Part shown: positions 1 through 64,000 of the stretch, in pieces
How positions within the stretch are numbered: the stretch's first letter is position 1
Layout: every line of letters starts with the position of its first letter
Origin: Trypanosoma brucei
Taxonomy: Eukaryota
Assembly (NCBI GenBank): GCA_000002445.1
Contig: CP000068.1
Coordinates: 1,344,001-1,408,000 of the forward strand
Length of the DNA: 64,000 nucleotides
Direction: 5' to 3'
Made by a program: the position numbers and the translations under genes
Notes under the pieces: generated by a model
Database searches by the model: none
Told to the model about the DNA's origin: nothing
What the model saw: the letters and a program-made list of their open reading frames with translations, nothing else

Positions 1-933
1 TACAGGTGTTATGAAGTGAAGACGGTTGGGGACTCATTCATGATCGCGTGCAAGAGTGCATTTGCCGCATCGAGTCTTGCCCAAGGCCTGCAGCAACGGT
101 TTTTGTCTGCAGACTGGGGAACCAGTGCCTTCGACGAGTCCTATCGTGAGTTTGAGCAGCAGCGTGCAGATGACGACAATGAATACAAACCGCCGTCCGC
201 GCGCCTCGACCCCGAAGTGTACCGGTCTCTCTGGAAAGGTCTACGCGTACGTATCGGGATACACACCGGACTGTGCGAAATCCGACAAGATGAAGTGACG
301 AAGGGCTACGACTACTACGGGAAGGTGACAGACATGGCCGCGCGGACGGAGAGCGTTGCGAACGGTGGCCAGGTAGTACTGACGCAAGCAACGTACTTTG
401 CACTGAGCACAGCAGAGCGTGAACAGTTCGATGTGGTCTCCCTTGGCCGCATACCACTTGCTGGTGCGCCCCAACCTATGGAAGTATACCAGTTGAACGC
501 GGTGCCCGGCCGTACCTTCGCTGCTCTTCGCCTTGACCGCGAGTTTGGCGACGACTTTGAAGATAGAATGAGTACCTCCACTGGAGACTCGAGTTCTCTC
601 CGTAGCGGGATGAATGGAACAACGCAGATGATTGCAAGTTGCCTGCAGGCTGTGCTAGGCACTTTCACTGCAGCACAGCGACAGAAACTGCTGGTGCCTT
701 TGTGCGAACGGTGGCGTGTCACGCTTCCCAGGACCGCACAGCTAACATGGGACGAGGGCTTTTGTGAAGATGTGATTCGTCGGATTTCAGTCAAGGTCGG
801 TCGTGTCGTTGACCTCTGTGCAAACAGCGGTGGTGAGCGTACCGTCAGTACGCTGAGAAGTGCGTCTGTGATTATAATGTCGAACCGGCTTCGGGAATTT
901 GAGGCAGAGGCAACCCAGAGCCCTGAAGCTTAG
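1..933 (+). CDS. Receptor-type adenylate cyclase (GRESAG4/ESAG4-like), 3' portion of the upstream array copy; 5'-truncated by the window edge
   Basis: The reading frame is open from nucleotide 1 (YRCYEVKTVGDSFMIACKS...). The 305 aa are identical to the C-terminus of the full-length cyclase at 3737..7468, and the segment includes the class III cyclase catalytic core. Confidence 0.88.
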   Translation, partial: YRCYEVKTVGDSFMIACKSAFAASSLAQGLQQRFLSADWGTSAFDESYREFEQQRADDDNEYKPPSARLDPEVYRSLWKGLRVRIGIHTGLCEIRQDEVTKGYDYYGKVTDMAARTESVANGGQVVLTQATYFALSTAEREQFDVVSLGRIPLAGAPQPMEVYQLNAVPGRTFAALRLDREFGDDFEDRMSTSTGDSSSLRSGMNGTTQMIASCLQAVLGTFTAAQRQKLLVPLCERWRVTLPRTAQLTWDEGFCEDVIRRISVKVGRVVDLCANSGGERTVSTLRSASVIIMSNRLREFEAEATQSPEA

Positions 934-2452
934 CGAAATAATGCACACTGCAGTTTTCTTTGTCTCACTTGGTTTTCCACTTTTCGTGTATATACACATA
1001 GCTTATTACATTCGCAATGCGCAATAGTTGACTAGTTGTTTCATCTACAATTTGTATACTCATACCTTAAATGGGGGCAGGGACATGTACCCGCCTCTTC
1101 TTGATTTCTTATTAACTGATTCACTTCTTTTCTGTCTATTTTATTTTCGACGTGGCAATGAGCAAATGTGTCTAGTCCCGTTCCTTCTTCCTTTCTTTTT
1201 TTCGTGAAGAATGCTGAAGCGGCAAGCAACCTCGTCAGGGTATTTGCTGGTTTTCGGTTCTGTTCTTCCGTAATCGTTTTCCCTCTCTATCCGTTGTGGC
1301 ATGTTTACTGGGAAGATGTTCAACTCCTTTCTCTAACGTTCCCCCGTCGCCACCGCTTCTCATCTACCTTTGATTTTTTTATTTTTTGGAGCAGGTGTTG
1401 CTAATAGTATGCGTGTTCGAGATCTGTCATTATTATTGTTATTATCATCACTGCTTTGTTGATTCCTGTTTGTAATCCCACTGCATTGTGACGCAATATC
1501 TCCAACTGAACCTTTGCAAGTGTCCATGCAACACCGTCGTGTTTGCTTCTGCATCCGACTGTTTTACCTCACCTGTTACTCCTTTCTTTCTTTTGGGGTT
1601 GTCAGTTATTAGTGGGGCGATGCCGCTCGTGGCCGTTGTAGCGTTGTTTTTTTTTCCTATGCCGCATGTACCTCCATAACGTCCCTAGTGGTTCAAAGGT
1701 ACGGTAAACTGATCCTGTCCATCAGAGGAGAGGGGAGAGCGAGGTGTGGTTGCTGCTTGAACCGCTGCACATAAATTACCAGTGAGGCGCATAAATATCG
1801 GGGTGATGACACTCCGTGTTGCGTGTGCATATGTCACTTTTGTTGGCTTCTGCTTGCGTGAACTCACAAGGAACCGCTGCTGTTTTCATCCCGGTTGTGG
1901 CGTCTGGTGTGTTACCTCCTCCTTTTTTTTATTTTTGCAGGGGGGTGGGTGCCACTACACGGCAGCTCTCGTCCATTGGTCTGTAGTTGTGCGATTTTAT
2001 TTGATATTCGCTGCGGTTGTGGTGCTGTCAGCACTGCTATTGGCAGGTAACAAAACGTTAGGTGCGCATTCTTCCTCTATGAGATCAAAAAGTTGTTTAC
2101 TACAGTATTTTGAATTTTGGGGGAGTGGGGAGAGGTACGTAAGGCAAATAAAAGAAAAGTGAGTTATTGGTAATTTAAGTCTCGCTGGTCCAATGTGTTG
2201 GGGTTCTCAGTTTATCTCTTTCTGTGGTATCTAGGTGTTAATAACAACAGAAGAGGGTTATCAAGAAAACAGGCTGACGTCACCACTATGAACACTCCCT
2301 TCACTTTAATGCAGGCACTGCATGGAAAGGTTAAAAGTATGGAGGGAATTTGTTTATTAATCCCACTGTACTGTGTTGGTGGATGAATTGTGAAAAACAT
2401 TATGCGTGTTCTTACCTTTTTTTGCTGACTCTCACAATTCCGTGCGGTGCAG
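1..2452 (+). repeat. Direct repeat, copy 1 (near-identical to 6536..8987): adenylate cyclase 3' end plus ~1.5 kb of 3' flank. It is a tandem-array unit with period 6535 bp
   Basis: Positions 1-2452 match 6536-8987 base for base. I saw one substitution (1537 C vs 8072 T). Homology breaks at ~2452/8987, after the shared '...actctcacaa(t/a)tccgtg'. Confidence 0.9.
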
Positions 2453-3568
2453 TGGAGTTCATTACGATTGATGAGACAGCTTAATGCTAAATGATCTTAT
2501 CATAAAATGTTATAATTTCATTTTTTTTTCGTTTCTCAAATTATAATTTTCATTTTCCATGGAAATATCGTCTTTTTTTGTTTAAAAAAAATGAAGCAAA
2601 TGTTATAACATCCTGCTTTATTATTATTGTTGTTGTTGTTTTTGAACCACTGAATCAACGTGTGCCGGATGCTTTGTCATGTGTTTCACATTTTTTTTGG
2701 GGGGGTGGTTAAATTTATTTTTTTTCTTTGGACTGTATTTGTGGCTTCACGTTAATCTTTATTTTTAGCAGAGGACGCAACGAGAACTTGGTCTGGTTCG
2801 GAAGAAGATGTTTTTCTCCTACTTGTGGCTGTGCTTTTTGAGATATTGAAGTTTTTTCTTTTCAAAGATTGAGATGAGGAAATTTATTGCAAACAATGTT
2901 TAACATTCTGAAAGGTTATTTTGTTCATCTTTCCGGAAAGGGGAAGAGTGATTTTGGCCCTTAATCGACCGTGCTTGTGCTCCCAATGGGCGGATGATAG
3001 CAAAAATAAGAGACTTATGTTAAGAAATCATGAGAGGTGGTTCGAAGAAGAAGTTGAAAGTGACTAACTCATTTAAACGATGGAGCTGCTACACATCCTC
3101 TCATATCATGTTTTGTAGATGTCAGAGGGTGCATGTTACTTGATAGAACGTGAATACACTGAAACCTTTAAGCTTCTGTTTGAGGCATCGGAGAACGGCG
3201 TGGTTATAGGATCCTCTGTAATTCGCGGGGTACCAGTAACAAAAACGTTCGGTTCCATTGCCTCAAGCTTGTTACATACAATACTCGAATACCATTTCAA
3301 GGAAGTAAATGCCTCACTTGTCAAAATATACTTCGTGTTGAGCCTTTTCCCTTTCCCCTTGGTGGATGCTTGTTCTTCAAAAGGGATATCGCGGGACGTA
3401 TGCTTGGTTTTATGTTAGTTTGTGCGGTGTACGGAAATATCTAATATGGAATATGTCGCCCTCTTTGGCATTGTTCCCATTGTTATTTTGTTTACACGGT
3501 TGCGCATTTTGTCTGATTCCTTGTCAACCTTAGTACTGTATTTTCCTTTAGTTCCTGCAGCAACATTT

Positions 3569-3587
3569 GTGTGTGTGTGTGTGTGTG
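3569..3587. repeat. (GT)n microsatellite
   Basis: gtgtgtgtgtgtgtgtgtg read directly in the sequence. Confidence 0.9.
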
Positions 3588-3736
3588 GCATTGATTCATT
3601 ATGGTACACTGTGTGTTGGTTGAGCATTCTTCGTTTTAGTTGGTGTCTGCGTTTTGTTTGGGATTGTTTACTTTGTTCTTTGTAGGACGTTTAGTTTACC
3701 TGTTTCACTAGCAGTACCGGCCAAAGTTTCCAAATT

Positions 3737-6700
3737 ATGATTTCCATTCATCAGTCGATTCTCTTCGGTCGCGATGTTTCACGGGTCCGCATGGAGAATA
3801 GTCCCGTGCCGTGTATCAACCAGTTTCGCTGCCGCCTTACCATGTCATCGTTGTCGCTACTTTTGGTGTTTCTTGTGGTGGTTATGCCGCCGGTGGAAGC
3901 TTTGGATAATATAACGGTAAAGGTTTACTCACTTCTGTATCACCCTTTTGTTGGGAGGAGACTAATCGATTCTATGAATGCCGGTTTCAACGCGTCAATG
4001 GCAGCCCGTCAATGGACCGTTGCCCCAGGCATCAATGTTGAAGTTATCCACCCTGCATCGTATAGAATTCCGGGTCCGAGGTTCTTGCAGAGGGCAATAA
4101 ATGATAACAAGGATGAATTCTTTGTTGTGGTGGGACCGATGGGTGACGGTCAGTTGGCTGCCTCTCGTTCATTCTTGCAGAAGGAAAATTTGGTTGCATT
4201 TGCTCCATCCACTGGGGCAAGCTCTGTGCGCGGTTGGAGTCCCAACATCTACTTCCTGCGTGTGTCACCCACTGTCGAGCTTATTGCATTGATGCGTTTT
4301 GCTGTAACTCACCTGCGTTTACTACGGATCGGCTTCATGTACCTGCAGGGTCTCACCTTTGGGGATAGTGAATATGAGGTGGCCATAAAACTAATGTCTC
4401 ATTTGGGACGCGAGTTATGTGGTGTTTTCACAGTGGCAAGCTCGCATGGCAAAGGTGCAGCTGACTCCGATTTTGATGCCGTGTGGGACAAGTTCGTGGT
4501 GACCCGTCCACAGGGTGTGATCATGTTTGCTCCACCAGCAAAAGATGTGGTAAGATTTGTAGTAAAGATGCTGAATGACAGTCGTACCCAAGACGCCTAC
4601 TTTCTTGCTTCTTCGGTACTCGAATTGACGATTGCCTCTTGGAGCAGCGATATTGAGGCAGTCAATACAGCACTTGATCTCGGGCAGATTGTGCTCTCGC
4701 GCACGAATCCGCTGGCGACGGACACACAATACCAAGCAATCAGGCGTTTTCAGGACGATGCGAGATCATACCTGAGTGCTAATCCGGGCGTAACTATCTT
4801 CAGCGGCGCAGACGACTTCGAGCATCATTATGTGGATGGGAAGCTTATGGTGTATGGGTGGATCGTTGGTGAGGTGCTGTCACAGGCCCTGAGGAGTCGT
4901 GCCTGGATTAAGGACAGGGAGACCTTCAAGAAGTCTCTGTATAGTCAACGTCGGTACGCCGTCGATGAGCTTGTGTTTGGTGACTTTGGTGGTGAGTGTG
5001 AGGGTACAGCAGGTGAGCGCGGTGCTGTGTGTAACTGTAATCAGGGAGGAAACGTAGTGTACATCAACGTTGCTGGGAGGGATAATGTCTTGGAGGTGAT
5101 ACATGATGGACAGGTAGTTGTCGATTCATCACTCTGTTACCACGACGAGGTTCGGTTGCATTCCCCTGTGAATGGTTTATTGGTATTCATGCAGGATGAT
5201 CCGGTTGCGCAAAATGCGGCTGAGGAAATATATGATGGCGCCATTCCTCTCACTGGTGATGGCCGTCTGGGGCAAACTGATCGTTTTTTCTTACATATGC
5301 TGACATCAGAAACGGCTGAAGCATCCTCAGAGTTAGAGTCAGAATTGGGCACCAGGGCAGTGACGGCTGTGTTTGGAGTTGCCGATGATGCTATGCTATC
5401 CCTACAAACTACTGCTTTCATTGACCCCATCTCTCTCCTCCCGGGGTTACCTCATAGAGGGAGGAAAGTTATTTACCTATCTCCGACACTGGAGCAGCAG
5501 CTATTCGCGCTGGTAAAATATTTTGTCGGGTCAGGTTCTACGGTAGTGCACGCTGTCGTCTGCCGTGGTGATGTGGTTTCGATTGAAAGATTGCTTTATC
5601 TGATGTTGATGACTTTTGGCGGGCACATGGGAACAGTGGTAGGGCCTGATAGCAGTACAGATCTGGAAGGTTCGATGCCAGAAACCGGTGATGTGCTTGT
5701 CATAGGCCTGTCCAAGGACGACGTTGCCGTGGTAGCGTCTCACCTGGATCGTAACCCGGATGTTCGTGTCGCTGTCCTGTTCTTTGACGTAGCCCTACTA
5801 TACATTGAGTTTGTCAAAGCTTTCAAGAGCAGTTCAAGCGGTGGTCGGCTTCTTTTTGCAACGAGTCTGCCTCACTGGGCAGAGGCTAACTCGACTTCGG
5901 CTACTGTACAGAAGTTTCACGCGGCAGTGCCTGATTCGCCACGGTGGACACCTTTGTCACTGCTTGGTTTCGCGACCGGAAGATTCATTCAAACGCTGCT
6001 CTTTCATATGGACAAAGTGACACCGGATTCTATAATCAATGCAATATATACTCTCTCGGTCGTAAACAGCGACGACATGCGGTATGGTCCGTTCGTGGAG
6101 GAGCGATGCCCTTCAACCAAAGATGCGCCGGAGGGCGGCGACCACTTCTGTGGTAAGAATTATGGTGCGAGGCGACTTTCTGTGTGGTCGATGGACCGTG
6201 CGCTGAACGCTTCGGTGGCACCGCTGACATCGGGCGCAACGCCGTCTTTGGTGTACATAGACCCGTATTCGAAGGTGTTGTCAGGCGGCCGACTTGCCGG
6301 TGTCATCGTTGGAGTTCTTTTCATTTTACTGTTGCTTGTTGCTCTTTTGCTAGTGCTTCTTTGTCTGCGCCGCAGCGCACGCGACAATGACAGCGCGCCC
6401 AAGGAGCCAGCGGACCCTGTGACGCTAATTTTTACAGATGTAGAAAGCAGTACTGCACAATGGGCAGCACATCCCGAGCTGATGCCCGATGCTGTGGCCG
6501 CGCATCACCGTTTGATTCGCTCGCTGATCACCCACTACAGGTGTTATGAAGTGAAGACGGTTGGGGACTCATTCATGATCGCGTGCAAGAGTGCATTTGC
6601 CGCATCGAGTCTTGCCCAAGGCCTGCAGCAACGGTTTTTGTCTGCAGACTGGGGAACCAGTGCCTTCGACGAGTCCTATCGTGAGTTTGAGCAGCAGCGT

Positions 6701-7468
6701 GCAGATGACGACAATGAATACAAACCGCCGTCCGCGCGCCTCGACCCCGAAGTGTACCGGTCTCTCTGGAAAGGTCTACGCGTACGTATCGGGATACACA
6801 CCGGACTGTGCGAAATCCGACAAGATGAAGTGACGAAGGGCTACGACTACTACGGGAAGGTGACAGACATGGCCGCGCGGACGGAGAGCGTTGCGAACGG
6901 TGGCCAGGTAGTACTGACGCAAGCAACGTACTTTGCACTGAGCACAGCAGAGCGTGAACAGTTCGATGTGGTCTCCCTTGGCCGCATACCACTTGCTGGT
7001 GCGCCCCAACCTATGGAAGTATACCAGTTGAACGCGGTGCCCGGCCGTACCTTCGCTGCTCTTCGCCTTGACCGCGAGTTTGGCGACGACTTTGAAGATA
7101 GAATGAGTACCTCCACTGGAGACTCGAGTTCTCTCCGTAGCGGGATGAATGGAACAACGCAGATGATTGCAAGTTGCCTGCAGGCTGTGCTAGGCACTTT
7201 CACTGCAGCACAGCGACAGAAACTGCTGGTGCCTTTGTGCGAACGGTGGCGTGTCACGCTTCCCAGGACCGCACAGCTAACATGGGACGAGGGCTTTTGT
7301 GAAGATGTGATTCGTCGGATTTCAGTCAAGGTCGGTCGTGTCGTTGACCTCTGTGCAAACAGCGGTGGTGAGCGTACCGTCAGTACGCTGAGAAGTGCGT
7401 CTGTGATTATAATGTCGAACCGGCTTCGGGAATTTGAGGCAGAGGCAACCCAGAGCCCTGAAGCTTAG
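3737..7468 (+). CDS. GRESAG4: Receptor-type adenylate cyclase (ESAG4/GRESAG4 family), full length
   Basis: 1243-aa ORF. A signal peptide (MSSLSLLLVFLVVVMPPVEA) sits after two upstream in-frame ATGs. A large extracellular region resembles a periplasmic-binding-protein fold, followed by a single TM (VIVGVLFILLLLVALLLVLLCL), then a class III cyclase catalytic domain (TLIFTDVESST...KTVGDSFMIA). The architecture is typical of trypanosome receptor cyclases. Confidence 0.9.
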   Translation: MISIHQSILFGRDVSRVRMENSPVPCINQFRCRLTMSSLSLLLVFLVVVMPPVEALDNITVKVYSLLYHPFVGRRLIDSMNAGFNASMAARQWTVAPGINVEVIHPASYRIPGPRFLQRAINDNKDEFFVVVGPMGDGQLAASRSFLQKENLVAFAPSTGASSVRGWSPNIYFLRVSPTVELIALMRFAVTHLRLLRIGFMYLQGLTFGDSEYEVAIKLMSHLGRELCGVFTVASSHGKGAADSDFDAVWDKFVVTRPQGVIMFAPPAKDVVRFVVKMLNDSRTQDAYFLASSVLELTIASWSSDIEAVNTALDLGQIVLSRTNPLATDTQYQAIRRFQDDARSYLSANPGVTIFSGADDFEHHYVDGKLMVYGWIVGEVLSQALRSRAWIKDRETFKKSLYSQRRYAVDELVFGDFGGECEGTAGERGAVCNCNQGGNVVYINVAGRDNVLEVIHDGQVVVDSSLCYHDEVRLHSPVNGLLVFMQDDPVAQNAAEEIYDGAIPLTGDGRLGQTDRFFLHMLTSETAEASSELESELGTRAVTAVFGVADDAMLSLQTTAFIDPISLLPGLPHRGRKVIYLSPTLEQQLFALVKYFVGSGSTVVHAVVCRGDVVSIERLLYLMLMTFGGHMGTVVGPDSSTDLEGSMPETGDVLVIGLSKDDVAVVASHLDRNPDVRVAVLFFDVALLYIEFVKAFKSSSSGGRLLFATSLPHWAEANSTSATVQKFHAAVPDSPRWTPLSLLGFATGRFIQTLLFHMDKVTPDSIINAIYTLSVVNSDDMRYGPFVEERCPSTKDAPEGGDHFCGKNYGARRLSVWSMDRALNASVAPLTSGATPSLVYIDPYSKVLSGGRLAGVIVGVLFILLLLVALLLVLLCLRRSARDNDSAPKEPADPVTLIFTDVESSTAQWAAHPELMPDAVAAHHRLIRSLITHYRCYEVKTVGDSFMIACKSAFAASSLAQGLQQRFLSADWGTSAFDESYREFEQQRADDDNEYKPPSARLDPEVYRSLWKGLRVRIGIHTGLCEIRQDEVTKGYDYYGKVTDMAARTESVANGGQVVLTQATYFALSTAEREQFDVVSLGRIPLAGAPQPMEVYQLNAVPGRTFAALRLDREFGDDFEDRMSTSTGDSSSLRSGMNGTTQMIASCLQAVLGTFTAAQRQKLLVPLCERWRVTLPRTAQLTWDEGFCEDVIRRISVKVGRVVDLCANSGGERTVSTLRSASVIIMSNRLREFEAEATQSPEA

Positions 7469-8987
7469 CGAAATAATGCACACTGCAGTTTTCTTTGTCT
7501 CACTTGGTTTTCCACTTTTCGTGTATATACACATAGCTTATTACATTCGCAATGCGCAATAGTTGACTAGTTGTTTCATCTACAATTTGTATACTCATAC
7601 CTTAAATGGGGGCAGGGACATGTACCCGCCTCTTCTTGATTTCTTATTAACTGATTCACTTCTTTTCTGTCTATTTTATTTTCGACGTGGCAATGAGCAA
7701 ATGTGTCTAGTCCCGTTCCTTCTTCCTTTCTTTTTTTCGTGAAGAATGCTGAAGCGGCAAGCAACCTCGTCAGGGTATTTGCTGGTTTTCGGTTCTGTTC
7801 TTCCGTAATCGTTTTCCCTCTCTATCCGTTGTGGCATGTTTACTGGGAAGATGTTCAACTCCTTTCTCTAACGTTCCCCCGTCGCCACCGCTTCTCATCT
7901 ACCTTTGATTTTTTTATTTTTTGGAGCAGGTGTTGCTAATAGTATGCGTGTTCGAGATCTGTCATTATTATTGTTATTATCATCACTGCTTTGTTGATTC
8001 CTGTTTGTAATCCCACTGCATTGTGACGCAATATCTCCAACTGAACCTTTGCAAGTGTCCATGCAACACCGTCGTGTTTGCTTTTGCATCCGACTGTTTT
8101 ACCTCACCTGTTACTCCTTTCTTTCTTTTGGGGTTGTCAGTTATTAGTGGGGCGATGCCGCTCGTGGCCGTTGTAGCGTTGTTTTTTTTTCCTATGCCGC
8201 ATGTACCTCCATAACGTCCCTAGTGGTTCAAAGGTACGGTAAACTGATCCTGTCCATCAGAGGAGAGGGGAGAGCGAGGTGTGGTTGCTGCTTGAACCGC
8301 TGCACATAAATTACCAGTGAGGCGCATAAATATCGGGGTGATGACACTCCGTGTTGCGTGTGCATATGTCACTTTTGTTGGCTTCTGCTTGCGTGAACTC
8401 ACAAGGAACCGCTGCTGTTTTCATCCCGGTTGTGGCGTCTGGTGTGTTACCTCCTCCTTTTTTTTATTTTTGCAGGGGGGTGGGTGCCACTACACGGCAG
8501 CTCTCGTCCATTGGTCTGTAGTTGTGCGATTTTATTTGATATTCGCTGCGGTTGTGGTGCTGTCAGCACTGCTATTGGCAGGTAACAAAACGTTAGGTGC
8601 GCATTCTTCCTCTATGAGATCAAAAAGTTGTTTACTACAGTATTTTGAATTTTGGGGGAGTGGGGAGAGGTACGTAAGGCAAATAAAAGAAAAGTGAGTT
8701 ATTGGTAATTTAAGTCTCGCTGGTCCAATGTGTTGGGGTTCTCAGTTTATCTCTTTCTGTGGTATCTAGGTGTTAATAACAACAGAAGAGGGTTATCAAG
8801 AAAACAGGCTGACGTCACCACTATGAACACTCCCTTCACTTTAATGCAGGCACTGCATGGAAAGGTTAAAAGTATGGAGGGAATTTGTTTATTAATCCCA
8901 CTGTACTGTGTTGGTGGATGAATTGTGAAAAACATTATGCGTCTTCTTTCTTTTTTTTTTTGCCGACTCTCACAAATCCGTGGTCAG
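6536..8987 (+). repeat. Direct repeat, copy 2 of the adenylate cyclase 3'-end/3'-flank unit
   Basis: Identical to 1..2452 apart from the substitution noted there. Confidence 0.9.
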
Positions 8988-9733
8988 CAGTGCATAAGCA
9001 GTTGCCCGTGCGACTTGTTTGCTGCCGCTTGCCCATGTCACAAGCGAAAGCTTAGGAGCTTTAGTCAATTCTTCTTCTGTCCAATTTACCATATGAAGGT
9101 GGAAGGCAAGTGCCAGTGATCTCATATGGTTTGTCGGAGTGTTCGATGGTGTGTTGTGTTGATTAAGTATGTTTTCCTCTTTCTATGCTGGAGAACCGTA
9201 TGGCGGATGCCACTTCTTTCAATATTTGCACATCGGTATAGCTCTTACTAAACTAACATGGAAAGCATTTTTAAATATCGTAGAATAGTGCTTGTATACT
9301 TCTTTCTGGCGCTCGCTTTTCTCCCTACCATTTCACTTGGGCCGATAATATTTAGGGTGGAGCTTGCAGTTTTTTCTACCTTTTCTTCTCTCCTGTGTAC
9401 CGCTGTACAGTTTACACATGTATTCATCGGAAACGGTGCACTCTTGCGCCCGCGAAGGCAACCAACTGGCTGCTGTGCTTTTAATTCGAAGAAAAAAATA
9501 ACTCTGTTCATTTTTCGCAACGGTAAAAGTGCCTTCTTCCTTACTTTTCATGACTTTAAAAAGCACATAGCAACCCCAAATACAATTCCTTCCGGAATTA
9601 TTGTACTCATTACCATTATCATTATCATTGGTGTTTTCTCAACTACACTGTGCTAAGAACAGTGGTAACGACGCATTTAACGGCTTAGGGGTCGTTTTAC
9701 GCCGCTTTATTTTTATTTTTTAATCGCGTTCAT

Positions 9734-11293
9734 TTGCAAACAATGGAAACCGCCGTGCCTGTGCGTTATTTCCTTGGGACTCTCATTGAGGCCCCTGCGC
9801 GTGACACCTTAATTTTCGCTCCCCGCTCTCTTGTCTGCGTTGGTGCTGACGGCTGTATTACCGCTGTCCTCCAACCCAATGACATAAAAAATGAAAGCGG
9901 TGTGAGCGGCGGCGGTGGAAGTGGTTGTGGAGGGAAAAGCGACAATGAAACATACGAGCAAACGCTTAAGGAAGCCCGGAGGTCCGGAGCACTCACAGTG
10001 CTGAAAGACCACCAATATCTTCTTCCAGGTCTTATTGATCTCCATGTGCATGCACCGCAGTGGCCCCAGCTTGGAAAGGCGCTTGATCGGCCGCTCGAAA
10101 TATGGCTGCATGAGTATACTTTTCCACTCGAGGCGAAGTACGCCGACCTCGACTTTGCAGCCACATCATACAACTCCCTTGTTTCAACATTATTGGCACA
10201 CGGAACTACGACGGCTGTGTACTTCGCTACAATCCACGTGGATGCAAGTCTTTTGCTGGCACGCGTATGCCTCGAGAAAGGTCAGCGCGCCGTCGTTGGC
10301 CGCGTTGCAATGGATTTGGCATCGCAGTGCCCAGCTTATTACCGGGATGCAAGCCCCCAGGAATCTATTGAACGCTCCGAAATTTTTATTCAGGCTGTCC
10401 GCAAGCTTCCCGGCAATGACAATAGCAGTCCTCTTGTGCTCCCTGCTGTAGTCCCGAGATTTATTCCAACAAGCAGCGATGAGGCGCTTCAGGGTCTTGG
10501 TCGTCTGGTCGCCAAGTACGGCTGCCACGTGCAGTCACACGTGTCGGAGAGCGACTGGGAGCATCACCACGTGTTGGAGCGCTGTGGTAAACCAGACGCC
10601 TTCGCTCTGGATGATGCCGGCCTGCTGACGCGGCGCACGGTCCTCGCTCACGGAAATTTCCTCTCAGATGCGGATATGAAACTTTTGTGTTCTCGTGGTT
10701 CCGCGGTGGCGCACTGTCCGCTTTCGAACTTTTATTTTTCAGGTGCCGTTTTCCCGCTGCGTCGTGCTTTGGACTTCGGGCTGCGCGTCGGTCTCGGGAC
10801 GGATATCTCCGGGGGACCTTCACCTGCAATTTGGGATGCCGCCCGTGATGCCTTAATGGCCGCTCGTGCACTTGAGAGTGGCGTCGACCCAACAACTTCA
10901 AAGGAGGAACGTGGTGGCCGGCGTCATGCCAATCCGGAGCAAAGCAAAGCGGAAGACTCAAACGGAAAAAAGGGGGAAAACCCGCGTGTTGGCGGTTCAG
11001 CTGCAGAGTCACGAGATTCAACTTCATGCCGCATCAATTCTGTGGAGGCCTTTTGGTTGGCGACAACACGTGGAGGTGAGGCTTTGGATCTTAAAGTTGG
11101 TCGGCTCGCCGCTGGATTTCACTTTGATGCAGTTGTTGTGGATGTTTCCGTTCCCACTGGCGGTGTGCACATCTTTCAAGGTCTTGACGGACCCCGTGAC
11201 ATCTTTGACAAAATTGTCTACGGTGCGTCCGCAGCAAACGTTGTTCAGACATATGTGGCCGGCCGCTTGGTCCACGGGAGGGTAGAACTTTAG
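9734..11293 (+). CDS. Guanine deaminase-like metal-dependent amidohydrolase
   Basis: PGLIDLHVHAPQ (the HxH metal-binding motif), EYTFPLE, HGTTTAVYFATIHVDASLLLA, VPRFIPTSS, HVQSHVSESDWE, AHCPLSNFYFSG and GLGTDISGG are colinear with guanine deaminase. There is a Gly-rich insert after the first beta-strand and a charged insert near the C-terminus. Confidence 0.82.
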   Translation: MQTMETAVPVRYFLGTLIEAPARDTLIFAPRSLVCVGADGCITAVLQPNDIKNESGVSGGGGSGCGGKSDNETYEQTLKEARRSGALTVLKDHQYLLPGLIDLHVHAPQWPQLGKALDRPLEIWLHEYTFPLEAKYADLDFAATSYNSLVSTLLAHGTTTAVYFATIHVDASLLLARVCLEKGQRAVVGRVAMDLASQCPAYYRDASPQESIERSEIFIQAVRKLPGNDNSSPLVLPAVVPRFIPTSSDEALQGLGRLVAKYGCHVQSHVSESDWEHHHVLERCGKPDAFALDDAGLLTRRTVLAHGNFLSDADMKLLCSRGSAVAHCPLSNFYFSGAVFPLRRALDFGLRVGLGTDISGGPSPAIWDAARDALMAARALESGVDPTTSKEERGGRRHANPEQSKAEDSNGKKGENPRVGGSAAESRDSTSCRINSVEAFWLATTRGGEALDLKVGRLAAGFHFDAVVVDVSVPTGGVHIFQGLDGPRDIFDKIVYGASAANVVQTYVAGRLVHGRVEL

Positions 11294-11994
11294 GAACTCT
11301 GTTGCATTTAGCTCCTTTTTTTTTTAATGCGAGACCAGTTACTTATTTGAATAATCAAATCCGGTGTCGCGTATGTACTGGCTGATTTCTTTTTTTTCTT
11401 TTTTGATGTGTTCGTTCGTTTGAGGAATATTGGCGGAGGAACATCGTCAGCAAGTGGTTTGATTACTGTTCCTGCCACTCAATGGTGACAATGCACAGGA
11501 AAAAAAAGAATATGGGAGTGTATGTGCCGGAGTGACTTGGGGAAAATAATGTTAGTTTTTTTTTTAATATTACAGCTACTTTTTTCCACTAAACTTTTGT
11601 CGTGTGGGCTTTAAGGGACCAACGACTGAGGGATTGGATGTCAGCATTTGAAGTGGATTTACATGTTAGGCCTGGCCACGTGTGGGTTTTCAGCATTTTT
11701 CTTTTTTTTCTTTCGTAACATTAAATTGGAGAGAAGGAGAGCGAAGCAAACTCACTCGCTTTATTTGACGTTCCACCGCCATCATGTTTCTTTACTTTCT
11801 GCCGCTCACAGGCTCCTTTAATAGTTGGTGCTAGAGAGTCATCGTGGTCCATGTTCCAGTTCCTAAAATAACTGCACATAAACAATGCAAATCACTTGAA
11901 CCTTTTTTAAAGTATTCGGCGTTAGCTCAAATAAATATGCTCTCACCGCTACCTTAACACATCTGAAGCACTTAATCACATTCCCCGCCGTTTT

Positions 11995-14900
11995 TTTTCC
12001 TCCAGTTATTGCTATAAATGTTGCAATGCCTGTTGGTAGGCGTCAGCGGTATTCCGTTGTTTGAAGATTCTAATGGACTGTTGTGTTCATTTCCCTGCGT
12101 GGAATCGTGTGTTGAGTGCTTCTAACGTTAATACCTCTTTGTATTGTTGCCGCTGCATGCTTTTGAGACTCGCGAGTGATTTGTAACCCGGCATTGTAAT
12201 ACGGTATTTATTGGATGAAATTCTTCTGCAGATGCACTGTTCCATCTTTTTAACCCTTTTCTTCGTGTGTAGCATAAGACTGAAAGCCGTGTTGTTGAGA
12301 CTGTAGGTAGTCGTGTAACTTACTCACCACTGGATCACTTGTCACAGGTAGGCAAATAGTAAGGACAGTGTGGTTGAAGGAAGTTTTCCGTTTTTTTTTT
12401 TTTAAGGTGCGAATAATCGAGTGAAAGCTACTGTGTTCTCGTACATACTTGCACTTGATTGGTGTGCAGGTGCGGTTGTATCTGTTTGGCAGTTGCAGTA
12501 TTTGATCATTTGTTACTGTTAAGTGTTCATAACACTGAGGAAAAGACGGGCGTATCCATATTTGAGTGGCAATGTGTTTTATATTTGGTGTTGAGATGAG
12601 TAACCTAGCAAAGAGGCCAATGAGCCTGAGGAAGCTACCACAGCTTCTTTTGCTCATCATGATTGGTATTGCATTTGTTGCGGTTGAGTGCATTGGAGCT
12701 CCTGTTAAACTTCCCCGACGCGTGGATACTGTTGCCGGTCAATTTGGCGTGGAAGGCGAAACTAATGGATATCCAAATACTACGAGACTTACAGAACCCT
12801 ACGCATTGTGTCGAGGGAGGACAAACGATGAAATTTTAGTGGGGAGTTCCAACAGCTTCCGCAACTACTCTCGCAAAACAAAAGAAACTGGTACATATTT
12901 GAGATACAATGTAGGTGATAGCGTGATTTCAGGGTCCTCTACTATAAACAAACCTCGTAGTTGTGTCCGTCGCGGCTCTGGTAATCACACAATCATTTAC
13001 TTTGTTGACGACCAGAAAGATATTAAATATATTGTAGGGGATGATGTTTCGTCTTTCAGTGTGCCCACAAGCGGTTCCTTGAATGCTGTAGCTGTACATG
13101 AAGGCACTTTATACGTAACAGACCAGAATAACAAATCGGTGTGGAAGTGTGGTTTAGGCGGCGCCGGCAAGCCTCAAAGTTGTGAAGAGAAAAAATTTAC
13201 GAGCGTGACACTCGACGCAAAACCGGAAGGAATTGCCGTGACTTCTAAAGGAATTTTTGTTACCGCACGCGATTCATCTAACAAGGGAGCTTTGTTGTGG
13301 CTGGATATGAGCGGTGGTAACAGAAAGGGAAATGTAAGTGGTGGTTTTGTTGATGTATTCAGCACTGAGTCAGGTGTGTTATATGCAGCCACGGAGAAGG
13401 AATTGTACACCGTCACTGCCACCGACACTTCACTCAGTGTAACATCATTTGCAGGGAAGAATACGAGCCAGTGTTACTTCCCTACCAATGGAGAAGATAT
13501 TGTATTATGTGACAACTCACGACTGCTCGTCATTGAAGAATATGAGATGTATGTGACTTCGAAGGCCAAGCACACTATGCGTGCCTTAACTCTCCCTCCA
13601 GTCAACTTAACCGCCATCTTCCGTGGGCGACCAGCACCTGTAGGTTACCCCAACACAACAATTATGGAGCAGTTTGTGGCAAGTCTTACGGAGGATGTAA
13701 ATAAAGCACTCGGTACCAATGATAGCTATGTGGACCCCGATTCTGTGAGGGTGGATCCCGATACATGGGAAACGAATTTCACTGTTTTTGTTCAGCAAAC
13801 GCGTTTTGACAATACGACGGAGGAGAAATTACGGAGTCTGACATACACACAAACGGATAAGACTGTTGACGAGTATTACGGTCTTACTGATGAGTATGTG
13901 TACATTGATACCGTCCTTGTGCCATTCTGTGACGATGCAAGCCTTGTCACTATCCAGCGTGCGTTGGCGCGTGAAGCTGGACGTGCACTGAATTTCTCTT
14001 TGGTATACGCTGACAAGCCCATAACCTTTGGTAGTGACGTTGCGGAGAATGTCACTGCAGTAAAGCTTTTGATGCCTCATTCATTCAAGAACGCAACGAC
14101 ACCTAAGCAGCTATCGGCTGCGAACCTCACTGACTTTGCGCACAACTTGGTCAAGGACTTGCGTGCTTCAGACACTCGTGTCGATATCACATTCCCCGAT
14201 CCCCCGTTTAATTTTTCAGCTGTTGTCCCTGAACGTGAGCAGGAAGTACGTTGGTTTGTCCATGGGAAAGTAATGAAGCAGCTTGAGATTTGTGAGAGAC
14301 TTGGTAGCCAGGGCGATGCGGCCGTTATTGCAGCTGCAGCTGATGCGACTGCTCGAGGTAAGGCCAATGTCACATTGAATACCAGCGGAGTCAAGGCAAA
14401 TGATACAGGGGTTGGTCCCAACACCACAAATACCGCTGGTGGGGCCAATACTACTGCTAATGTTGCCGCTAATGGCACTGCCAATGTTATTGTGAATCCC
14501 TCCACCAATGCTACTCCAACTGGAACCACCAATGCTAGTGTCACTAATACTACCGAGAGAGCTGTTCCTGTTGTTGCCCCTACTCAACCTTCTAATGGAT
14601 ATGCGGAGTGTCGATCCGCTATAACCAACCGCACGGAAACACAGAACATGGAACCACCTTACGACAGGAAACACCGATATGAGGTATTCCTACCTAAAAA
14701 GTATGACTTCAATGTGTCATGGTGCGTGGACATCATTGACTGGCGTGACTTGGACGAGATGTTGAATAACCGCACAGATGAGGTGGTGGAAAAGTCCCTT
14801 TCATGGTGCGGCCACGGTTGCATTATTGCGTTTGCGGTGGTAGGTTCCCTGATTGCTGCGTGTCTAGTGGTGCTGGCTGTGGTGTTGACATCGAAGAGGA

Positions 14901-15925
14901 GGCGTCTTGCTGCTGTGGTTGCTCCACCGCGCCCAAAGTTTGTATCAACAGTGGAAGATGATGATGAAGATCGTGTATCAAACATCGGTGTGCCACTGAC
15001 CGATGGGAAGGGAACCACCGCACCGTAAGTCACGTACGTTGTAGCTGTATGTGTAACATCACATTCCTTGTGTTTGTGTGGTGTGTTTGCATGCATAGAA
15101 TATAATCGGACTAGAAAACACTTTATTTGAGCGTACCCCTGTCCTTGAGTGACACTCTCAGGGGGATGACGCTGCTTAACATTGTGGAGAGGGAGAGACA
15201 CAACAGAGAGTAGAGTAATATGTTTGTGTGCAAGAGATAATAGAAAGGAGGAGGGGTGGTGTGACTCTGTGTCTTGCTTATGTTATTACCTTCCCTCACT
15301 GTTCCCCCCCACACACACATACACACGTACCGGAATCCGTAATATACACGGTATTTGTAGGGGCTGTCCTTTTATTTTCTCTTCCATTGTTTGCTTTGCA
15401 TGTCCCTCACAGTTGTGGTAGAATGAGTGCTCGCACCTGGTGTGTGAGTGTGGGAAGGTTTCATGCACGAGTGTGTATCACTAAAAATGCGGTCAGTAGA
15501 TAACAAAGTGTGTGTTAATCACCTTGTGTGAGTATTTAAATCATATTTGACTCCACCGGGTCTGTGCTTGCTTCTTTCTCTTTGTTTTGATTAACTGGGA
15601 CGCGTTTGACCTTTTTGCAGTGTGCGTTTATATCTGCTGTGCCCGGCATATGGCACACCTTTCTTTCACTACGCTATGTGTTCTGAAGCCCCATTACTCT
15701 CTTTCCGCGAGTACCCCAATTGCATATACTCCTCTTCACTGCTTCCCTCTTTTTTTGTTTAATTTATCTTTTCTTAATTACGTAACTTCTGGTAGTGTCA
15801 GTAATATTCAGACAGTTGAGAGAGAGAGGGGGGGGGGTGGTGAGTTTACCAACCAAGTAAGCCAGCGGTCAGCCCCTTCTGAGGCCCGTGTGGAGTTGCC
15901 TGATGTTTCCATGCACGCATAAGAG
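11995..15925 (+). repeat. Tandem duplication unit A (~3.9 kb; paralogous to 19060..22995): one ~820-aa glycoprotein gene with 5' and 3' flanks
   Basis: Flanks are near-identical, e.g. 'ttcctccagttattgctataaatgttgcaatgcctgttgg' at the left end and '...tccatgcacgcataagaggcagg' at the right end. An internal ~0.8 kb patch has diverged. Confidence 0.85.
12566..15028 (+). CDS. Heavily N-glycosylated type-I membrane glycoprotein, copy A; beta-propeller-like N-terminal domain; family unassigned
   Basis: 820-aa ORF. The signal peptide is probably used from the internal Met (MSLRKLPQLLLLIMIGIAFVAVECIGA). YVTD / FVTARD / LYAATEKELYTVTAT blade-like repeats are present. There are more than 30 NxS/T sequons, including an NTT/NAT-rich stalk. 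The C-terminal TM is IIAFAVVGSLIAACLVVLAVVL, followed by a KRRR stop-transfer and a 45-aa acidic tail. Confidence 0.8.
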   Translation: MAMCFIFGVEMSNLAKRPMSLRKLPQLLLLIMIGIAFVAVECIGAPVKLPRRVDTVAGQFGVEGETNGYPNTTRLTEPYALCRGRTNDEILVGSSNSFRNYSRKTKETGTYLRYNVGDSVISGSSTINKPRSCVRRGSGNHTIIYFVDDQKDIKYIVGDDVSSFSVPTSGSLNAVAVHEGTLYVTDQNNKSVWKCGLGGAGKPQSCEEKKFTSVTLDAKPEGIAVTSKGIFVTARDSSNKGALLWLDMSGGNRKGNVSGGFVDVFSTESGVLYAATEKELYTVTATDTSLSVTSFAGKNTSQCYFPTNGEDIVLCDNSRLLVIEEYEMYVTSKAKHTMRALTLPPVNLTAIFRGRPAPVGYPNTTIMEQFVASLTEDVNKALGTNDSYVDPDSVRVDPDTWETNFTVFVQQTRFDNTTEEKLRSLTYTQTDKTVDEYYGLTDEYVYIDTVLVPFCDDASLVTIQRALAREAGRALNFSLVYADKPITFGSDVAENVTAVKLLMPHSFKNATTPKQLSAANLTDFAHNLVKDLRASDTRVDITFPDPPFNFSAVVPEREQEVRWFVHGKVMKQLEICERLGSQGDAAVIAAAADATARGKANVTLNTSGVKANDTGVGPNTTNTAGGANTTANVAANGTANVIVNPSTNATPTGTTNASVTNTTERAVPVVAPTQPSNGYAECRSAITNRTETQNMEPPYDRKHRYEVFLPKKYDFNVSWCVDIIDWRDLDEMLNNRTDEVVEKSLSWCGHGCIIAFAVVGSLIAACLVVLAVVLTSKRRRLAAVVAPPRPKFVSTVEDDDEDRVSNIGVPLTDGKGTTAP

Positions 15926-16153
15926 GCAGGTAATTTTCCTCGTGACCTTTTTTTTTATGCTGTCTATCTGTCAACTTGTTTCTAATGCTGCTGGAAATAA
16001 TATTTCCTATTTAAAATAGGTGAAGGTTTACGTGCCCGCATAGGTGCACCTGTATGTGTTTTATGAGGTTATATTGTAGTTATGTCAAATATTGTGATCG
16101 TAACTTATATTATTTTCGTCCATTCTAAATGGTTGTGATGGATTTTTCTTTTC

Positions 16154-16495
16154 GTGCTTCTTCATTTGTTAATTAAAAGTGAAAAGATGACGGACACGTT
16201 TGAAGGTATTTTAAAAGAAATCCACAGTCTTGAGGAGATGAACGACATGTACTCCTACCAAATTGCCTCTCTGATGGTGGAGGTTAAGGAGAATGGAGGG
16301 GACACTAAAAAGGAAGAGGAAGTGCTTGAATTAAAGCGTCGGCTGAGCGAGAACCTGAAATGTGTCAGTGAACTTGATGTCCTCTTTTATAAATACCCCT
16401 GGAAGAAATATGCGCACCTTCGGAGGAAGTCCCATTCGGCATCGTCTGGGGGGGGGGCAGTCATAAATTTTCCTGACCAGGGGAAAACCCCCTAA
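16154..16495 (+). CDS. Hypothetical small charged/coiled-coil-like protein (113 aa)
   Basis: An ORF in the unique spacer between the two glycoprotein copies. It is E/K-rich (KKEEEVLELKRRLSENLK) and ends beside a G10 tract. There is no homology support. Confidence 0.25.
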   Translation: MLLHLLIKSEKMTDTFEGILKEIHSLEEMNDMYSYQIASLMVEVKENGGDTKKEEEVLELKRRLSENLKCVSELDVLFYKYPWKKYAHLRRKSHSASSGGGAVINFPDQGKTP

Positions 16496-17548
16496 TGAAT
16501 TGGTAACGGAAACTCGTAGAATGTGCTATTGGGGTGACTGAACTAACTCCATCATGTACTGGGTATTTTCCCAATTTTCTGAGCATGCGTATGTGAGTGT
16601 ATAATGCGGCGGGTGATACACGCCGTCGGAATAGCGCAAGTGGCTGCTTAATAATTAAGGCAGCCCAAGGCCTGCGTGGTTTTCCGCATTTTATATTTAT
16701 TTTTGTGATGTGCATCTTATGGCTATGCAAAATAATGATGAAACCTTATTGATTGGCTATTTAACTCCTCTCTTTTACTTCCTTTCCCGCCCGATAGAAT
16801 GCGTTACTTCCATCGCTTTAACCACGTAATAACTTTTGTTTTCCCTGATTTCCTTTATAGTTACTTTGGTTGTTTCCCGGTCTCGGTGCTGATCAACTTA
16901 TTTAAATTATCCTTGTTATTTTCATTTTGAATATTGGTGTTTCTATTATATCTTGGTTGACTACGAACAGATCCACCCTTTTTTCTTTTTTGCTTTAATG
17001 TAACTGAACAGTTATCTCATGAGAAATTTGTATCAGCTACGTTAGCGCCAGTAATTTTGAGCAAGCGTCCCATAATAACAGTAGTGAGGCCTTTTAAACC
17101 GGCATCACCAAGAAATGGGTTATGGAGGGTAATTTAAAGTTGTTGGCCCTCCGCGCTGATCTGGAAGCGGGACGATACGCATCGGGTGAGGCACGAAGCT
17201 GTTAATTAATGAAAGAGGAACTGGAAATATCTCAGAAGTTATGCCAAGCGTTACGGCTCGGGGGTGTCTTCGGTTGCCTGGGGGCAGGGAAAAGCACTAC
17301 TTAGTCATGGAGTTGCCGCTACAAACTGCGGTGCATACGTATGTTGTTTTGAGTGTGGCATGCTTCTTACAAAGCACTGGAGTGCGGAGTATTATTAGTT
17401 CGGGAGTTGTGTGGACAGGTCGTGCGGTGAATAGGGGCATGAAGGGATAGTGCAATAGTGTGGGTTTGTGTGTCATCGTGCAGCCGAAGTTAATATGCCA
17501 CTGCTCTCGCATCTTCGCACATTTACGTGTTTCGTGACATGATTGATA

Positions 17549-17570
17549 TGTGTGTGTGTGTGTGTGTGTG
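17549..17570. repeat. (TG)n microsatellite
   Basis: atgtgtgtgtgtgtgtgtgtgtgcc read directly in the sequence. Confidence 0.9.
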
Positions 17571-19059
17571 CCGAGGGAGGTGGTCATTTGGCATACCACA
17601 TTTTCGGGAGTAATGTACCCTCGGCGATGTAGTGTAAATCTTTGACAACTTAGTTAACACTGGCAGTGAAGTGGAATCAGCATCACTTGCAGTTGCCCAG
17701 AGGTGTGTTGAGCCATCACGGGAACGTGTATATACCGATTTACAGAGATTGATCATTTTACATGGAAGAGCACTGTAATGTACAGTTTCCAAAATACTGC
17801 TATGTGAATGCAAGCCGCGGCCGCGGGTGGCGTTCGTATCTCCTGAAGAGTGACTGAGTGTTTAAAGATCATAGTTCCTGATGCATGATCACCTCAATAT
17901 GAAACTATTAGGCACGCTCCGTAGTTTTCCCTACGGACCTCCCCGTGCGTTGATGCTCATTAGCCGGAGCGGCACCCTCTGTGAGCTGCATTTAGTGTGC
18001 CATGGTGATAACTCACACTGTCAATGCACAATACGTGCGGATATGTGGGGACGGCCGCCTACTTTGAGTGGCAGCGCAGTTCTCTCTTTTCGTACCCACA
18101 GTGTGACTGAGACAGCGGCAATGAACCATTTTGGCACGTTGCATAAGACACCCGTTAGTTTGCCGTGCTGATACAGAAATGGGGTAAGGGTTTATGGCTT
18201 CCACATTTCAGGTATTACCGATGGTCCCAAGGAACACTTATGCAGTTTGCACCTGGGAACGGTAGTCACATACTGGCAACCTTTTTAACAGTCATATCGC
18301 GGAACCGTGCTTTAATGTCGTGCATCTTTAATTCATTAAATATTTAGCAGGAAGATGGCATAAATAGGTAGAAGGAAGACTATCGGCATTGTCACTTGGG
18401 TACGCTGGAATGTCGATTTTGTCTCTTACGGAACGATGGCTAGGGTCAAATCTGTATGACGGCCCTTTCCCCTTTGTGCCTTAGGACTCGGTTGGTGGTT
18501 ATGTGTGTTTGCATGCCGGTTCCCACTGCTGGTGCCGGAGAGCGTTATCGCAGTAAGTCGAATTATGCGTACCAAAGACTATCGCGTTTTGGTTTGCTTC
18601 ACCATATCCGGAAGCAGGAAGTTTGTGTTGACTGCATCCATGGGGAGGGGGACGGTAATTATGTAGTTGCGGTTGACATACGGCTGAGGGGCAGTATTTG
18701 GAAATATGGATGTATCGACGCGGTCATTGCCTACGCTTTGGTGGTTTATTTACAGTCATGTGCCACTGACCGCGGTAAGTTTGTTGGGCTTTCATTATAG
18801 CCGCATTGTGTCCTTCCCGTCACAGCATAACATCAGATTTTCCAAAAGGGGTTCCCTGCTGTGTGTTAAGGCCGCGCATGTGAGAAACATGATACGAGCT
18901 GGCATCAATCTATTTATTATGAACATTTCGCATTTGAACGCGGTGGACACAATCGCCGCCCCCGTTACTGTGTTACGCAGCATTAGCATCACTTCTTAAT
19001 TTCGGGCCTCCCATGGCGACTTTTTTACATTTACGAGCAGCACCGGAAGCTATGGAAAC

Positions 19060-22000
19060 ATTTTCCTCCAGTTATTGCTATAAATGTTGCAATGCCTGTT
19101 GGTAGGCGTCAGCGGTATTCCGTTGTTTGAAGATTCTAATGGACTGTTGTGTTCATTTCCCTAGCGTGGAATCGTGTGTTGAGTGCTTCTAACGTTAATA
19201 CCTCTTTGTATTGTTGCCGCTGCATGCTTTTGAGACTCGCGAGTGATTTGTAACCCGGTATTGTAATACGGTATTTACTGGATGAAATTCTTCTGCAGAT
19301 GCACTGTTCCATCTTTTTAACCCTTTTCTTCGTGTGTAGCATAAGACTCAAAGCCGTGTTGTTGAGACTGTAGGTAGTCGTGTAACTTACTCACCACTGG
19401 ATCACTTGTCACAGGTAGGCAAATAGTAAGGACAGTGTGGTTGAAGGAAGTTTTCCGTTTTTTTTTTTTTAAGGTGCGAATAATCGAGTGAAAGCTACTG
19501 TGTTCTCGTACATACTTGCACTTGATTGGTGTGCAGGTGCGGTTGTATCTGTTTGGCAGTTGCAGTATTTGATCATTTGTTACTGTTAAGTGTTCATAAC
19601 ACTGAGGAAAAGACGGGCGTATCCATATTTGACTGGCAATGTGTTTTATATTTGGTGTTGAGATGAGTAACCTAGCAAAGAGGCCAATGAGCCTGAGGAA
19701 GCTACCACAGCTTCTTTTGCTCATCATGATTGGTATTGCATTTGTTGCGGTTGAGTGCATCGGAGCTCCTGTTAAACTTCCCCGACGCGTGGATACTGTT
19801 GCCGGTCAATTTGGCTTTGATGGAACCACTGATGGGAGTTCGAATGTTTCAATGCTTTCGTCACCCTACGCATTGTGTCGAGGGAGGACAAACGATGAAA
19901 TTTTAGTGGGGAGTTCCAACAGCTTCCGCAACTACTCTCGCAAAACAAAAGAAACTGGTACGTTCCTCAGGGGTGGCCCAACTGGAGGACTCGTCTCCGC
20001 AGACGCTAAAATTAGCAAGCCACGTAGTTGTGTCCGTCGCGGCTCTGGTAATCACACAATCATTTACTTTGTTGACGATCAAAATGGTCTGAAATATATA
20101 AATGACAACGAAATTCAGCACGTTACTGTAGGGAATGGTCTTTCGTTAACTTCCGTCGCTATTTATGAGAAAGATTTATACGTAACAGACCAGAATAACA
20201 AATCGGTGTGGAGGTGTAATGTCGGCGGTGCCGGCAAGCCTCAAAATTGTGAAGAGAAAAAATTCACGGGCCTGACGTTTACTGCAAAACCGGAAGGAAT
20301 TGCCGTGACTTCTAAAGGAATTTTTGTTGCCGCACGCGATTCATCTAACAAGGGAGCTTTGTTGTGGCTGGATATGAATGGTGGTGGCTCAAAGGGAAAT
20401 GTAAGTGGTGGTTTTGTTGATGTATTCAGCACTGAGTCAGGTATGTTATATGCAGCCACGGAGAAGGAATTGTACACCGTCACTGCCACCGGCTCTGCAT
20501 TCAGCGTAACATCATTTGCAGGGAAGAATACGAGCTCATGTTACTCTCATGCCAATGGAGAAGATATTGTATTATGTGACAACTCGCGACTGCTCGTTAT
20601 TGAAGAATATGAGATGTACGTGACTTCGAAGGAGAAGCATACTATGCGTGCCTTAACTCTCCCTCCAGTCAACTTAACCGCCATCTTCCGTGGGCGACCA
20701 GCACCTGTAGGTTACCCCAACACAACAATTATGGAGCAGTTTGTGGCAAGTCTTACGGAGGATGTAAATAAAGCACTCGGTACCAATGATAGCTATGTGG
20801 ACCCCGATTCTGTGAGGGTGGATCCCGATACATGGGAAACGAATTTCACTGTTTTTGTTCAGCAAACGCGTTTTGACAATACGACGGAGGAGAAATTACG
20901 GAGTCTGACATACACACAAACGGATAAGACTGTTGACGAGTATTACGGTCTTACTGATGAGTATGTGTACATTGATACCGTCCTTGTGCCATTCTGTGAC
21001 GATGCAAGCCTTGTCACCATCCAGCGTGCGTTGGCGCGTGAAGCTGGACGTGCACTGAATTTCTCTTTGATATACGCTGACAAGCCCATAACCTTTGGTA
21101 GTGACGTTGCGGAGAATGTCACTGCAGTAAAGCTTTTGATGCCTCATTCATTCAAGAACGCAACGACACCTAAGCAGCTATCGGCTGCGAACCTCACTGA
21201 CTTTGCGCACAACTTGGTCAAGGACTTGCGTGCTTCAGACACTCGTGTCGATATCACATTCCCCGATCCCCCGTTTAATTTTTCAGCTGTTGTCCCTGAA
21301 CGTGAGCAGGAAGTACGTTGGTTTGTCCATGGGAAAGTAATGAAGCAGCTTGAGATTTGTGAGAGACTTGGTAGCCAGGGCGATGCGGCCGTTATTGCAG
21401 CTGCAGCTGCTGCGACTGCTCGAGGTAAGGCCAATGTCACATTGAATACCAGCGGAGTCAAGGCAAATGATACAGGGGTTGGTCCCAACACCACAAATAC
21501 CGCTGGTGGGGCCAATACTACTGCTAATGTTGTCGCTAATGGCACTGCCAATGTTATTGTGAATCCCTCCACCAATGCTACTCCAACTGGAACCACCAAT
21601 GCTAGTGTCACTAATACTACCGAGAGAGCTGTTCCTGTTGTTGCCCCTACTCAGCCTTCTAATGGATATGCGGAGTGTCGATCCGCTATAACCAACCGCA
21701 CGGAAACACAGAACATGGAACCACCTTACGACAGGAAACACCGATATGAGGTATTCCTACCTAAAAAGTATGACTTCAATGTGTCATGGTGCGTGGACAT
21801 CATTGACTGGCGTGACTTGGACGAGATGTTGAATAACCGCACAGATGAGGTGGTGGAAAAGTCCCTTTCATGGTGCGGCCACGGTTGCATTATTGCGTTT
21901 GCGGTGGTAGGTTCCCTGATTGCTGCGTGTCTAGTGGTGCTGGCTGTGGTGTTGACATCGAAGAGGAGGCGTCTTGCTGCTGTGGTTGCTCCACCGCGCC

Positions 22001-22995
22001 CAAAGTTTGTATCAACAGTGGAAGATGATGAAGAAGATCGTGTATCAAACATCGGTGTGCCACTGACCGATGGGAAGGGAACCACCGCACCGTAAGTCAC
22101 GTGCGTTGTAGCTGTATGTGTAACATCACATTCCTTGTGTTTGTGTGGTGTGTTTGCATGCATAGAATATAATCGGACTAGAAAACACTTTATTTGAGCG
22201 TACCCCTGTCCTTGAGTGACACTCTCAGGGGATGACGCTGCTTAACATTGTGGAGAGGAAGAGACACAACAGAGAGTAGAGTAATATGTTTGTGTGCAAG
22301 AGATAATAGAAAGGAGGGGGGGGGGTGGTGTGACTCTGTGTCTTGCTTATGTTATTACCTTCCCTCACTGTTTCCCCCCCCCCCACATACACACGTACCG
22401 GAATCCGTAATATACACGGTATTTGTAGGGGCTGTCCTTTTATTTTCTCTTCCATTGTTTGCTTTGCATGTCCCTCACAGTTGTGGTAGAATGAGTGCTC
22501 GCACCTGGTGTGTGAGTGTGGGAAGGTTTCATGCACGAGTGTGTATCACTAAAAATGCGGTCAGTAGATAACAAAGTGTGTGTTAATCACCTTGTGTGAG
22601 TATTTAAATCATATTTGACTCCACCGGGTCTGTGCTTGCTTCTTTCTCTTTGTTTTGATTAACTGGGACGCGTTTGACCCTTTTGCGGTGTGCGTTTATA
22701 TCTGCTGTGCCCGGCATATGGCACACCTTTCTTTCACTACGCTATGTGTTCTGAAGCCCCATTACTCTCTTTCCGCGAGTACCCCAATTGCATATACTCC
22801 TCTTCACTGCTTCCCTCTTTTTTTTGTTTAATTTATCTTTTCTTAATTACGTAACTTCTGGTAGTGTCAGTAATATTCAGACAGTTGAGAGAGGGGGGGG
22901 GGGAGGAGTTTACCAACCAAGTAAGCCAGCGGTCAGCCCCTTCTGAGACCCGTGTGGAGTTTCCTGATGTTTCCATGCACGCATAAGAGGCAGGC
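19060..22995 (+). repeat. Tandem duplication unit B (paralog of 11995..15925)
   Basis: See unit A. The offset between units is ~7067 bp. Homopolymer G/C tracts differ in length between the two units. Confidence 0.85.
19639..22095 (+). CDS. Heavily N-glycosylated type-I membrane glycoprotein, copy B
   Basis: 818-aa ORF. It is more than 98% identical to copy A over the C-terminal ~490 aa. Between roughly aa 58 and 335 it differs from copy A in patches. Confidence 0.8.
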   Translation: MCFIFGVEMSNLAKRPMSLRKLPQLLLLIMIGIAFVAVECIGAPVKLPRRVDTVAGQFGFDGTTDGSSNVSMLSSPYALCRGRTNDEILVGSSNSFRNYSRKTKETGTFLRGGPTGGLVSADAKISKPRSCVRRGSGNHTIIYFVDDQNGLKYINDNEIQHVTVGNGLSLTSVAIYEKDLYVTDQNNKSVWRCNVGGAGKPQNCEEKKFTGLTFTAKPEGIAVTSKGIFVAARDSSNKGALLWLDMNGGGSKGNVSGGFVDVFSTESGMLYAATEKELYTVTATGSAFSVTSFAGKNTSSCYSHANGEDIVLCDNSRLLVIEEYEMYVTSKEKHTMRALTLPPVNLTAIFRGRPAPVGYPNTTIMEQFVASLTEDVNKALGTNDSYVDPDSVRVDPDTWETNFTVFVQQTRFDNTTEEKLRSLTYTQTDKTVDEYYGLTDEYVYIDTVLVPFCDDASLVTIQRALAREAGRALNFSLIYADKPITFGSDVAENVTAVKLLMPHSFKNATTPKQLSAANLTDFAHNLVKDLRASDTRVDITFPDPPFNFSAVVPEREQEVRWFVHGKVMKQLEICERLGSQGDAAVIAAAAAATARGKANVTLNTSGVKANDTGVGPNTTNTAGGANTTANVVANGTANVIVNPSTNATPTGTTNASVTNTTERAVPVVAPTQPSNGYAECRSAITNRTETQNMEPPYDRKHRYEVFLPKKYDFNVSWCVDIIDWRDLDEMLNNRTDEVVEKSLSWCGHGCIIAFAVVGSLIAACLVVLAVVLTSKRRRLAAVVAPPRPKFVSTVEDDEEDRVSNIGVPLTDGKGTTAP

Positions 22996-24159
22996 ATTTT
23001 TTATTCGTAGTTTGTTTTATAATTTCAGTTGTGCCTTGGAGTTTCGTATGAGAATTTGTGCCCAGAGGGGCTGCTGATGAATGTTTTTTTTTTTAATTTG
23101 TTTTTGTCCTTTGCTCTGCTTAAAGGAACGGGGGTATTGATGACATTTTTGCTTTTTTTTCCAAAAAAAAGGCGTAGCGGGTGTAGCGAGGACGATTCGT
23201 TGTGAAATATATTGAGAGGTTGAACTGTTGTTGTTGGTATATTTTTTTTTGTGTGGTGCGTATGCAAATGCATGACTAACATTCTCATTGACGGCGGAGT
23301 CATAACGTTATCATTGACGGAAAAAGACAGTTTAGATTTTATTATATGATATTTGTGGCCGGGAATGCTTCCAAGCCACAACAGTACAGTTCTATCTTGA
23401 CCCCCACGGTGCAATAGTGGTGTACGGCGTTATTTAAATTTGGAATTTCAACCTTATCAAATTGTGTTTTTCTTGCAACTTAATAGTTTTGGTTGCGGAA
23501 ATACGAGCAAAATACTTGTCGGGAATAAATTTGATATCCACGAAAGAATTGTCATTAAAATTGAGCGGTTCCCTTTATGGAAGCGAGTGCAATGACCGGT
23601 GTCGGAGTGGCCATAGCAGTTGAGACTTTAATGTGAATGATTATGAGTCAACAATCTGTTCCACTAGACAGTTAATGGGCAGGCAGTAAAAGCGGACACA
23701 AAAATACAGTCAATTTGTAAAAACTCCACAGGGAGGACGGCAACGGCAGAGGGTTTGAGAGGAGCCAGAGAAATGATAACTTTTGCTGCCAATGAGATAA
23801 ACTCACCATAACCTCGTGTCAATGGTGCGTTAACAAAGGGATTCGCCCCAATATCTAATCAGTGAGTTAACTTAGGTATAATATGTATGTGCAAACGCAG
23901 CCTTTGATTTTTTTTTTATCGATGTCGTCGTGTTTCTCTTCCCCTCGAAAAAAAAAGAAGGAAAGCCGACGATACCCTTCGGGAGTTAAGAGGATGGTTT
24001 GGTGTCCCTTCTGTGCGTCCAACGAGGTGCGTGCACTTTCCACCGCTAAGTTCTGCGCCTCGCTCACAACCATAAAACAAGAGTCTTTTTTTTCTTTTTG
24101 AATAATGCGCATGCAAACGATCCCGCTTTTCCCCCCTTCCCGTTGGCATTTTCCCCCAT

Positions 24160-24160
<1 letters not shown>

Positions 24161-24195
<35 letters not shown>

Positions 24196-24196
24196 G
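24161..24196. repeat. (CA)n(TA)n microsatellite
   Basis: cacacatacatatatatatatatatatatatatg. Confidence 0.9.
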
Positions 24197-24246
24197 CATA
24201 GAGCAGCCGAAAAACAGCATTTAAGCCAAGGTGCCAACTTGAGCGA

Positions 24247-25434
24247 ATGCGGCATCTTGGCTTTGCTGGCGATAAGAAACGGTCGATGAGCATAGTGGGC
24301 TTGTTTCTTTTTTTATTGGCTTGCGTGTCAGTAGTTGCAACACATGCAAATGGAAGTGTCCTCAGGAGCACGGGATCTGAGGGAAAGGTGTGGTTAGATG
24401 CACCAACTAGTCGGCGAGTCCCATTTAGGAATCCGAGAGTCATTTTTGTTGTTGTTCAGACCCGACCCTCTCCAGGTTGGTGCAGAATGTTAATGACTGC
24501 TGTTGTTACAAATGTGTCGGTAATTTCTATTGGTATGGGTGGGAATTACAGCCACACCATCCGGGCAAACTGGTTATTGAATTTCTTGGATGATGAGGTC
24601 CTCCATGATGATGATGTGTTAGTTATGTTTGATGGTGCGGATACACTTTTCACTGATGGAATCCATCGGAAACGGAAGCTTGACCACTTTATAAAAATGT
24701 CTCCCCCACTGCCTACATTCTTTAACCAAACGGCTATATACAGAGGTGATGCTTGGCCGCCCATGCTTCACACAGCAGAACCGGATTGTTATGCTCCCCA
24801 GCTGAACATCACATACAACCCGAAAAATGAGTCGCATTGGGATCGCTGTGCGAGATTTTATGCCATGGGTCTGTCGGAAGCCAAATCAATTGGTGTTGAG
24901 CGGCTGCTGGGGTTGCCACCTCCCGTGCGTGGACACCTCAACAGTGGAGGAATTGTGGGCCGGGTATGGGCATATAAAGAGGCATTTAGCGTTTTTTTGC
25001 AACTCAGGGAAGCTTCCACTGAATGGTGGTGTGATCAGTCTATTTGGGCTGCCTTATTTATTTGGAGCGTTGGTAGTGCAACGGGTGTGGATTCCAAATA
25101 CATAATACGGCGTGGAATCATTAGTCTTGACTATGACAAGAGATACTTTTACTACCCAACAGATGAATACGATACAAGTTCGGTACTTTTACATTTTACA
25201 GGGGCCCCCGACCGATGGACGTATTACTTTCCAGAATACTTTGTCCGCCTTCCGTGGTATAGGAACCTTATGGGAAACAGTACCTACAGACATAATGTCG
25301 TGGCGGCGTTACGAAATACTTCCATCATAACCTACAACTACACTCGGGAGAGGATTGTAAGGAAATATGAAGATATTTGTGATGTGGAACAGATGACTGA
25401 CCCCGAATTTTTGGTGTACCCACTGAATAAGTAA
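24247..25434 (+). CDS. Type-II membrane GT31-like glycosyltransferase / ESAG3-like protein (395 aa)
   Basis: An N-terminal signal anchor (IVGLFLFLLACVSVVA) and a DDDV motif in 'EVLHDDDVLVMFDGAD', which resembles the DxD motif of beta-1,3-glycosyltransferases. Two degenerate fragments of the same family lie within VSG cassettes at 44180-44770 and 62390-62840. Confidence 0.65.
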   Translation: MRHLGFAGDKKRSMSIVGLFLFLLACVSVVATHANGSVLRSTGSEGKVWLDAPTSRRVPFRNPRVIFVVVQTRPSPGWCRMLMTAVVTNVSVISIGMGGNYSHTIRANWLLNFLDDEVLHDDDVLVMFDGADTLFTDGIHRKRKLDHFIKMSPPLPTFFNQTAIYRGDAWPPMLHTAEPDCYAPQLNITYNPKNESHWDRCARFYAMGLSEAKSIGVERLLGLPPPVRGHLNSGGIVGRVWAYKEAFSVFLQLREASTEWWCDQSIWAALFIWSVGSATGVDSKYIIRRGIISLDYDKRYFYYPTDEYDTSSVLLHFTGAPDRWTYYFPEYFVRLPWYRNLMGNSTYRHNVVAALRNTSIITYNYTRERIVRKYEDICDVEQMTDPEFLVYPLNK

Positions 25435-28400
25435 CATACGGTGGGGTTTTCTACACGCAGCGAGTAGTGTGAGTGTGTGGGGAGGGGTTAGTTGTTGTGA
25501 AGACTATGTGTGCAGCTGCCTCACCGACACATGCCCTTATTCCAACCGTTACTATGCGAATAATCACGAATTATCCCCTTTAATGGAGTAATTTTTTTTT
25601 CCCTCCGTTTCTTATCATTTGAATAACATAATGAACCAACAGGTCCATGAGGGAAATAATATGAGGAAATTATTAGGGTGGAGAATGGAGGCCCTATCTG
25701 TAGTGAATAAAAGTGTGTCGACAACCCCTTGTGGTGTTGTGCATTTTCGCCACTAATGGAATCACTTTGTAGATGCTCGAGGTACTGATTGTACATGTAT
25801 ATTTGCTGTTGTGCGGAGCTTTTGCCTCGGAAATTAAGAAAACAGAAATGCACTATCATCCCCGTCTCATGTGATAGATGCGGAGAATGCAGTTAAAAAA
25901 GCGTGTGTTTTATTCGCATTTAATAGGTGACACAAGAGAGAGCGGCACGAGGTAAGGAATGAGGTATCGTGAAATTGGTGTGGGGATTTTCCTGTTTGGG
26001 GCCACAATTAATGAAGGGATAAATGAAGGAAAAGGTACTGATAAATATTGACGAAAACGGTGTTTGCATCATCTTCGCTATTACCGAAAGGAAATGACTC
26101 CATGGGTGCATGGGCCAATTTTGAATATTATAATGATCTGTTGCCGCAACTTTCCCTCCATTGAACCAAACTCCACCTTTTCTTTTGCGTTCTCCCATTT
26201 TTTTGGGGGGGCCCACGAAAGGAACGGTCAAACCTTACTGAATGATTTGTTATGTTTCTTTCGCTCATATATGAAGTCAGTATAGCGGAGGGAGCTTTTT
26301 CTTTTTTTCGAAAAAAAAAGGTAAGCTTCACAGATATGCCAACGGCAACTCCACAGACCATTCTGGATGTAGAATGGACAAAGGCCTTGACATAAACAAA
26401 AGCTTTTGTATAAAGGAGGGAACAAACCCCATTTTCAATTGGAAATGGTTCGTCGCTCAGAAACTTCACGTCGCATGCAGACGGTATGTTGAAATTGGAA
26501 AATGGGGAGTTTCAAGTATTCTTTGAAAATAAGGAAGTGAACTTCATTTACCTACGGAATTCATTGGTGTCTTTCAATATGCCCCAAAGCGCTGTATTTT
26601 TTACGGTCTTTTGAAGAAGCCCGAGTGATGTTTTGAAATAAATGAACGGTGCTTGAGGAAAATAAATCAGTTCTATTCCAGAAGTATGAAATGATACGGC
26701 ACAAATGGGTGACAGGCGCTGGCGCATTCAAACTCAGTTGATAGGAATTAATGTTGAGAATTGTAGAATAAGGCAGGGGAATTTTTCAATTGAGAGAAGA
26801 GTTGGATCAGATGCATTCGCATATAGGTAGATTAGAAGAGATAAACGAATCATCAATACCTGAGGTGAATCACTGGAAAACGATTGCCCATTTACAAACG
26901 TTTTCCAATGATTCAGTTGGCTTCACAGAAGGAAGTATGTAAATGGGAGGAAGGATGTACAACCCGATGCTTTTTACCAACCGTATTTGAGAGAGAAAAA
27001 ATCCATTCTCCTGGTTAGTAGAGTTTGACGCTATAGCTGTGGAAAGTTAAATTATTATGGTTCTACATTTTATGCCAAGGAAAAGAAAATACTTCAGCAG
27101 CCGAAAGGTGGGATTTGGCCACGGAAACAATGAAACTTGAGTGCCGAGAGAGTATTGGAATCCATACCCATGAATATAAAAATCCGAAACCCTTAAGTGC
27201 GTGGGTTACGGAATAGAAAGAGGGCAATTGGATGTGGTTTTAGATCCCATGAAAACAATAAATAAAGAATCGTACTCTAAATCTCTCCAGCCAACAAAGA
27301 CACTGGTAAACGACACGATCATAATAAGAAAACTTCTGAGCCACGATCCGGTTACTGTGGCGTGGGCTTCAGGGACAAATCACATTGTAAAATGCATTTG
27401 GACGCAGCCAACATGAGAACATGTGGCTCCGATACCGAGAAGGTCCTGCGATTTCTCGAGAAAGCACAAGTTAGAGTTAGAATAGGTTAGGCCCTGTCTT
27501 CTCTTTATTGTGAGTATGCAATTGGCAAAAAACAACACAACGCAGCATACAGGAACTTTATTGTTAATGGTGGCACTCGGAAGAGAGTGGTTTGTAGCAA
27601 CCGGAATAAGAAAAGATAGTATGAAGTTGTAAGGTGGCTGTGGCGACTCAAATATCGACGAACCAGCGGGCACGAATAACTGATCGCTTCTGCAGGTGCC
27701 ACTCTACAACATCGCACTGTTCTACGGAGGAGCGAAAACGGGAACAACAACAACGAGACGCTTCTGGAAAATTTATCCATAAACAGGTCTCACTACAAAA
27801 GCGAATACAACTTATTATGGAGACAATAAAGGACGCATTCTGAATGGGATACTTCTACAAGGATATTCACGATTTTAGGGTTTGGTGGCAACCACATGGA
27901 GGAGAGGGTAAGAACCTGAGGTATTTTCTGTTATCGTGTTACTGCGGAAGGGATTCCGACGGCATATAATGGGTATGGGAAATGTTGCAAGCGCATGACT
28001 ACCACATCCCTCAGTGAGCTACCAGCATTAGTGAGCGAAAAGCAAAAATCCGCTTCAGGCATGCCACTTTGCGCTTGTACCTCACACTGTCATATGAAAA
28101 AATTGAGATGTAATACTATGAGGCGAAAAGAAAAGAGCAAGAGTCACAGCAAGGGTGCAAGGTAGAGCATGTCGTATTGTGTCTGGAACGCTCAGCTAAC
28201 TCATGGTATTTACAATAACAAATCACTTGGTCACATGAAGTCCGGAACACAACTGGTGGTGGCACCTAAACTACTGCCTGAGCGCTCTCCAAAGTCCTAC
28301 ACATATAATAATATCAGTTGACCGTGCACAAATTAGAAGAGAGATGCATATGATACTGCTAAATGCCACTATGGACCACATGAGGAGGTGAACACAGAGA

Positions 28401-30080
28401 GACAGAGAAGAGAAATCAGTGATATCTTTGCAGAATCATCAATTTGTACGATGTGCGGCATTGAGCCTAAAAGTGCTTGTGGAATTACTTCAGATTATAC
28501 CGTGGTGACACACGCTAGTCAAATTGAGGTACGATTCCCCTCAGATCGATGCTACTGAAAATCATGGAGGAGACGTAAATAAGTGTAGAATTTGTACATT
28601 TACTTTGTGCGAAAAAGGGTAGGCCCCGTAATACATAGTGGACCAAAACACTGCTCTGAATCGTTGCTTGTGCTCACAGCGCAACAAAATCAAATGGGTA
28701 TGTTGGTTCAATGCGAAGCACAGTAACGTGGAACTAACGGAAAAATATAGGTTGCAATAACGGCACCACTACATGCAGTTGCGAAGTGAAATAGAGGATC
28801 GGTGGTTCCAGGTCGAGTCCAGAAGAATTCCCAGCGATGCAACAGGAGCGGAGACAGGGCGGTACGGTGCCCCCGAGACCCATTAACAACTTTAAAGGAA
28901 TGTGTGATACCGGTGAAAAGACAAGTGATGGAATACGAAGCTGCGGAACAGCGACATGCTCAACTCTCCCAGGAAATGAGAGGAATACAGTGGCGTGTTC
29001 AATACAGCGTATACGCTGTAGCTTCTTAACAGAATTGTTGGGAGAGTTAACTTCATGCGTAGGGGCCCGATGTTGCGGGAAAAAACCTACCAAGAGCAGC
29101 ATCGGCACCGGGCATCGCCAAACAGTTGCAAGATACGAAGGGATATCGCTTGGGCAAACGCTGTTGGAAAAGAGTGGAGGATTTGGTAACCGCAGTGGTG
29201 ACAGAAATGTGCATTGACAGACGAGATATCGGTTCGCTTCGAGAAGATGGAGGTCATGGACCCTTTCATAAAATGTCAAAACTCGACATTATCGTTTTGG
29301 AGCTTCACACTTATGTGTTGAGCCTATGTTTAGTGTAGTCAGGATGTGACAGAAAGTGTTATGCGGCAGCAAACTTTTCCATGGGTAAAGGTGCCCCTAA
29401 TGGAATCCACGGGATCGAGGAAACTACTCACCCTGGTGAGTGGGAAGAGAATCCGTATAATAAGCTTATGTGCCAGGTGTTGAAGAATCTCGCTGTTGCT
29501 GTTGGCTTGGAATGAGTGACGTTAAAAGATTGTTTTCAGAAGATATTCTATTTCTTGTGTACGATCAAGAAAGCCATCTCTGGCACTGGTGGTTCCCTCT
29601 CGAGAGAAGAACATAAGCGCTTGAAGAGATGCAAGTGTATTACGTAGTGTCGAATTTCCGAATTTGGTTCTGATGAAGAAGCGTAGGGGCTCTCTTAACC
29701 AAAATCCACTGGAGCTGCAATCGCCCTGAGGTATGGGACTTCTCAGAAAACCTAGCAATGCTGTCAAAAAAATGTACGAATGGATCAGGGACTATCTGGG
29801 GCATCCCTTACTGTCAAGGATTATGCTCGGTGTGTGTGCATCAACGTGTTGATGGCGAACCTCCCTCAGTTTATGATACTGAAATTAAAAGGAAATGGGA
29901 TACATGTTCGGCAAGAGTTACAGTTCCTTTTAATTTGACGCACCGAGAAGAAAAGAGATTTACAAGCTAGAAGTGTTTCTTCGTGGGTTGCGCATGCTGT
30001 TTAATTGAAAATAAAGTTGTAGGTGTATGACTTTTTTTGTTGCGTGTGATTTTTCTTGAAAGGTAATTGAAGGAAGTGCA

Positions 30081-31214
30081 ATGATAATGTGTAAAAAGTT
30101 ACTGGGATTAATTGTGGGGGTTGTTTCGATAATGATGATAACACCCGTGTCCAGCGTAGAGGAAGAAATAGTTAATGAGGGTGAATTTAAGACATTATGT
30201 GATTTTGTCAGCTTAACAGAACGAATAAACGAGTCGCTAGAGTTGATAGAAAAGTCAGGAGTAAGCGTGTCTTTTCTACAAAAAAAAGTTACAGATGTAT
30301 TGTTTGGAACGGGAATTGGGGATGTTAGTAAAATGAAATGGCAACCTCACAGGGATATGGATTGTGGCACTAACAGTGGAAACCGAGCTTTCTGGGCAGG
30401 AGAGGCCCTCGTGAAAGATATTCTTTGTTTGTGCGAAAGGACAGATGGCTTGCACTCGCCACCCGAGCATCTTTGTTATCGTGGAAACAGCAAACGACAT
30501 AACGCTGACAACTGGAAAACCCCTACGAACCGCAAAAATACATGGAATGAACTACAAAATAAGTGCAAAAAGGGAGGTATCGAAGGCGCACCAACAAGGA
30601 CTGAGCTTCAAGATATGAGAAAACAACTCGAGGCAGGTATAAAGAAACGTAACGATTCGCATCACGGTGAGTACTGCATTTACGGAGGGGACAAAACTAA
30701 GACGCTAAGAATCTGCGATGGCCACCGAACAGAAACCAACGGCATTTGCGTAATGTATCCAAGGGGAACTGATGGGGCCAATGCAAGTGGTATTGAATGG
30801 CTTAATAAGCTCGAAAGACTGGTGAAAGAAGTCGAGAAAATAACAAAGGATGAAGGTACAAGCAGGCACACAAAACCAAGTAGTGACGGAGAGCCGAGCA
30901 TGGACGCAAAACCAAACTCAAACTTAAAGCCAAGCACGGAGGGAGAACTCACCATCCGAGCGATCAGACGAACCACGAGAAAAGGGAAACCCAGATGCGC
31001 AAACAACTACCACCACAGAGACAGAGACAGGTTTAACCACGGCAAGACCACCAGAAGAACAAAAGAGTTCAACCAAAATTATTTTACAGTCTATATGGGT
31101 ATTTTTATTTTGGCTGTTTGTATAAATTGGTCCATCATTCAATTGTTTTTATTTTTAAACCTTAATAAGGAAAGTAAGACAAACGCGGGCGCAGAAGACC
31201 AGCGAACAGGATGA
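30081..31214 (+). CDS. Cysteine-rich secreted/surface ESAG-like protein (377 aa); family unassigned
   Basis: Signal peptide (LLGLIVGVVSIMMITPVSS). There are more than 14 Cys in the ectodomain. A basic Lys/Arg-rich region and a C-terminal hydrophobic segment (YMGIFILAVCINWSIIQLFLFL) with a short polar tail are present. Confidence 0.6.
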   Translation: MIMCKKLLGLIVGVVSIMMITPVSSVEEEIVNEGEFKTLCDFVSLTERINESLELIEKSGVSVSFLQKKVTDVLFGTGIGDVSKMKWQPHRDMDCGTNSGNRAFWAGEALVKDILCLCERTDGLHSPPEHLCYRGNSKRHNADNWKTPTNRKNTWNELQNKCKKGGIEGAPTRTELQDMRKQLEAGIKKRNDSHHGEYCIYGGDKTKTLRICDGHRTETNGICVMYPRGTDGANASGIEWLNKLERLVKEVEKITKDEGTSRHTKPSSDGEPSMDAKPNSNLKPSTEGELTIRAIRRTTRKGKPRCANNYHHRDRDRFNHGKTTRRTKEFNQNYFTVYMGIFILAVCINWSIIQLFLFLNLNKESKTNAGAEDQRTG

Positions 31215-32147
31215 ATGGAACAAAAAGCTTATGTTTTTCACCCATTTGTGAGGTTTTCTAGTGAATAGTTTTGACACTGTGAAAAAGTATATAACCTGCC
31301 GGAACCTACGTGTAGCAATGCAAGTTGAGCAAAGCAAAAGTGAAGAGAAACGGGAGTAAAAAAAAAAAGGACTTATTCCTTTTACAGATAAAAAAATAAG
31401 TAAAGATATTGGCATTGTTATTATGGAATCTGGAAAGACAAATATAAAGGAACCGCCTTATGTACACAAACCTTAAGCCTTACGGGCGATTACAGTTAAC
31501 TCAGTTGAATTATGAGACCGAATGGGCGAGACCTAATTATGGAAACCTGGTTGGAGCGTTTAGGAAAGGGGGGGGGCAAAAAGAGAGTTATGTATGCAGA
31601 AAGCAATCAAAAATACGGTCAAATCCAATCAAGTTTGTGTGGCGACGAAGTCACCTACAAGTGGTGAAGGAAGCGCGAACAAAAGGGTTCACGAACTTCG
31701 ATCAAGTCTCTAAATAAAACACCAAAAGAACTAAATGTGTGGTTTTTCATTTAATGAGAGGAAAGTGAAGCCACCAAAAGACATATTGTCTGAGTTGACT
31801 TTATTTGTGTAACCCTAAAGTTTGAGGTACATGAATGTTGGGAATCGTACGATACAGCTGAGGGTCGATCAAAAGGGCTGTGGGTGAAGGAAACACCTGC
31901 ACGGTGGATTAAACATTAAGTTAAAAGGCGCTGAAGGCGGCAGAAGGGACCCTCATAGTCTTTGAAAGGCTTCTTCATGGGAGGAAACAATCAGAATGAA
32001 ATGTGTTAAGTTAGTTTATGCGTATTCGCTTTAATTCCAAATCAAATAATTGTTGTTTACAATCCAACATATATATATATAGGTCGATCCCCCTTTTGTC
32101 TCTTAGTGGTATTTTGTATGATTTGTTAGTTTACGTCGGGGGGAAAA

Positions 32148-33038
32148 ATGCACCGGCTTGCAACAGTTCCGTTTTTGACGCTGATATTGCTTGTAGTATG
32201 CGGTGGATCGAAGGCTTCTGTGCAAATTTCATCCGCTTCTCCGGGGTGCGACGGATATTGGACCTACACCGGTGTCAAGAAAACGTGCTGGACTCAGAAT
32301 ATGGGAACAACCAAACGGAGCGGTGTGAGTCCGAATCCCCCTTCGGTTTCGCGGCACCGTAGCCAGCAACCATCAAGTGGAGCCGGCGTCGGTGACCAGC
32401 AGCAAGAAACGCAGGGGAGTGTTTCATCGAGTTCAACCACTTCAAGAGGAACTAACCAACTGGGTTCGGACGGTGAAGACACCTTTCCGAAAGAGGATGT
32501 AAAACAAGTTTATGGGTCAGCCGGCACTCTGAGCATGAATCCGATCGCGCAGCCGTCCGGCAGTCCCAGAGAGCCGACAGATGCAACCCCGGTGGTGGAC
32601 CGCAAAGAAGAGGGACAAGTGGATCAGAGAGGGTTGGAATCTGGATCCGCAAAACAACAAAACACGACAAACGGCAACGGGGAAGAAGAAAATGGCGGGA
32701 AAGGGAGGGGTTCAGGAGATCATGCCACAGGTCACGATCGCGGGGGTATGGCGCAGGGCGTAGTTTCGATGTCTGGGCAAGGAAGTGCGCAGAGAGTGGA
32801 AACTGTAGCGGAACAACCAGTCAAGAACAAAGAAGATGATATTCCAGGAGAGAATGTTAAAGGGCCCGGCAGCAGCCATGTAGTCTCGACACCGGAGCGG
32901 CGAAATACACTGGAGACGGTAACAGATAATGGGGATCAGCAAAAATCTGGAGAAAGCAATGCTCAAGGGGAGAACAGCGGCTCGTGTAAAGGGCGTGCGG
33001 TAATACTCCCTGTAATATTAATCCTCATGTACTCTTAA
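32148..33038 (+). CDS. Acidic, low-complexity (Ser/Gly/Gln/Glu-rich) secreted protein with a GPI-signal-like C-terminus (296 aa)
   Basis: Signal peptide (VPFLTLILLVVCGGSKA). The mature region is compositionally biased and mucin-like. It ends in a hydrophobic tail (GRAVILPVILILMYS) typical of a GPI-addition signal. Confidence 0.5.
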   Translation: MHRLATVPFLTLILLVVCGGSKASVQISSASPGCDGYWTYTGVKKTCWTQNMGTTKRSGVSPNPPSVSRHRSQQPSSGAGVGDQQQETQGSVSSSSTTSRGTNQLGSDGEDTFPKEDVKQVYGSAGTLSMNPIAQPSGSPREPTDATPVVDRKEEGQVDQRGLESGSAKQQNTTNGNGEEENGGKGRGSGDHATGHDRGGMAQGVVSMSGQGSAQRVETVAEQPVKNKEDDIPGENVKGPGSSHVVSTPERRNTLETVTDNGDQQKSGESNAQGENSGSCKGRAVILPVILILMYS

Positions 33039-35254
33039 AAATCATTACCGCAATTCCATGGAATACTGTGAAAACGTCTATTGAGATTAACACCGCATGA
33101 TGAGGAGGAAGAGTTGAAAGTTGGAAACTAGCTTGCAACTGCTTTCAATGAAGATCATGTGGATGGAACGTTGTGGAGAGACAAGATAAGAGGATCGAAT
33201 AACACTAATGTAATCATAAGTAGCGTACATGAGTAAAACCAGTAACTGGAATGGAGGAAAAGCAGAATAAAGTTGTTAGCGCAAGAAGCAAAAAATGTTC
33301 ACATTAAGAACGACACGAGGCAAGGTGAGAAACAGGCGACAACCTTAACAATATTATTATTAATTAAACAAGGAAATTTAACTTCAAAAGTATTAAGGAC
33401 ATCGTAGCATTGAATTTTTTTTTTAGGGAACGTGATAAGAGCCACTTCACACCCTGGAGTAAACTTGATACCAGAGAGACTAACGAAATCGTAGCGTCAC
33501 GTTATGGGGGGGGGGGCACTGAATACTTTGACGGCCAAACCTGATATCATATCGGTAACCCTAAGATATGCTTAACTGATGCGAATAACAGAAAACATGC
33601 ATAAAGGATATGACCGACGAATAATCAGTGAACGAGCGAATTGCACAAAATAAGGATATGTGAAGACTTTAAATCAAACGGGAGAAGATAATGAAAGCTG
33701 GAAGATATGAAGGAGAGAATTAACAAACATAACTTATTTTTTAAAAAGGCGCCCTTACATATATTTTCTGTGTTTGTTTTTTGCCGCTTTATCGTCGCAG
33801 CACATTGAATTAAATCAGGAGCGCATCCTTGCTGGAAAAAGCATTAAAAGTTCGTATACTTTTAAGGGAATAATAATAATAAACAATGCCTTAACGAAGA
33901 AACTGGCAAATACGAAGCAAAGGCTCTTTATTTTGGTTGTTAACTTCATGATGTGCGCAATTCCACAGGCGTATGTTGTTATTGCGGATCTGGAAACTGA
34001 TATTTATCCTCTCTGTTTTATTTTTCCATATTGAGTTTTGAATTTTTTTAACCATTTATTGTCTTCATTATGCGCTGTTGTACTGTTTCGTAACTTTGGT
34101 AATGAGTTGAATATGAAGAGCAACTACATTACTTTAACCAAGTTCTCAATATGAGCAATCGGAGTTTTCCGTAAGGTAGCGTCGCACGACTCAGTGGCAT
34201 GTTGCGCCATTTTCTTCCGAGTCAGAGAACAACAACGAGACTGGTCGATGGAGTTTAAATAGATTGGATGACACATGATAGTGCTGTGCGCACAGGACAC
34301 AGGTGATTCAATAAAATTGAAGCTTATTGAGTGCGTGGGAACAGACAGAGAAGCATTAAGGACATTCCGCTTGGGATTGTTGCAGGCGAGGATGAGTTAC
34401 GGAACAGGGGCATGGTTGCTCTTAACCTTCGTAGGTGATTAGGAAACGACAAGTGTGAAGTCAACAAAACGGCTTCGTGGCAGAAGTGGTGACTCAAGAA
34501 AGCGGCAAAAATGCTGTGGAGACGCGGTTGAGCACATTTGCCACTATAGCTAACATGTGTGCAATAAAATGCTATCTGACGCTCAGTCAAAGGTCGGACA
34601 TCCAGTAGACCAACCGACAAATTGAACCTTCCAAGCGCATTTTACACATCACTGGTTGAAGAATTAGCGTACTTGGACCTCAAACATGGATGCGCGTTAC
34701 ATGTTGATGGCGCCAAAAAATCCACAGTCAGCGGCGGGGAACAAAGTAAGGACCTCTCTAACCGCGTTTGGCGGAAAACCAATACGTTGCACAAAGGGGA
34801 AAAGTACACAATGAGAACCGTTGCGAGCTACGGCGCTTTGTGCCGTGATATCCAAACCTAGTGTCAACAGGGTGGGTTTATCATAGTGACCTTTATTGTT
34901 GGTCACCCGCCTCCGCAGTTGCTGCCATGGTATCTGGCTCCACCCTTTTCCACTCTCGTTTCAACGGAACTTATGGAATCTGCGGTTCGCTGCTTCTCTG
35001 CACGTCTCACTGACACCTTGGTTAACACCAGTAATTCCATCCTTTAATAAATGCACATTTGAATATATACACATTTCCCCCTTTCATGATAGGCGTGCGG
35101 ACACTCCTCAGCGAGCGTTAGAACTTGACTTGTATGTTGGTGCATTATTCCTGGTTTGACCTGTGCCCATGAAATCATCTTTGCCTTGTATTTGATGGCT
35201 GTTGTCTACTGAGTAGGTGAGGCATGCGTGTCGGGTGCGTGTGCGAAACCAAAG

Positions 35255-35353
35255 CACAAGAAACATGCAGCACATTTAATGCCCCCAGTTTATGCATGCC
35301 CCATGCATGGCGGGGAGCCAGTGGCGTTAAATGTGCTGCATGTTTCTTGTGCT
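35255..35353. repeat. Perfect ~28-30 bp inverted repeat (hairpin/cruciform) with a ~47 bp, itself partly palindromic, spacer
   Basis: 'aaagcacaagaaacatgcagcacatttaa' ... 'ttaaatgtgctgcatgtttcttgtgcttt'. The spacer contains cccc...atgcatgccccatgcatgg...gggg. Confidence 0.85.
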
Positions 35354-36094
35354 TTCATTTGTGCGAGCATTTATTGATGAGAATGTGAACACTCAATAGC
35401 GTATTTGGCGGCAGTTGCGACGCCGGGTGGTCAAGCTGTCCAATGAGTAGGACGCTAACACAAGATGAATGAGAAGTCAATTAGAGACATTTGAGGCGGG
35501 TGTGTAAGGCTAACCCTAAGGGTGAGTAAATGAAAGTGGATGGAGGGAACGAGCAGATGGGTTGGAGGTGGTCGCGGGAGATGCTTCGAGCTGGAGACCT
35601 TCGTCACCTAGAGTGGGGACACGACCAGAAGCAGTTCGTCGTGAGCGACAAAAACTTTAGTTGTGTCGCAAATTCAGGAGATAGCTTACCCACTTTCATC
35701 TAGAATTGCAGAATAGTTGAAGGCGGTTGCAGGACCGTCACCGAAGGATACACCGAGGCAAGGCTGACATTTCTAACCCTTTGCCAACAGTGACAACAAA
35801 ACAAATATTGAAATGAAGCCCGTCGACCCGTAAGTGTTTCGGGGGATTTGGTGAAACAAGAGGGAACAACGTAGGAGATTTGGTGGATGATCAGGGGCAT
35901 CTAATTGAGGAAACAGGGCGCTTTTGTCGTTTGTATATCTCGCAGCAGTGTTTGTTACGTTATTTTGCGTAGTGCTTTGAGAGGTGTTTATCTTTTATTG
36001 TTATTATTATGACGCGCGTCTGGTTGCTACTAATTTTGGATGGTGACGTATGTTTTTCTGGGCTTGTATGTCTTTGCATAGGGAATCGTAGATA

Positions 36095-37069
36095 ATGAAG
36101 ATCACTATCGTGGAATTGGTCATTTTGTTATTTTTCGCAGTTAACATTGATGGGGAAGGAGGCGCTTGTATGTTGTTGGCAGATGTCGAGAATGATGTAA
36201 GTTTAGATGAATCTGTATGCTACCTCAGCTGTCTTTCGAGTGCTCTAAGCAAATTATACACTGATGGGGAGCGGAAAATGTTTGTGAATGAGGAGGTATA
36301 CGCAAATGCGTCTCGTATATTGGATGATATGGAATGGAAATCAGGTGAAAGCGCAACGTATTTGAGCGTAATTAGTGGTGTAATGGAAGGGAAACATGAT
36401 AAATTGGAAAAACTTATATCTTATGGAAGTGCAATGGGAGACCTTGTAGCTAAGGTTGGTGGATTATTTGTTGGGGTTAATGAAAGTGTAAGGGCAGTGA
36501 GGAATGCAGTACCCGACGCCCTCATAACAGCGAATAAATACTATACAGCCGCCGCCGAGGTTGAAAGGACTGTGTGGGACGATGTTAAAGGGATGGAGGC
36601 TCCGAGGATGTCGGCTGAATGCAGTGATCCAGTGTTCACAAATGTTGCAGGGTATAAGGTCATATGTCCAGATTACGTATGTCCATTCAACCATGGTGTG
36701 ACCGCAGCGGCCTTTCGCAAGTATAAAAATGAATGCCTTGAGATAACTGTGTATTACCCTAATAAGTGCAGAGCCCAAGGATTACCACGAGGCAAATTAT
36801 ACGGAAACGGTATTGTAAAGAATTTGACTACACTTTTGGAGTGGCGTGACGACCACAGTTATTTCCAACTGACACTGAAAATACGGCAGATGCTCGATCC
36901 TCTCATCGTACCTTTTGCTTCCGGGTTTCCACCATCTGTCCTCGTCGGTACACTGTCCAACATCACTTCTCTATATTCCCACTTTAACGAGGTCTACAGC
37001 AACTTCACTTCACTGCTCCTCGGCACCAATACCCCTGAAAATGTAAACAGGACTAATTTTCCGATCTAA
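36095..37069 (+). CDS. Secreted N-glycosylated ESAG-like glycoprotein (324 aa); possibly ESAG1-like
   Basis: Signal peptide (MKITIVELVILLFFAVNIDG), multiple NxS/T sequons and about 9 Cys. No TM is present. It is the last '+'-strand gene before the strand switch. Its length is in the range of ESAG1, but that assignment is not verified. Confidence 0.55.
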   Translation: MKITIVELVILLFFAVNIDGEGGACMLLADVENDVSLDESVCYLSCLSSALSKLYTDGERKMFVNEEVYANASRILDDMEWKSGESATYLSVISGVMEGKHDKLEKLISYGSAMGDLVAKVGGLFVGVNESVRAVRNAVPDALITANKYYTAAAEVERTVWDDVKGMEAPRMSAECSDPVFTNVAGYKVICPDYVCPFNHGVTAAAFRKYKNECLEITVYYPNKCRAQGLPRGKLYGNGIVKNLTTLLEWRDDHSYFQLTLKIRQMLDPLIVPFASGFPPSVLVGTLSNITSLYSHFNEVYSNFTSLLLGTNTPENVNRTNFPI

Positions 37070-38980
37070 CAAACACGTATACATTTCCTCCTTCCTATCA
37101 ATCTGTTTCTTTCGCATGTTTTTGTGCGAGTTCGCACACACCCATGTGCTCAATAATCGTCTTTTTGTATTGACATGTTTTGTTTCCATAGAAAATAGTC
37201 CAAACCTTCTGCGGTGGTAATGTTAAAATATCAGAAATTGTCCTATGTGTAGTTTGCGTGTACGAAGCAAAGTTCTTATTACGTACCTTTCAGAGCTTTT
37301 CTTTTGTAAGAGTTGCAAGAGTCTGTGCGATATGAAAGTGAAGCGCTGGTGGGGATAGTGACTCCACGGTTGCTGCGTTGCGACGTGGCCTCATGAGCCC
37401 ATAGCGTGGATGCCATTCGGCTGTGTGGTCGTTCGATGAGAAAGACAGCAATCATATGGTTGATACCTTCTTTTATTTTTCCGGCGCCATTCCTGGCTGT
37501 TTTCAAAGGATACTCATTGCAGACGCAGCGGCTTTTAGTGACGTTGTCAAAACACGTTGAAGACGGTGCGTTTGCGAGGTGACCTTAAGGGAGGGGGGGG
37601 GTAGAGAACGGTGGGTGTGGTGTGTGAATGGAACTTGGAGTGTCTTTTCAGTGAGGAAATAATAGCATGATGTGTAACGCCTAGTGCGTTGTGTGAAGCA
37701 AAATCCTTTTTAGGGGATAGATGGCCGTTGTCTTTTTCATGAAGTGGAGGTATTTTAGAATAGCGAAGGTTGTATGAAATTATACGTCACGTTTGTGCGT
37801 TTTTTCTTTCTTTTCGATTATATGAAAAAGGTGGTTATTACTTTCATTGCTATTGAGTGAGAATATTTTAGAGGCGATACCATTGGCTACAAGTAAGAGC
37901 GGTATCGAATATTGGAGGAGCAGCGCAGCGCAACGAGCAAATGTCGATTCTCACTGGGCCATTTGTGACGCGAGGTATCTAGGTGCATATGGAGAGGTGT
38001 GTGGCGTCGCACTCATCCTCGTAGCAACGCTGTGTCACCGCGCTGCACCTAAAGAGATCGTAGCAGTTGTTTTGGCAATCGAGGTGGTCTTTTGACACAA
38101 GTTGTGTGGCACTGTGGAAAATCCCTCGAAAATTATCATTTCTATCTCACCCCTTATTTGTGGAGGCGAAACAAACGTTGTACTCACCATCAATCGGTAT
38201 CTCTCCCCAATCAGCTGCACAATCAAAACTTTCATTAACGCGCTTCCAATGTTTTCTTGGTAGGGCGCCAATGTTACATGCCTTTTACAAAATTTCAATC
38301 TTGCTGTGAGTAGCGGCTCTTTTTGCTCCACTCACCGCTTTAATAGCTACCGCGTGAGGTTCGCCATAAAAAAAAAATCCTCGGAATGGCGCATCGTCGT
38401 TTGAATGTGCCCTAGTTGTAGAATCACTGCAACACACGGAAGCAGCAACAGCTCTTTAAGTTTGTTTCGTTGGGCTAAAAATCGGAACCTCTTAAAGGGG
38501 AGTTAAAGAAGACTGCAAAATTATAATTAACGGGGCGTTATTTTTCATTACGTTGATCTATTCTTAGGTCCACAGTAAGTCCAAACTCGTTTCAACTGTT
38601 GCAACACATCTAGTGTTTGTATGTCAATCAGCGGCCGTTAGCAGCACCCATTTTCTAAGCGAGTGAAATCGTGAATCTACCATGCCAAATGAGCGATACA
38701 CCTCCCCTTCCAAAGCAATATGAAAGGATCCTTGCTCCACACCGGTGTCTGTGTATTTTATTCGAGTCAAAGTAGCCTTTTTTCGCATCGTTATCTGTGT
38801 GGGACGTGTTATCAACGAATTGCCATCAAGGTTGGAGCGCACCATATTTGCTTCCAGAGGAATTATTGTATGTTATGTCCGAACTAGTTATGCGTGACCA
38901 GTTGCAAACGTTCAGCTTTTAGTCCTCGGTCTTCCTTAATTGCGAAAACAGTTTACTTGAGAGTGAAAGGCTTCTGCCTC

Positions 38981-40687
38981 TTCTTTTTTTTTTGAGCCAA
39001 ACGTAAAGAGCATAGTGGAGTTTACAATTTTCATTCAGAGGAGTGGGCAGCTTTTTGTGTAGTCTATTCTCCTTTATAGGGGTGTTCCTCTCGAATGAAG
39101 AAAGTACATGTTGGAAGAGAATGAGGGGATTCTCAATTTCTAGGAGGAATTGTGCAAGGTTCTTGGTGAACACTATCTTCTGCATATTTTCGCCTTCAAG
39201 CCCGAAGTAACTGCGGAGCACTTTAGGCTTGAGCGCACGAGTATGTGGGTGGGATTCCCTTCGCATTCGTTGGAGTGTGTATGTTTCCTTTCAACGCAGA
39301 TTTCATGTTTTTGATGGCGATGTATAGATGAACCTGATGTTGAGCGGGACGTCTTATTTCGGTTTACGAACGTGAAGTGTAGATGAAATCCTTTGACGTT
39401 GAAGCTCCGGAGCGGTGGTGGAGATTCTTTTGCTACGGAGAAGGGATGCTGTCTATGCATTCCCCCGAAGTGCTCCATCAGGCTGTCTTTTGATACATGC
39501 GTATGACGGCATTGCGTGCAACAGGTGTCATTTACACCTATAGTTACCGTGTTCCAAATGAGGGATACCTCTTGTTCTGTGATGGAACGGCTCCGTTTTG
39601 TACCAGCGTTACTATCCAGGGGATGGCCTCTGCGGTGTTGAATCTTGGTGTTTGGTGTTGTTCCCCCTTTTGATTGTGATACAAAGCTGCATTGCCTGCA
39701 TTGTAGCCGCTCAGATGTGCCTACTGGGTCGTTCAGTGGATGCCCTCTCGTTTCCGTCGCTCGGGAGCCCTTCGTTGGAATACTTGCATTCTCCTCGAGT
39801 TCTCGTTGCCTTCTTATTCCTCGCGACCCCGTTTGCGGTTGTACTTCGCAGTATTTCATCCCGTGACTTATCACTAGTCCATTTTCCGTGTGAAATATAT
39901 AGCTGCGAGGTCCATATATCGCTTCATTTTCTCCAGGGGCTGAACTGGTGGTGTTATCACTTTGTTCATTGGTGTTGGGTTGATGCGGTCGGTTTTCACT
40001 TTGTGTGCCTATCCGTTTCTCCACCACTGGAATGATGTGCTAAAGCTGACCTCTGCTCTTTATTCCATGACGTATTGTCGAGCCTTTCTGCTAAATCAAT
40101 TTGAACCCACGGATTCCTCACTGGAGTGCGTTTTTTATCATATTCAGTGTGGACTATGGTCCCGCCAGTGTGGGGTGGAAAGGGACTGTCGTTGGTCATG
40201 GAGTGTTTCTGTGGCCTGCGCAATGTTAGTACACCTGCACTCTTGGATTGAAAGCCACACTCTGCGCAAACCCATATGTGCTGTTTGATATTTTCATCTC
40301 TCCGCTTCTCCGACATTTCATCGTCTAACTTTCTCGTTTTGCCGTGAAGGCATCGAGTTTTGTGCCATGTGAGCCCTCCTTTGTTTCCATAGGATTTGTT
40401 ACAGACAATGAGCGCATACGACTTCGGTGGAGGGGGCAGGGGTTATAGGGTGAAATTTCAGGCACCACCCCAAGTTCTGCAGCATGTGCGGGTGATACTG
40501 CTGATGGCACGCTTGCCACGTGCCCAGGGACCGACAAATAAAAGACGCTGCTGATCCCTGTGCTGTATGACGCTGTAGCCGAAGCAAAGCATTGTTCCCC
40601 ATGAGAAGAACGCTGCTGGCTCTTGGCTTCCCCCGATGAGACGGGGTACTGGACTCTGACACCACCTTGATGGAGCCAGCATCACCA
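38981..40687 (-). mobile_element. Degenerate, internally deleted ingi/RIME-family non-LTR retroelement (DIRE-like) with a poly(A) tail
   Basis: Its 5' ~350 nt (40330-40687, '-' strand) are homologous to the ingi/RIME 5' fragment at 61163-61490, with a shared 'CCCTGG(C/T)G...CATCGGGGGAAGCCAAGAGCCAGCAGCGTTC' start. Internally it carries C2H2 zinc-finger ORFs. It ends in A11 (T11 on '+' at ~38981-38991). Confidence 0.6.
39173..40027 (-). CDS. Retroelement-derived C2H2 zinc-finger ORF (284 aa), likely a remnant of the ingi ORF C-terminus
   Basis: CRQCSFVSQSKGGTTPNTKIQHRRGH and CTQCRHTHVSKDSLMEHFGGMH are C2H2 fingers. A third finger (CAECGFQSKSAGVLTLRRPQKH) lies in an adjacent upstream frame. Confidence 0.45.
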   Translation of the reverse strand: MVEKRIGTQSENRPHQPNTNEQSDNTTSSAPGENEAIYGPRSYIFHTENGLVISHGMKYCEVQPQTGSRGIRRQRELEENASIPTKGSRATETRGHPLNDPVGTSERLQCRQCSFVSQSKGGTTPNTKIQHRRGHPLDSNAGTKRSRSITEQEVSLIWNTVTIGVNDTCCTQCRHTHVSKDSLMEHFGGMHRQHPFSVAKESPPPLRSFNVKGFHLHFTFVNRNKTSRSTSGSSIHRHQKHEICVERKHTHSNECEGNPTHILVRSSLKCSAVTSGLKAKICRR

Positions 40688-42094
40688 GGGTGTGCAGCAT
40701 GTTTCAACCGGCGCAATGCCTCATGGTAGGGTACACTGTGAATTTAGTTCGTATGAAACACTATGTGAGCTCTATCGGAATTTATTTTCCCGCAGTGTGC
40801 GCAGGGATGGGTCTGACACCATCTGCACCTGTTAGGAACTGTTTTGTTTATCCTCCGCAGCAACCATCCTTATGTATTCGATGTCCCAATGCGGAATTGG
40901 CGACTTCACCTGGTCTATCGGTTTAGTGGCAAATTTTCTTTAGTTGGTTGCCATTCACCGGTCATTTCCAACCTGTGTGTCTTCAGTTTCTCTCTGCTCG
41001 CCCTGAGGTGTCACTTTTCCAAGGCAGTGATGTCGTGTATCCACCCAACGTCTTGTTGAGTACGTTGGCAGATGCCCTCGCTTTTTTTTCCGTAAATTCA
41101 TTCTTTTCTACACTACAATGATCAAACACAAACTGAAGGCAGATGCTGGTGCTATGATATCCGATACCCAAGAGTACTATCCAAATCCGCCGCAAAATTC
41201 CTGCCTTTACCGCTGTTTCTCCCATTCGCAGTGCCTCGAAGAGCGACCGTCGGTCGGTAGAAAGAGACATTTTACACGGATGAGCTCCCTTCGGCCCTAA
41301 TATGTTTATCATTTTATGCAAAGCCTCGAACACTATGAAGTTAGTGGTAGCAGCCTCATTGTGGTGCCAGGGTTTATTACTCAGGGAGAATTAAAGTTTT
41401 TGTGGAAGCTAACTGTTACCACATGAACACCGGTATATCGGCAACAATGAATGATTACTGTGGTGTCATGGCGCGTGCACTTTTGAACGTTGAAGATATT
41501 TATGTATGTGCAGCGCAAATCAACCAGCAAATATGTGGCTACCTCGTGTTTTGGGGTTTAGTACCCTGTCCAAGGGGAACCCATCGAAGTCGCATACATG
41601 CCGCTAGCCGTACAGCTAGAGGATGAATTCACAGGGTGGGATGCCACGACAGCTATAGGAGGTGTAGTTCGCTGCAACGGAGACCGTCCCTTTAGACTAC
41701 TATGCGAGTCATGGCCACCATCCACTGGCGAAGTGGGTGTGTAATAATCTCCACCAAAGGAGGGTTTTAGTGAGTAGTGACTCGTTCTCCAAGGCTGAGT
41801 CCCACACTATCAGGTTATGTGACATGATGTGCATAAATGTATTTCCTGCCCTTTGATAGTGTATCGTGGTCACGTTGGTTGCTAATCCGAAGAATAAAGG
41901 CAAAAACATTTATATTTTTCAAAATTTGCCACAATCTTGAAATTTTCATCATAAAGCGTTATAATGTTTCAAATTACAGAAAATTTATCAAATTTTCTCA
42001 AAGTGGTAAATTTAATAAATTTCATTAAGTTGAGCGATAATCCTTGGTATTATAAAATTCTAGAATTATACCATACCCCCAAAGACAGCAGCCA

Positions 42095-43636
42095 TCAGAG
42101 CAAATTTTTGGTTACGAAAAAACTCGAAAAGCGGCACTCGGGATTGGGAAGTTTGCCTGTACCATCAACAAAATCAATCCATCCGCATACTGCTTTCTGA
42201 CCCGGTTTTACATCCTTGTTTTCCGCTTCACAGGCTTGCTGGGTTTGTTGTTTATTGCAATCTACCCCGGTACTTGTCTCTCCTGCTCCTGTTGCTGTGG
42301 TTCCTGTTCCTGGTTTAGGTTTGCATTCCTTTGTGGTGTCATCATAGTCGCAGTTGGTGGTTGGGCACTCTGCTGGGGTGGTGTTTTTCTTTGGGCATTT
42401 TATTTGCGTGTTTAGTGTTGGGTTTTCAGGCGCTGTGTTTCCCGTCTGGGTTGCTGGTGGGTTTGCTGCTGTCTCGTAAAGGCTGTGCATGGACTCGGCT
42501 AGTGATATTAGTTTAGTCCGCTGGTGTGTCAGCTTCCTGAGCAACTGCTTTCGCTCCACTAGTTTTTTCCGGGCTTCCATTAACCTGCCGTACCATTTTA
42601 TGGCTTGCCCTATCTTTGTCCTGGTGTTTTGCTTGAACGCTGCGGCGTAGTTTACGCAGCTGTGTTCCGAGGCCTGGTTACCTGTGCACTGAGTTGTTCC
42701 ATCCTGGCCTTTGCCGTATGCGAAGTTTCCTTTGTCGGTCGCGCTCCCTAAAGTATATCGGCCTAGTAATGTTGTGAATGCGTGTAGTTGGGTTGTTATC
42801 GTCGTCGGCGTAAGCGGCTGTGCTTCGGCGGTCTGTTCACAAATGGAGTGGAGTGTTTTGTAGATGGTTACCCCATTGCTAGCCGTGTTGTAGTCAGTGT
42901 TGTACGTGATGCCTTGTGTGTGGGCCGTGCAGACTGACAAAGTACTTGTTGCTGTTGAAGATCCGGTGCCGCAGAGACACGCCATGTCTGAAGCTAGCTA
43001 CTTTCCTGGCCCGTTTAGCGTTACACACGCTGCTGTGTATGTCGCCGTAAAGGCATCTGCTGGTATGTCCGTGAAAGCTCCTTTTCCGGCCCTAGCGCCG
43101 CCGAGCAAGGCGCTGCGAGTTGCTGCTCTGATGTTATCCGCGTTGGTGGAGAGTTCTTCTGTTGTTTTCTTGATCGCGTCTCTGATCTGGCCGGCTCTGT
43201 TGTGTGTCACGTCCAAGAGCTTGAGCGTTGCCACCGGTATATCTTTGTGTTTGACACGTCTGTATTTCTGCTTGGCTCCTGTGTCGGCAATGGCTACATT
43301 GTCAAATTTAGACCGCGTTTGCAGCCACTGATTGATCCTGTTCTGCTTCTGACTAGCGTCTTCTTCACCAGTGCCAGCATTTGGTTCGGGTCCGTTATCG
43401 TAATACGTGTCATTGGCGGTTAAGGTAAAGATTGTGTCGATTGTTGTTTCTGCTGCCTTTGCAGCTTCTGTTAAGTCGGGCTCATCATCGTCTTTGATTT
43501 CTTCCTTCTTTAGCATCACATCCATGTGACAGAATAGGTTGAACTCCGGGCCGTTGAGTGCCTCCCCTGCTGATTGGCCGAGTTTGGTTGTGCAGCACAT
43601 GGTTAGTGCTAGGAGAAGATAGAGCAATTTGAACAC
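42095..43636 (-). pseudogene. VSG: VSG (VSG-1 of array), ~513 codons with a single in-frame TAG
   Basis: N-terminal signal peptide and domain (MFKLLYLLLALTMCCTTKLGQ...), then C-terminal domains (…CDYDDTTKECKPKPG…CGW…). The N-terminal and C-terminal ORFs are in the same frame and are separated only by TAG at 42998-43000 (…NGPGK*LASDMACL…). Confidence 0.85.
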
Positions 43637-44179
43637 ACACCTTTAGAGCTAAAATAAATTATTACAAATACGCTAAGCAGTGGATTTGTAAATGTTTTAA
43701 GCTGTTTTCCCTGCCGTTGTGCGCCGGTATGGCGGCGCTCGGGAACAATAATACAGCGCAAGTGATACGACGTTGTCAAAAAACAAGGGATTTTCGTTTT
43801 ATAAGCATAAAAAAGATAATGTATTAGTGTCTAGACTGCTGCAGGAAAATAGCCTAATTTTTATAATTTCTTAGCTTAAAACAATCCATTCGTTAAAACG
43901 CTACACCACAAACATTCACATATTTATAATCAACCTCATGTCTGCTTACCGCAAAATTTTGAAATTTCTACAAATCTTGCTCAACATATATTTTTACTTC
44001 CATATCTTTATACCAAGTAAGATTTTTCACAATAAATTTTGCTTTTTAGTCCCATACAATAGTGTGTCTAAGAGAATAAATAAGTAGAACTACTCTAATC
44101 CAACCACCAAATGAAATCGAAAAAAAACTCTTCATAATCCAATCCAAACATCCCTCTCTTTAAAACAAACCTTTCACCA

Positions 44180-44770
44180 ACAGCTTCTACCTGAATTGCA
44201 CTCCATATTAGCAACGGTTTGTGAATACTCTGCTCTGACCACCAATCCTCACTTCCCTTTAGTAACTCTCCAAAAGCATATTCAAATTTCTTAAAAGCCC
44301 ATACTCTGGCTATTAAACCACCACCACTAAGATAAGATTTTCCACTAGGAGGTGATTTTAGAAAATGAGTTAACTTTTTATCCTCTTCTTTTCTGTAACC
44401 TACATTAAAAAATCAATAACATCTATCTGTAAATGCTCTTTGTGATCTGAGTTCATAAGCAAATCCAACTGAGGAGCATAACACTCAGCTGTCGACATGA
44501 ATAGAACTGGAGATTTTTCCTTCTCTTTTACTATATCCTCTCCATTAAACTTCTCTTCATTTTCAGCAGTATTTTGTATAAAATATTCCACTGCATTTTC
44601 GTACTTCTGTCCGTCAGTAACAATAACATCAGATCCATCCAAATGAATTAAAACATCCTCATCACTTGCATTATGTCTTTCTGAAAATTTCATAACCCAT
44701 CTAGGTCTATTAACATGGCTATACAAACCTGGCATTGCAGTTGTGATAATTTCAACATGGCTTAGTTGGC
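44180..44770 (-). pseudogene. GT31-like / ESAG3-like glycosyltransferase pseudogene fragment in the VSG-1 co-transposed region
   Basis: Its translation (…DEDVLIHLDGSDVIVTDG…AECYAPQLD…) parallels the 24247..25434 protein (…DDDVLVMFDGADTLFTDG…PDCYAPQLN… and RVWAYKEAF). It is frameshifted and truncated. Confidence 0.7.
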
Positions 44771-45774
44771 ACTCAATATGAGCCTACACCATCATTGAGT
44801 TGCATGAGTTTGAGCTACAACAACAAAGACTCTGTATTTTTTGACTCCTTCTGCGTTATGTTTGCCGTTTTGTTCTCTTAAATTTGATATTGAACCTATA
44901 CACACTGGGTGTAATAACAATGGTAATTGTATAGTTGTCAAGATTCCAAATTTCATTTCCTTATACACCTTTAAAATTTAAGAGGGTTGTAAAACATTTT
45001 AAACTTATTTAGATGCATCAATAATTTGCTTAGTTGGTGAAAACTTTTTTGCATATATAAGTAATGCGTTGATATTTTTAGTATGTAGTTTTTAAAGGAT
45101 GAATGGTCAATGTGCATCTACAGATCTTGTTTTAGAAGATATCTTTATCCATAGCTGTGATATTACACTACACGTGTTTCACTAGTTACTGCATTCACAT
45201 TTTCTTTTTATGCATTGTTATGGGAATAGCAGTAGTTAGTTACACTGATCAATTACTATGTGCACACAATTTCACATAATTTCTTGTACTATTCAACGCG
45301 GTTATTCGTCTTAATCATGGCAAACCCATTACTCTTGCATTACAAAATACTCCTACTTCTGTGGATAGGATCATCTACACTGCTTCATCCTTTCATTTTT
45401 CTGTAAATAAGGTGCATCATCGTCTCCAGACATCTAATTTTTTATGTGCTATGTTGTCGTTTCATTTCGTATTTTACCCTTTTCCTTTGTCATTCACTGC
45501 CTTATCACTGAAGATGATGTGACGAATCCATTTATCCTCTACACTAAATTCTGTCTTTCACTCATATCCCACTCTATCATTTTCTTGTTTATGATTATGC
45601 TTAGTCTCATTTTTGTAGGTAAAACCGCTCATTTTTCATTTCCATGTCTCGTTATATTCCTGCACTTTCTTTATTAACGTCCAATTTCTGCACCCTCTCT
45701 TTTACTCATTTTCCTACTCACTCATTTACACCAATTACCTCTTTGACATTGTGTTAAGTGATTTTATTCGCCTA

Positions 45775-45905
45775 CACATTAGGCTATCAGCACTTCTGTT
45801 ATTATAATATTCGTATATACACACACTCACAACACTCTCCTATCATCATTATTATTACTATTATTATTGTTATTATTATTACTATCTCAACCATAACTAA
45901 TATCC
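45775..45905 (-). repeat. 70-bp repeat tract (1-2 units) upstream of VSG-1
   Basis: attataatattcgtatatacacacactcacaacactctcctatcatcattattattact… is the reverse complement of the canonical T. brucei 70-bp repeat core (TTGTGAGTGTGTGTATATACGAATATTATAAT) and includes a TAA/ATT triplet tract. Confidence 0.8.
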
Positions 45906-46028
45906 ACAAAATAAATAGAAAATAAACCAAATTATAATATCACTCATTTTTTGATACCTCATTTCCTCACCACCTTGCACCAATAGGCGACTTTCACAGC
46001 ATTTTATTTTACAAGTTTTCATCAAAAA

Positions 46029-46044
46029 GTATTAATATATATCA
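46029..46044 (-). promoter_or_regulatory. VSG 3'UTR conserved 16-mer (variant) downstream of VSG-2
   Basis: The '+' strand reads gtattaatatatatca. Its reverse complement is TGATATATATTAATAC, close to the canonical TGATATATTTTAACAC. Confidence 0.6.
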
Positions 46045-46117
46045 AATTATCTAGAAATAGAAGTTTTAATTAATTTTAATAATTATAAAATTGGGCAAAA
46101 ACTTTTTATAAACTTAA

Positions 46118-47635
46118 TTATATAAGCAAAAATGCAAGCAAAAGAGGGGCTTTAATTACAGCTGAAATAACTGCCGCTCCCTCTTTAACTTTGAACTGTT
46201 TTTTCTCAGCGTTCCAAGTGCATTTTGTCTTGTCACATTTACCTTCTTCAGTGGCTTTGCACTCAGCTGCAGTTGTTTTATTGTCCCCGTCTTTCTTTTC
46301 TTCTGTTTTGTCTGCTGAATCTGTTTTTCCGTCTCCCTTAGGTGTGGTTTTCGTTGTTGCTATTGCTTTTTTGGTCGCTTCATAATGGCAGATCGCTAGC
46401 CCGAGCCCGTAGTCATCGCCGTCGACTAGGTCAGTGAGGCTTTTGCCGCCGTCTGTCGCAGTGGATTCGAAGTCAAACTTTTGGGAGTTGTAGGGTTCTA
46501 CGAATTTAGCCTCTGCGGTTTTGTCTTCTGTGCCTAACAGTTTTTCCGCTTCCTCTTCTTTCTGCTTTGTTGTCGTTTCTTTGGTCGGTTTGCCGTTGAG
46601 TGCCAGGTATGCTAGCTGTTGGACATCGGCTTCTGCCCGTAGTGCCTTTATTTTTTTGGTAAGTGGCCTTTCTGGCATCTTGGGGAGGTTGTTTCTTATT
46701 CTACACAGAGTGTAAGCTAGGTGTTTTGCTGTTACGAAATATTTTGTTTCGGGTTCCTCCTCAGCAGCGCATTCTTCGGTTTCCTTGTCACCGCCGACTA
46801 AATAAGTTGTTTGGGTGGTATATGTCGATTTTGTTGGCGATATGCCGAGAATGATCATTCCGGTATCGATGTTGCCCTTGTTGTGGCCTGCAGAGCTGCT
46901 GCAGCCATCTTTGGTCGTTAGCGGGGCGTTGCCGGAGTTCACGTCCCCTTTGCCACCAATTTTCACCGTTAACTGGTGGGCGGCGAATTCGGCGTCTGCT
47001 ATTGGCGTATAGCTCCTTAGAGTGACGAGCTTTGCCGCTGCTGTTTCTTGTGAGTCGTAATTGCCGTTTTCGACCGGGCAAGCTTCGCCCGTTGTTGGGG
47101 CAAATTTCGGTTTTACTGTACAACTTCGGCTGCTGGCGCTCATTTCGGTTGTTGCGTCAGCCGTTTCTGCTGCATCTGGGTAAGTTACTTCGCCGGGCTT
47201 TATGCCCATGAGGGTTAAAAGGTGGGCGTTCCTTTTGTTCAGGACCGTTACTGCTGCTGTTACGGCGGCTGATTTTGTCGTTAGTTCCATGTTGGCTTTA
47301 CGAAGGGAATAGTCCGTCAGGGTTTCTAGCAGGGTTAGCGCAGACGCTCTGTTGGCGTCTTGTTCTTTGCATAGCGCTAGTTTGATCTTTCTGCTGTCGG
47401 ACGCTAGCTCGGCTAGGGTTCTGCGGGCGCCAGCTAGCGAAGCTTCATAAATTTGTATCAGCTTGTCATTGAACTTTTTTTCCTGACATGGATTTTTTAT
47501 ATTGGTATTGGCTTCAGTGCCTTTTGCCGGCTTGTTCGCACATGCCAGGCTGCTTTGTAGGTATAGTGCTGCTACTGCTAGCATTAAATAGTTGATTAGT
47601 TGCTGCAGTTGAAGTCTCATTGCGAGTATGAACAC
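46118..47635 (-). CDS. VSG: VSG (VSG-2), intact 505-aa ORF
   Basis: Signal peptide (MRLQLQQLINYLMLAVAALYLQSSLA), an N-terminal domain and a Cys-rich C-terminal domain. A GPI signal (…KVKEGAAVISAVIKAPLLLAFLLI) is present. The 3' end and 3'UTR are conserved with VSG-4. Confidence 0.9.
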   Translation of the reverse strand: MFILAMRLQLQQLINYLMLAVAALYLQSSLACANKPAKGTEANTNIKNPCQEKKFNDKLIQIYEASLAGARRTLAELASDSRKIKLALCKEQDANRASALTLLETLTDYSLRKANMELTTKSAAVTAAVTVLNKRNAHLLTLMGIKPGEVTYPDAAETADATTEMSASSRSCTVKPKFAPTTGEACPVENGNYDSQETAAAKLVTLRSYTPIADAEFAAHQLTVKIGGKGDVNSGNAPLTTKDGCSSSAGHNKGNIDTGMIILGISPTKSTYTTQTTYLVGGDKETEECAAEEEPETKYFVTAKHLAYTLCRIRNNLPKMPERPLTKKIKALRAEADVQQLAYLALNGKPTKETTTKQKEEEAEKLLGTEDKTAEAKFVEPYNSQKFDFESTATDGGKSLTDLVDGDDYGLGLAICHYEATKKAIATTKTTPKGDGKTDSADKTEEKKDGDNKTTAAECKATEEGKCDKTKCTWNAEKKQFKVKEGAAVISAVIKAPLLLAFLLI

Positions 47636-48934
47636 ACTTTTCCTTCCGTTCTAAAATAATGGCGCTGGTGCACCTTGTTCTCGATGCATTTTTAAATATA
47701 TAGGAAAAAAGGGATATTTTTGCATTGCTTCATCTTACTGCTGCTTTTTAAAAAAAACTGTGGGTCAGTTGATGAATTAATTATTTAAATTTATTCCATA
47801 ATGGTATAAAGATATATCTGTTGCAGGTGCAGTTTTCTCTCCAAAGCATAACCCTGTTAATATTTAAAATGCCTCATATGATGGTACACCTAATGAATTT
47901 ATCATTTATGTGTTGCAACAGGTTCTATCTTGTGCCAATTCACATACAACAGTTTGCGTCGTAACAACCAGGAAACGTTGTCTCCAGTCGCGGACACGAA
48001 TGTTTTTTTTTTGACCATGTTGTTTCCGTTTGTTCAACTGCTGGCTTATAATCCGTAACTTTTGTTAATGAATCGACTTTGTTTACACTTTTATTCTGTA
48101 AATGACAGCTTCCAACTCCTGTTCGGCGACAACCTTTACATGGATTACTCGTTCCTTGAAATCTATTAACGTTTGGGCGCTGTACCAACACAGAATTGGA
48201 GGGGTATTAGCATTGATTCTTTCCACTTCATAAATTCCCTTAAACAGATCATAAATTCTTCACCTTAAGCAGTGTCTAATTTTCCTTATTGTTCTTCTCT
48301 CCACATTAATCCATTAGAAGTTAAAGTTTTAAAACCTTTTTCTTGATAATATTATATTGTTTTTCACAAGTTTTTGTCAATATTACTATATCTGATGAAA
48401 AGAAGAGTTAGCTATTACTTCATACTTACTCAATCCCTTCTTTTTCTTCTTTTTCACAGCTGTATATTAGAATTCTTCATTGGCCAAAAAAAAACAGTCA
48501 GCACCATTACCTTTGCAACAGTATCTATCGATTTTTGAGTAAAACTCAGCTCTCATAATCTACTCCTCTTCCTCCTGATGTATTACTTTCCTCTGTGGTG
48601 TACTCTCGTGCACCCCATAATTGTACTCTGTATTCTTTCCTTTTTTCTGTTATTTTCCATCACCATCAATGTAATCGGAACCCCATTTGGTCTGTGCACT
48701 GTCTCTGCCTCACTACTCACATTCACCTTGTGTATGCTGATATACATTTTTATATTTGTGTAAATGGATGCTTATATCCCATCTCTCCTTTTGTTCCCTG
48801 TCTTTCTACGTTCTATGTAACTATATTCTTCGTGCTTTTTCTTAACTCACTATCTCACTAATTCAATTACTTTCATTAACACCTTTCCATCGTTTAAACT
48901 TTCTGCTTTTGCAGCCATTATCATTACTGCTCTT

Positions 48935-49005
48935 GTTATAATATTCATATATACATGTTGACAACGCTCTTCTATTATTATTATTATTATTATAAACCTA
49001 AAAAA
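48935..49005 (-). repeat. Degenerate single 70-bp repeat unit upstream of VSG-2
   Basis: atattcatatatacatgttgacaacgctcttctattattattattattat. Confidence 0.55.
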
Positions 49006-49236
49006 CATACTTATAATAAATTACATAAAACAAATTAGAAGATTACTCATTTTTCGTTCCATATCACCTTATTGCTTTACACTCATAAGCCATTATCATA
49101 CCAAAATTTTATATATTTTAAATTACAAAAATTTTCAAAAATCAGAACATTTCATCACACAGTGTTAATATACAATACATTTTAACAAGTTTTTTAATTT
49201 TATAAATTTAAACAAATAATCGTAAGTTGTTCTTAA

Positions 49237-50658
49237 TTATAGAAGAAAAACTGCAAGCATAAGAGGAGCCTTATTAATTACAAATAAATTGCTTTCTGTG
49301 GTGTTTGTTTTTGTTGTTTTCCCATCTTCTCCTTTTTTATCTTTTTTTTGTTGTCACTGTGTCAGGAAAGCATTTTGGTGTTTTGCTATTATCAAATTTG
49401 CATCCCGCTTTTTGGCAGGGGCCTTGTTCTTTGTGGTCCTTGTACTCTTATGTTGTTTTGGATACCTTACCTCCATTTTTTGCCGCTTGTGCCTGGTCAA
49501 GCTCTTTTTTTAGTTTAGCAAGCACCTCTTTGTCTGATGCGCGTAGAATTCTATCGTTACGCGTAATGTTTCGGTTTGTTGTATTTTTTCGATTGTTGTT
49601 GGTTCCTCCGTTTCTTTCATTATGTCAACAACGGATGCGTCTTTTATTTCCTTTCAGAGTTTTTCTAGTGGGGTGCCCGGGTAGAAAATTTTGTTTTCAC
49701 TAGGTTGTCCGCTTCGCTGTTGGCATCAGCTGCAGGCATATTGTACGGAGCCCTTTGGAGTAGCCGTTTGAGTGTCGGAGTGAGCTGGCTGTCTTCAGCT
49801 GCTTGTTCTATCGCTGCTTTGCCGACTTGATTTTTGTTTCCCTGTATGCGCTTTTTGGCCGTGCTGTGTCCGCATGCACCGTTATTGACAGGGCGTCGGT
49901 TAGTCTGTTGTTTGCTGTGCCTACTTTCGTGAAGCCGGACCTCGCCACTTGTTCTGCTGTCGTGCAAGTCAGCATGCCATCTATCATTTCGGCGTCCGCT
50001 GTTCCGGCACCCCAAGTTTGGTGGCTTGCCGCTTGTGCTGTAAATGGACACTTGTTGCTGTCGCCTACGCCGTTGGTGTTTTCGACGTCTGTGATCGTTT
50101 TGTAGCCGTTTTCGTCCAGGATATCGTCGTCGATGTTGTCTGCCGTTGTTGTTAGATCATGTATTTTGCCTTTGCAGCCTGCTGTTGTCCGTTCGGCTGC
50201 TGCGTTGCTAGTGGCGCCGCTGTTTCCCAAGAAGTATACCGAGTCGTGCGTTGCGGTTGCTAGAATTTCAATGACTTCGTGTATTCGTCCGACCAACTCC
50301 TGACTGAACGTCAGTGCTTTGATGGCTGTTGCCGTAGTTGCGTGTTTTGCGTTTTGCTCATCGTCTGCTTTTTTGAGCAATGTTTGTCCGAGAGCAGTTA
50401 TTGCGGCTGTATCTTTGCTATCATCCAGAGTGTGACCGTAGAGTAACGTTTTGAATCCCGTAATTTTGTAGGCATTGGAAGACGCTTCCTGCCTTTTTAA
50501 CGCTGTTGCAGCTACGGAGGGTAACATCCGCAGTTCCTCTTCTAAGCCACACAGCGGTTTTTCACGTTTTTTTTTAGCGCCGCAAGCGTTCCAGCCACGT
50601 AAGTTGTTACTGCTGTTGCGATAACGTATGCAATTACTATTTTACCTGTTGTTGTCAT
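49237..50658 (-). pseudogene. VSG: VSG pseudogene (VSG-3) with multiple frameshifts
   Basis: The signal peptide (MTTTGKIVIAYVIATAVTTYVAG), N-domain (49808..50527 ORF) and a recognisable C-terminus/GPI signal (…KTNTTESNLFVINKAPLMLAVFLL*) fall in different frames. Confidence 0.75.
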
Positions 50659-51639
50659 TTGTTGCTCTTTAGGTTGTTGGCCGCTAAAGTGTAAAAAATT
50701 TTTTGAAAGGAAATCTCTTGACTGAAAGAATAAAATACGTAGGCCATACAAAGTTTGCTCTTCTATCATTGTTGTCGTCATTTGAGAGCTTGCTACACTG
50801 CATTGCATTTTCGAACATCGTTTTCTTCGCTTGGTTGGAGAATGCTTATTTGTTGCATCGTTACAGGGAAGGTTGCTGGTCTCGGTAGGCACCGAAATTC
50901 TTAGTGTGACATTTGTCTATCGGCCGTTCATATCTGTCTGATTTTGTCTCATATACTCGTGAGACGTGGTGATTCGCATCGCTTCTTCCGCACTCGCTGA
51001 AGAATCATATTCTGATAATTTTTCCATGTCGTTCCCTTTGACTGCTCACCGTCAACAAAGGTTATAGTGAATGCCGACACCTGCTGAGGTGGTATGCTAC
51101 GGTTAATCAGTCGTCTACATGGTACATAACCCATATTGTATTTATAAAACGCTTAACCCTCTGCTTAGTGCCTACTATCAGGATTTAACAACGAGCCAAT
51201 TGCCACAGTCAATACCGTCCTAGCAGTGAAATCTCTCCATTTTTACTGAAATAAGATGGAATTATTAACTTCTTTTCCTTATCCTTCTATACCACATTCC
51301 TGTTTGTTTTTTGTCACTGATTCAGTTTATTTACCCAGAATTATTCTTTCTTTCCTTCTTTTCCGATACTTTTTTATCAGTACGAACAACGTAGTGACAG
51401 CACTTGACCTATACACTTAGCTCTGTCTCTCCCACATAGCCATCCACCCTTTTTATCGTGTATTATAATGTCGAGAGTCACATACGCATTTGAAACTACA
51501 ACCTATTCTATTTTCCTCTCTTTTTCTTTTTTCTTTTTCTTTCTTACAATTTCTCCTAACATTTTTTTATTCACATTGCACCCTTACATTGTGGTTATAG
51601 TGATTCTATTTTTACATTCCATTTAGTTTAAAATTTTCT

Positions 51640-51775
51640 CATTATAATATTCGTATACACACACTCACAATACTCTTCAATTATTATTATTATTATTAAT
51701 CTTATAACCACTATTATTATTATTATATTTGTATATACACTCTCACAGCGCTTTCCTATCATTTTACTATATTTT
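51640..51775 (-). repeat. 70-bp repeats (~2 units) upstream of VSG-3
   Basis: attataatattcgtatacacacactcacaatactcttcaattattattattatt… and a second unit …tttgtatatacactctcacagcgctttcc. Confidence 0.8.
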
Positions 51776-52073
51776 TACAATTGTTACCATATTATTACTG
51801 CTATTATAACCCTAACTAAGTTTTATAATATAAAAAAATTAGAATAATACTTTACTTTTATACCCTATTTTTCTGCTAATTTGCTTCATAGGTCAATTTC
51901 AAACAATAATTTCATATTTTATAAAAATTATTAATTCTATGAAATTTCCTTAATTTTCACATTTCGAAAAGGTTTTACGAAATATTTAAAATAAATCAAA
52001 TGTTAGAAAAAATTATAAAATTCTTTAAAAATAGAAAAATATCGTAAATTTCATAAGAACTTTTAAAAATTAA

Positions 52074-53534
52074 TTATGGAAGCAAAACTGCAAGCAAAAG
52101 AGGGGCTTTAATTACAGCTGAAATAACAGCCGCTCCCTCTTTGACTTTGCACTGTTTTTTCTCAGCGTTCCAATCGCATTTTGTCTTGTCACATTTACCT
52201 TCTTCAGTGCCTGTGCAATCAGCTGTGGTTGTTTTATTATCCCCGTCTTTCTTTTCTTCGGTTTTGTTTTTTGTGTCTGTTTTCTTCGCGCCGTCCTTTT
52301 CCCTGCCGTCATCGGCTTTTTTTTTAGTGTCTGTCCTTCTGGCATCCAAGTAAGCGAAGGCTTTTACTGTGTTTCCATCTTTTGCTATTTCTAGAAGCTT
52401 GCCAGTTTTGGTTTTATCTTCTGTCGTATACGTCGCTGTTACGCTGTTAAGGGTTTTGATGAAGTTATTTTCGAAGTTATTTCCCTTGGTGCTGTACATG
52501 TCCTTAAGTTTGGCTTCTATCTGCTCCTTGGTCATCTGTTCCCCCGTTGTTTCTGCGATATAGTCAGCAAAAAGTTGCTGGTTTGCCCTGTTTGTGGCGA
52601 TCGTGTCACCGCCGTAGTCTTCTGGTTTAGAAATGGCTGGTTTGCTTGCGTGGAGTGCTCGGCAGACCGCAGCGATGACATAGTCGTTGTTTGTGATGAT
52701 CTGTTCTTTGGTGTCTGGCTCCGGTATGCAGTTTGGTCCTGGACCTGGTGGCTTGTGGAGTTGTACTGGTTCGGCTGTTGCTTTCGCTGACGGATCTGCT
52801 GAAATATCCAGTTTGACATAGACGTCGGCGCCTCCGCTTGCGCTTGTTGCGCATTTGCCGGGCGTTAGTGGAGCCAGGTTGTAATCGGCTTGGTTGCCCT
52901 TGGCTGTGGATACGACTTTTGGTTGCGGTGGCGCCAGCGATTCCTCTGTCAGCAGTTTTATTGTGTGTACTCCCTCCAGGTTTAGCGTCTTGTCGCCGTT
53001 GAAGATCGTCGTTAGGTCGTCTAGTTTACAGTCTGGTTTTGTTGATGCTGCTGTGGCTGGGAAAACCTGTGCGCATGTAAATTCGCTGGCGGCGCCGGTC
53101 CCTTTTGTTGGCGCGGCCGCCGCCTTTTTATAGTCAATGCTGTCTAGTGCAGCTGTGTATAACGCCCTCCGCCGAAGCCTCGTGACAGCTGTTTGTATTG
53201 TGTCGGTGTATGTTTGTATTTCTTGTTCTTTTCGCCTTACCTCCTCTTCCGCGGACGAGGCCAGAAGGTACGCTCCTCCCCGGATGTCTGCGGCTTCTGC
53301 TGCTTGTGCCAGCAGCTTCCACGCATTCAAGTGTTGTTTTAGTGTTGTTAGTGCTTGATTGAGGCCTGTTGTACGGCCTTCCAAATCCGTTGCTAGGTGC
53401 GTAGTATACTGCGCCTCAAGACACCTTGACGTTATCTTTGTACTCGCTGGTTCCGTCTTTGCTCGCACGCCGCTGGAAGTTAGAAACGTGCATATAAATA
53501 GCATTGATTTCAGTTGCGGAGGGTTTTTAGACAT
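52074..53534 (-). CDS. VSG: VSG (VSG-4), intact 486-aa ORF
   Basis: Signal peptide (MSKNPPQLKSMLFICTFLTSSGVRA). The C-terminus (…GKCDKTKCDWNAEKKQCKVKEGAAVISAVIKAPLLLAVLLP) is near-identical to VSG-2 over about the last 65 aa plus ~40 nt of 3'UTR. Confidence 0.9.
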   Translation of the reverse strand: MSKNPPQLKSMLFICTFLTSSGVRAKTEPASTKITSRCLEAQYTTHLATDLEGRTTGLNQALTTLKQHLNAWKLLAQAAEAADIRGGAYLLASSAEEEVRRKEQEIQTYTDTIQTAVTRLRRRALYTAALDSIDYKKAAAAPTKGTGAASEFTCAQVFPATAASTKPDCKLDDLTTIFNGDKTLNLEGVHTIKLLTEESLAPPQPKVVSTAKGNQADYNLAPLTPGKCATSASGGADVYVKLDISADPSAKATAEPVQLHKPPGPGPNCIPEPDTKEQIITNNDYVIAAVCRALHASKPAISKPEDYGGDTIATNRANQQLFADYIAETTGEQMTKEQIEAKLKDMYSTKGNNFENNFIKTLNSVTATYTTEDKTKTGKLLEIAKDGNTVKAFAYLDARRTDTKKKADDGREKDGAKKTDTKNKTEEKKDGDNKTTTADCTGTEEGKCDKTKCDWNAEKKQCKVKEGAAVISAVIKAPLLLAVLLP

Positions 53535-54810
53535 TTTTTCAGCGCTTTTGTTGCTTGACTATTCCTAGTTATTTCTAAATGAATAAAGACAAATAAATTT
53601 ATCGCATTCAAGGGACAGCTCGCGCTTGGGTTATGTGATTCTTTTTGCGTATTTATCCGTTATAATGCTGAGAAGATACCACTATACTGGGCTTGACGCC
53701 ATGTTTTCCAGCTCACTTTTGTGTCTGTTGGTTTTTCACGTTTTTCATTATGATCGCTGGTCATACCTATTTCATCTTATCTAATAAAAAGGCTGCTTTT
53801 TGTCGCAATTAGATATATTGAAATCGAACCAGATAACTGTTCTGGTGTGTTTTGTGCGTCCCTTGGTCCTTTTCTTTACTATTAACTGAAATTATTTCTT
53901 GTGTCTCTTTTTTGGTTATGCCGGTGTGAATATATTTCAGATGCTTTGTGCTTCGAAGGAAGGAGCAAAAGAGGGTACGTTCTACTGCCATATTTTTTTT
54001 CGCAATACTGAAACAAAAAATGTGCTTAGGTATATCAAAAAAGTTTCTACACTTCTTAGTTAATGTCTACTGTGGCCTACATTTTTATCTAACAAAAAAT
54101 AAAATTTTTGGTTTTTACTGTAAGCCGACAGCAGCTAATTCTTTGTAATCGTTCTGAGCTGGAACAACTAGGAAGTACTACTTTTTCTCACATACACAAC
54201 TGCTCTTATTCTTTTCTCCTGCATACTGTGTGGTTATATTTCGATGGCGCTAAATCTTCGTCGATTTAATACTCCAAAGTGCTCTTTTAGCTGCTATTGC
54301 TTTATTAACTCTAGCTGAAAGCCTCGGACCAGCAATCGCTTTTACGTCGATTAGTCGCTCCTTCAAATATCTTAGTGTCTGTGCAGAATACCAATTACGA
54401 ATTTGAGAAGAATCTTTGCTAATGCTTTCCAATTCACACATATCCTTTTCTGGTTCATATACGCATCTTTTTATTCTTTTGCTGATGGTACTTACTGGAG
54501 TTTCTGTCAGCGACTTCTGCTGGTGGTAGACTCGTCGTTAATAATGGGTGCGCCTTAGTAGATGCATTTGCTCTTTGTGTTGTTCTGTTCTCCACATTGG
54601 TAGAAACACCCATATTATTTCGTATGATTCTCTCCAGTTATTTTTGGTTTCTGGGGCATCACATAATCCATTTTCCTTTGTCCATTTAATTTTTATAATG
54701 ATATTCGTTTCCTCTGCTTTCCATACCTTTTCGGTTACTTAATATCATTGTACCATTTTATTCTTCTAAGTTCTACAAAGGGGGAAGTGGATCTCGTCTT
54801 CTTCACTCTT

Positions 54811-56270
54811 ATTATAACATTAGTATATACACACTCACAACACTCTCCTATTATTATTATCATTATTATTATTATTATAATTATTACTATTACTGCTCTC
54901 ATTATAATATTCGTATATACACACACTCACAACACTCTCCTATTATTATCATCATCATTATTATTACTGCTCTTATTATAATATTCGTATATACACACAC
55001 TCACAACACTCTCCTACTATTATCATCATCATTATTATTACTGCTCTTATTATAATATTCGTATATACACACACTCACAACACTCTCCTACTATTATCAT
55101 CATCATTATTATTACTGCTCTTATTATAATATTCGTATATACACACACTCACAACACTCTCCTATTATTATCATCATCATTATTATTACTGCTCTTATTA
55201 TAATATTCGTATATACACACACTCACAACACTCTCCTACTATTACTATTACTATTACTATTACTATTACTATTACTATTACTATTACTATTACTATTACT
55301 ATTATTATTATCACTATTTTCATTATTATTATTGTTACTGCTCTATTATAACATTAGTATACACACACTCACAACACTCTCCTATTATTATCATTTTTAT
55401 CATTACTATTATCATTATTATTATTACTGCTCTTATTACAATACTTGTATATACACACACTCACAACACTCTCCTACTATTACTATTACTATTACTATTA
55501 CTATTACTATTATTATTATCACTATTTTCATTATTATTATTGTTACTGCTCTATTATAACATTAGTATACACACACTCACAACACTCTCCTACTATTACT
55601 ATTACTATTACTATTACTATTATTATTATCACTATTTTCATTATTATTATTGTTACTGCTCTTATTATAATATTCGTATATACACACACTCACAACACTC
55701 TTCTATTATTATCATCATCATTATTATTACTGCTCTTATTATAATATTCGTATATACACACACTCACAACACTCTCCTATTATTATCATTTTTATCATTA
55801 CTATTATCATTATTATTATTACTGCTCTTATTACAATACTTGTATATACACACACTCACAACACTCTCCTACTATTACTATTACTATTACTATTACTATT
55901 ACTATTATTATTATCACTATTTTCATTATTATTATTGTTACTGCTCTATTATAACATTAGTATACACACACTCACAACACTCTCCTATTATTATCATCAT
56001 CATTATTATTACTGCTCTTATTACAATACTTGTATATACACACACTCACAACACTCTCCTACTATTACTATTACTATTACTATTACTATTACTATTATTA
56101 TTATCACTATTTTCATTATTATTATTGTTACTGCTCTTATTATAATATTCGTATATACACACACTCACAACACTCTTCTATTATTATCATCATCATTATT
56201 ATTACTGCTCTTATTATAATATTAGTATATACACACACTCACAACACTCTCCTATCATTATTATTACTTA
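54811..56270 (-). repeat. 70-bp repeat array (~19 units of ~76 bp) upstream of VSG-4
   Basis: The period is ~76 bp: attataatattcgtatatacacacactcacaacactctcctattattatcatcatcattattattactgctctt. Some units carry (TAC·TAT)n expansions (55241-55300, 55470-55520, 55590-55630, 55870-55910, 56055-56100). Confidence 0.92.
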
Positions 56271-56405
56271 ATTTTTATTATTGTAACGGTAACTGTTATT
56301 CATAAAATAGGCAAAAAAGCTTTTATCAATAATTCTTAAAAGTGTTATTCTTGATGTAAAATTTGCAAGCAGAAGAGATTCCTTGTTTATTCTAATAAAA
56401 TTACT

Positions 56406-57686
56406 TCAGGTGGTGTTTGTGGTTGTTTTGTCATCTTTTTCCGCTTTTACTCCCTCTTTAACTTTGCATTTTCCGTCTTTGAATTCGCAATCCTTGTCGT
56501 TGCATTCATTTTCTTTTGTGTCTGGCTTGCATTTTTTTGTGGCTTCGCTTTTTTCTGGTTTTGCTGCTGTGGGATTCGCCGGTTGCTTGCTGTTGGCTGC
56601 TGTTGCTAGCTGAACTGCTAGATCGGCTGTTCCAATCGAGTCATATAGTGTTCGGGCTGTTGCTGTCAGTGCCTCTACTTTATGTGCTGCTGACCGCATC
56701 TTGGATGCTTCAGCTTGTGCTGACTTCATGGCTTGTGTCGCTGCGTGGAATTTTTGTACCCAGGGAATGGCGTCGACGCCGCCTGCCGTTATGGGCGTTT
56801 TGTAGTCGACGCATGCGTTCTGAGTGCCGGTTTCTCCCGTGCAAGCGGCTGTGTTCCCGCCGCCCAGTATCGTTGGGCCTTTCGCGCCCCTTACTGTGGT
56901 GCCCAGTTCGTTGGCTACGCCTGCGATGATCGCTGCTAGGTGCTCAGCGGTTGGTGGAGTTGCTGTTTTCTTGCCTGGACAGTGCTGCTTGACTGCTTGG
57001 AAGGCCGTTTTTGCTGCTGTCGCTGTGTCTGTCCCACCAGTTCTGTAGTTTGTGTCGCCGATGCCGTTGCCGCAGACGTTTGTACCGCTGGCGCTAGCGC
57101 ATATGCACGCTATGTCAGAAACTATAGATTTTCCCGCTTTGGTACCGCTGGTCGTGGTACACGCGAGCGTCCTCGTATCGTACGCGTCGTCGGAGTTATC
57201 GTCTCCTGACGTCGTTGCCGTCCGCGCCAGCTTAAGGTTGTTATTTATGCTAGCGACCGCGGTTGCTATCGCCTGTTTTGCAGTGTTGTAGGCGTTCTTT
57301 GCGGTGTTTGCTTCTTTGGCGAGCTTTGTTAGTTGTTCGTGCGCTGCCGCTGTCAGCTTATCGGAGGAATAGCGCTGGTACGGCGGCTTGCCTCCTGCGG
57401 CTGACGGCTGCATTAAGGCCTTCTTTTTGGTTTCCCACGCGTCGTTGTCTGCGAAGCCGTCTGGCTTGCCTTTTGTGAAGTTGGTCTCAGGTAGCGTCAT
57501 CAGCTTCATGTTTTCGATATCGCTTGTGTCTGGTTCGGCTGTTGGCGGGGTGTACATTTCCGGGGTCGCTGCTTTGAAAGTTGCTCTGTACGCTTGGCAG
57601 AGCACGGCGAATGCCCGGGCGTTTTCGGCTTCCGCGTTCGTGCCGCCGATCACAAAAATGATTGCTAGTGCTGAGCTTCTTGTCAT
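56406..57686 (-). pseudogene. VSG: VSG (VSG-5), 426-aa ORF ending in TGA inside the GPI-signal region; C-terminally defective
   Basis: The N-domain is intact (MTRSSALAIIFVIGGTNA…). The ORF ends …KDDKTTTNTT-TGA-SNFIRINKESLLLANF, whereas VSG-3 reads …KTNTTESNLFVINKAPLMLAVFLL*. The downstream frame is degenerate and has no proper terminator. Confidence 0.7.
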
Positions 57687-59339
57687 TGTCGGCCTCCGGC
57701 GGCTCGCTATTCCAATGTGCTTTTAAACCTATCGATAGGATGAAAACAAAGCTGTTTTCTTGTTTCAGTTTTGTGTCGTGTTCCTGCTGTACCTGGTAGC
57801 AGAGCCTGTAATGAATTACTGGCCGCATTTAAAAATACTCATACTTTTCTGTTTTCTGTCAGGGTTTTGTACCTGATTTGCTAGCGCTTACACTGTGCCT
57901 TGTTGGTTGAGAGCTCGTGGGCAGGGCACCTGTTTGTTTTTCAGCCGCTGACAATGTTGTGAATACCATGGAGCCGAACCCACGGACCTTTCTAGTTCTA
58001 CTTCAAAAGCGCAGAATGTCTTGACTGTTTCGTCCTATACAATTTTTTCACAAAGTTCATATTCTCGGATTCGCGTTAAAGTTGCTTGTTCCCAAATAAA
58101 TAGTAGAGTCTGAGTGAGGTTCAACCAATTTTCCTGTTTCTGCCATTTTTATGTTTATTTTGCTCTTACAGACGCAATCTTAACTTCTATTAGAAGTAAG
58201 AAAATGTTTTATAATCTAAGATATCGATTATTATTAGTAGTCATTTAACAATTTACCCTTTAGAATAAGTTGAGTCTATGAGGCATGGAAAGGATAATTC
58301 ATTGTTTTTTCACGATGTTAATAAAAGGCACAACACATTGTCTTCTTAAGTTTGTTACAGGATAAAAAATAAAATAGTTTGTCTTTATTTCAGTACAAAA
58401 ACAAAAATGTATAAAAGTATATAAGATATGACTTTATTTGATTGTGTTGTACATATGCTCGGCTTATAATAAGGTCGGTTTGGCCATAGAAACTCATGAT
58501 CACCATGATATATATTTCAGCTCAAGTTTAATTTTTGGACACGTTTTCGCTTTTATTTAAAATCCATATCGCCGTGTATATATATTTAATCTATGCTACG
58601 CATCTGGCATCACCTCCATTTTCACCTTCAAAACACCACATATGCTTGCATGTCTAAAGCACCTAAGATTTATGGTATTTACTTTCTTCTATCATCTGTT
58701 AATTTCTTGTATTTGTTTTGAATTAGAATCACCGAGTAGTGTTTTTCATTTTGGTGTATACGATCGACATTGTGTTTATTCTTGTGCTCATTTAGTTTCA
58801 GTTTGAGGAATTACTTGTAAAAATAGACAATGATAGCCAAATAACCCCTTCGTTGTAGCCGTTTATTTTAAAATTTGATCCATTATTTTCGCATCCACGA
58901 TCACTTTTTTATAAATTGCTCGTTCCTTAAAGGGGTTTACACTTTAGCCAGTGTACCGATATGGAGTTGAAGGACCGTCATTATTGATCCTCTTTACTTT
59001 ATAATGATATTCTGTTGAATTTCCCCCTGTTTTTTTCCATTCAACTACTTCTTTCCTGTATATTTTAGGAAAAGCATCTCCTTTTGCCATTACCACGTGC
59101 AACACAATATCTACATTCACTCCATTCTTTGCGCTGTGTCCCTTTATGATCGAAACTTTATATTCTTTGGGAGGATAAATCAATTTTTATAACTGCGTTT
59201 TTAAAGAAATGTTTAATCCACTTCCTTGTCTGAATTTATCATAATAATATTTATGTCCACTCCTCTCCTTTCTTTTCACCGACTTAATATCATTGTACAG
59301 CCGCCACTATTTTAAGTGCTTGTGTCATGACCTTGCATT

Positions 59340-59800
<461 letters not shown>

Positions 59801-59975
59801 ATGTTATAACTTTAACTAATAACCGTAATATAAACAAAATAAAAAAAGTAATAAATATTAGAATAGCACTCATTTTCCATACCCTACCACCCTATTTCTT
59901 TATACCCAGAGGACACAGTCATACATGTTTTACTAAATTTTCATATTTTTCAAATTCTAACATTTTCATCAAAAA

Positions 59976-59991
59976 GTGTTAAAATATATCA
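59976..59991 (-). promoter_or_regulatory. VSG 3'UTR conserved 16-mer (canonical) downstream of VSG-6
   Basis: The '+' strand reads gtgttaaaatatatca, whose reverse complement is exactly TGATATATTTTAACAC. It lies ~40 nt 3' of the VSG-6 stop codon. Confidence 0.8.
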
Positions 59992-60027
59992 AATTCTCTT
60001 AAAAATCGACCAATTCCCCTTAGAAAG

Positions 60028-61886
60028 CTAGAACTCTACTATACTTACAAAAGCAGCAGCCATACACAGAGCCAATTTCTTATTGACGAGGAGACTGAAA
60101 TCTTTGCAAGTTTCGCCTTCCCATTTGCAGCCATTTTCACAGTTTTTTATTGGTTTATTTGGAGCACTTTTTACCTTCAGAGTTTGTTCCTGCTTCTTCT
60201 CCTGTTCCTTGACGTTTTTCCTCTTCTCCATCTTTGGTTTTGCAGTAGTTTCCTGTTGTATCTGTGGTGCTATTCCATATGCAGTTATTTTCTGCTGCGC
60301 AGGTTGCGTTTGTTTTGTGTTTGTTTCAGTCTCTTTCCGCGACTTCTTTATTTGTTTTGTTATCCCCACCAGGTCCTGGACTGCTGCTTCCAGTTGCCGC
60401 TGCTGCATAAGCTGTTTCTTTCAGTGCTTCGAGGCTGGTTACGAGAACTTCCGCTTTTAGGTTTGCTTGTTCCAACCCCCTTAGTGCCTCTGCTGCTTTT
60501 GCTGTCTCTGTTTCTCATTCTATCGTCGGAAAGCCTTTGCCTGCTGTGGCTGCTTCCTGGTACTGTACACACATTCCTCCGTTTGTCTCCGATTTTCCAC
60601 TACAACCGCCTGTGCCGGTTCCTTCTAGGTAGCCGAGACCGAAGTATTTGCCGCCACCACTGCCTTGCGGCTTTGAAATATGGTTGTTGAAGGCGATTAC
60701 GGCGCTTTCTATGGCTGTTGCCGTTGCCGCTTTGGGTTTGAGCTTTTTTGAGCTCGGTCCAGCGTGCACTGTGTAAATCGGGTTGCCGTCCTTTGCCGCT
60801 GACCAGGTTGTGGCACCTGCTGGCATTGTGCAGTCCTGGCAGCACGTTTTATCTTTCAAGTCGGTGGCGGTTGATTTCGCTCACAGACAAAGAAAGTCGA
60901 CCCTTATCGACGTCCCTGCTTTTGATCCCTTTAGTCCTTGAGTTTTCCCGCATTCCGGCTTTCTATCCGCTGTGTTTGCTGGAAAGTCGGGATCTGCGGC
61001 CTTTTTGGTGCCGTATATCGCCTTGTCGCGGGCCGTTTCGAATTCAGCTTGCTAAGTTGCTGGGTCGGTGATTACCGTTGATGTCGTTGCTTGGAAGGCT
61101 TTTTCTGCGTAATACTTTAGACGTTGTTTTGTGTTGTCTGGTAGCTTGTCTGCTCCCTGGCGGTTCCGGCCACCTCAACGCGGTGCCAGGGTCCAGTACC
61201 CAGTATCATCGGGGGAAGCCAAGAGCCAGCAGCGTTCCTTTCATGGGGAACAATGCTTTGCTCCGGCTACGGCATCATACAGCACAAGGATCAGCAGCGT
61301 CTTGCTGGGACACCGTTTTTCACTTGTCGGACCCTCGGCACGTGGCTAGCGTGTCATCAGCAGTATCATCCGCACTAAGATGCTGCTGTCCGGTGATGTG
61401 GAAGAGAATCCCGGCCCGTCGTTGCGCGGGATGCAGTGGAACTGCGCCGGGCTATCTCAAGGAAAGAGATTAGCACTCCACAAAACCCTTGTTGATTATG
61501 AGCTTGTCTGCTGTTGGTACATGGTCGTTTTTCTGCATGTTCTTCAGCATCTTGGCACTGGAGACCCAGAAATCATAGTATTTGTCCCACGTCCTTTGCT
61601 GTTCCCCAGCTTCTGCAGGGCGTTTTGTGTGCGCTGTTTTCGCCGGCGGCGGGTCTTCGCTGAACAGCGCTTTGAAACTGGCGCTGGACGCGGACATGTT
61701 GAGCGCACCAATACTGTTCGCGAATCTTTGTACTGCTGCTTTGACATCAGCAGCTACCACTGGTGCTTCTAACGCATTGTAAACAATACACAAGACGTCA
61801 AAAGCTTGTGCATTGGTTCCTGCTTTTGTCGCTAAGACGCCTTGGTTGCTTAAAAGTTGGAGGTTTGTCATAGCGACTAGCACCAC
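60028..61886 (-). pseudogene. VSG: VSG pseudogene (VSG-6) with in-frame stops and frameshifts, interrupted by an antisense ingi/RIME 5' fragment
   Basis: N-terminal domain (MVLVAMTNLQLLSNQGVLATKAGTNAQAFDVLC… at 61470-61886). A mid region (…DKAIYGTKKAADPDFPANTADRKPECGKTQGLKGSKAGTS…) carries a TAG. The C-terminal domain and GPI signal (…CKWEGETCKDFSLLVNKKLALCMAAAFVSIVEF) lie at 60028-60408. Confidence 0.8.
61163..61490 (+). mobile_element. ingi/RIME 5'-end fragment (~330 bp) encoding a 2A-like peptide and the start of the AP-endonuclease domain
   Basis: The '+' frame reads MLLSGDVEENPGPSLRGMQWNCAGLSQGKRLALHKTLVDYELV. D(V)EENPGP is the canonical 2A motif known at the N-terminus of ingi/L1Tc ORFs, and QWNC(A/N)GL opens the APE domain. 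Its first ~240 nt are homologous to 40450-40687 ('-'). Confidence 0.7.
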
Positions 61887-62389
61887 AAGTCCTACAGTGA
61901 AGATCTGCCTGCCGTGCTGTACCTACAACTTGCGTCTGTTTTTGCTATCTAACGTTTTCGCCAGAAGAAAGCCACAAACATTTAAAAAAAGTATAGATGT
62001 TGGCGAAAATGCTATATATGCAGCATCTAAAGTTGCACTTTGTTGCTTTGGGTTTCCATGTCTTTGACTTTTACACTTTCTTAGCCGTAAAAAATTTCCT
62101 TTCTTTGAAAGCGCCCCCACAAATTCTTTCATATCGAAAATCCCAATTCTCTCCACCTAATACATAAGTTTCTATTTTCTCCATATCCTTCGAATGAAAT
62201 TGTCTTTATTTTAACTCTTTATACCAAGTAAGATTTTTTACAATTAACTTCGATTTATCTTCCCAGGCAATTGCAGGTCCCGGAAAATGAATGAATGGAA
62301 CCTTTCCAACATCCCACTGAGCAGAGTAGAAAAGAAAAGCCCCTCATAATATAGGCCAATTATTACTCTCTCTACAAAACAAATATCTT

Positions 62390-62840
62390 TGCCCAACAGC
62401 TTCTTCTTGAATTACACTCCAAATTAGCAACGGTTTGTTGATACTTTCTTTTGACCACCATTCCTAACATCCTTTAAGAAACTCTCCAAATGCATTTTCA
62501 TATTTCTTAAACACCCAGACTCTTGCTCTTAATCCACTGCCACTAAGATAAGGGTTTCCCATTAGGAGGTGAATTTAGTAAGTGAAGTAATTTTTTATCC
62601 ACTTCTTTCCTGTAGCCAGCATCGAAAAACCAACAACATCTCTTCACATGCTCTTTTTGAATATGCTCTTCACTGAACTTATCTTCACTTTCTGCAGTAC
62701 TTTGCACAAAAGTCACTGGCAGCTGTTTCTTTCGTTTACTTGCTACATAGCTGGCGGTTAAAAACTCCACAAAATTTATCGCTGTTTGCCGGATACCGTT
62801 GGTGAAAAATTTTTTGTTGCAGTTTTTCATCGACTAGTGT
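62390..62840 (-). pseudogene. GT31-like / ESAG3-like pseudogene fragment in the VSG-6 co-transposed region
   Basis: DNA is homologous to 44183-44470 and to 24247..25434. Its translation includes …FVQSTAESEDKFSEEHIQKEH… and …GNPYLSGSGLRARVWVFKKYENAF…. Confidence 0.7.
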
Positions 62841-63939
62841 TCTGTTTGTTTGTCGATATCGATGCTTTCTTTCATAGTTTTTTACTTTTTTGTGGGCTTA
62901 TTGGTGAATGTAGTTCTATTTTGTTGCAACAGGTGAGTGGTGCGGCCACGGGCTTATCATCTGCAATGTTTGGTAGTATCATATCAGGGCTGCATTATGA
63001 TCATCCATGTCCGCCGTAGCATAGCTATGATATGAATTGTTTTTCAGGATTTTGTGTTTTCCTTTCAGTTTCTGATGATGGTAGGTTACACTGCTGTGTT
63101 GCTGTATTGGTTAATATTAGTTCTTCTAGAAGCTAACATAGCACTGATGACCCTTCATCGATGCGTATCTTCTGTTAGATACCCTTGCTTTCATGTCTTC
63201 TTACATGTTTCTACCTCACCTTTCGTTGCTTTTTTGCAAGTAAGCCTTTGCATCCCCGGCCTCGCGTCACAATCAAATCTTTAGATGATGTGTGCTGTCT
63301 TATTTACATAGAATAGCCACTTTCACAGACTAATATTCCAATGTTTTTGAAGTGTGACTGTTGTCATATCCTTTTATTCGAAAGTTACATTTATGCTCCT
63401 TCTTTATATGCTCTTCTAGCCGAAGCACCTGCAGAAATCCCATATTAAATCTACAAAGCGGCCCACTCCTACAGGTGGTGCTTTAAATTACAATTTTCCA
63501 TCAGAACATAAGATAAGCAAGCACATCTCCAATGTTTCATCTATCAATTATTGAGTAAAATAAGGATCATTATTGTGTCTTTACCATCTTCGTAATAATG
63601 TATTATTTTCCTTTCTGCTTTCTTGTCTTTTCTTTCATATTTTTAAATCTTCCTTTGGGTCTTATATCACTGATTCTACGGATACTGTATCGACTCCATT
63701 TGGGCTCTAAACTACACTCTATTTCCTTCCATTTTTATATCCGTCATCTCCTTGTTTAGGATGGTGCAAGTATTTATGTTTATGTACGAAAATACGCACA
63801 TTCCATATTCTTTTCTCTCGGTCTTTCCGCCTTTCCTTCAAGAATATTCGCCTTGCTTATTGACCCACTCACTTTATTAATTTGTCGATGTGATTGTTTC
63901 ACGTATTTCTGTTTTGCAGTTTATTTCTGTTTACGGCAC

Positions 63940-64000
63940 TCTCATTACATCATGATTGCGTAAACACTCACAATACTCTCCTATCATTACTCCTAACATT
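63940..64000 (-). repeat. Degenerate 70-bp repeat unit (upstream of VSG-6) at the window edge
   Basis: ctcattacatcatgattgcgtaaacactcacaatactctcctatcattac. Confidence 0.5.

What the first reader, a model, noticed from the sequence alone, without database searches (positions are those of the whole stretch)
12566..22095. Tandem pair of ~820-aa surface glycoprotein paralogs with a patchy, mosaic hypervariable N-terminal domain
The two copies at 12566..15028 and 19639..22095 are essentially identical in the 5' flank, signal peptide, C-terminal ~490 aa, TM and tail. Across ~aa 58-335 (12740-13570 vs 19810-20640) they differ in discrete patches, for example GVEGETNGYPNTTRLTEP vs GFDGTTDGSSNVSMLSSP and YLRYNVGDSVISGSSTIN vs FLRGGPTGGLVSADAKIS, with identical stretches between them. 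This region is the putative beta-propeller-like ectodomain (YVTD, FVTARD, LYAATEKELYTVTAT). Sharp identity boundaries inside otherwise near-identical genes suggest either segmental gene conversion from other family members or diversifying selection on a ligand- or host-facing domain. I cannot assign the family. It is not GP63 (no HExxH motif), not trans-sialidase (no Asp boxes) and not VSG-like. It may be an under-described invariant or variant surface family next to a VSG array.
Basis: seen in the sequence. Interest (0 to 1): 0.75.

Follow-up and report, generated by a model that had tools for sequence, protein, structure and literature searches.

The report
Known trypanosome flagellum-adhesion gene pair (FLA3/FLA2BP)
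The two genes are the already characterised Trypanosoma brucei flagellum-attachment glycoproteins FLA3/FLA2BP-1 and -2, kept almost identical by gene conversion except for a few short, very old islands of difference in surface loops of their beta-propeller domain.

Summary
A 3.94-kb unit is duplicated (11995-15937 and 19061-23001). 150 of the 157 coding differences fall in 825 nt, in discrete patches without indels. The family is not unknown. The window is T. brucei TREU927 chromosome 5, and the ORFs are exactly Tb927.5.4570/4580. These are FLA3 (Woods 2013), also called ESP8 and now FLA2BP-1/-2. They are bloodstream-stage, heavily N-glycosylated proteins needed for flagellum attachment, and are paralogs of FLA1BP. 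Woods et al. already reported about 92% identity with variation in small N-terminal stretches.

- The variable part is a six-bladed NHL-like propeller, and the differences are enriched in its loops.
- In the three large patches the copies are only 28% identical in protein and saturated at synonymous sites. That is as far apart as FLA2BP is from FLA1BP.
- Sequence between the patches is identical even at silent sites.
- T. b. gambiense and T. equiperdum carry the same two patch types, sometimes swapped between copies. New substitutions are shared by both copies within a lineage.

This indicates concerted evolution with retained ancient islands. Selection for keeping both types is inferred, not shown. 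The partner FLA2 shows no matching dimorphism. The genes are known; the evolutionary detail is of modest interest.

The parts
11995..15937 (+). Duplicated unit, copy 1 (5' flank, FLA2BP-1 CDS and 3' flank)
   Evidence: Self-BLASTN, 95.4% over 3958 columns. Boundaries refined.
19061..23001 (+). Duplicated unit, copy 2 (5' flank, FLA2BP-2 CDS and 3' flank)
12572..15028 (+). CDS of Tb927.5.4570 (FLA3 / ESP8 / FLA2BP-1), 818 aa, 'a-type' patches
   Evidence: Exact match to XP_845127.1 of T. b. brucei TREU927. Gene IDs and names from Woods 2013 and de Liz 2026.
19639..22095 (+). CDS of Tb927.5.4580 (FLA3 / FLA2BP-2), 818 aa, 'b-type' patches
   Evidence: Exact match to XP_845128.1.
12719..13621 (+). 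Copy A region coding the six-bladed NHL-like beta-propeller (aa 50-350)
   Evidence: AF2 model built with a 19-sequence alignment: 25 strands, pLDDT about 90. Foldseek to Brat NHL 1q7f/4zlr gives TMt 0.67-0.69, and 3hrp also matches.
19786..20688 (+). Copy B propeller-coding region (aa 50-350)
   Evidence: Collinear with copy A, no indels.
12749..12795 (+). Patch P1 (aa 60-75; copy B 19816-19862): 23 of 47 nt differ. Lies in the loop preceding blade 1.
12895..12955 (+). Patch P2 (aa 108-128; copy B 19962-20022): 36 of 61 nt differ and all 21 codons differ. Lies in the loop between blades 1 and 2.
13012..13107 (+). Patch P3 (aa 147-179; copy B 20079-20174): 49 of 96 nt differ. Covers the outer strands of blade 2, the loop to blade 3 and the first strand of blade 3.
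13146..13573 (+). Minor patches P4-P8 and isolated sites (copy B 20213-20640): 43 differences in short clusters of 13-71 nt.
   Evidence: These patches are re-assorted between copies in T. b. gambiense.
14312..14599 (+). Asn/Thr-rich, sequon-dense, disordered insert (aa 581-676), specific to FLA3/FLA2BP. Same region in copy B is 21379-21666.
   Evidence: pLDDT below 50. Absent from the other family members in alignment A2. Woods 2013 notes the insertion.
14822..15025 (+). C-terminal transmembrane helix, conserved SKRRRLAAVVAPP motif and short cytoplasmic tail (aa 751-818)
   Evidence: Helix 747-779. The motif is invariant across the family.
15938..19060 (.). Unique spacer between the two units, with no ORF of 120 aa or more

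Best explanation
The two genes are FLA3 = FLA2BP-1 and FLA2BP-2 (Tb927.5.4570/4580) of Trypanosoma brucei.

Function (from the literature): they are bloodstream-stage, heavily N-glycosylated membrane proteins. The extracellular part, an NHL-type beta-propeller followed by an alpha/beta stalk, bridges the gap between the flagellar and cell-body membranes at the flagellum attachment zone together with FLA2. This zips the flagellum to the cell.

Origin of the sequence pattern:
- Shown: frequent gene conversion between the tandem copies keeps the whole 3.9-kb unit, including flanks and silent sites, about 99-99.6% identical.
- Shown: about seven short islands, coding mainly for propeller loops and outer strands of blades 1-3, keep two ancient sequence types. 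These are as diverged as FLA2BP is from FLA1BP.
- Shown: the islands behave as modules that are occasionally swapped between the copies.
- Inferred: the three large islands persist because selection favours keeping two different propeller surfaces. Conversions that erase the difference are removed. The extreme local divergence, which hinders heteroduplex formation, helps preserve them.
For: Identity:
- Exact matches to XP_845127.1 and XP_845128.1 on the 1.6-Mb TREU927 chromosome.
- ESP8 = FLA3.
- Woods 2013: Tb927.5.4570/80, about 92% identical, N-glycosylated to 160 kDa, bloodstream-specific, located at the attachment zone, RNAi detaches the flagellum.
- de Liz 2026: named FLA2BP-1/-2; FLA2 is needed for FLA2BP placement and attachment.
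- FLA1BP is the best paralog: E = 9e-201, 46% identity over the full length.

Fold:
- AF2 pLDDT about 90 for aa 50-580, with 25 strands.
- Foldseek matches NHL propellers.

Concerted evolution:
- pS is 0.006 over codons 346-590 and 0.041 between patches. The flanks are 97-99% identical.
- In T. b. gambiense, 6 of 7 private substitutions are shared by both copies.

Ancient islands:
- In the three big patches A and B are 27.7% identical in protein, against 22-29% for any cross-species or paralog pair.
- pS is 0.77, against 0.75-0.87 for either copy versus FLA1BP.
- Every codon of P2 differs.

Modular exchange:
- T. equiperdum BoTat copy 2 carries the a-type P1 (23 of 23 sites).
- In T. b. gambiense P7 is swapped (7 of 7 sites in each copy) and P6 is homogenised.
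- The TREU927 BAC alleles differ at small patches.

Location of the differences:
- Loops hold 44 of 133 variable residues and strands 25 of 168 (odds ratio 2.8, p = 3e-4).
- The same columns are the hypervariable ones family-wide.

Controls:
- The chromosome 8 FLA2/FLA1BP tandem duplication is uniformly 99.3% identical over 6.5 kb.
- The T. vivax and T. congolense duplicates differ only by 6 scattered residues each.
Against: - Selection is not demonstrated. dN/dS is about 0.5 overall and cannot be measured in the saturated patches.
- The three taxa compared are very closely related, so 'stable across taxa' is a weak test.
- The T. equiperdum copy 2 with an a-type P1 shows that losing one island is tolerated at least in that lineage.
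- The partner FLA2 has identical NHL domains in both of its copies. There is therefore no sign of two co-adapted adhesion pairs, and no functional difference between FLA2BP-1 and -2 is known.
- Which membrane carries the protein is disputed in the literature. Woods 2013 places it on the cell-body side. Later work places it on the flagellar side by analogy with FLA1BP.
- No atomic coordinates were available, so assignment of patches to faces of the propeller rests on strand order only.
Confidence: 0.6

Rival explanations
1. Neutral relics. The islands are simply the fastest-evolving, least constrained loop segments. Once they had diverged beyond what homologous recombination and mismatch repair tolerate, conversion tracts stopped at their edges. 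They persist without any selection for two types.
For: - The patches coincide with the family-wide hypervariable, indel-prone loop columns.
- 49-59% nucleotide mismatch inside the big patches would block heteroduplex formation.
- The less dense small patches P4-P8 are the ones seen re-assorted or homogenised.
- There is no dN/dS signal.
- The partner FLA2 is monomorphic.
- Suppression of recombination between diverged sequences by mismatch repair in T. brucei is established knowledge, not tested here.
Against: - Whole-patch replacement does occur (P1 in T. equiperdum BoTat copy 2, P7 swap in T. b. gambiense), so the barrier is leaky. Over the time needed to saturate silent sites, a leaky barrier should have erased the dimorphism.
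- Homogenising the 38-99-nt stretches between patches without ever crossing a patch needs very short tracts.
- The other tandem duplicates of the same family have no such islands.
Confidence: 0.28
2. Import model. A recent or fully homogenised duplicate received several short conversion tracts from a diverged FLABP-like donor gene or pseudogene elsewhere in the genome, or from an introgressed haplotype.
For: - Boundaries are sharp, with complete identity outside the patches, including silent sites.
- The patches are as diverged from each other as from FLA1BP.
- The locus lies beside a VSG array, where segmental conversion from pseudogenes is common (the last point is background knowledge).
Against: - No donor was found. 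FLA1BP is not closer to either type.
- No other FLA3-like fragment lies in the window.
- No further T. brucei relatives appear in two protein searches and a full HMMER scan.
- The model needs about seven in-frame, indel-free imports, some only 13-16 nt long.
- The T. brucei genome itself could not be searched at the DNA level with these tools.
Confidence: 0.08
3. Ongoing antigenic hypervariation. The propeller is a rapidly diversifying, host-facing variant antigen with many types, analogous to a VSG or the ESAG6/7 hypervariable sites.
For: - The protein is bloodstream-specific, surface-labelled and partly in the flagellar pocket.
- Variation is concentrated in the loops.
Against: - Only two types were seen in eight sequenced copies from three taxa and two TREU927 versions.
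- The a-type P1-P3 differ at 0-2 of 108 typed sites between taxa.
- All 28 N-glycosylation sequons are conserved in position.
- Synonymous sites are saturated, so the divergence is old rather than fast.
Confidence: 0.03
4. Assembly artefact: mis-joined or collapsed repeats create the apparent differences.
For: Tandem repeats are error-prone in assembly. The DAL972 copy 1 has a 100-N gap, and the T. equiperdum OVI contig ends after copy A.
Against: The same two types were recovered in independent projects: the TREU927 chromosome and BAC, DAL972, and BoTat PacBio. A Lister 427 clone is 98.4% identical to Tb927.5.4580.
Confidence: 0.01

Closest known systems
FLA3 (Woods et al. 2013) = ESP8 (Gadelha et al. 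2015) = FLA2BP-1/-2 (de Liz et al. 2026), Tb927.5.4570/4580
   Same: These are the same genes. The protein sequences match exactly. The published features agree with what is seen here: 818 aa, two hydrophobic spans, many sequons, about 92% identity with variation in small N-terminal stretches.
   Different: Nothing differs in identity. The searched literature does not describe the following: the a/b island structure, its saturation at silent sites, the patch swaps between subspecies, or the mapping onto propeller loops.
FLA1BP (Tb927.8.4050/4100), the procyclic-stage flagellar-membrane partner of FLA1
   Same: Homologous over the full length (46% identity, E = 9e-201). It has the same architecture: propeller, stalk, transmembrane helix and SKRRRLA tail. 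It also occurs as a tandem duplicate.
   Different: Its two copies are identical in TREU927, where both accessions carry one sequence. The 6.5-kb duplicated unit on chromosome 8 is uniformly 99.3% identical in T. equiperdum. It lacks the Asn/Thr-rich insert and is expressed in the procyclic stage.
FLA1 / FLA2 / GP72 NHL-domain adhesion glycoproteins (cell-body side)
   Same: They have NHL-type ectodomains and a role in the flagellum attachment zone. FLA2 is the proposed ligand of FLA2BP.
   Different: This is a different protein family (588 aa, with a Pro-rich linker). The two FLA2 copies are identical in the NHL part and differ only in Pro-rich repeat length.
Concerted evolution with selectively retained islands in tandem paralogs (general phenomenon; for example the ESAG6/7 transferrin-receptor hypervariable sites in T. 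brucei). This comparison rests on background knowledge.
   Same: Near-identical paralogs with short blocks of divergence in ligand- or host-facing loops.
   Different: Here there are only two paralog-specific types in a core-chromosome locus, not a multi-copy expression-site family. No ligand-range or antigenic role has been shown.

Membership tests
FLABP family (FLA1BP / FLA2BP = FLA3) | Sequence identity to the named genes Tb927.5.4570/4580 | tested here: met
   Both ORFs match XP_845127.1 and XP_845128.1 of TREU927 exactly. The papers tie these neighbouring tandem genes to FLA3/FLA2BP. The T. equiperdum ortholog is annotated ESP8, and ESP8 = FLA3.
FLABP family (FLA1BP / FLA2BP = FLA3) | Full-length homology to FLA1BP and to kinetoplastid FLABP orthologs | tested here: met
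   Profile search: FLA1BP E = 9e-201, T. vivax 5e-152, T. grayi 4e-139, T. theileri 2e-120. 17 proteins score below 1e-30. Alignment A2 covers the whole length.
FLABP family (FLA1BP / FLA2BP = FLA3) | Architecture: N-terminal hydrophobic signal or anchor, large glycosylated ectodomain with an NHL propeller, one C-terminal transmembrane helix, short basic tail | tested here: met
   Helices at 22-36 and 747-779, propeller at 50-350. 28 sequons, all in the ectodomain. SKRRRLA is invariant in the family.
FLABP family (FLA1BP / FLA2BP = FLA3) | Attachment-zone localisation, bloodstream-stage expression, flagellum detachment on knock-down, dependence on FLA2 | not testable with these tools
   Taken from the literature only: Woods 2013, Gadelha 2015, de Liz 2026.
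NHL repeat (Pfam PF01436) | Sequence match above the Pfam gathering score | tested here: not met
   Copy A scores 17.4 bits against a cut-off of 20, and copy B gives no hit. Only 1 of 19 family members matches at E <= 0.01.
NHL repeat (Pfam PF01436) | Six-bladed beta-propeller fold resembling solved NHL domains | tested here: met
   Foldseek: Brat NHL 1q7f/4zlr/5ex7 TMt 0.67-0.69, probability 1.00; the B. thetaiotaomicron protein of unknown function 3hrp also matches. The model has 25 strands in aa 50-350.
VSG / ESAG / ISG / GP63 / trans-sialidase surface families | Any Pfam domain of these families | tested here: not met
   No such Pfam hit for either copy, while the neighbouring ORFs do hit VSG_B, ESAG1 and Trypan_glycop.
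Concerted evolution by inter-paralog gene conversion | Lineage-specific substitutions shared by both paralogs, and mosaic re-assortment of paralog-specific blocks | tested here: met
   In T. b. gambiense 6 of 7 private sites are shared by the two copies. P1 is converted in T. equiperdum BoTat copy 2, and P7 is swapped in T. b. gambiense.
Diversifying (positive) selection | dN/dS above 1 in the variable codons | tested here: inconclusive
   Codons 57-335 give dN 0.169, dS 0.341. In the big patches pS is 0.77 (saturated) and pN 0.435, so the ratio cannot be estimated.

The most novel reading that the evidence does not exclude
The a/b islands are an ancient dimorphism, held in paralog-specific form by balancing selection on the exposed surface of the flagellar adhesion propeller. 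Selection would be either antibody pressure at the flagellar pocket and attachment zone, or two distinct binding specificities other than FLA2. Short-tract conversion shuffles the islands as modules. This would make FLA2BP a second example, besides the transferrin receptor, of a non-VSG bloodstream surface protein whose host-facing loops are kept diverse in T. brucei.
Probability: 0.3. Interest if true: 0.5.

Novelty: already known. Interest (0 to 1): 0.27.

Why it matters
The genes and their function are established, so the finding opens no new family. The modest added value is evolutionary. One essential bloodstream-stage adhesion protein exists as two propeller-surface variants, which have stayed distinct despite demonstrably active homogenisation. 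The monomorphic partner FLA2 argues that the variable loops are not the FLA2-binding surface. That gives experimenters a map of residues that are probably dispensable for adhesion and possibly host-exposed. This is relevant to antibody or nanobody targeting and to the design of paralog-specific tags, RNAi and RNA-seq read assignment.

Tried and rejected
- Word-indexed protein searches gave almost nothing: 2 hits with the full protein and 1 with the ectodomain profile. The full HMMER scan was needed to recover the family.
- The PDB sequence search gave no meaningful relative.
- Single-sequence AlphaFold failed (pLDDT 37.5). It was repeated with the 19-sequence alignment.
- Pfam NHL is below threshold, so membership rests on the fold.
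- I tested whether the partner FLA2 has a matching dimorphism, which would indicate co-evolving pairs. In T. equiperdum chromosome 8 the two FLA2 copies are identical in the NHL part, so this idea was rejected for now.
- I tested whether FLA1BP is the donor of either patch type. It is not.
- I looked for other FLA3-like fragments or repeats of the spacer in the window. There are none.
- An exact look-up of the TREU927 FLA1BP gene failed, so the T. equiperdum and T. b. gambiense loci were used instead.
- NG86 dS could not be computed for the big patches because of saturation, so proportions pS and pN were used.
- No model coordinates were available, so the patches could not be mapped in 3D. Only strand and loop assignment was possible.


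Full report
**Observation**

The + strand carries two 818-aa ORFs, at 12572-15028 and 19639-22095. The GTG at 12566 listed for the first is only the mechanical ORF start. Both begin MCFIFGVEMSNL at an ATG.

Self-BLASTN shows a single duplicated unit, 11995-15937 vs 19061-23001, 95.4% identical. The unit therefore includes about 0.58 kb upstream and 0.9 kb downstream of each CDS. The two units are separated by a unique 3.1-kb spacer.

A 60-column identity scan and segment counts give:
- 5' flank: 99.1%
- first 177 nt of the CDS: 99.4%
- 12749-13573: 81.8% (150 mismatches, no gaps)
- remaining 1455 nt of the CDS: 99.6%
- 3' flank: 97.3%

The concentration of differences is far beyond chance (P = 2e-61). 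So is the patchiness inside the zone: perfect runs of 99, 56 and 38 nt sit between patches, against a simulated maximum of 72 nt in 20,000 trials.

**Identity**

Neighbouring ORFs hit receptor-type adenylate cyclase (GRESAG4-like), an amidohydrolase, VSG_B, ESAG1 and VSG A/C-terminal domains. The window is therefore African-trypanosome DNA at the edge of a VSG array.

An exact look-up places both ORFs on the 1,608,198-bp chromosome of T. b. brucei TREU927 as XP_845127.1 and XP_845128.1. Variants Tb05.5K5.210/.220 come from a BAC, and orthologs occur in T. b. gambiense and T. equiperdum. One ortholog is annotated 'Enriched in surface-labeled proteome protein 8'.

The literature ties these together:
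- Gadelha et al. 2015 state that ESP8 localises to the flagellar pocket and flagellum attachment zone, and that it is the FLA3 of Woods et al..
- Woods et al. 2013 describe the tandem Tb927.5.4570/80. [quoted passage not shown] The protein runs at 160 kDa because of N-glycosylation, is bloodstream-stage specific and is located at the attachment zone. RNAi rapidly detaches the new flagellum and blocks cytokinesis.
- The 2016 review lists both genes as attachment-zone proteins with an NHL domain.
- de Liz et al. 2026 rename them FLA2BP-1 and -2. They show that FLA2BP needs FLA2 to spread along the attachment zone and to maintain attachment.

The paralog variation itself is already in print.

**Family and fold**

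A full HMMER scan with an ectodomain profile recovers FLA1BP (Tb927.8.4050/4100; E = 9e-201) and orthologs in T. vivax, T. grayi, T. theileri and more distant kinetoplastids. Weak hits beyond these cover propeller repeats only. The 19-sequence alignment is collinear from the signal/anchor to the invariant SKRRRLA tail.

With that alignment AlphaFold gives pLDDT of about 90 for aa 50-580. The model has these parts:
- 25 strands in aa 50-350, consistent with six four-stranded blades plus a closing strand
- an alpha/beta stalk at aa 350-580
- a disordered Asn/Thr-rich insert at aa 581-676
- a transmembrane helix

Foldseek's best compact matches are NHL propellers (Brat NHL TMt 0.67-0.69) and the Bacteroides thetaiotaomicron protein of unknown function 3hrp. 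By sequence the Pfam NHL model is below threshold (17.4 vs 20 bits; 1 of 19 members).

**Anatomy of the differences**

The 157 nucleotide differences form eight clusters plus singletons. The three large patches are:

| Patch | aa | nt differing | Note |
|---|---|---|---|
| P1 | 60-75 | 23 of 47 | |
| P2 | 108-128 | 36 of 61 | every one of the 21 codons differs, including the 7 that keep the same amino acid |
| P3 | 147-179 | 49 of 96 | |

P4-P8 are smaller or sparser.

In the big patches pS is 0.77 and pN 0.435. This is indistinguishable from FLA2BP versus FLA1BP (pS 0.75-0.87, pN 0.49-0.52). Between the patches pS is 0.041, and in codons 346-590 it is 0.006.

Protein identity in the big patches is 27.7% between A and B. 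It is 22-29% for every other pair among A, B, T. congolense, FLA1BP and T. vivax. The inter-patch propeller is 98.5% identical between A and B, against 47-51% to the others.

The islands are thus as old, or as foreign, as the split between the two FLABP paralogs. Everything around them is freshly homogenised. Overall dN/dS for codons 57-335 is about 0.5, which gives no positive-selection signal. The patches themselves are too saturated to test.

All 28 N-glycosylation sequons are at identical positions in both copies. This includes N69 inside P1 (NTT vs NVS).

Variable residues are enriched in loops (44 of 133, against 25 of 168 in strands; odds ratio 2.8, p = 3e-4). They are concentrated in blades 1-3. 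They occupy the inter-blade loops 58-77, 112-129 and 164-169, plus the two outer strands of blade 2. In canonical propeller topology the inter-blade loops lie on one ('top') face. That is an inference from strand order, not from coordinates.

**Comparative evidence for the mechanism**

I fetched the locus from T. b. gambiense DAL972 (L001), T. equiperdum OVI (L002) and T. equiperdum BoTat (L003). Every copy was typed at the 157 A/B-diagnostic sites.

- Copy 1 is a-type and copy 2 is b-type for P1-P3 everywhere, with at most 0-2 changes in 108 sites.
- There is one exception: BoTat copy 2 carries a-type P1 at 23 of 23 sites.
- In T. b. gambiense P7 is swapped (copy 1 b-type 7/7, copy 2 a-type 7/7). 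P6 is a-type in both copies, and P4, P5 and P8 are mixed.
- The TREU927 BAC versions differ from the chromosome versions at small patches.
- Substitutions private to a taxon are shared by its two copies, 6 of 7 in T. b. gambiense.

These are the signatures of ongoing inter-paralog gene conversion with short tracts whose ends fall in the identical stretches. They also exclude an assembly artefact.

Other tandem duplicates of the same family serve as controls and lack islands:
- The FLA2-FLA1BP unit on chromosome 8 of T. equiperdum is uniformly 99.3% identical over 6.5 kb. Its two FLA2 copies differ only in Pro-rich repeat length, apart from one single-base indel and one point difference.
- The T. 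vivax duplicates differ at six scattered residues, and so do the T. congolense duplicates.

**Interpretation**

Shown:
- The genes are FLA3/FLA2BP-1 and -2.
- Concerted evolution homogenises the unit.
- Seven or so islands of saturated divergence persist in propeller-surface codons.
- The islands are exchanged as modules.

Inferred (about 0.5-0.6): the large islands persist because selection favours keeping two propeller surfaces. Conversion is active, whole-patch replacement is possible, and yet the divergence has reached saturation.

The main rival (about 0.3) is neutral persistence. Under it, roughly 50% mismatch blocks heteroduplex formation in intrinsically unconstrained loops.

No donor was found.

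Ongoing hypervariation in the manner of a variant antigen is contradicted. Only two stable types exist, and the sequons are conserved.

Both copies of the partner FLA2 carry the same NHL domain. Two co-adapted adhesion pairs are therefore unlikely, and the variable loops are probably not the FLA2-binding surface. That points to host exposure or simply low constraint.

**Verdict**

The genes, their function and the existence of patchy N-terminal variation are already known. The new elements are the evolutionary dissection and the structural mapping. These are of specialist interest and suggest straightforward population-genomic and reverse-genetic tests.

Noticed in passing
window 15938-19060: The 3.1-kb spacer between the two FLA2BP units is unique in the window and has no ORF of 120 aa or more. 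Small ORFs lie at 16154-16495 (113 aa, charged, no Pfam hit) and 18456-18800 (114 aa). A 114-aa gene is called at what appears to be the corresponding place in the T. b. gambiense annotation (L001 8820-9164).
   Followed up: partly
window 24247-25434: A 395-aa ORF lies just downstream of copy B, with an N-terminal hydrophobic stretch and no Pfam match. A 395-aa gene is also called at the corresponding place in T. b. gambiense (L001 14612-15799) and T. equiperdum (L003, from 20650).
   Followed up: no
window 16-933 and 3737-7468: Two receptor-type adenylate cyclase genes (GRESAG4-like) lie upstream. The first is cut by the window edge. They are followed by an amidohydrolase (guanine-deaminase-like) ORF at 9734-11293.
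   Followed up: partly
window 30081-31214, 36095-37069, 39173-57686: The core-to-subtelomere transition lies here. On the + strand there is a partial VSG_B ORF and an ESAG1 ORF. From about 39 kb, minus-strand VSG genes or pseudogenes follow. At 42095-42985 and 42998-43636, two adjacent ORFs carry a VSG C-terminal domain and a partial VSG_B domain, which suggests one disrupted gene. GC content alternates between 0.27 and 0.49 from 44 kb onward, and a strand switch occurs near 37-39 kb.
   Followed up: partly
window 26001-34000: AT skew turns positive (+0.11 to +0.22) only in this stretch, while the rest of the window is negative. Cause not examined.
   Followed up: no
L001 3440-3541 (T. b. gambiense DAL972): Copy 1 of FLA2BP is interrupted by a 100-N gap. 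About 100 nt of the gene (query nt 613-717) are present on both sides of the gap. This is why it is annotated as a 573-aa fragment, and it is probably an assembly join in a repeat.
   Followed up: partly
L002 (T. equiperdum OVI contig CZPT02001461.1): The contig ends about 2.5 kb after the a-type copy, so the second copy is missing from this contig in the assembly.
   Followed up: no
L004 6179-12693 vs 15757-22253 (T. equiperdum BoTat chr 8): The FLA2-FLA1BP tandem unit is duplicated at 99.3% identity. The two FLA2 copies differ by in-frame length changes in the Pro/Thr/Ser-rich linker (nt 1012-1139) and by one single-base indel that is probably a long-read error.
   Followed up: yes
window 24166-24199: A 31-nt inverted repeat (96.8% complementary) lies just upstream of the 395-aa ORF.
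   Followed up: no
P0002 (T. congolense) vs FLA1BP and FLA2BP: In the stalk region (aa 346-590) the T. congolense homolog is closer to T. brucei FLA1BP (55.7%) than to FLA2BP (49.6-50.0%). In the propeller framework it is slightly closer to FLA2BP (46.9% vs 41.8%). Its orthology is therefore ambiguous.
   Followed up: no

What the first reader, a model, noticed from the sequence alone, without database searches (positions are those of the whole stretch)
24247..25434. Intact GT31-like (DDDV) glycosyltransferase/ESAG3-like gene, with degenerate copies inside two VSG cassettes
The intact 395-aa type-II membrane protein carries a 'HDDDVLVMFDGAD' motif reminiscent of the beta-1,3-glycosyltransferase DxD motif. 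Frameshifted fragments of the same family lie at 44180-44770 and 62390-62840, in each case between the 70-bp repeats and the VSG (VSG-1 and VSG-6). The 70-bp / fragment / VSG architecture is therefore conserved, and these pseudogenes are probably co-duplicated or co-converted with the VSG cassettes. Whether the family is ESAG3 or the UDP-Gal/GlcNAc transferase family cannot be settled from sequence alone.
Basis: partly seen in the sequence, partly recalled or inferred. Interest (0 to 1): 0.5.

Follow-up and report, generated by a model that had tools for sequence, protein, structure and literature searches.

The report
Annotated ESAG3-related glycosyltransferase gene, ESAG3 pseudogenes
The intact gene is an already-annotated Trypanosoma brucei "GRESAG3", an ancestral, chromosome-internal relative of the expression-site enzyme ESAG3 (reported in a 2026 preprint to put glucose on the parasite's surface coat), and the two fragments are decayed copies of ESAG3 proper sitting upstream of silent coat-protein genes; this is a known gene family correctly recognised, not a new one.

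Summary

The AF2 model is a GT-A fold closest to the LH3/PLOD3 glucosyltransferase domain. Every catalytic residue published for ESAG3 is kept: DXXD D129/D132, G234-G235, W261, D263/Q264 and H316. The functional motif is therefore DGAD, not the adjacent DDDV, which is not conserved. Both ESAG3 ring-interface residues are replaced (H54->R73, W345->I370). dN/dS of 0.07-0.24 indicates a working gene.

The two fragments are real but are not copies of this gene. They are pseudogenes of ESAG3 sensu stricto on the minus strand (43869-44956, nearly full length; about 62074-62830, 5'-degenerate). Each lies between a 70-bp repeat unit and a B-type VSG pseudogene.

Homology between the two cassettes ends before the VSG, so co-duplication with the VSG is not supported. 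The arrangement has published precedent in BES7 and BES15. Verdict: already known, modest interest.

The parts
24247..25434 (+). Intact GRESAG3 coding sequence (395 aa + stop); identical to T. b. brucei TREU927 XP_845129.1 / Q57X45
   Evidence: ORF; exact database match; homologs; dN/dS 0.07-0.24
24283..24348 (+). Only hydrophobic segment (aa 13-34, SMSIVGLFLFLLACVSVVATHA) behind a basic N-terminus: a signal anchor (type II) or a signal peptide
   Evidence: Kyte-Doolittle maximum 2.49 at aa 13-14; AF2 helix 12-36 followed by a low-confidence linker 33-57; topology itself inferred
24604..24645 (+). HDDDVLVMFDGADT (aa 120-133): acidic loop + beta-strand + metal-binding motif
   Evidence: conservation table
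24631..24642 (+). DXXD metal-binding motif D129-G-A-D132 (= ESAG3 D110/D113 = LH3 D112/D115)
   Evidence: Pairwise mapping; in-register LH3 alignment; D129 71/71 and D132 70/71 conserved; residue roles from bioRxiv 10.64898/2026.01.27.701950
24946..24951 (+). Gly-rich loop G234-G235 (= ESAG3 G215-G216 = LH3 G167-G168)
   Evidence: G234 74/74
25027..25038 (+). W261-C-D263-Q264: UDP-pocket Trp and acidic-polar pair (= ESAG3 W242, E244/Q245; LH3 D191/Q192)
   Evidence: D263 71/73, Q264 72/73
25192..25194 (+). H316, C-terminal metal-ligand His (= ESAG3 H297 = LH3 H253)
   Evidence: 69/71
24085..24207 (+). Polypyrimidine tracts (24085-24100, 24120-24160) followed by AG dinucleotides (24197-24207): candidate trans-splice acceptor region about 40 nt upstream of the first ATG
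   Evidence: Read directly from the sequence; function inferred from general trypanosome mRNA processing, not tested
43869..44956 (-). ESAG3 sensu stricto pseudogene 1: covers ESAG3 aa 1-366, at least 3 frameshifts plus in-frame stops; 76-83% aa identity to BES ESAG3 in the middle; retains SDEDVLIHLDGSD and WWSEQ
45790..45900 (-). Single 70-bp repeat unit (perfect core at 45820-45839) 864 bp upstream of ESAG3psi-1
42095..43636 (-). B-type VSG pseudogene (two ORFs: VSG_B N-domain, Trypan_glycop_C) 233 bp downstream of ESAG3psi-1
62074..62830 (-). ESAG3 sensu stricto pseudogene 2: ESAG3 aa ~118/129-368, 46-61% identity, frameshift, stops, internal deletion; the DXXD region is lost
63961..63987 (-). 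Degenerate 70-bp repeat unit upstream of ESAG3psi-2 (23/24 match to the unit at 45823-45846); the window ends at 64000
60028..61886 (-). B-type VSG pseudogene in pieces (VSG_B N-domain 61470-61886 and 60515-60859; C-domain 60028-60408), interrupted by a RIME/ingi fragment

Best explanation
24247-25434(+) is a functional GRESAG3 gene. It belongs to the ancestral, chromosome-internal clade of the trypanosome ESAG3 family (Fam53). It lies on the plus-strand gene run about 13-17 kb before the strand switch (between the ESAG1-family gene ending at 37069 and the first minus-strand VSG pseudogene at 42095) into a minus-strand subtelomeric VSG array.

It most likely encodes a secretory-pathway GT-A glycosyltransferase: a short basic N-terminus, one hydrophobic anchor or signal segment, a linker, a luminal catalytic domain and nine N-glycosylation sequons. 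I infer that it works like ESAG3 and the human LH3 glucosyltransferase domain. In that scheme D129/D132 (DXXD) and H316 hold Mn2+ with the UDP-sugar diphosphate, G234-G235 and W261 line the nucleotide-sugar pocket, and D263/Q264 position the sugar and acceptor for a retaining transfer.

Both residues that build the ESAG3 octadecamer dimer contact are replaced (H54->R73, W345->I370). It carries an N-terminal hydrophobic segment that may act as a membrane anchor, instead of ESAG3's short signal peptide. I therefore infer a different oligomeric state, and probably a different acceptor or donor, from ESAG3.

Shown here: identity, family and clade, fold, conservation of the catalytic residues, purifying selection. 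Inferred: enzymatic activity, metal and donor, topology, oligomeric state.

The two fragments are decayed ESAG3 sensu stricto genes occupying the co-transposed region between a 70-bp repeat unit and a B-type VSG pseudogene. They are old (74-75% DNA identity to each other over the 3' half) and act at most as passive homology blocks for recombination.
For: Identity: exact match to XP_845129.1/AAZ11570.1/Q57X45 (TREU927); 99% orthologs in T. b. gambiense and T. equiperdum.

Family: all 9 word-indexed hits are Trypanosoma ESAG3/ESAG-like proteins. A profile search found 86 relatives, including BES ESAG3 (P0017, E=5e-92).

Clade: the NJ tree groups the window gene with chromosome-internal T. brucei paralogs, apart from the ESAG3 s.s. 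clade. This agrees with PMC6152948.

Catalytic residues: P0017 carries all residues published for ESAG3 at exactly the published numbers, and the window protein conserves D129, D132, G234, G235, W261, D263, Q264, H316, Y101, H103 and Y182 (roles from the preprint). These positions are near-invariant in 74 family representatives.

Selection: dN/dS is 0.24 against a 76%-identical paralog (0.18 in codons 61-330) and 0.07 against the T. equiperdum ortholog.

Secretory features: one hydrophobic segment at aa 13-34 and 9 sequons.

Interface residues: R73 and I370 replace H54 and W345 in ungapped local alignment, and neither His nor Trp is among the common residues at these columns across the 74 representatives.

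Fragments.
Against: No biochemical or expression data exist for this gene. The ESAG3 biochemistry comes from a single preprint. The model is only moderately confident: four of the five AF2 models had pLDDT below 53, and residues 179-233 and 300-320 are weak. Sequence-level similarity to LH3 is not significant on its own (E=0.5). Cleaved signal peptide versus signal anchor was not resolved. Loss of H54/W345 does not prove loss of oligomerisation.
Confidence: 0.8

Rival explanations
1. One reading: the gene is a GT31/GT67-type beta-1,3-Gal/GlcNAc transferase whose DDD(V) is the DxD motif.
Against: No Pfam Galactosyl_T or Fringe hit even at E<=1. GT31 structures score far below LH3/R699 and are absent from the significant Foldseek hits. 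The DDD triplet is not conserved in homologs, whereas the downstream DXXD/DXD is universal. All named homologs are ESAG3-family.
Confidence: 0.02
2. The gene is a redundant second copy of the ESAG3 activity itself: an initiating alpha-O-glucosyltransferase for VSG Ser/Thr.
For: Complete conservation of the ESAG3 catalytic set and the same LH3-like fold.
Against: The preprint reports that ESAG3 depletion alone abolishes VSG3 O-glycosylation, so GRESAG3 genes do not compensate. At 31% protein identity and with no DNA similarity, RNAi cross-targeting is unlikely. GRESAG3 orthologs exist in T. cruzi, T. grayi and T. theileri, which from general knowledge have no VSG coat, so the ancestral acceptor cannot be a VSG. 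The interface residues and the N-terminus differ.
Confidence: 0.07
3. The gene is an intact but non-functional or non-catalytic relic (a pseudoenzyme or a silent gene) at the edge of the subtelomere.
For: It lies next to a decaying VSG array and near ESAG1- and VSG-like ORFs. No expression evidence was obtained here.
Against: dN/dS is 0.18-0.24 against the paralog and 0.07 against the ortholog. All catalytic residues are intact. The ORF is intact in three subspecies. It sits on the plus-strand run with adenylate cyclase and amidohydrolase genes, not in the minus-strand array.
Confidence: 0.08
4. For the fragments: each ESAG3 pseudogene was co-duplicated or co-converted together with its downstream VSG as one cassette.
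For: The order 70-bp unit / ESAG3psi / VSG_B is the same in both cassettes. Spacing is nearly colinear: offsets of 18,141 bp at the 70-bp unit versus 18,211-18,215 bp in the ESAG3psi. The spacer shows weak similarity (z=7.7). BES7 and BES15 of Lister 427 carry an 'ESAG3 psi 3' of 70-bp repeat' (PMC2567434), as expected if such modules can be copied into expression sites with a VSG.
Against: Within the window, homology stops at the end of the ESAG3psi; the ESAG3psi->VSG spacer and the VSG N-terminal regions are unrelated (z about 0). The two pseudogenes are only 74-75% identical in DNA and 44% in conceptual protein, so there has been no recent common duplication. In syntenic T. b. gambiense, only the 5' half of ESAG3psi-1 is shared (82%), while the 3' half and the VSG differ. 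Recombination there breaks inside the pseudogene and does not carry it as one unit with the VSG.
Confidence: 0.25

Closest known systems
T. brucei expression-site ESAG3 (ESAG3 sensu stricto; e.g. CAQ57304.1, P0017 cluster), reported as a Mn2+-dependent UDP-glucose:VSG alpha-O-glucosyltransferase (bioRxiv 10.64898/2026.01.27.701950)
   Same: Same protein family (Fam53) and same LH3-like GT-A fold. Same catalytic set: DXXD, GG loop, Trp, acid-Gln pair, C-terminal His, and the cavity-lining Y/H/Y residues. N-glycosylation sequons are present, suggesting a secretory-pathway location.
   Different: Only 30-31% identity. The acidic residue is Asp (as in LH3 and in 71/73 family members), not Glu. The ring-interface residues H54/W345 are replaced by R73/I370. 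It has a longer basic N-terminus with a 22-aa hydrophobic segment instead of a short signal peptide. It is located outside expression sites on a plus-strand gene run. Its clade has members in T. cruzi, T. grayi, T. vivax and T. theileri. Activity is untested.
Human LH3/PLOD3 N-terminal glycosyltransferase domain (PDB 6FXR, 6WFV, 8ZGC)
   Different: 15-20% identity and not significant by sequence alone (E=0.5). The window protein has no accessory or lysyl-hydroxylase domains (395 aa, no Pfam hit). It has an extra C-terminal helical/beta region (aa ~320-395) that is conserved only within the trypanosome family.
Acanthamoeba polyphaga mimivirus R699 (PDB 9DYT/9E92)
   Different: 15-18% identity; viral protein. 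I did not examine its function or motifs, so the relationship is established at fold level only.
T. brucei GT67 / CAZy GT31 beta-1,3-glycosyltransferases
   Same: General GT-A fold and an acidic motif after a beta-strand; type-II-like layout.
Other T. brucei GRESAG3 paralogs (XP_827729.1/Q38CS1 75-76%; XP_823172.1, XP_823173.1, XP_951520.1 about 35%)
   Same: Same clade and same motifs, with a similar length and N-terminal hydrophobic segment.
   Different: Distinct loci. This copy is the last conserved gene before the subtelomere; the T. equiperdum chromosome assembly ends 4.6 kb after it.

Membership tests
ESAG3 family / Fam53 (broad sense) | Significant full-length sequence similarity to named ESAG3 / ESAG3-like proteins | tested here: met
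   Identical to XP_845129.1; hits P0001-P0009 at E=3e-276 to 5e-58; BES ESAG3 P0017 matches the gene at E=3e-62, 31% over 318 aa
ESAG3 family / Fam53 (broad sense) | GT-A fold closest to the LH3/PLOD3 GT domain | tested here: met
ESAG3 family / Fam53 (broad sense) | Metal-binding DXXD, C-terminal His, Gly-rich loop, pocket Trp, acidic-Gln pair (ESAG3 D110/D113, H297, G215-216, W242, E244/Q245) | tested here: met
   D129/D132, H316, G234-235, W261, D263/Q264; family-wide conservation
ESAG3 family / Fam53 (broad sense) | Mn2+-dependent UDP-glucose transferase activity | not testable with these tools
   Known only for BES ESAG3 (preprint)
GRESAG3 clade | Groups with chromosome-internal paralogs and with genes from non-brucei trypanosomes, apart from the ESAG3 s.s. 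expansion | tested here: met
   NJ tree; T. cruzi, T. grayi, T. vivax and T. theileri homologs at 34-36%; definition from PMC6152948. The tree is distance-based without bootstrap.
GRESAG3 clade | Located outside expression sites, in the chromosome core or at the core/subtelomere boundary | tested here: met
   On the plus-strand run with adenylate cyclase and amidohydrolase genes; no 70-bp repeats or VSG on its strand immediately nearby; colinear at 96% with T. equiperdum
ESAG3 sensu stricto (expression-site type) - intact gene | High identity to BES ESAG3; octadecamer interface residues H54 and W345 | tested here: not met
   30-31% identity; R73 and I370 at those positions; separate clade
ESAG3 sensu stricto - the two fragments | Closest to BES ESAG3, with the ESAG3-specific residues (His at position 54; WWSEQ with Glu) | tested here: met
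   Fragment 1 is 76-83% identical and fragment 2 is 46-61% identical to P0017. Fragment 1 keeps QTHATQ and WWSEQ; fragment 2 has the decayed form WWSKES. Both cluster with P0017. Both are disrupted by frameshifts and stops, hence pseudogenes.
CAZy GT31 / T. brucei GT67 | Match to the Galactosyl_T (PF01762) or Fringe profile | tested here: not met
   No such hit at E<=1
   D121 52/74, D122 25 D and 17 E; canonical ESAG3 has SDED; the invariant pair is D129/D132
CAZy GT31 / T. brucei GT67 | Closest structural neighbours are GT31 enzymes | tested here: not met
LH3/PLOD multifunctional enzymes | GT domain followed by an accessory domain and a 2-oxoglutarate/Fe(II) lysyl hydroxylase domain | tested here: not met
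   395 aa with no Pfam domain hit; sequence similarity to LH3 is sub-threshold (E=0.5). It works like the LH3 GT domain but is not a PLOD family member.

The most novel reading that the evidence does not exclude
This GRESAG3 could be a membrane-anchored, non-ring-forming retaining hexosyltransferase with its own specificity. One candidate role is the missing enzyme that extends the ESAG3-initiated O-glucose on class B VSGs to di- or tri-hexose. Another is an O-glycosyltransferase for other surface proteins, conserved since before VSGs existed. Separately, the ESAG3 pseudogenes in the co-transposed region of B-type VSGs (2 of 3 B-type and 0 of 3 other cassettes here; also BES7, which holds VSG3) might act as upstream homology blocks that bias which VSGs are converted and where conversion tracts begin. 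The breakpoint inside ESAG3psi-1 between T. b. brucei and T. b. gambiense is consistent with that.
Probability: 0.12. Interest if true: 0.6.

Novelty: already known. Interest (0 to 1): 0.25.

Why it matters
The gene itself is in the reference annotation and its family has been described, so there is no discovery here.

The value lies in the correction.

The comparison with the newly characterised ESAG3 also gives concrete, testable predictions for the roughly 50 uncharacterised GRESAG3 genes. The catalytic machinery is intact, the acidic residue is the ancestral Asp, the octadecamer interface residues are absent, and the N-terminus looks like a membrane anchor. If GRESAG3 enzymes prove to be the extenders of VSG O-glycans, or general O-glycosyltransferases of trypanosomatids, this copy would be a convenient single-locus representative.

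Tried and rejected
(1) Pfam scan of the intact protein gave only a chance CDC48_2 hit at E=0.13; ESAG3 has no Pfam model.

(2) The search for homologous proteins with 200 aa of fragment 1 returned only a T. b. gambiense 'hypothetical, unlikely' ORF (P0010). It missed BES ESAG3 despite 76-83% identity. The exhaustive profile search recovered ESAG3 (P0017).

(3) The PDB sequence search found no ESAG3 entry, and LH3 only at E=0.5. Fold comparison was needed.

Source names for the distant relatives were mostly absent because they come from Logan/ENA assemblies.

(5) The lookup of the TREU927 paralog P0093 was not on record, so the T. b. gambiense copy (P0094, L003) was used for dN/dS.

(6) The first attempt at a 74-sequence alignment timed out and was rerun with faster settings.

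(7) I considered whether fragment 2 is a full-length but degenerate copy. The ESAG3psi 5' parts of the two cassettes do not align (z=0.2), so a 5' truncation or deletion is the simpler reading, although the conserved 70-bp-to-ESAG3psi offset leaves this open.

(8) I considered the second in-frame ATG (codon 14), which would give a classical signal peptide. It was not adopted, because polypyrimidine tracts and AG sites lie upstream of the first ATG. It is not excluded.
Full report
**Observation**

The ORF at 24247-25434 on the plus strand is real: 395 codons, an ATG start and no interruptions. The quoted motif HDDDVLVMFDGADT is residues 120-133, nt 24604-24645.

The gene is single-copy at the DNA level in the window. 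tblastn with its product finds two minus-strand regions, at 44119-44765 (two frames, E=9e-19 and 1e-17) and 62119-62574 (E=6e-9). So the fragments exist and are well above chance.

**Identity of the intact gene**

The protein is an exact match to XP_845129.1 / AAZ11570.1 / Q57X45, "expression site-associated gene (ESAG) protein, putative", of T. b. brucei TREU927, on a 1,608,198-bp record. There are 99%-identical orthologs in T. b. gambiense DAL972 and T. b. equiperdum. From the order of the T. b. gambiense accessions (FN554968.1) I infer chromosome 5; this was not checked.

All word-indexed homologs are Trypanosoma proteins named ESAG3, ESAG3-like or ESAG-like. They comprise a 75%-identical paralog, about 35% paralogs in T. 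brucei, and 34-36% homologs in T. cruzi, T. grayi, T. vivax and T. theileri. Pfam has no model for the family and gives no Galactosyl_T hit.

**Link to ESAG3 proper**

An exhaustive profile search found 86 relatives. One of them, P0017 (368 aa), represents the cluster holding the Lister 427 expression-site ESAG3 proteins such as CAQ57304.1.

A preprint dated 2026-09-15 (bioRxiv 10.64898/2026.01.27.701950) reports the following for ESAG3:
- It is a Mn2+-dependent, UDP-glucose-specific, retaining O-glucosyltransferase that modifies VSG3.
- It has a GT-A fold closest to LH3/PLOD3.
- Its catalytic residues are D110/D113 (DXXD), H297, G215-216, W242 and E244/Q245.
- It is a soluble ER protein that forms an octadecameric ring, with H54 and W345 at the dimer interface.

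P0017 carries every one of these residues at exactly those numbers. The window protein is 31% identical to P0017.
- **Conserved:** D129/D132, G234/G235, W261, D263/Q264 and H316, plus the cavity-lining residues Y101, H103 and Y182.
- **Replaced:** H54->R73 and W345->I370, both in ungapped local alignment.

**Fold**

The AF2 model built from the nine-sequence family alignment has pTM 0.75 and mean pLDDT 73.4. This is moderate confidence, and the other four models were poor.

Foldseek against the PDB returns LH3 entries in the first ten places (E=3e-7 to 6e-6), then mimivirus R699, then GT6 enzymes and CMP-KDO synthetases.

By sequence alone LH3 is sub-threshold (E=0.5). The alignment is nonetheless in register at FDGAD/VDSYD and LNSGG/LNSGG.

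**Which motif matters**

Across 74 family representatives:

| Position | Conservation |
|---|---|
| D129 | 71/71 |
| D132 | 70/71 |
| G234 | 74/74 |
| D263 | 71/73 |
| Q264 | 72/73 |
| H316 | 69/71 |
| D123 | 65/70 |
| D121 | 52/74 |
| D122 | 25 D and 17 E |

Canonical ESAG3 reads SDED at this position.

More distant relatives have a one-residue-shorter DxD (D[STA]D). Canonical ESAG3 is one of only two sequences with Glu instead of Asp at the D263 position, so the window gene keeps the ancestral, LH3-like state.

**Is it a working gene?**

- Against the T. b. gambiense copy of its closest paralog (L003), dN=0.149 and dS=0.633, giving a ratio of 0.24. The ratio is 0.18 over codons 61-330.
- Against the T. 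equiperdum ortholog there are 10 nucleotide differences, of which 2 are nonsynonymous, giving a ratio of 0.07.
- There are nine N-x-S/T sequons.
- The single hydrophobic segment (aa 13-34) follows a basic N-terminus (R2, K10, K11, R12). A low-confidence linker and then the catalytic domain from about residue 62 come after it.

This layout is typical of type-II Golgi/ER glycosyltransferases. A cleaved signal peptide (...VATHA|NG) is not excluded.

Polypyrimidine tracts and AG dinucleotides lie 40-160 nt upstream of the first ATG. That is compatible with use of the first ATG, but this is an inference.

**Clade**

A distance tree places the window gene with chromosome-internal T. brucei paralogs. 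ESAG3 sensu stricto forms its own long-branched clade.

This reproduces published knowledge. Fam53 comprises ESAG3 (in expression sites and at subtelomeric loci, where most copies are pseudogenes) and a less numerous, divergent, ancestral GRESAG3 clade with orthologs in other trypanosomatids (PMC6152948). The preprint counts 50 intact GRESAG3 genes, none tested, and proposes them as possible extenders of the O-glucose.

**The fragments**

Using P0017 as the query:
- **Fragment 1** spans 44956->43869 and covers ESAG3 residues 1-366 in frames -1, -3, -2 and -3. Identity is 76-83% in the middle. It has in-frame stops, for example THATQ*WCR.
- **Fragment 2** spans 62710->62074, covering residues 129-368 at 46-61% identity. 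A recognisable remnant extends to about 62830, and the fragment has an internal deletion, a frameshift and stops.

Both cluster with BES ESAG3. Fragment 1 keeps the ESAG3-specific residues: His at position 54 and WWSEQ. They are thus ESAG3 sensu stricto pseudogenes and not relics of the intact GRESAG3, to which their conceptual proteins are 23-27% identical.

**Cassette architecture**

Fragment 1 lies 864 bp downstream (minus-strand sense) of a single 70-bp repeat unit with a perfect core at 45820-45839. It lies 233 bp upstream of a B-type VSG pseudogene at 43636-42095.

Fragment 2 lies downstream of a degenerate 70-bp unit at 63961-63987, at the window edge, and about 190 bp upstream of a fragmented B-type VSG pseudogene at 61886-60028.

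The other four VSG cassettes in the window have 70-bp repeats but no detectable ESAG3 remnant.

The arrangement has published precedent. Hertz-Fowler et al. 2008 list "ESAG3 psi 3' of 70-bp repeat" for BES7 (VSG 427-3) and BES15 (PMC2567434).

**Co-duplication test**

- At the DNA level the two cassettes share the 70-bp unit and 452 bp of the ESAG3psi 3' half at 75% identity.
- The offsets, 18,141 bp versus 18,211-18,215 bp, are nearly constant.
- Global alignments against dinucleotide shuffles give z=123 for the ESAG3psi 3' half and z=7.7 for the 70-bp-to-ESAG3psi spacer. They give z of about 0 for the ESAG3psi-to-VSG spacer and for the VSG N-terminal 600 bp.

So an old [70-bp - spacer - ESAG3] module is shared, but the VSGs are unrelated.

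In the syntenic T. b. gambiense region (L001), the strand-switch DNA is 93-95% identical to the window. An ESAG3psi is present at the same place, but only its 5' half matches (82%). Its 3' half (the P0010 ORF) and the downstream VSG are different sequences. That places a recombination breakpoint inside the pseudogene.

"Involved in recombination of the cassette" remains possible.

**Mechanism**

I commit to the following, at about 0.8 for the family/enzyme assignment and lower for the details. The gene encodes a luminal GT-A retaining glycosyltransferase that binds Mn2+ and a UDP-sugar through D129/D132/H316. G234-G235 and W261 form the nucleotide-sugar pocket, and D263/Q264 act at the sugar/acceptor site, as in LH3 and ESAG3.

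It lacks the ESAG3 ring-interface pair and appears membrane-anchored. It is therefore probably not an octadecamer, and it probably has a different acceptor.

Because homologs exist in trypanosomes without VSG coats, the ancestral acceptor is not a VSG. ESAG3 depletion alone abolishes VSG3 O-glycosylation (preprint), so it is not a redundant initiator. The donor sugar, the acceptor, the localisation and the oligomeric state are all inferred and untested.

**Verdict**

This is an already-annotated member of a described family. The GT31 label, the choice of motif, the relationship between the intact gene and the fragments, and the co-duplication idea all need correction. Interest is modest (0.25), mainly because ESAG3 biochemistry is very recent and the GRESAG3 enzymes are still untested.

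Noticed in passing
window 61155-61500 (+) and 40479-40690 (inverted copy): A RIME/ingi-type retroelement 5' fragment sits inside the VSG pseudogene at 60028-61886. The ORF at 61380-61772 starts MLLSGDVEENPGPSLRGMQWNCAGLSQGKRLALH, which carries a 2A-like DxExNPGP signature (identification from memory of ingi/L1Tc). A 232-bp copy at 80% identity lies in inverted orientation at 40479-40690, in the strand-switch region.
   Followed up: partly
L001 (T. b. gambiense FN554968.1 1317249-1337812) vs window 36167-44992: The region is syntenic. The strand-switch DNA is 93-95% identical, but the ESAG1-family gene is only 73.5% identical. The ESAG3 pseudogene matches only in its 5' half (82%), and its 3' half and the downstream VSG are replaced. 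This is evidence of segmental recombination with a breakpoint inside the ESAG3 pseudogene.
   Followed up: partly
window 42095-43636, 60028-61886, 56406-57686 (VSG_B); 49808-50527 (A-type): Both ESAG3psi-linked VSGs are B-type. One further B-type VSG and the A-type or unclassified VSGs in the window have no ESAG3 remnant. BES7, which carries the class B VSG3 (the published ESAG3 substrate), also has an ESAG3psi 3' of its 70-bp repeats (PMC2567434). The numbers are far too small for a test.
   Followed up: no
window 11995-15937 and 19061-23001 (+): A roughly 4-kb tandem duplication (95.4% DNA identity) carries two paralogous ORFs of 820 and 818 aa (91% protein identity), with only a weak NHL-repeat hint in Pfam. 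It lies just upstream of the GRESAG3 gene.
   Followed up: partly
window 16-933, 3737-7468, 9734-11293 (+): Two receptor-type adenylate cyclase genes (GRESAG4-like; one cut by the window start) and an amidohydrolase gene lie on the same plus-strand run as the GRESAG3 gene.
   Followed up: no
window 30081-31214 (+) and 36095-37069 (+): A VSG_B-domain ORF (377 aa) and an intact ESAG1-family ORF (324 aa, Pfam ESAG1 E=4e-105) lie on the plus strand between the GRESAG3 gene and the strand switch. They are outside any expression site.
   Followed up: no
proteins P0032, P0034, P0042-P0076: The wider family contains a distant clade of 500-720-aa proteins with a DxD (D[STA]D) motif instead of DXXD, but with the same LNxG..RVWA, W.CDQS and His motifs. 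Most come from unnamed read-archive assemblies, so their organisms are unknown. Whether the family is really restricted to kinetoplastids could not be checked.
   Followed up: partly
L002 (T. equiperdum CM010676.1 1389829-1405620): The T. equiperdum chromosome assembly ends 4.6 kb after the orthologous GRESAG3 gene. This gene is therefore the last assembled conserved gene before the subtelomere in that genome.
   Followed up: no
window 54806-56298 and 59500-59739: There is a large 70-bp-repeat array of about 1.5 kb (units of 74-119 bp with TAC/TAT-rich expansions) between two VSGs. Within another 70-bp repeat region there is an (ATA/TAT)n run of about 80 copies.
   Followed up: no

What the first reader, a model, noticed from the sequence alone, without database searches (positions are those of the whole stretch)
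35250..35360. Perfect ~28-30 bp inverted repeat with a palindromic loop in an intergenic region
aaagcacaagaaacatgcagcacatttaa / ttaaatgtgctgcatgtttcttgtgcttt flank a 47-bp spacer that itself contains cccc…atgcatgccccatgcatgg…gggg. An arm this long and perfect should extrude as a cruciform, or as a stable ~100-nt RNA hairpin if transcribed. Nothing else in the window looks like it. It could be a small structured RNA, a processing or recombination signal, or a replication-slippage artefact.
Basis: seen in the sequence. Interest (0 to 1): 0.55.

Follow-up and report, generated by a model that had tools for sequence, protein, structure and literature searches.

The report
Lone hairpin repeat upstream of trypanosome ESAG1
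A real and statistically striking 115-bp hairpin-forming inverted repeat lies in non-coding DNA upstream of an ESAG1 gene at a Trypanosoma brucei subtelomere boundary, but it is single-copy, absent from the matching locus of the sister subspecies, and most likely a by-product of DNA replication or repair rather than a functional element.

Summary
Perfect 29-nt arms (35251-35279 / 35327-35355) flank a 47-nt spacer that holds its own 7-bp mini-hairpin. The arms extend to 38 nt at 92% (35246-35360). The longest perfect arm in 30 shuffles of the window was 10-16 nt. The RNA hairpin folds at -74.6 kcal/mol (z = -10.7).

The window is T. brucei TREU927, near the chromosome 5 core/subtelomere boundary. 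The hairpin lies about 740 nt upstream of a chromosome-internal ESAG1, inside a 1.7-1.85-kb non-coding patch. That patch has no counterpart in the syntenic T. b. gambiense locus or in seven other ESAG1 loci. No second copy, Rfam family, coding remnant or plausible target was found. A symmetric 7-nt direct repeat (TGTGCGA) abuts the element (null 0.07-0.7%).

Best reading: a lineage-specific inverted repeat made in one step by template switching or fold-back synthesis in recombination-prone DNA. If transcribed with the + strand polycistron, it would form an shRNA-like stem of about 33-36 bp that Dicer could cut, but nothing shows that it does anything.

Rivals: a functional hairpin small-RNA locus, a foldback/MITE-like insertion, a cis-acting RNA element, or an assembly artefact. 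Full cruciform extrusion is unlikely because the spacer is long and largely non-complementary.

Interest is low to moderate.

The parts
35240..35246 (.). Left copy of the 7-nt direct repeat TGTGCGA. It abuts the inverted repeat and shares 1 nt with the extended arm.
   Evidence: It sits at a symmetric 4-nt offset from the perfect core on both sides. Null frequency is 0.07% locally and 0.7% across the window.
35246..35283 (+). Left arm of the inverted repeat. The extended arm is 38 nt; the perfect 29-nt core is 35251-35279.
35284..35322 (+). Spacer of 39 nt, only partly self-complementary. It holds a mini-hairpin, ATGCATG-CCC-CATGCAT (35292-35308), CCC/GGG pairs, and an unpaired AGCCAGU (35316-35322) on the 3' side.
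   Evidence: Sequence; folds.
35323..35360 (+). Right arm of the inverted repeat. The extended arm is 38 nt; the perfect 29-nt core is 35327-35355. The single inner mismatch (35280 T opposite 35326 G) is a G.U wobble in + strand RNA and an A/C mismatch in - strand RNA.
35360..35366 (.). Right copy of the 7-nt direct repeat TGTGCGA.
34316..36047 (+). Private non-coding patch that contains the hairpin. It has no counterpart in the syntenic T. b. gambiense locus or in seven other ESAG1 loci. Candidate polypyrimidine/AG splice-acceptor signals lie at 34938-34962 (AG 35030) and 35072-35085 (AG 35091).
   Evidence: no homology; no coding signal; polypyrimidine/AG scan.
36095..37069 (+). Downstream gene: a chromosome-internal ESAG1 copy (XP_845131.1, T. 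b. brucei TREU927). It is the last + strand gene before the convergent strand switch.
   Evidence: Pfam ESAG1, 4.4e-105; 100% identical to the TREU927 protein.
32148..33038 (+). Upstream annotated gene: 'ESAG protein, putative' (XP_845130.1). The hairpin lies 2.2 kb beyond its stop codon.

Best explanation
The element is a genuine, lineage-specific, single-copy quasi-palindrome of 115 bp in non-coding DNA at the core/subtelomere boundary of T. brucei TREU927 chromosome 5.

Origin (inferred). It most likely arose in one step. During replication or break repair, a nascent DNA strand briefly copied the complementary or its own strand. This is a template-switch or fold-back event, possibly nucleated by the small ATGCATG-CCC-CATGCAT palindrome. 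The result was a 29-38-nt reverse-complement copy about 40 nt from its source. The flanking 7-nt repeat TGTGCGA would be a microhomology or duplication footprint of the joining step.

Consequence (inferred). The element lies in a + strand polycistronic unit, so it is probably transcribed within a long 3' UTR or intergenic RNA. It would fold into a nearly continuous stem of about 33-36 bp. That is long enough, in principle, for a trypanosome Dicer to release one 23-26-nt duplex.

Nothing found here indicates that it has acquired a function. I regard it as raw material, not an evolved RNA gene or signal.
For: Shown:
- The repeat is real and far beyond chance.
- It is single-copy in the window and absent from 126 kb of related loci.
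- The syntenic T. b. gambiense locus aligns on both sides (27189-34315 at 82.5%; 38377-41351 at 89-93%) but has unrelated DNA in place of 34316-36166.
- No protein within 90% identity of either neighbouring gene exists in the collection, so this stretch is private to TREU927 among annotated genomes.
- There is no Rfam family, no coding remnant, and no target-like match above chance in the window or loci.
- Anatomy: perfect arms surround a largely non-complementary spacer.

From the literature:
- That anatomy is what single template-switch events are reported to produce. One example is a 28-base event that created a miRNA-type stem, and such events often start from unstructured sequence (PMC10710096).
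- Two T. brucei small-RNA surveys mapped to this genome reported no miRNA-like hairpin loci (PMC3447711; PMC3683921).

Inferred:
- + strand transcription, from the gene orientation across 1-37 kb.
- The G.U wobble at 35280/35326 keeps the + strand stem continuous.
Against: - The ancestral state is not observable. The sister locus lacks the entire patch, not just one arm, so the template-switch origin is an inference from anatomy alone.
- A simple template switch does not predict a symmetric, abutting 7-nt direct repeat (null 0.07-0.7%). That feature fits an insertion with target-site duplication better.
- Perfect 29-nt arms beside imperfect outer and inner segments could instead reflect selection on the stem.
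- Absence of function is argued from lack of evidence. No expression or small-RNA data could be examined for this site, and the published surveys used strains that may not carry this private patch.
Confidence: 0.55

Rival explanations
1. It is a functional hairpin-RNA or miRNA-like locus. The + strand transcript folds into a stem of about 36 bp. The nuclear Dicer TbDCL2 (or the cytoplasmic TbDCL1) cuts this into a discrete siRNA duplex that loads into TbAGO1 and acts on a target elsewhere in the genome.
For: - The stem length and stability suit a Dicer substrate.
- The + strand keeps a G.U pair where the - strand has a mismatch.
- T. brucei has an active endogenous RNAi pathway that processes inverted-repeat and convergent transcripts, mostly through DCL2 (PMC3447711; PMC4721609).
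- The hairpin lies 2-4 kb upstream of a convergent strand switch. This may be the published siRNA locus CTU17 on chromosome 5, but that is unverified.
- Rfam gives weak matches to miRNA-precursor shape.
Against: - No target-like complementarity above chance exists in 64 kb plus 126 kb of related DNA. The best match is 14-15 nt, within the null range.
- The element is single-copy and not conserved in the syntenic sister locus.
- Two deep small-RNA studies found no miRNA-type loci.
- The known siRNA-producing inverted repeats of T. brucei have arms of 422-10,011 bp, not about 30 bp.
- The Rfam scores are far below threshold.
Confidence: 0.15
2. It is a foldback or MITE-like DNA insertion. A 113-bp element with terminal inverted repeats integrated at a staggered cut and duplicated the 7-bp target TGTGCGA.
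For: - The geometry is that of [TSD][TIR...TIR][TSD]. The 7-nt direct repeat abuts both ends symmetrically, with a null of 0.07-0.7%.
- The element is palindromic along its length.
- It lies in a patch absent from the sister subspecies.
Against: - There is only one copy in 190 kb of T. brucei-group subtelomeric DNA.
- Searches for ORF-level or DNA-level relatives found nothing.
- A curated survey of 57 trypanosomatid genomes found no class II transposons at all, so there is no known transposase partner (PMC12278014).
- TGTGCGA is over-represented locally, at 13 occurrences on the + strand of the window.
- The outermost 'TIR' bases are imperfect (AACC against AATG).
Confidence: 0.07
3. It is a cis-acting RNA structure in a long 3' UTR or intergenic transcript. 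It would influence processing (trans-splicing or polyadenylation choice), stability or translation of the neighbouring ESAG mRNAs, or pause RNA polymerase II near the end of the polycistronic unit.
For: - It lies within the + strand transcription unit, between two ESAG genes.
- Candidate polypyrimidine/AG acceptor signals lie 155-216 nt upstream.
- The structure is robust in a longer context.
- From established knowledge, gene expression in trypanosomes is controlled mainly after transcription.
Against: - It lies about 740 nt from the ESAG1 ATG.
- All eight other ESAG1 loci become homologous to this one only within about 10-120 nt of the ATG (window 36048-36212). That suggests the ESAG1 processing signals lie close to the gene, not at the hairpin.
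- No other ESAG1 locus has such a hairpin.
- A perfect stem of about 30 bp is atypical for protein-binding regulatory elements and more likely to trigger RNAi.
Confidence: 0.1
4. It is an assembly or cloning artefact, such as a chimeric or fold-back read, and is not present in the organism.
For: Palindromes can be generated or rearranged during cloning and amplification. The element could not be checked in an independent assembly of the same strain, because TREU927 is not in the contig index.
Against: - Fold-back artefacts give perfect, spacer-less palindromes that break collinearity. This element has an asymmetric 39-47-nt spacer, three arm mismatches and unique, collinear flanks that run into annotated genes on both sides.
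- At 29-38 bp per arm with a long spacer, it is well within what is stably propagated in E. coli clones (established knowledge).
Confidence: 0.03

Closest known systems
Hairpins created by replication template-switch mutations (Loytynoja/Monttinen model; de novo miRNA-type stems)
   Same: A perfect reverse-complement copy of about 30 nt lies a few tens of nt from its source and creates a stem-loop in one event. It is lineage-specific, sits in already transcribed non-coding DNA, and shows a few later mismatches (PMC10710096; anatomy).
   Different: No ancestral sequence is available to reconstruct the switch points. The symmetric 7-nt flanking direct repeat is not a standard feature. Those cases were described in mammals, not in kinetoplastids.
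siRNA-producing long inverted repeats of T. brucei (IR1-IR7, Tschudi et al. 2012)
   Same: Near-identical inverted arms in the T. brucei nuclear genome with the potential to make fold-back dsRNA for the Dicer/AGO1 pathway.
   Different: Those arms are 422-10,011 bp and were found with tools tuned for large repeats. This element has 29-38-bp arms, enough for at most one siRNA duplex. Small-RNA output here is unknown.
Animal or plant miRNA precursors / Drosophila hpRNA loci
   Same: The overall shape: a stem of about 35 bp with an apical loop, inside a longer Pol II transcript. Rfam gives weak shape matches to mir-15 and MIR528.
   Different: The scores (23 bits) are far below the gathering thresholds (57-62). 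The stem is perfect, not bulged. T. brucei has no Drosha/DGCR8-type pathway, and no miRNAs have been detected.
MITE / foldback class II transposable elements
   Same: Terminal inverted repeats, small size (about 113 bp) and an abutting short direct repeat that resembles a target-site duplication.
   Different: It is single-copy. No class II elements or transposases are known in any trypanosomatid. The whole element is quasi-palindromic rather than TIRs around an unrelated core.

Membership tests
Rfam RNA families (miRNA precursors, snoRNAs and others) | Covariance-model score at or above the family's gathering threshold | tested here: not met
   There were 0 hits at gathering score in the whole window. 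At E<=10, mir-15 scored 23.2 bits against 57.3 and MIR528 scored 23.1 against 62.
MITE / foldback DNA transposon | Terminal inverted repeats | tested here: met
   Arms are 38 nt at 92%, with a perfect 29-nt core. The outermost 5 nt are imperfect.
MITE / foldback DNA transposon | Target-site duplication directly flanking the element | tested here: inconclusive
   A 7-nt TGTGCGA abuts both ends symmetrically, with a null of 0.07-0.7%. This is a single instance in a TG-rich context, and no empty site is available.
MITE / foldback DNA transposon | Multiple dispersed copies in the genome | tested here: not met
   There is one copy in the 64-kb window and none in 126 kb of related loci. No ORF-level relatives were found. 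The complete T. brucei genome could not be searched with these tools.
MITE / foldback DNA transposon | A related autonomous element or transposase in the lineage | not testable with these tools
   From the literature only: no class II elements were found in 57 trypanosomatid genomes (PMC12278014).
T. brucei siRNA-generating inverted repeats (Tschudi IR class) | Long (>=0.4 kb), near-identical inverted arms | tested here: not met
   Arms here are 29-38 nt, against 422-10,011 bp for that class.
T. brucei siRNA-generating inverted repeats (Tschudi IR class) | AGO1-bound, Dicer-dependent 22-26-nt RNAs map to the repeat | not testable with these tools
   No read data are accessible. The published tables list no locus identifiable as this one.
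Template-switch-derived hairpin | A perfect reverse-complement copy close to its source, with a spacer that need not be complementary | tested here: met
   The published example has a similar length of 28 nt.
Template-switch-derived hairpin | The ancestral or outgroup sequence carries only one arm and is explained by a four-point switch | tested here: inconclusive
   The only syntenic outgroup (T. b. gambiense, L001) lacks the whole 1.85-kb patch, so the pre-event state cannot be reconstructed.
Cruciform-extruding palindrome | Short or absent spacer (about 10 nt or less), so that extrusion can nucleate at the centre and branch-migrate | tested here: not met
   The spacer is 39-47 nt. Only a 7-bp central mini-hairpin is complementary, and it is separated from the arms by non-complementary stretches. 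The threshold itself comes from established knowledge.

The most novel reading that the evidence does not exclude
The element is the relic of a foldback or MITE-like class II insertion: a 113-bp unit with terminal inverted repeats and a 7-bp target-site duplication, TGTGCGA. Trypanosomatids are currently held to be entirely devoid of DNA transposons, so this would imply past or horizontally acquired cut-and-paste activity in T. brucei subtelomeres.
Probability: 0.05. Interest if true: 0.7.

Novelty: new member of a known kind. Interest (0 to 1): 0.3.

Why it matters
If it is only a mutational by-product, it matters little. It would be a clean example, in a kinetoplastid, of how one replication or repair error can create a ready-made shRNA-like hairpin inside a transcribed region. 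That is of some interest because T. brucei has an active RNAi pathway but no known miRNAs. If the hairpin were processed into a discrete AGO1-bound small RNA, it would be the first hairpin-derived, miRNA-like locus in a trypanosome. It would also be a natural case of a new RNAi trigger arising next to ESAG and VSG genes involved in antigenic variation. If other copies with their own target-site duplications exist, the view that trypanosomatids lack DNA transposons would be overturned. All three outcomes can be settled cheaply with public data, namely genome BLAST and small-RNA read mapping.

Tried and rejected
- **Known RNA family.** Rfam found nothing at gathering score, and only generic hairpin-shape hits below threshold at permissive E-values. 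There are no tRNAs or tmRNA.
- **Second copies or targets in the window.** None within 3 mismatches. The longest exact shared word is 11 nt. The best near-match (14/15 nt at 40691-40705) and a 14-nt match in L004 do not extend and fall within the null score range.
- **Independent assemblies through exact-product look-up.** ORFs across the hairpin and the neighbouring ESAG1 are not on record, because TREU927 is not in that index.
- **Homologues of the hairpin-spanning ORF and of a 1,721-aa concatenation of all reading frames across 34250-36110.** None found.
- **Eight ESAG1 loci from T. b. gambiense, T. equiperdum OVI and T. b. equiperdum IVM-t1.** None has the hairpin or the surrounding patch.
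- **Whole-collection DNA scans (metagenomes; prokaryotic genomes) for the arm core.** 0 hits, as expected for a trypanosome sequence.
- **Coding remnant in the patch (retroposon or VSG fragment).** No Pfam signal.
- **Link to the published chromosome 5 siRNA 'pseudogene' Tb927.5.290.** Rejected. Accession numbering puts that gene near the other end of the chromosome, and the syntenic gambiense locus is at the right end of chromosome 5.
- **Literature search for the arm sequence and for the neighbouring protein accessions.** Nothing found.
- **Bacterial-type promoter/terminator scan.** Uninformative for a eukaryote.
- **Labelling caution.** In some searches, the hit 307-1498 belongs to L002, and the hit 10808-15016 ~ 36899-41044 belongs to L005. 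One search has the correct labels.
Full report
**1. What the window is**

ORFs longer than 150 aa run on the + strand from 1 to about 37 kb and on the - strand from about 39 to 64 kb, with large gaps between them.

- Pfam identifies a receptor-type adenylate cyclase (ESAG4-like, 3737-7468), an amidohydrolase, a VSG_B-domain ESAG2-like gene (30081-31214) and ESAG1 (36095-37069, E = 4e-105).
- On the - strand there is a series of VSG genes and fragments, some preceded by 70-bp-type repeats.
- The ESAG1 product is 100% identical to XP_845131.1 of Trypanosoma brucei brucei TREU927, on a 1,608,198-bp chromosome.
- The syntenic locus in T. b. gambiense DAL972 lies at 1.31-1.33 Mb of the 1.386-Mb record FN554968.1.

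The window is therefore the boundary between the transcribed core and the subtelomeric VSG array, apparently at the right end of chromosome 5. The finding lies in the last part of a + strand polycistronic unit, 2-4 kb before a convergent strand switch.

**2. The observation**

It is accurate.

- The arms AAAGCACAAGAAACATGCAGCACATTTAA (35251-35279) and their exact reverse complement (35327-35355) flank a 47-nt spacer.
- With three mismatches the arms extend to 38 nt (35246-35283 / 35323-35360).
- The spacer contains ATGCATG-CCC-CATGCAT, a 7-bp mini-hairpin, plus CCC/GGG pairs. AGCCAGU on the 3' side is unpaired.
- The longest perfect hairpin-type arm in 30 dinucleotide-preserving shuffles of the window was 10-16 nt, against 29 observed.
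- Folding energies are -74.6 kcal/mol (+ strand RNA, z = -10.7), -68.2 (- strand RNA, z = -8.1) and -44.9 (ssDNA, z = -9.2). The hairpin survives in a 601-nt context.
- It is the only non-low-complexity hairpin repeat of 18 nt or more in the window and in 126 kb of related subtelomeric DNA.

One new observation: a 7-nt direct repeat, TGTGCGA, abuts the element on both sides (35240-35246 and 35360-35366), at a symmetric 4-nt offset from the perfect cores. The null frequency of such a configuration is 0.07% locally and 0.7% across the window.

**3. Context and comparative evidence**

The neighbouring annotated proteins have consecutive accessions (XP_845130, an 'ESAG protein, putative', at 32148-33038; XP_845131, ESAG1), so nothing protein-coding is annotated between them. 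Reading frames in the interval have no Pfam match and no homologue among 5.8 billion proteins.

The gambiense locus (L001) aligns with the window on both sides: 27189-34315 at 82.5%, ESAG1 and its downstream region (36167-38124) at only 70%, and 38377-41351 at 89-93%. Window 34316-36166 has no counterpart and is replaced by 2.9 kb of unrelated DNA.

Seven further ESAG1 loci from T. equiperdum and T. b. equiperdum become homologous to the window only from 36048-36212 onward, that is, from about 50 nt upstream of the ATG to about 120 nt inside the gene. One of them, L005, shares the downstream region at 83%. None contains the hairpin or the patch.

Neither neighbouring protein has a relative within 90% identity in the collection. 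The hairpin therefore lies in a 1.7-1.85-kb non-coding patch private to TREU927 among accessible genomes, in a zone where ESAG1 cassettes have evidently been exchanged by recombination. It is about 930 nt from the left edge of that patch and about 690 nt from the right edge, so it is not at a breakpoint.

A true conservation or covariation test is impossible with the data reachable here.

**4. What it is not**

- It matches no Rfam family. The only hits are generic precursor-shape matches at 23 bits against thresholds of 57-62.
- It has no second copy and no target-like complementarity above chance.
- It is not one of the long siRNA-producing inverted repeats of T. brucei, whose arms are 422-10,011 bp.
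- It is unrelated to the chromosome 5 siRNA 'pseudogene' Tb927.5.290, which by accession numbering lies near the other end of the chromosome.
- Full cruciform extrusion from duplex DNA is unlikely, because the 39-47-nt spacer is mostly non-complementary (plus established knowledge of cruciform kinetics).

**5. Most likely explanation**

The anatomy is perfect arms of about 30 nt, a spacer that is not their complement, and a few mismatches at the arm ends. It sits in transcribed non-coding DNA and is lineage-specific. Single template-switch events during DNA synthesis are reported to generate exactly this. One 28-base event created a miRNA-type stem, and such events often start from unstructured sequence (PMC10710096).

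Subtelomeric boundaries in T. brucei are recombination-prone, and the patch itself differs between subspecies. I therefore favour a one-step mutational origin by template switching or fold-back synthesis, perhaps nucleated by the central mini-palindrome. The TGTGCGA repeat would be a joining footprint.

Shown: the structure, its uniqueness, and its absence elsewhere. Inferred: the mechanism of origin.

As for consequence, the element is in a + strand transcription unit. Candidate polypyrimidine/AG acceptor signals lie 155-216 nt upstream (AG at 35030 and 35091). It is thus probably part of a long 3' UTR or an intergenic RNA and would form a stem of about 33-36 bp. The one inner mismatch is a G.U wobble on the + strand and an A/C mismatch on the - strand, a weak hint only.

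Such a stem could yield one 23-26-nt Dicer product. T. brucei processes endogenous dsRNA mainly through nuclear DCL2. However, two small-RNA surveys reported no miRNA-like loci, and no target is evident. I put 0.55 on 'mutational by-product without evolved function'.

**6. Rivals**

- (a) Functional hairpin-RNA or miRNA-like locus: 0.15.
- (b) Cis-acting RNA structure affecting neighbouring ESAG mRNAs or Pol II progress: 0.10.
- (c) Foldback/MITE-like insertion with a 7-bp target-site duplication: 0.07. The geometry fits well, but the element is single-copy, and a curated survey of 57 trypanosomatid genomes found no class II elements (PMC12278014).
- (d) Assembly artefact: 0.03. The asymmetric spacer, arm mismatches and collinear unique flanks argue against it.

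An unverified lead: the last convergent-transcription siRNA locus listed for chromosome 5 (CTU17, 1,377,100-1,385,900; 583 reads, 1.3% remaining in dcl2-/-) may be the strand switch at about 37-39 kb in this window. If so, the hairpin would lie at the edge of a known siRNA zone. The window's chromosomal coordinates are needed to check this.

**7. Verdict**

The element is a new member of a known kind: a lineage-specific hairpin-forming inverted repeat of mutational origin. Interest is low to moderate (0.3). The feature is genuinely unusual and cheap to resolve with public genomes and small-RNA data, but nothing found here points to a conserved or novel mechanism.

Noticed in passing
window 34316-36166 against L001 7125-10069; ESAG1 loci L002-L008: The DNA upstream of this ESAG1 is private to TREU927, and the gambiense syntenic locus has its own unrelated 2.9 kb. 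All eight other ESAG1 loci become homologous to the window only from 36048-36212, which is within about 50 nt upstream of the ATG to about 120 nt inside the gene. The ESAG1 body is only 70% identical between the syntenic loci, while the flanks are 82-93%. This suggests ESAG1 cassettes are swapped by recombination with a boundary close to the start codon.
   Followed up: partly
window about 37,070-39,170 (between the ESAG1 stop and the first - strand ORF at 39173-40027): A convergent strand-switch region at the core/subtelomere boundary. It may correspond to the published DCL2-dependent siRNA locus Tb927_05_v4_CTU17 (chromosome 5, 1,377,100-1,385,900). This could not be verified without the window's chromosomal coordinates.
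   Followed up: partly
window 12566-15028 and 19639-22095: A tandem duplication, about 7 kb apart, of a gene of about 820 aa with no clear Pfam domain. The only signal is a sub-threshold NHL-repeat hit.
   Followed up: no
window 54849-56261 and 59500-59739: An array of 70-bp-type repeats (74-nt period, TAT/TAC-rich) and a (TAT)~80 run in the AT-rich gaps between - strand VSG genes, as expected upstream of VSG cassettes. GC drops to 27-33% in these gaps.
   Followed up: no
window 42095-43636 (- strand): Two adjacent ORFs carry a VSG_B N-terminal domain (42998-43636) and a VSG C-terminal domain (42095-42985). This looks like one VSG split by a frameshift or stop, that is, a pseudogene.
   Followed up: no
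window 34335-34396; L006 18515-18576: A 62-nt stretch at the left edge of the private patch is 85% identical to a site in an unrelated T. b. equiperdum ESAG1 locus. It is the only part of the patch with any match elsewhere and could be a small dispersed repeat or a recombination junction.
   Followed up: no
window 33506-33516 and 24157-24199: A G11 homopolymer run in the ESAG 3' region, and a (CA)n(TA)n microsatellite. Both are slippage-prone simple sequences.
   Followed up: no
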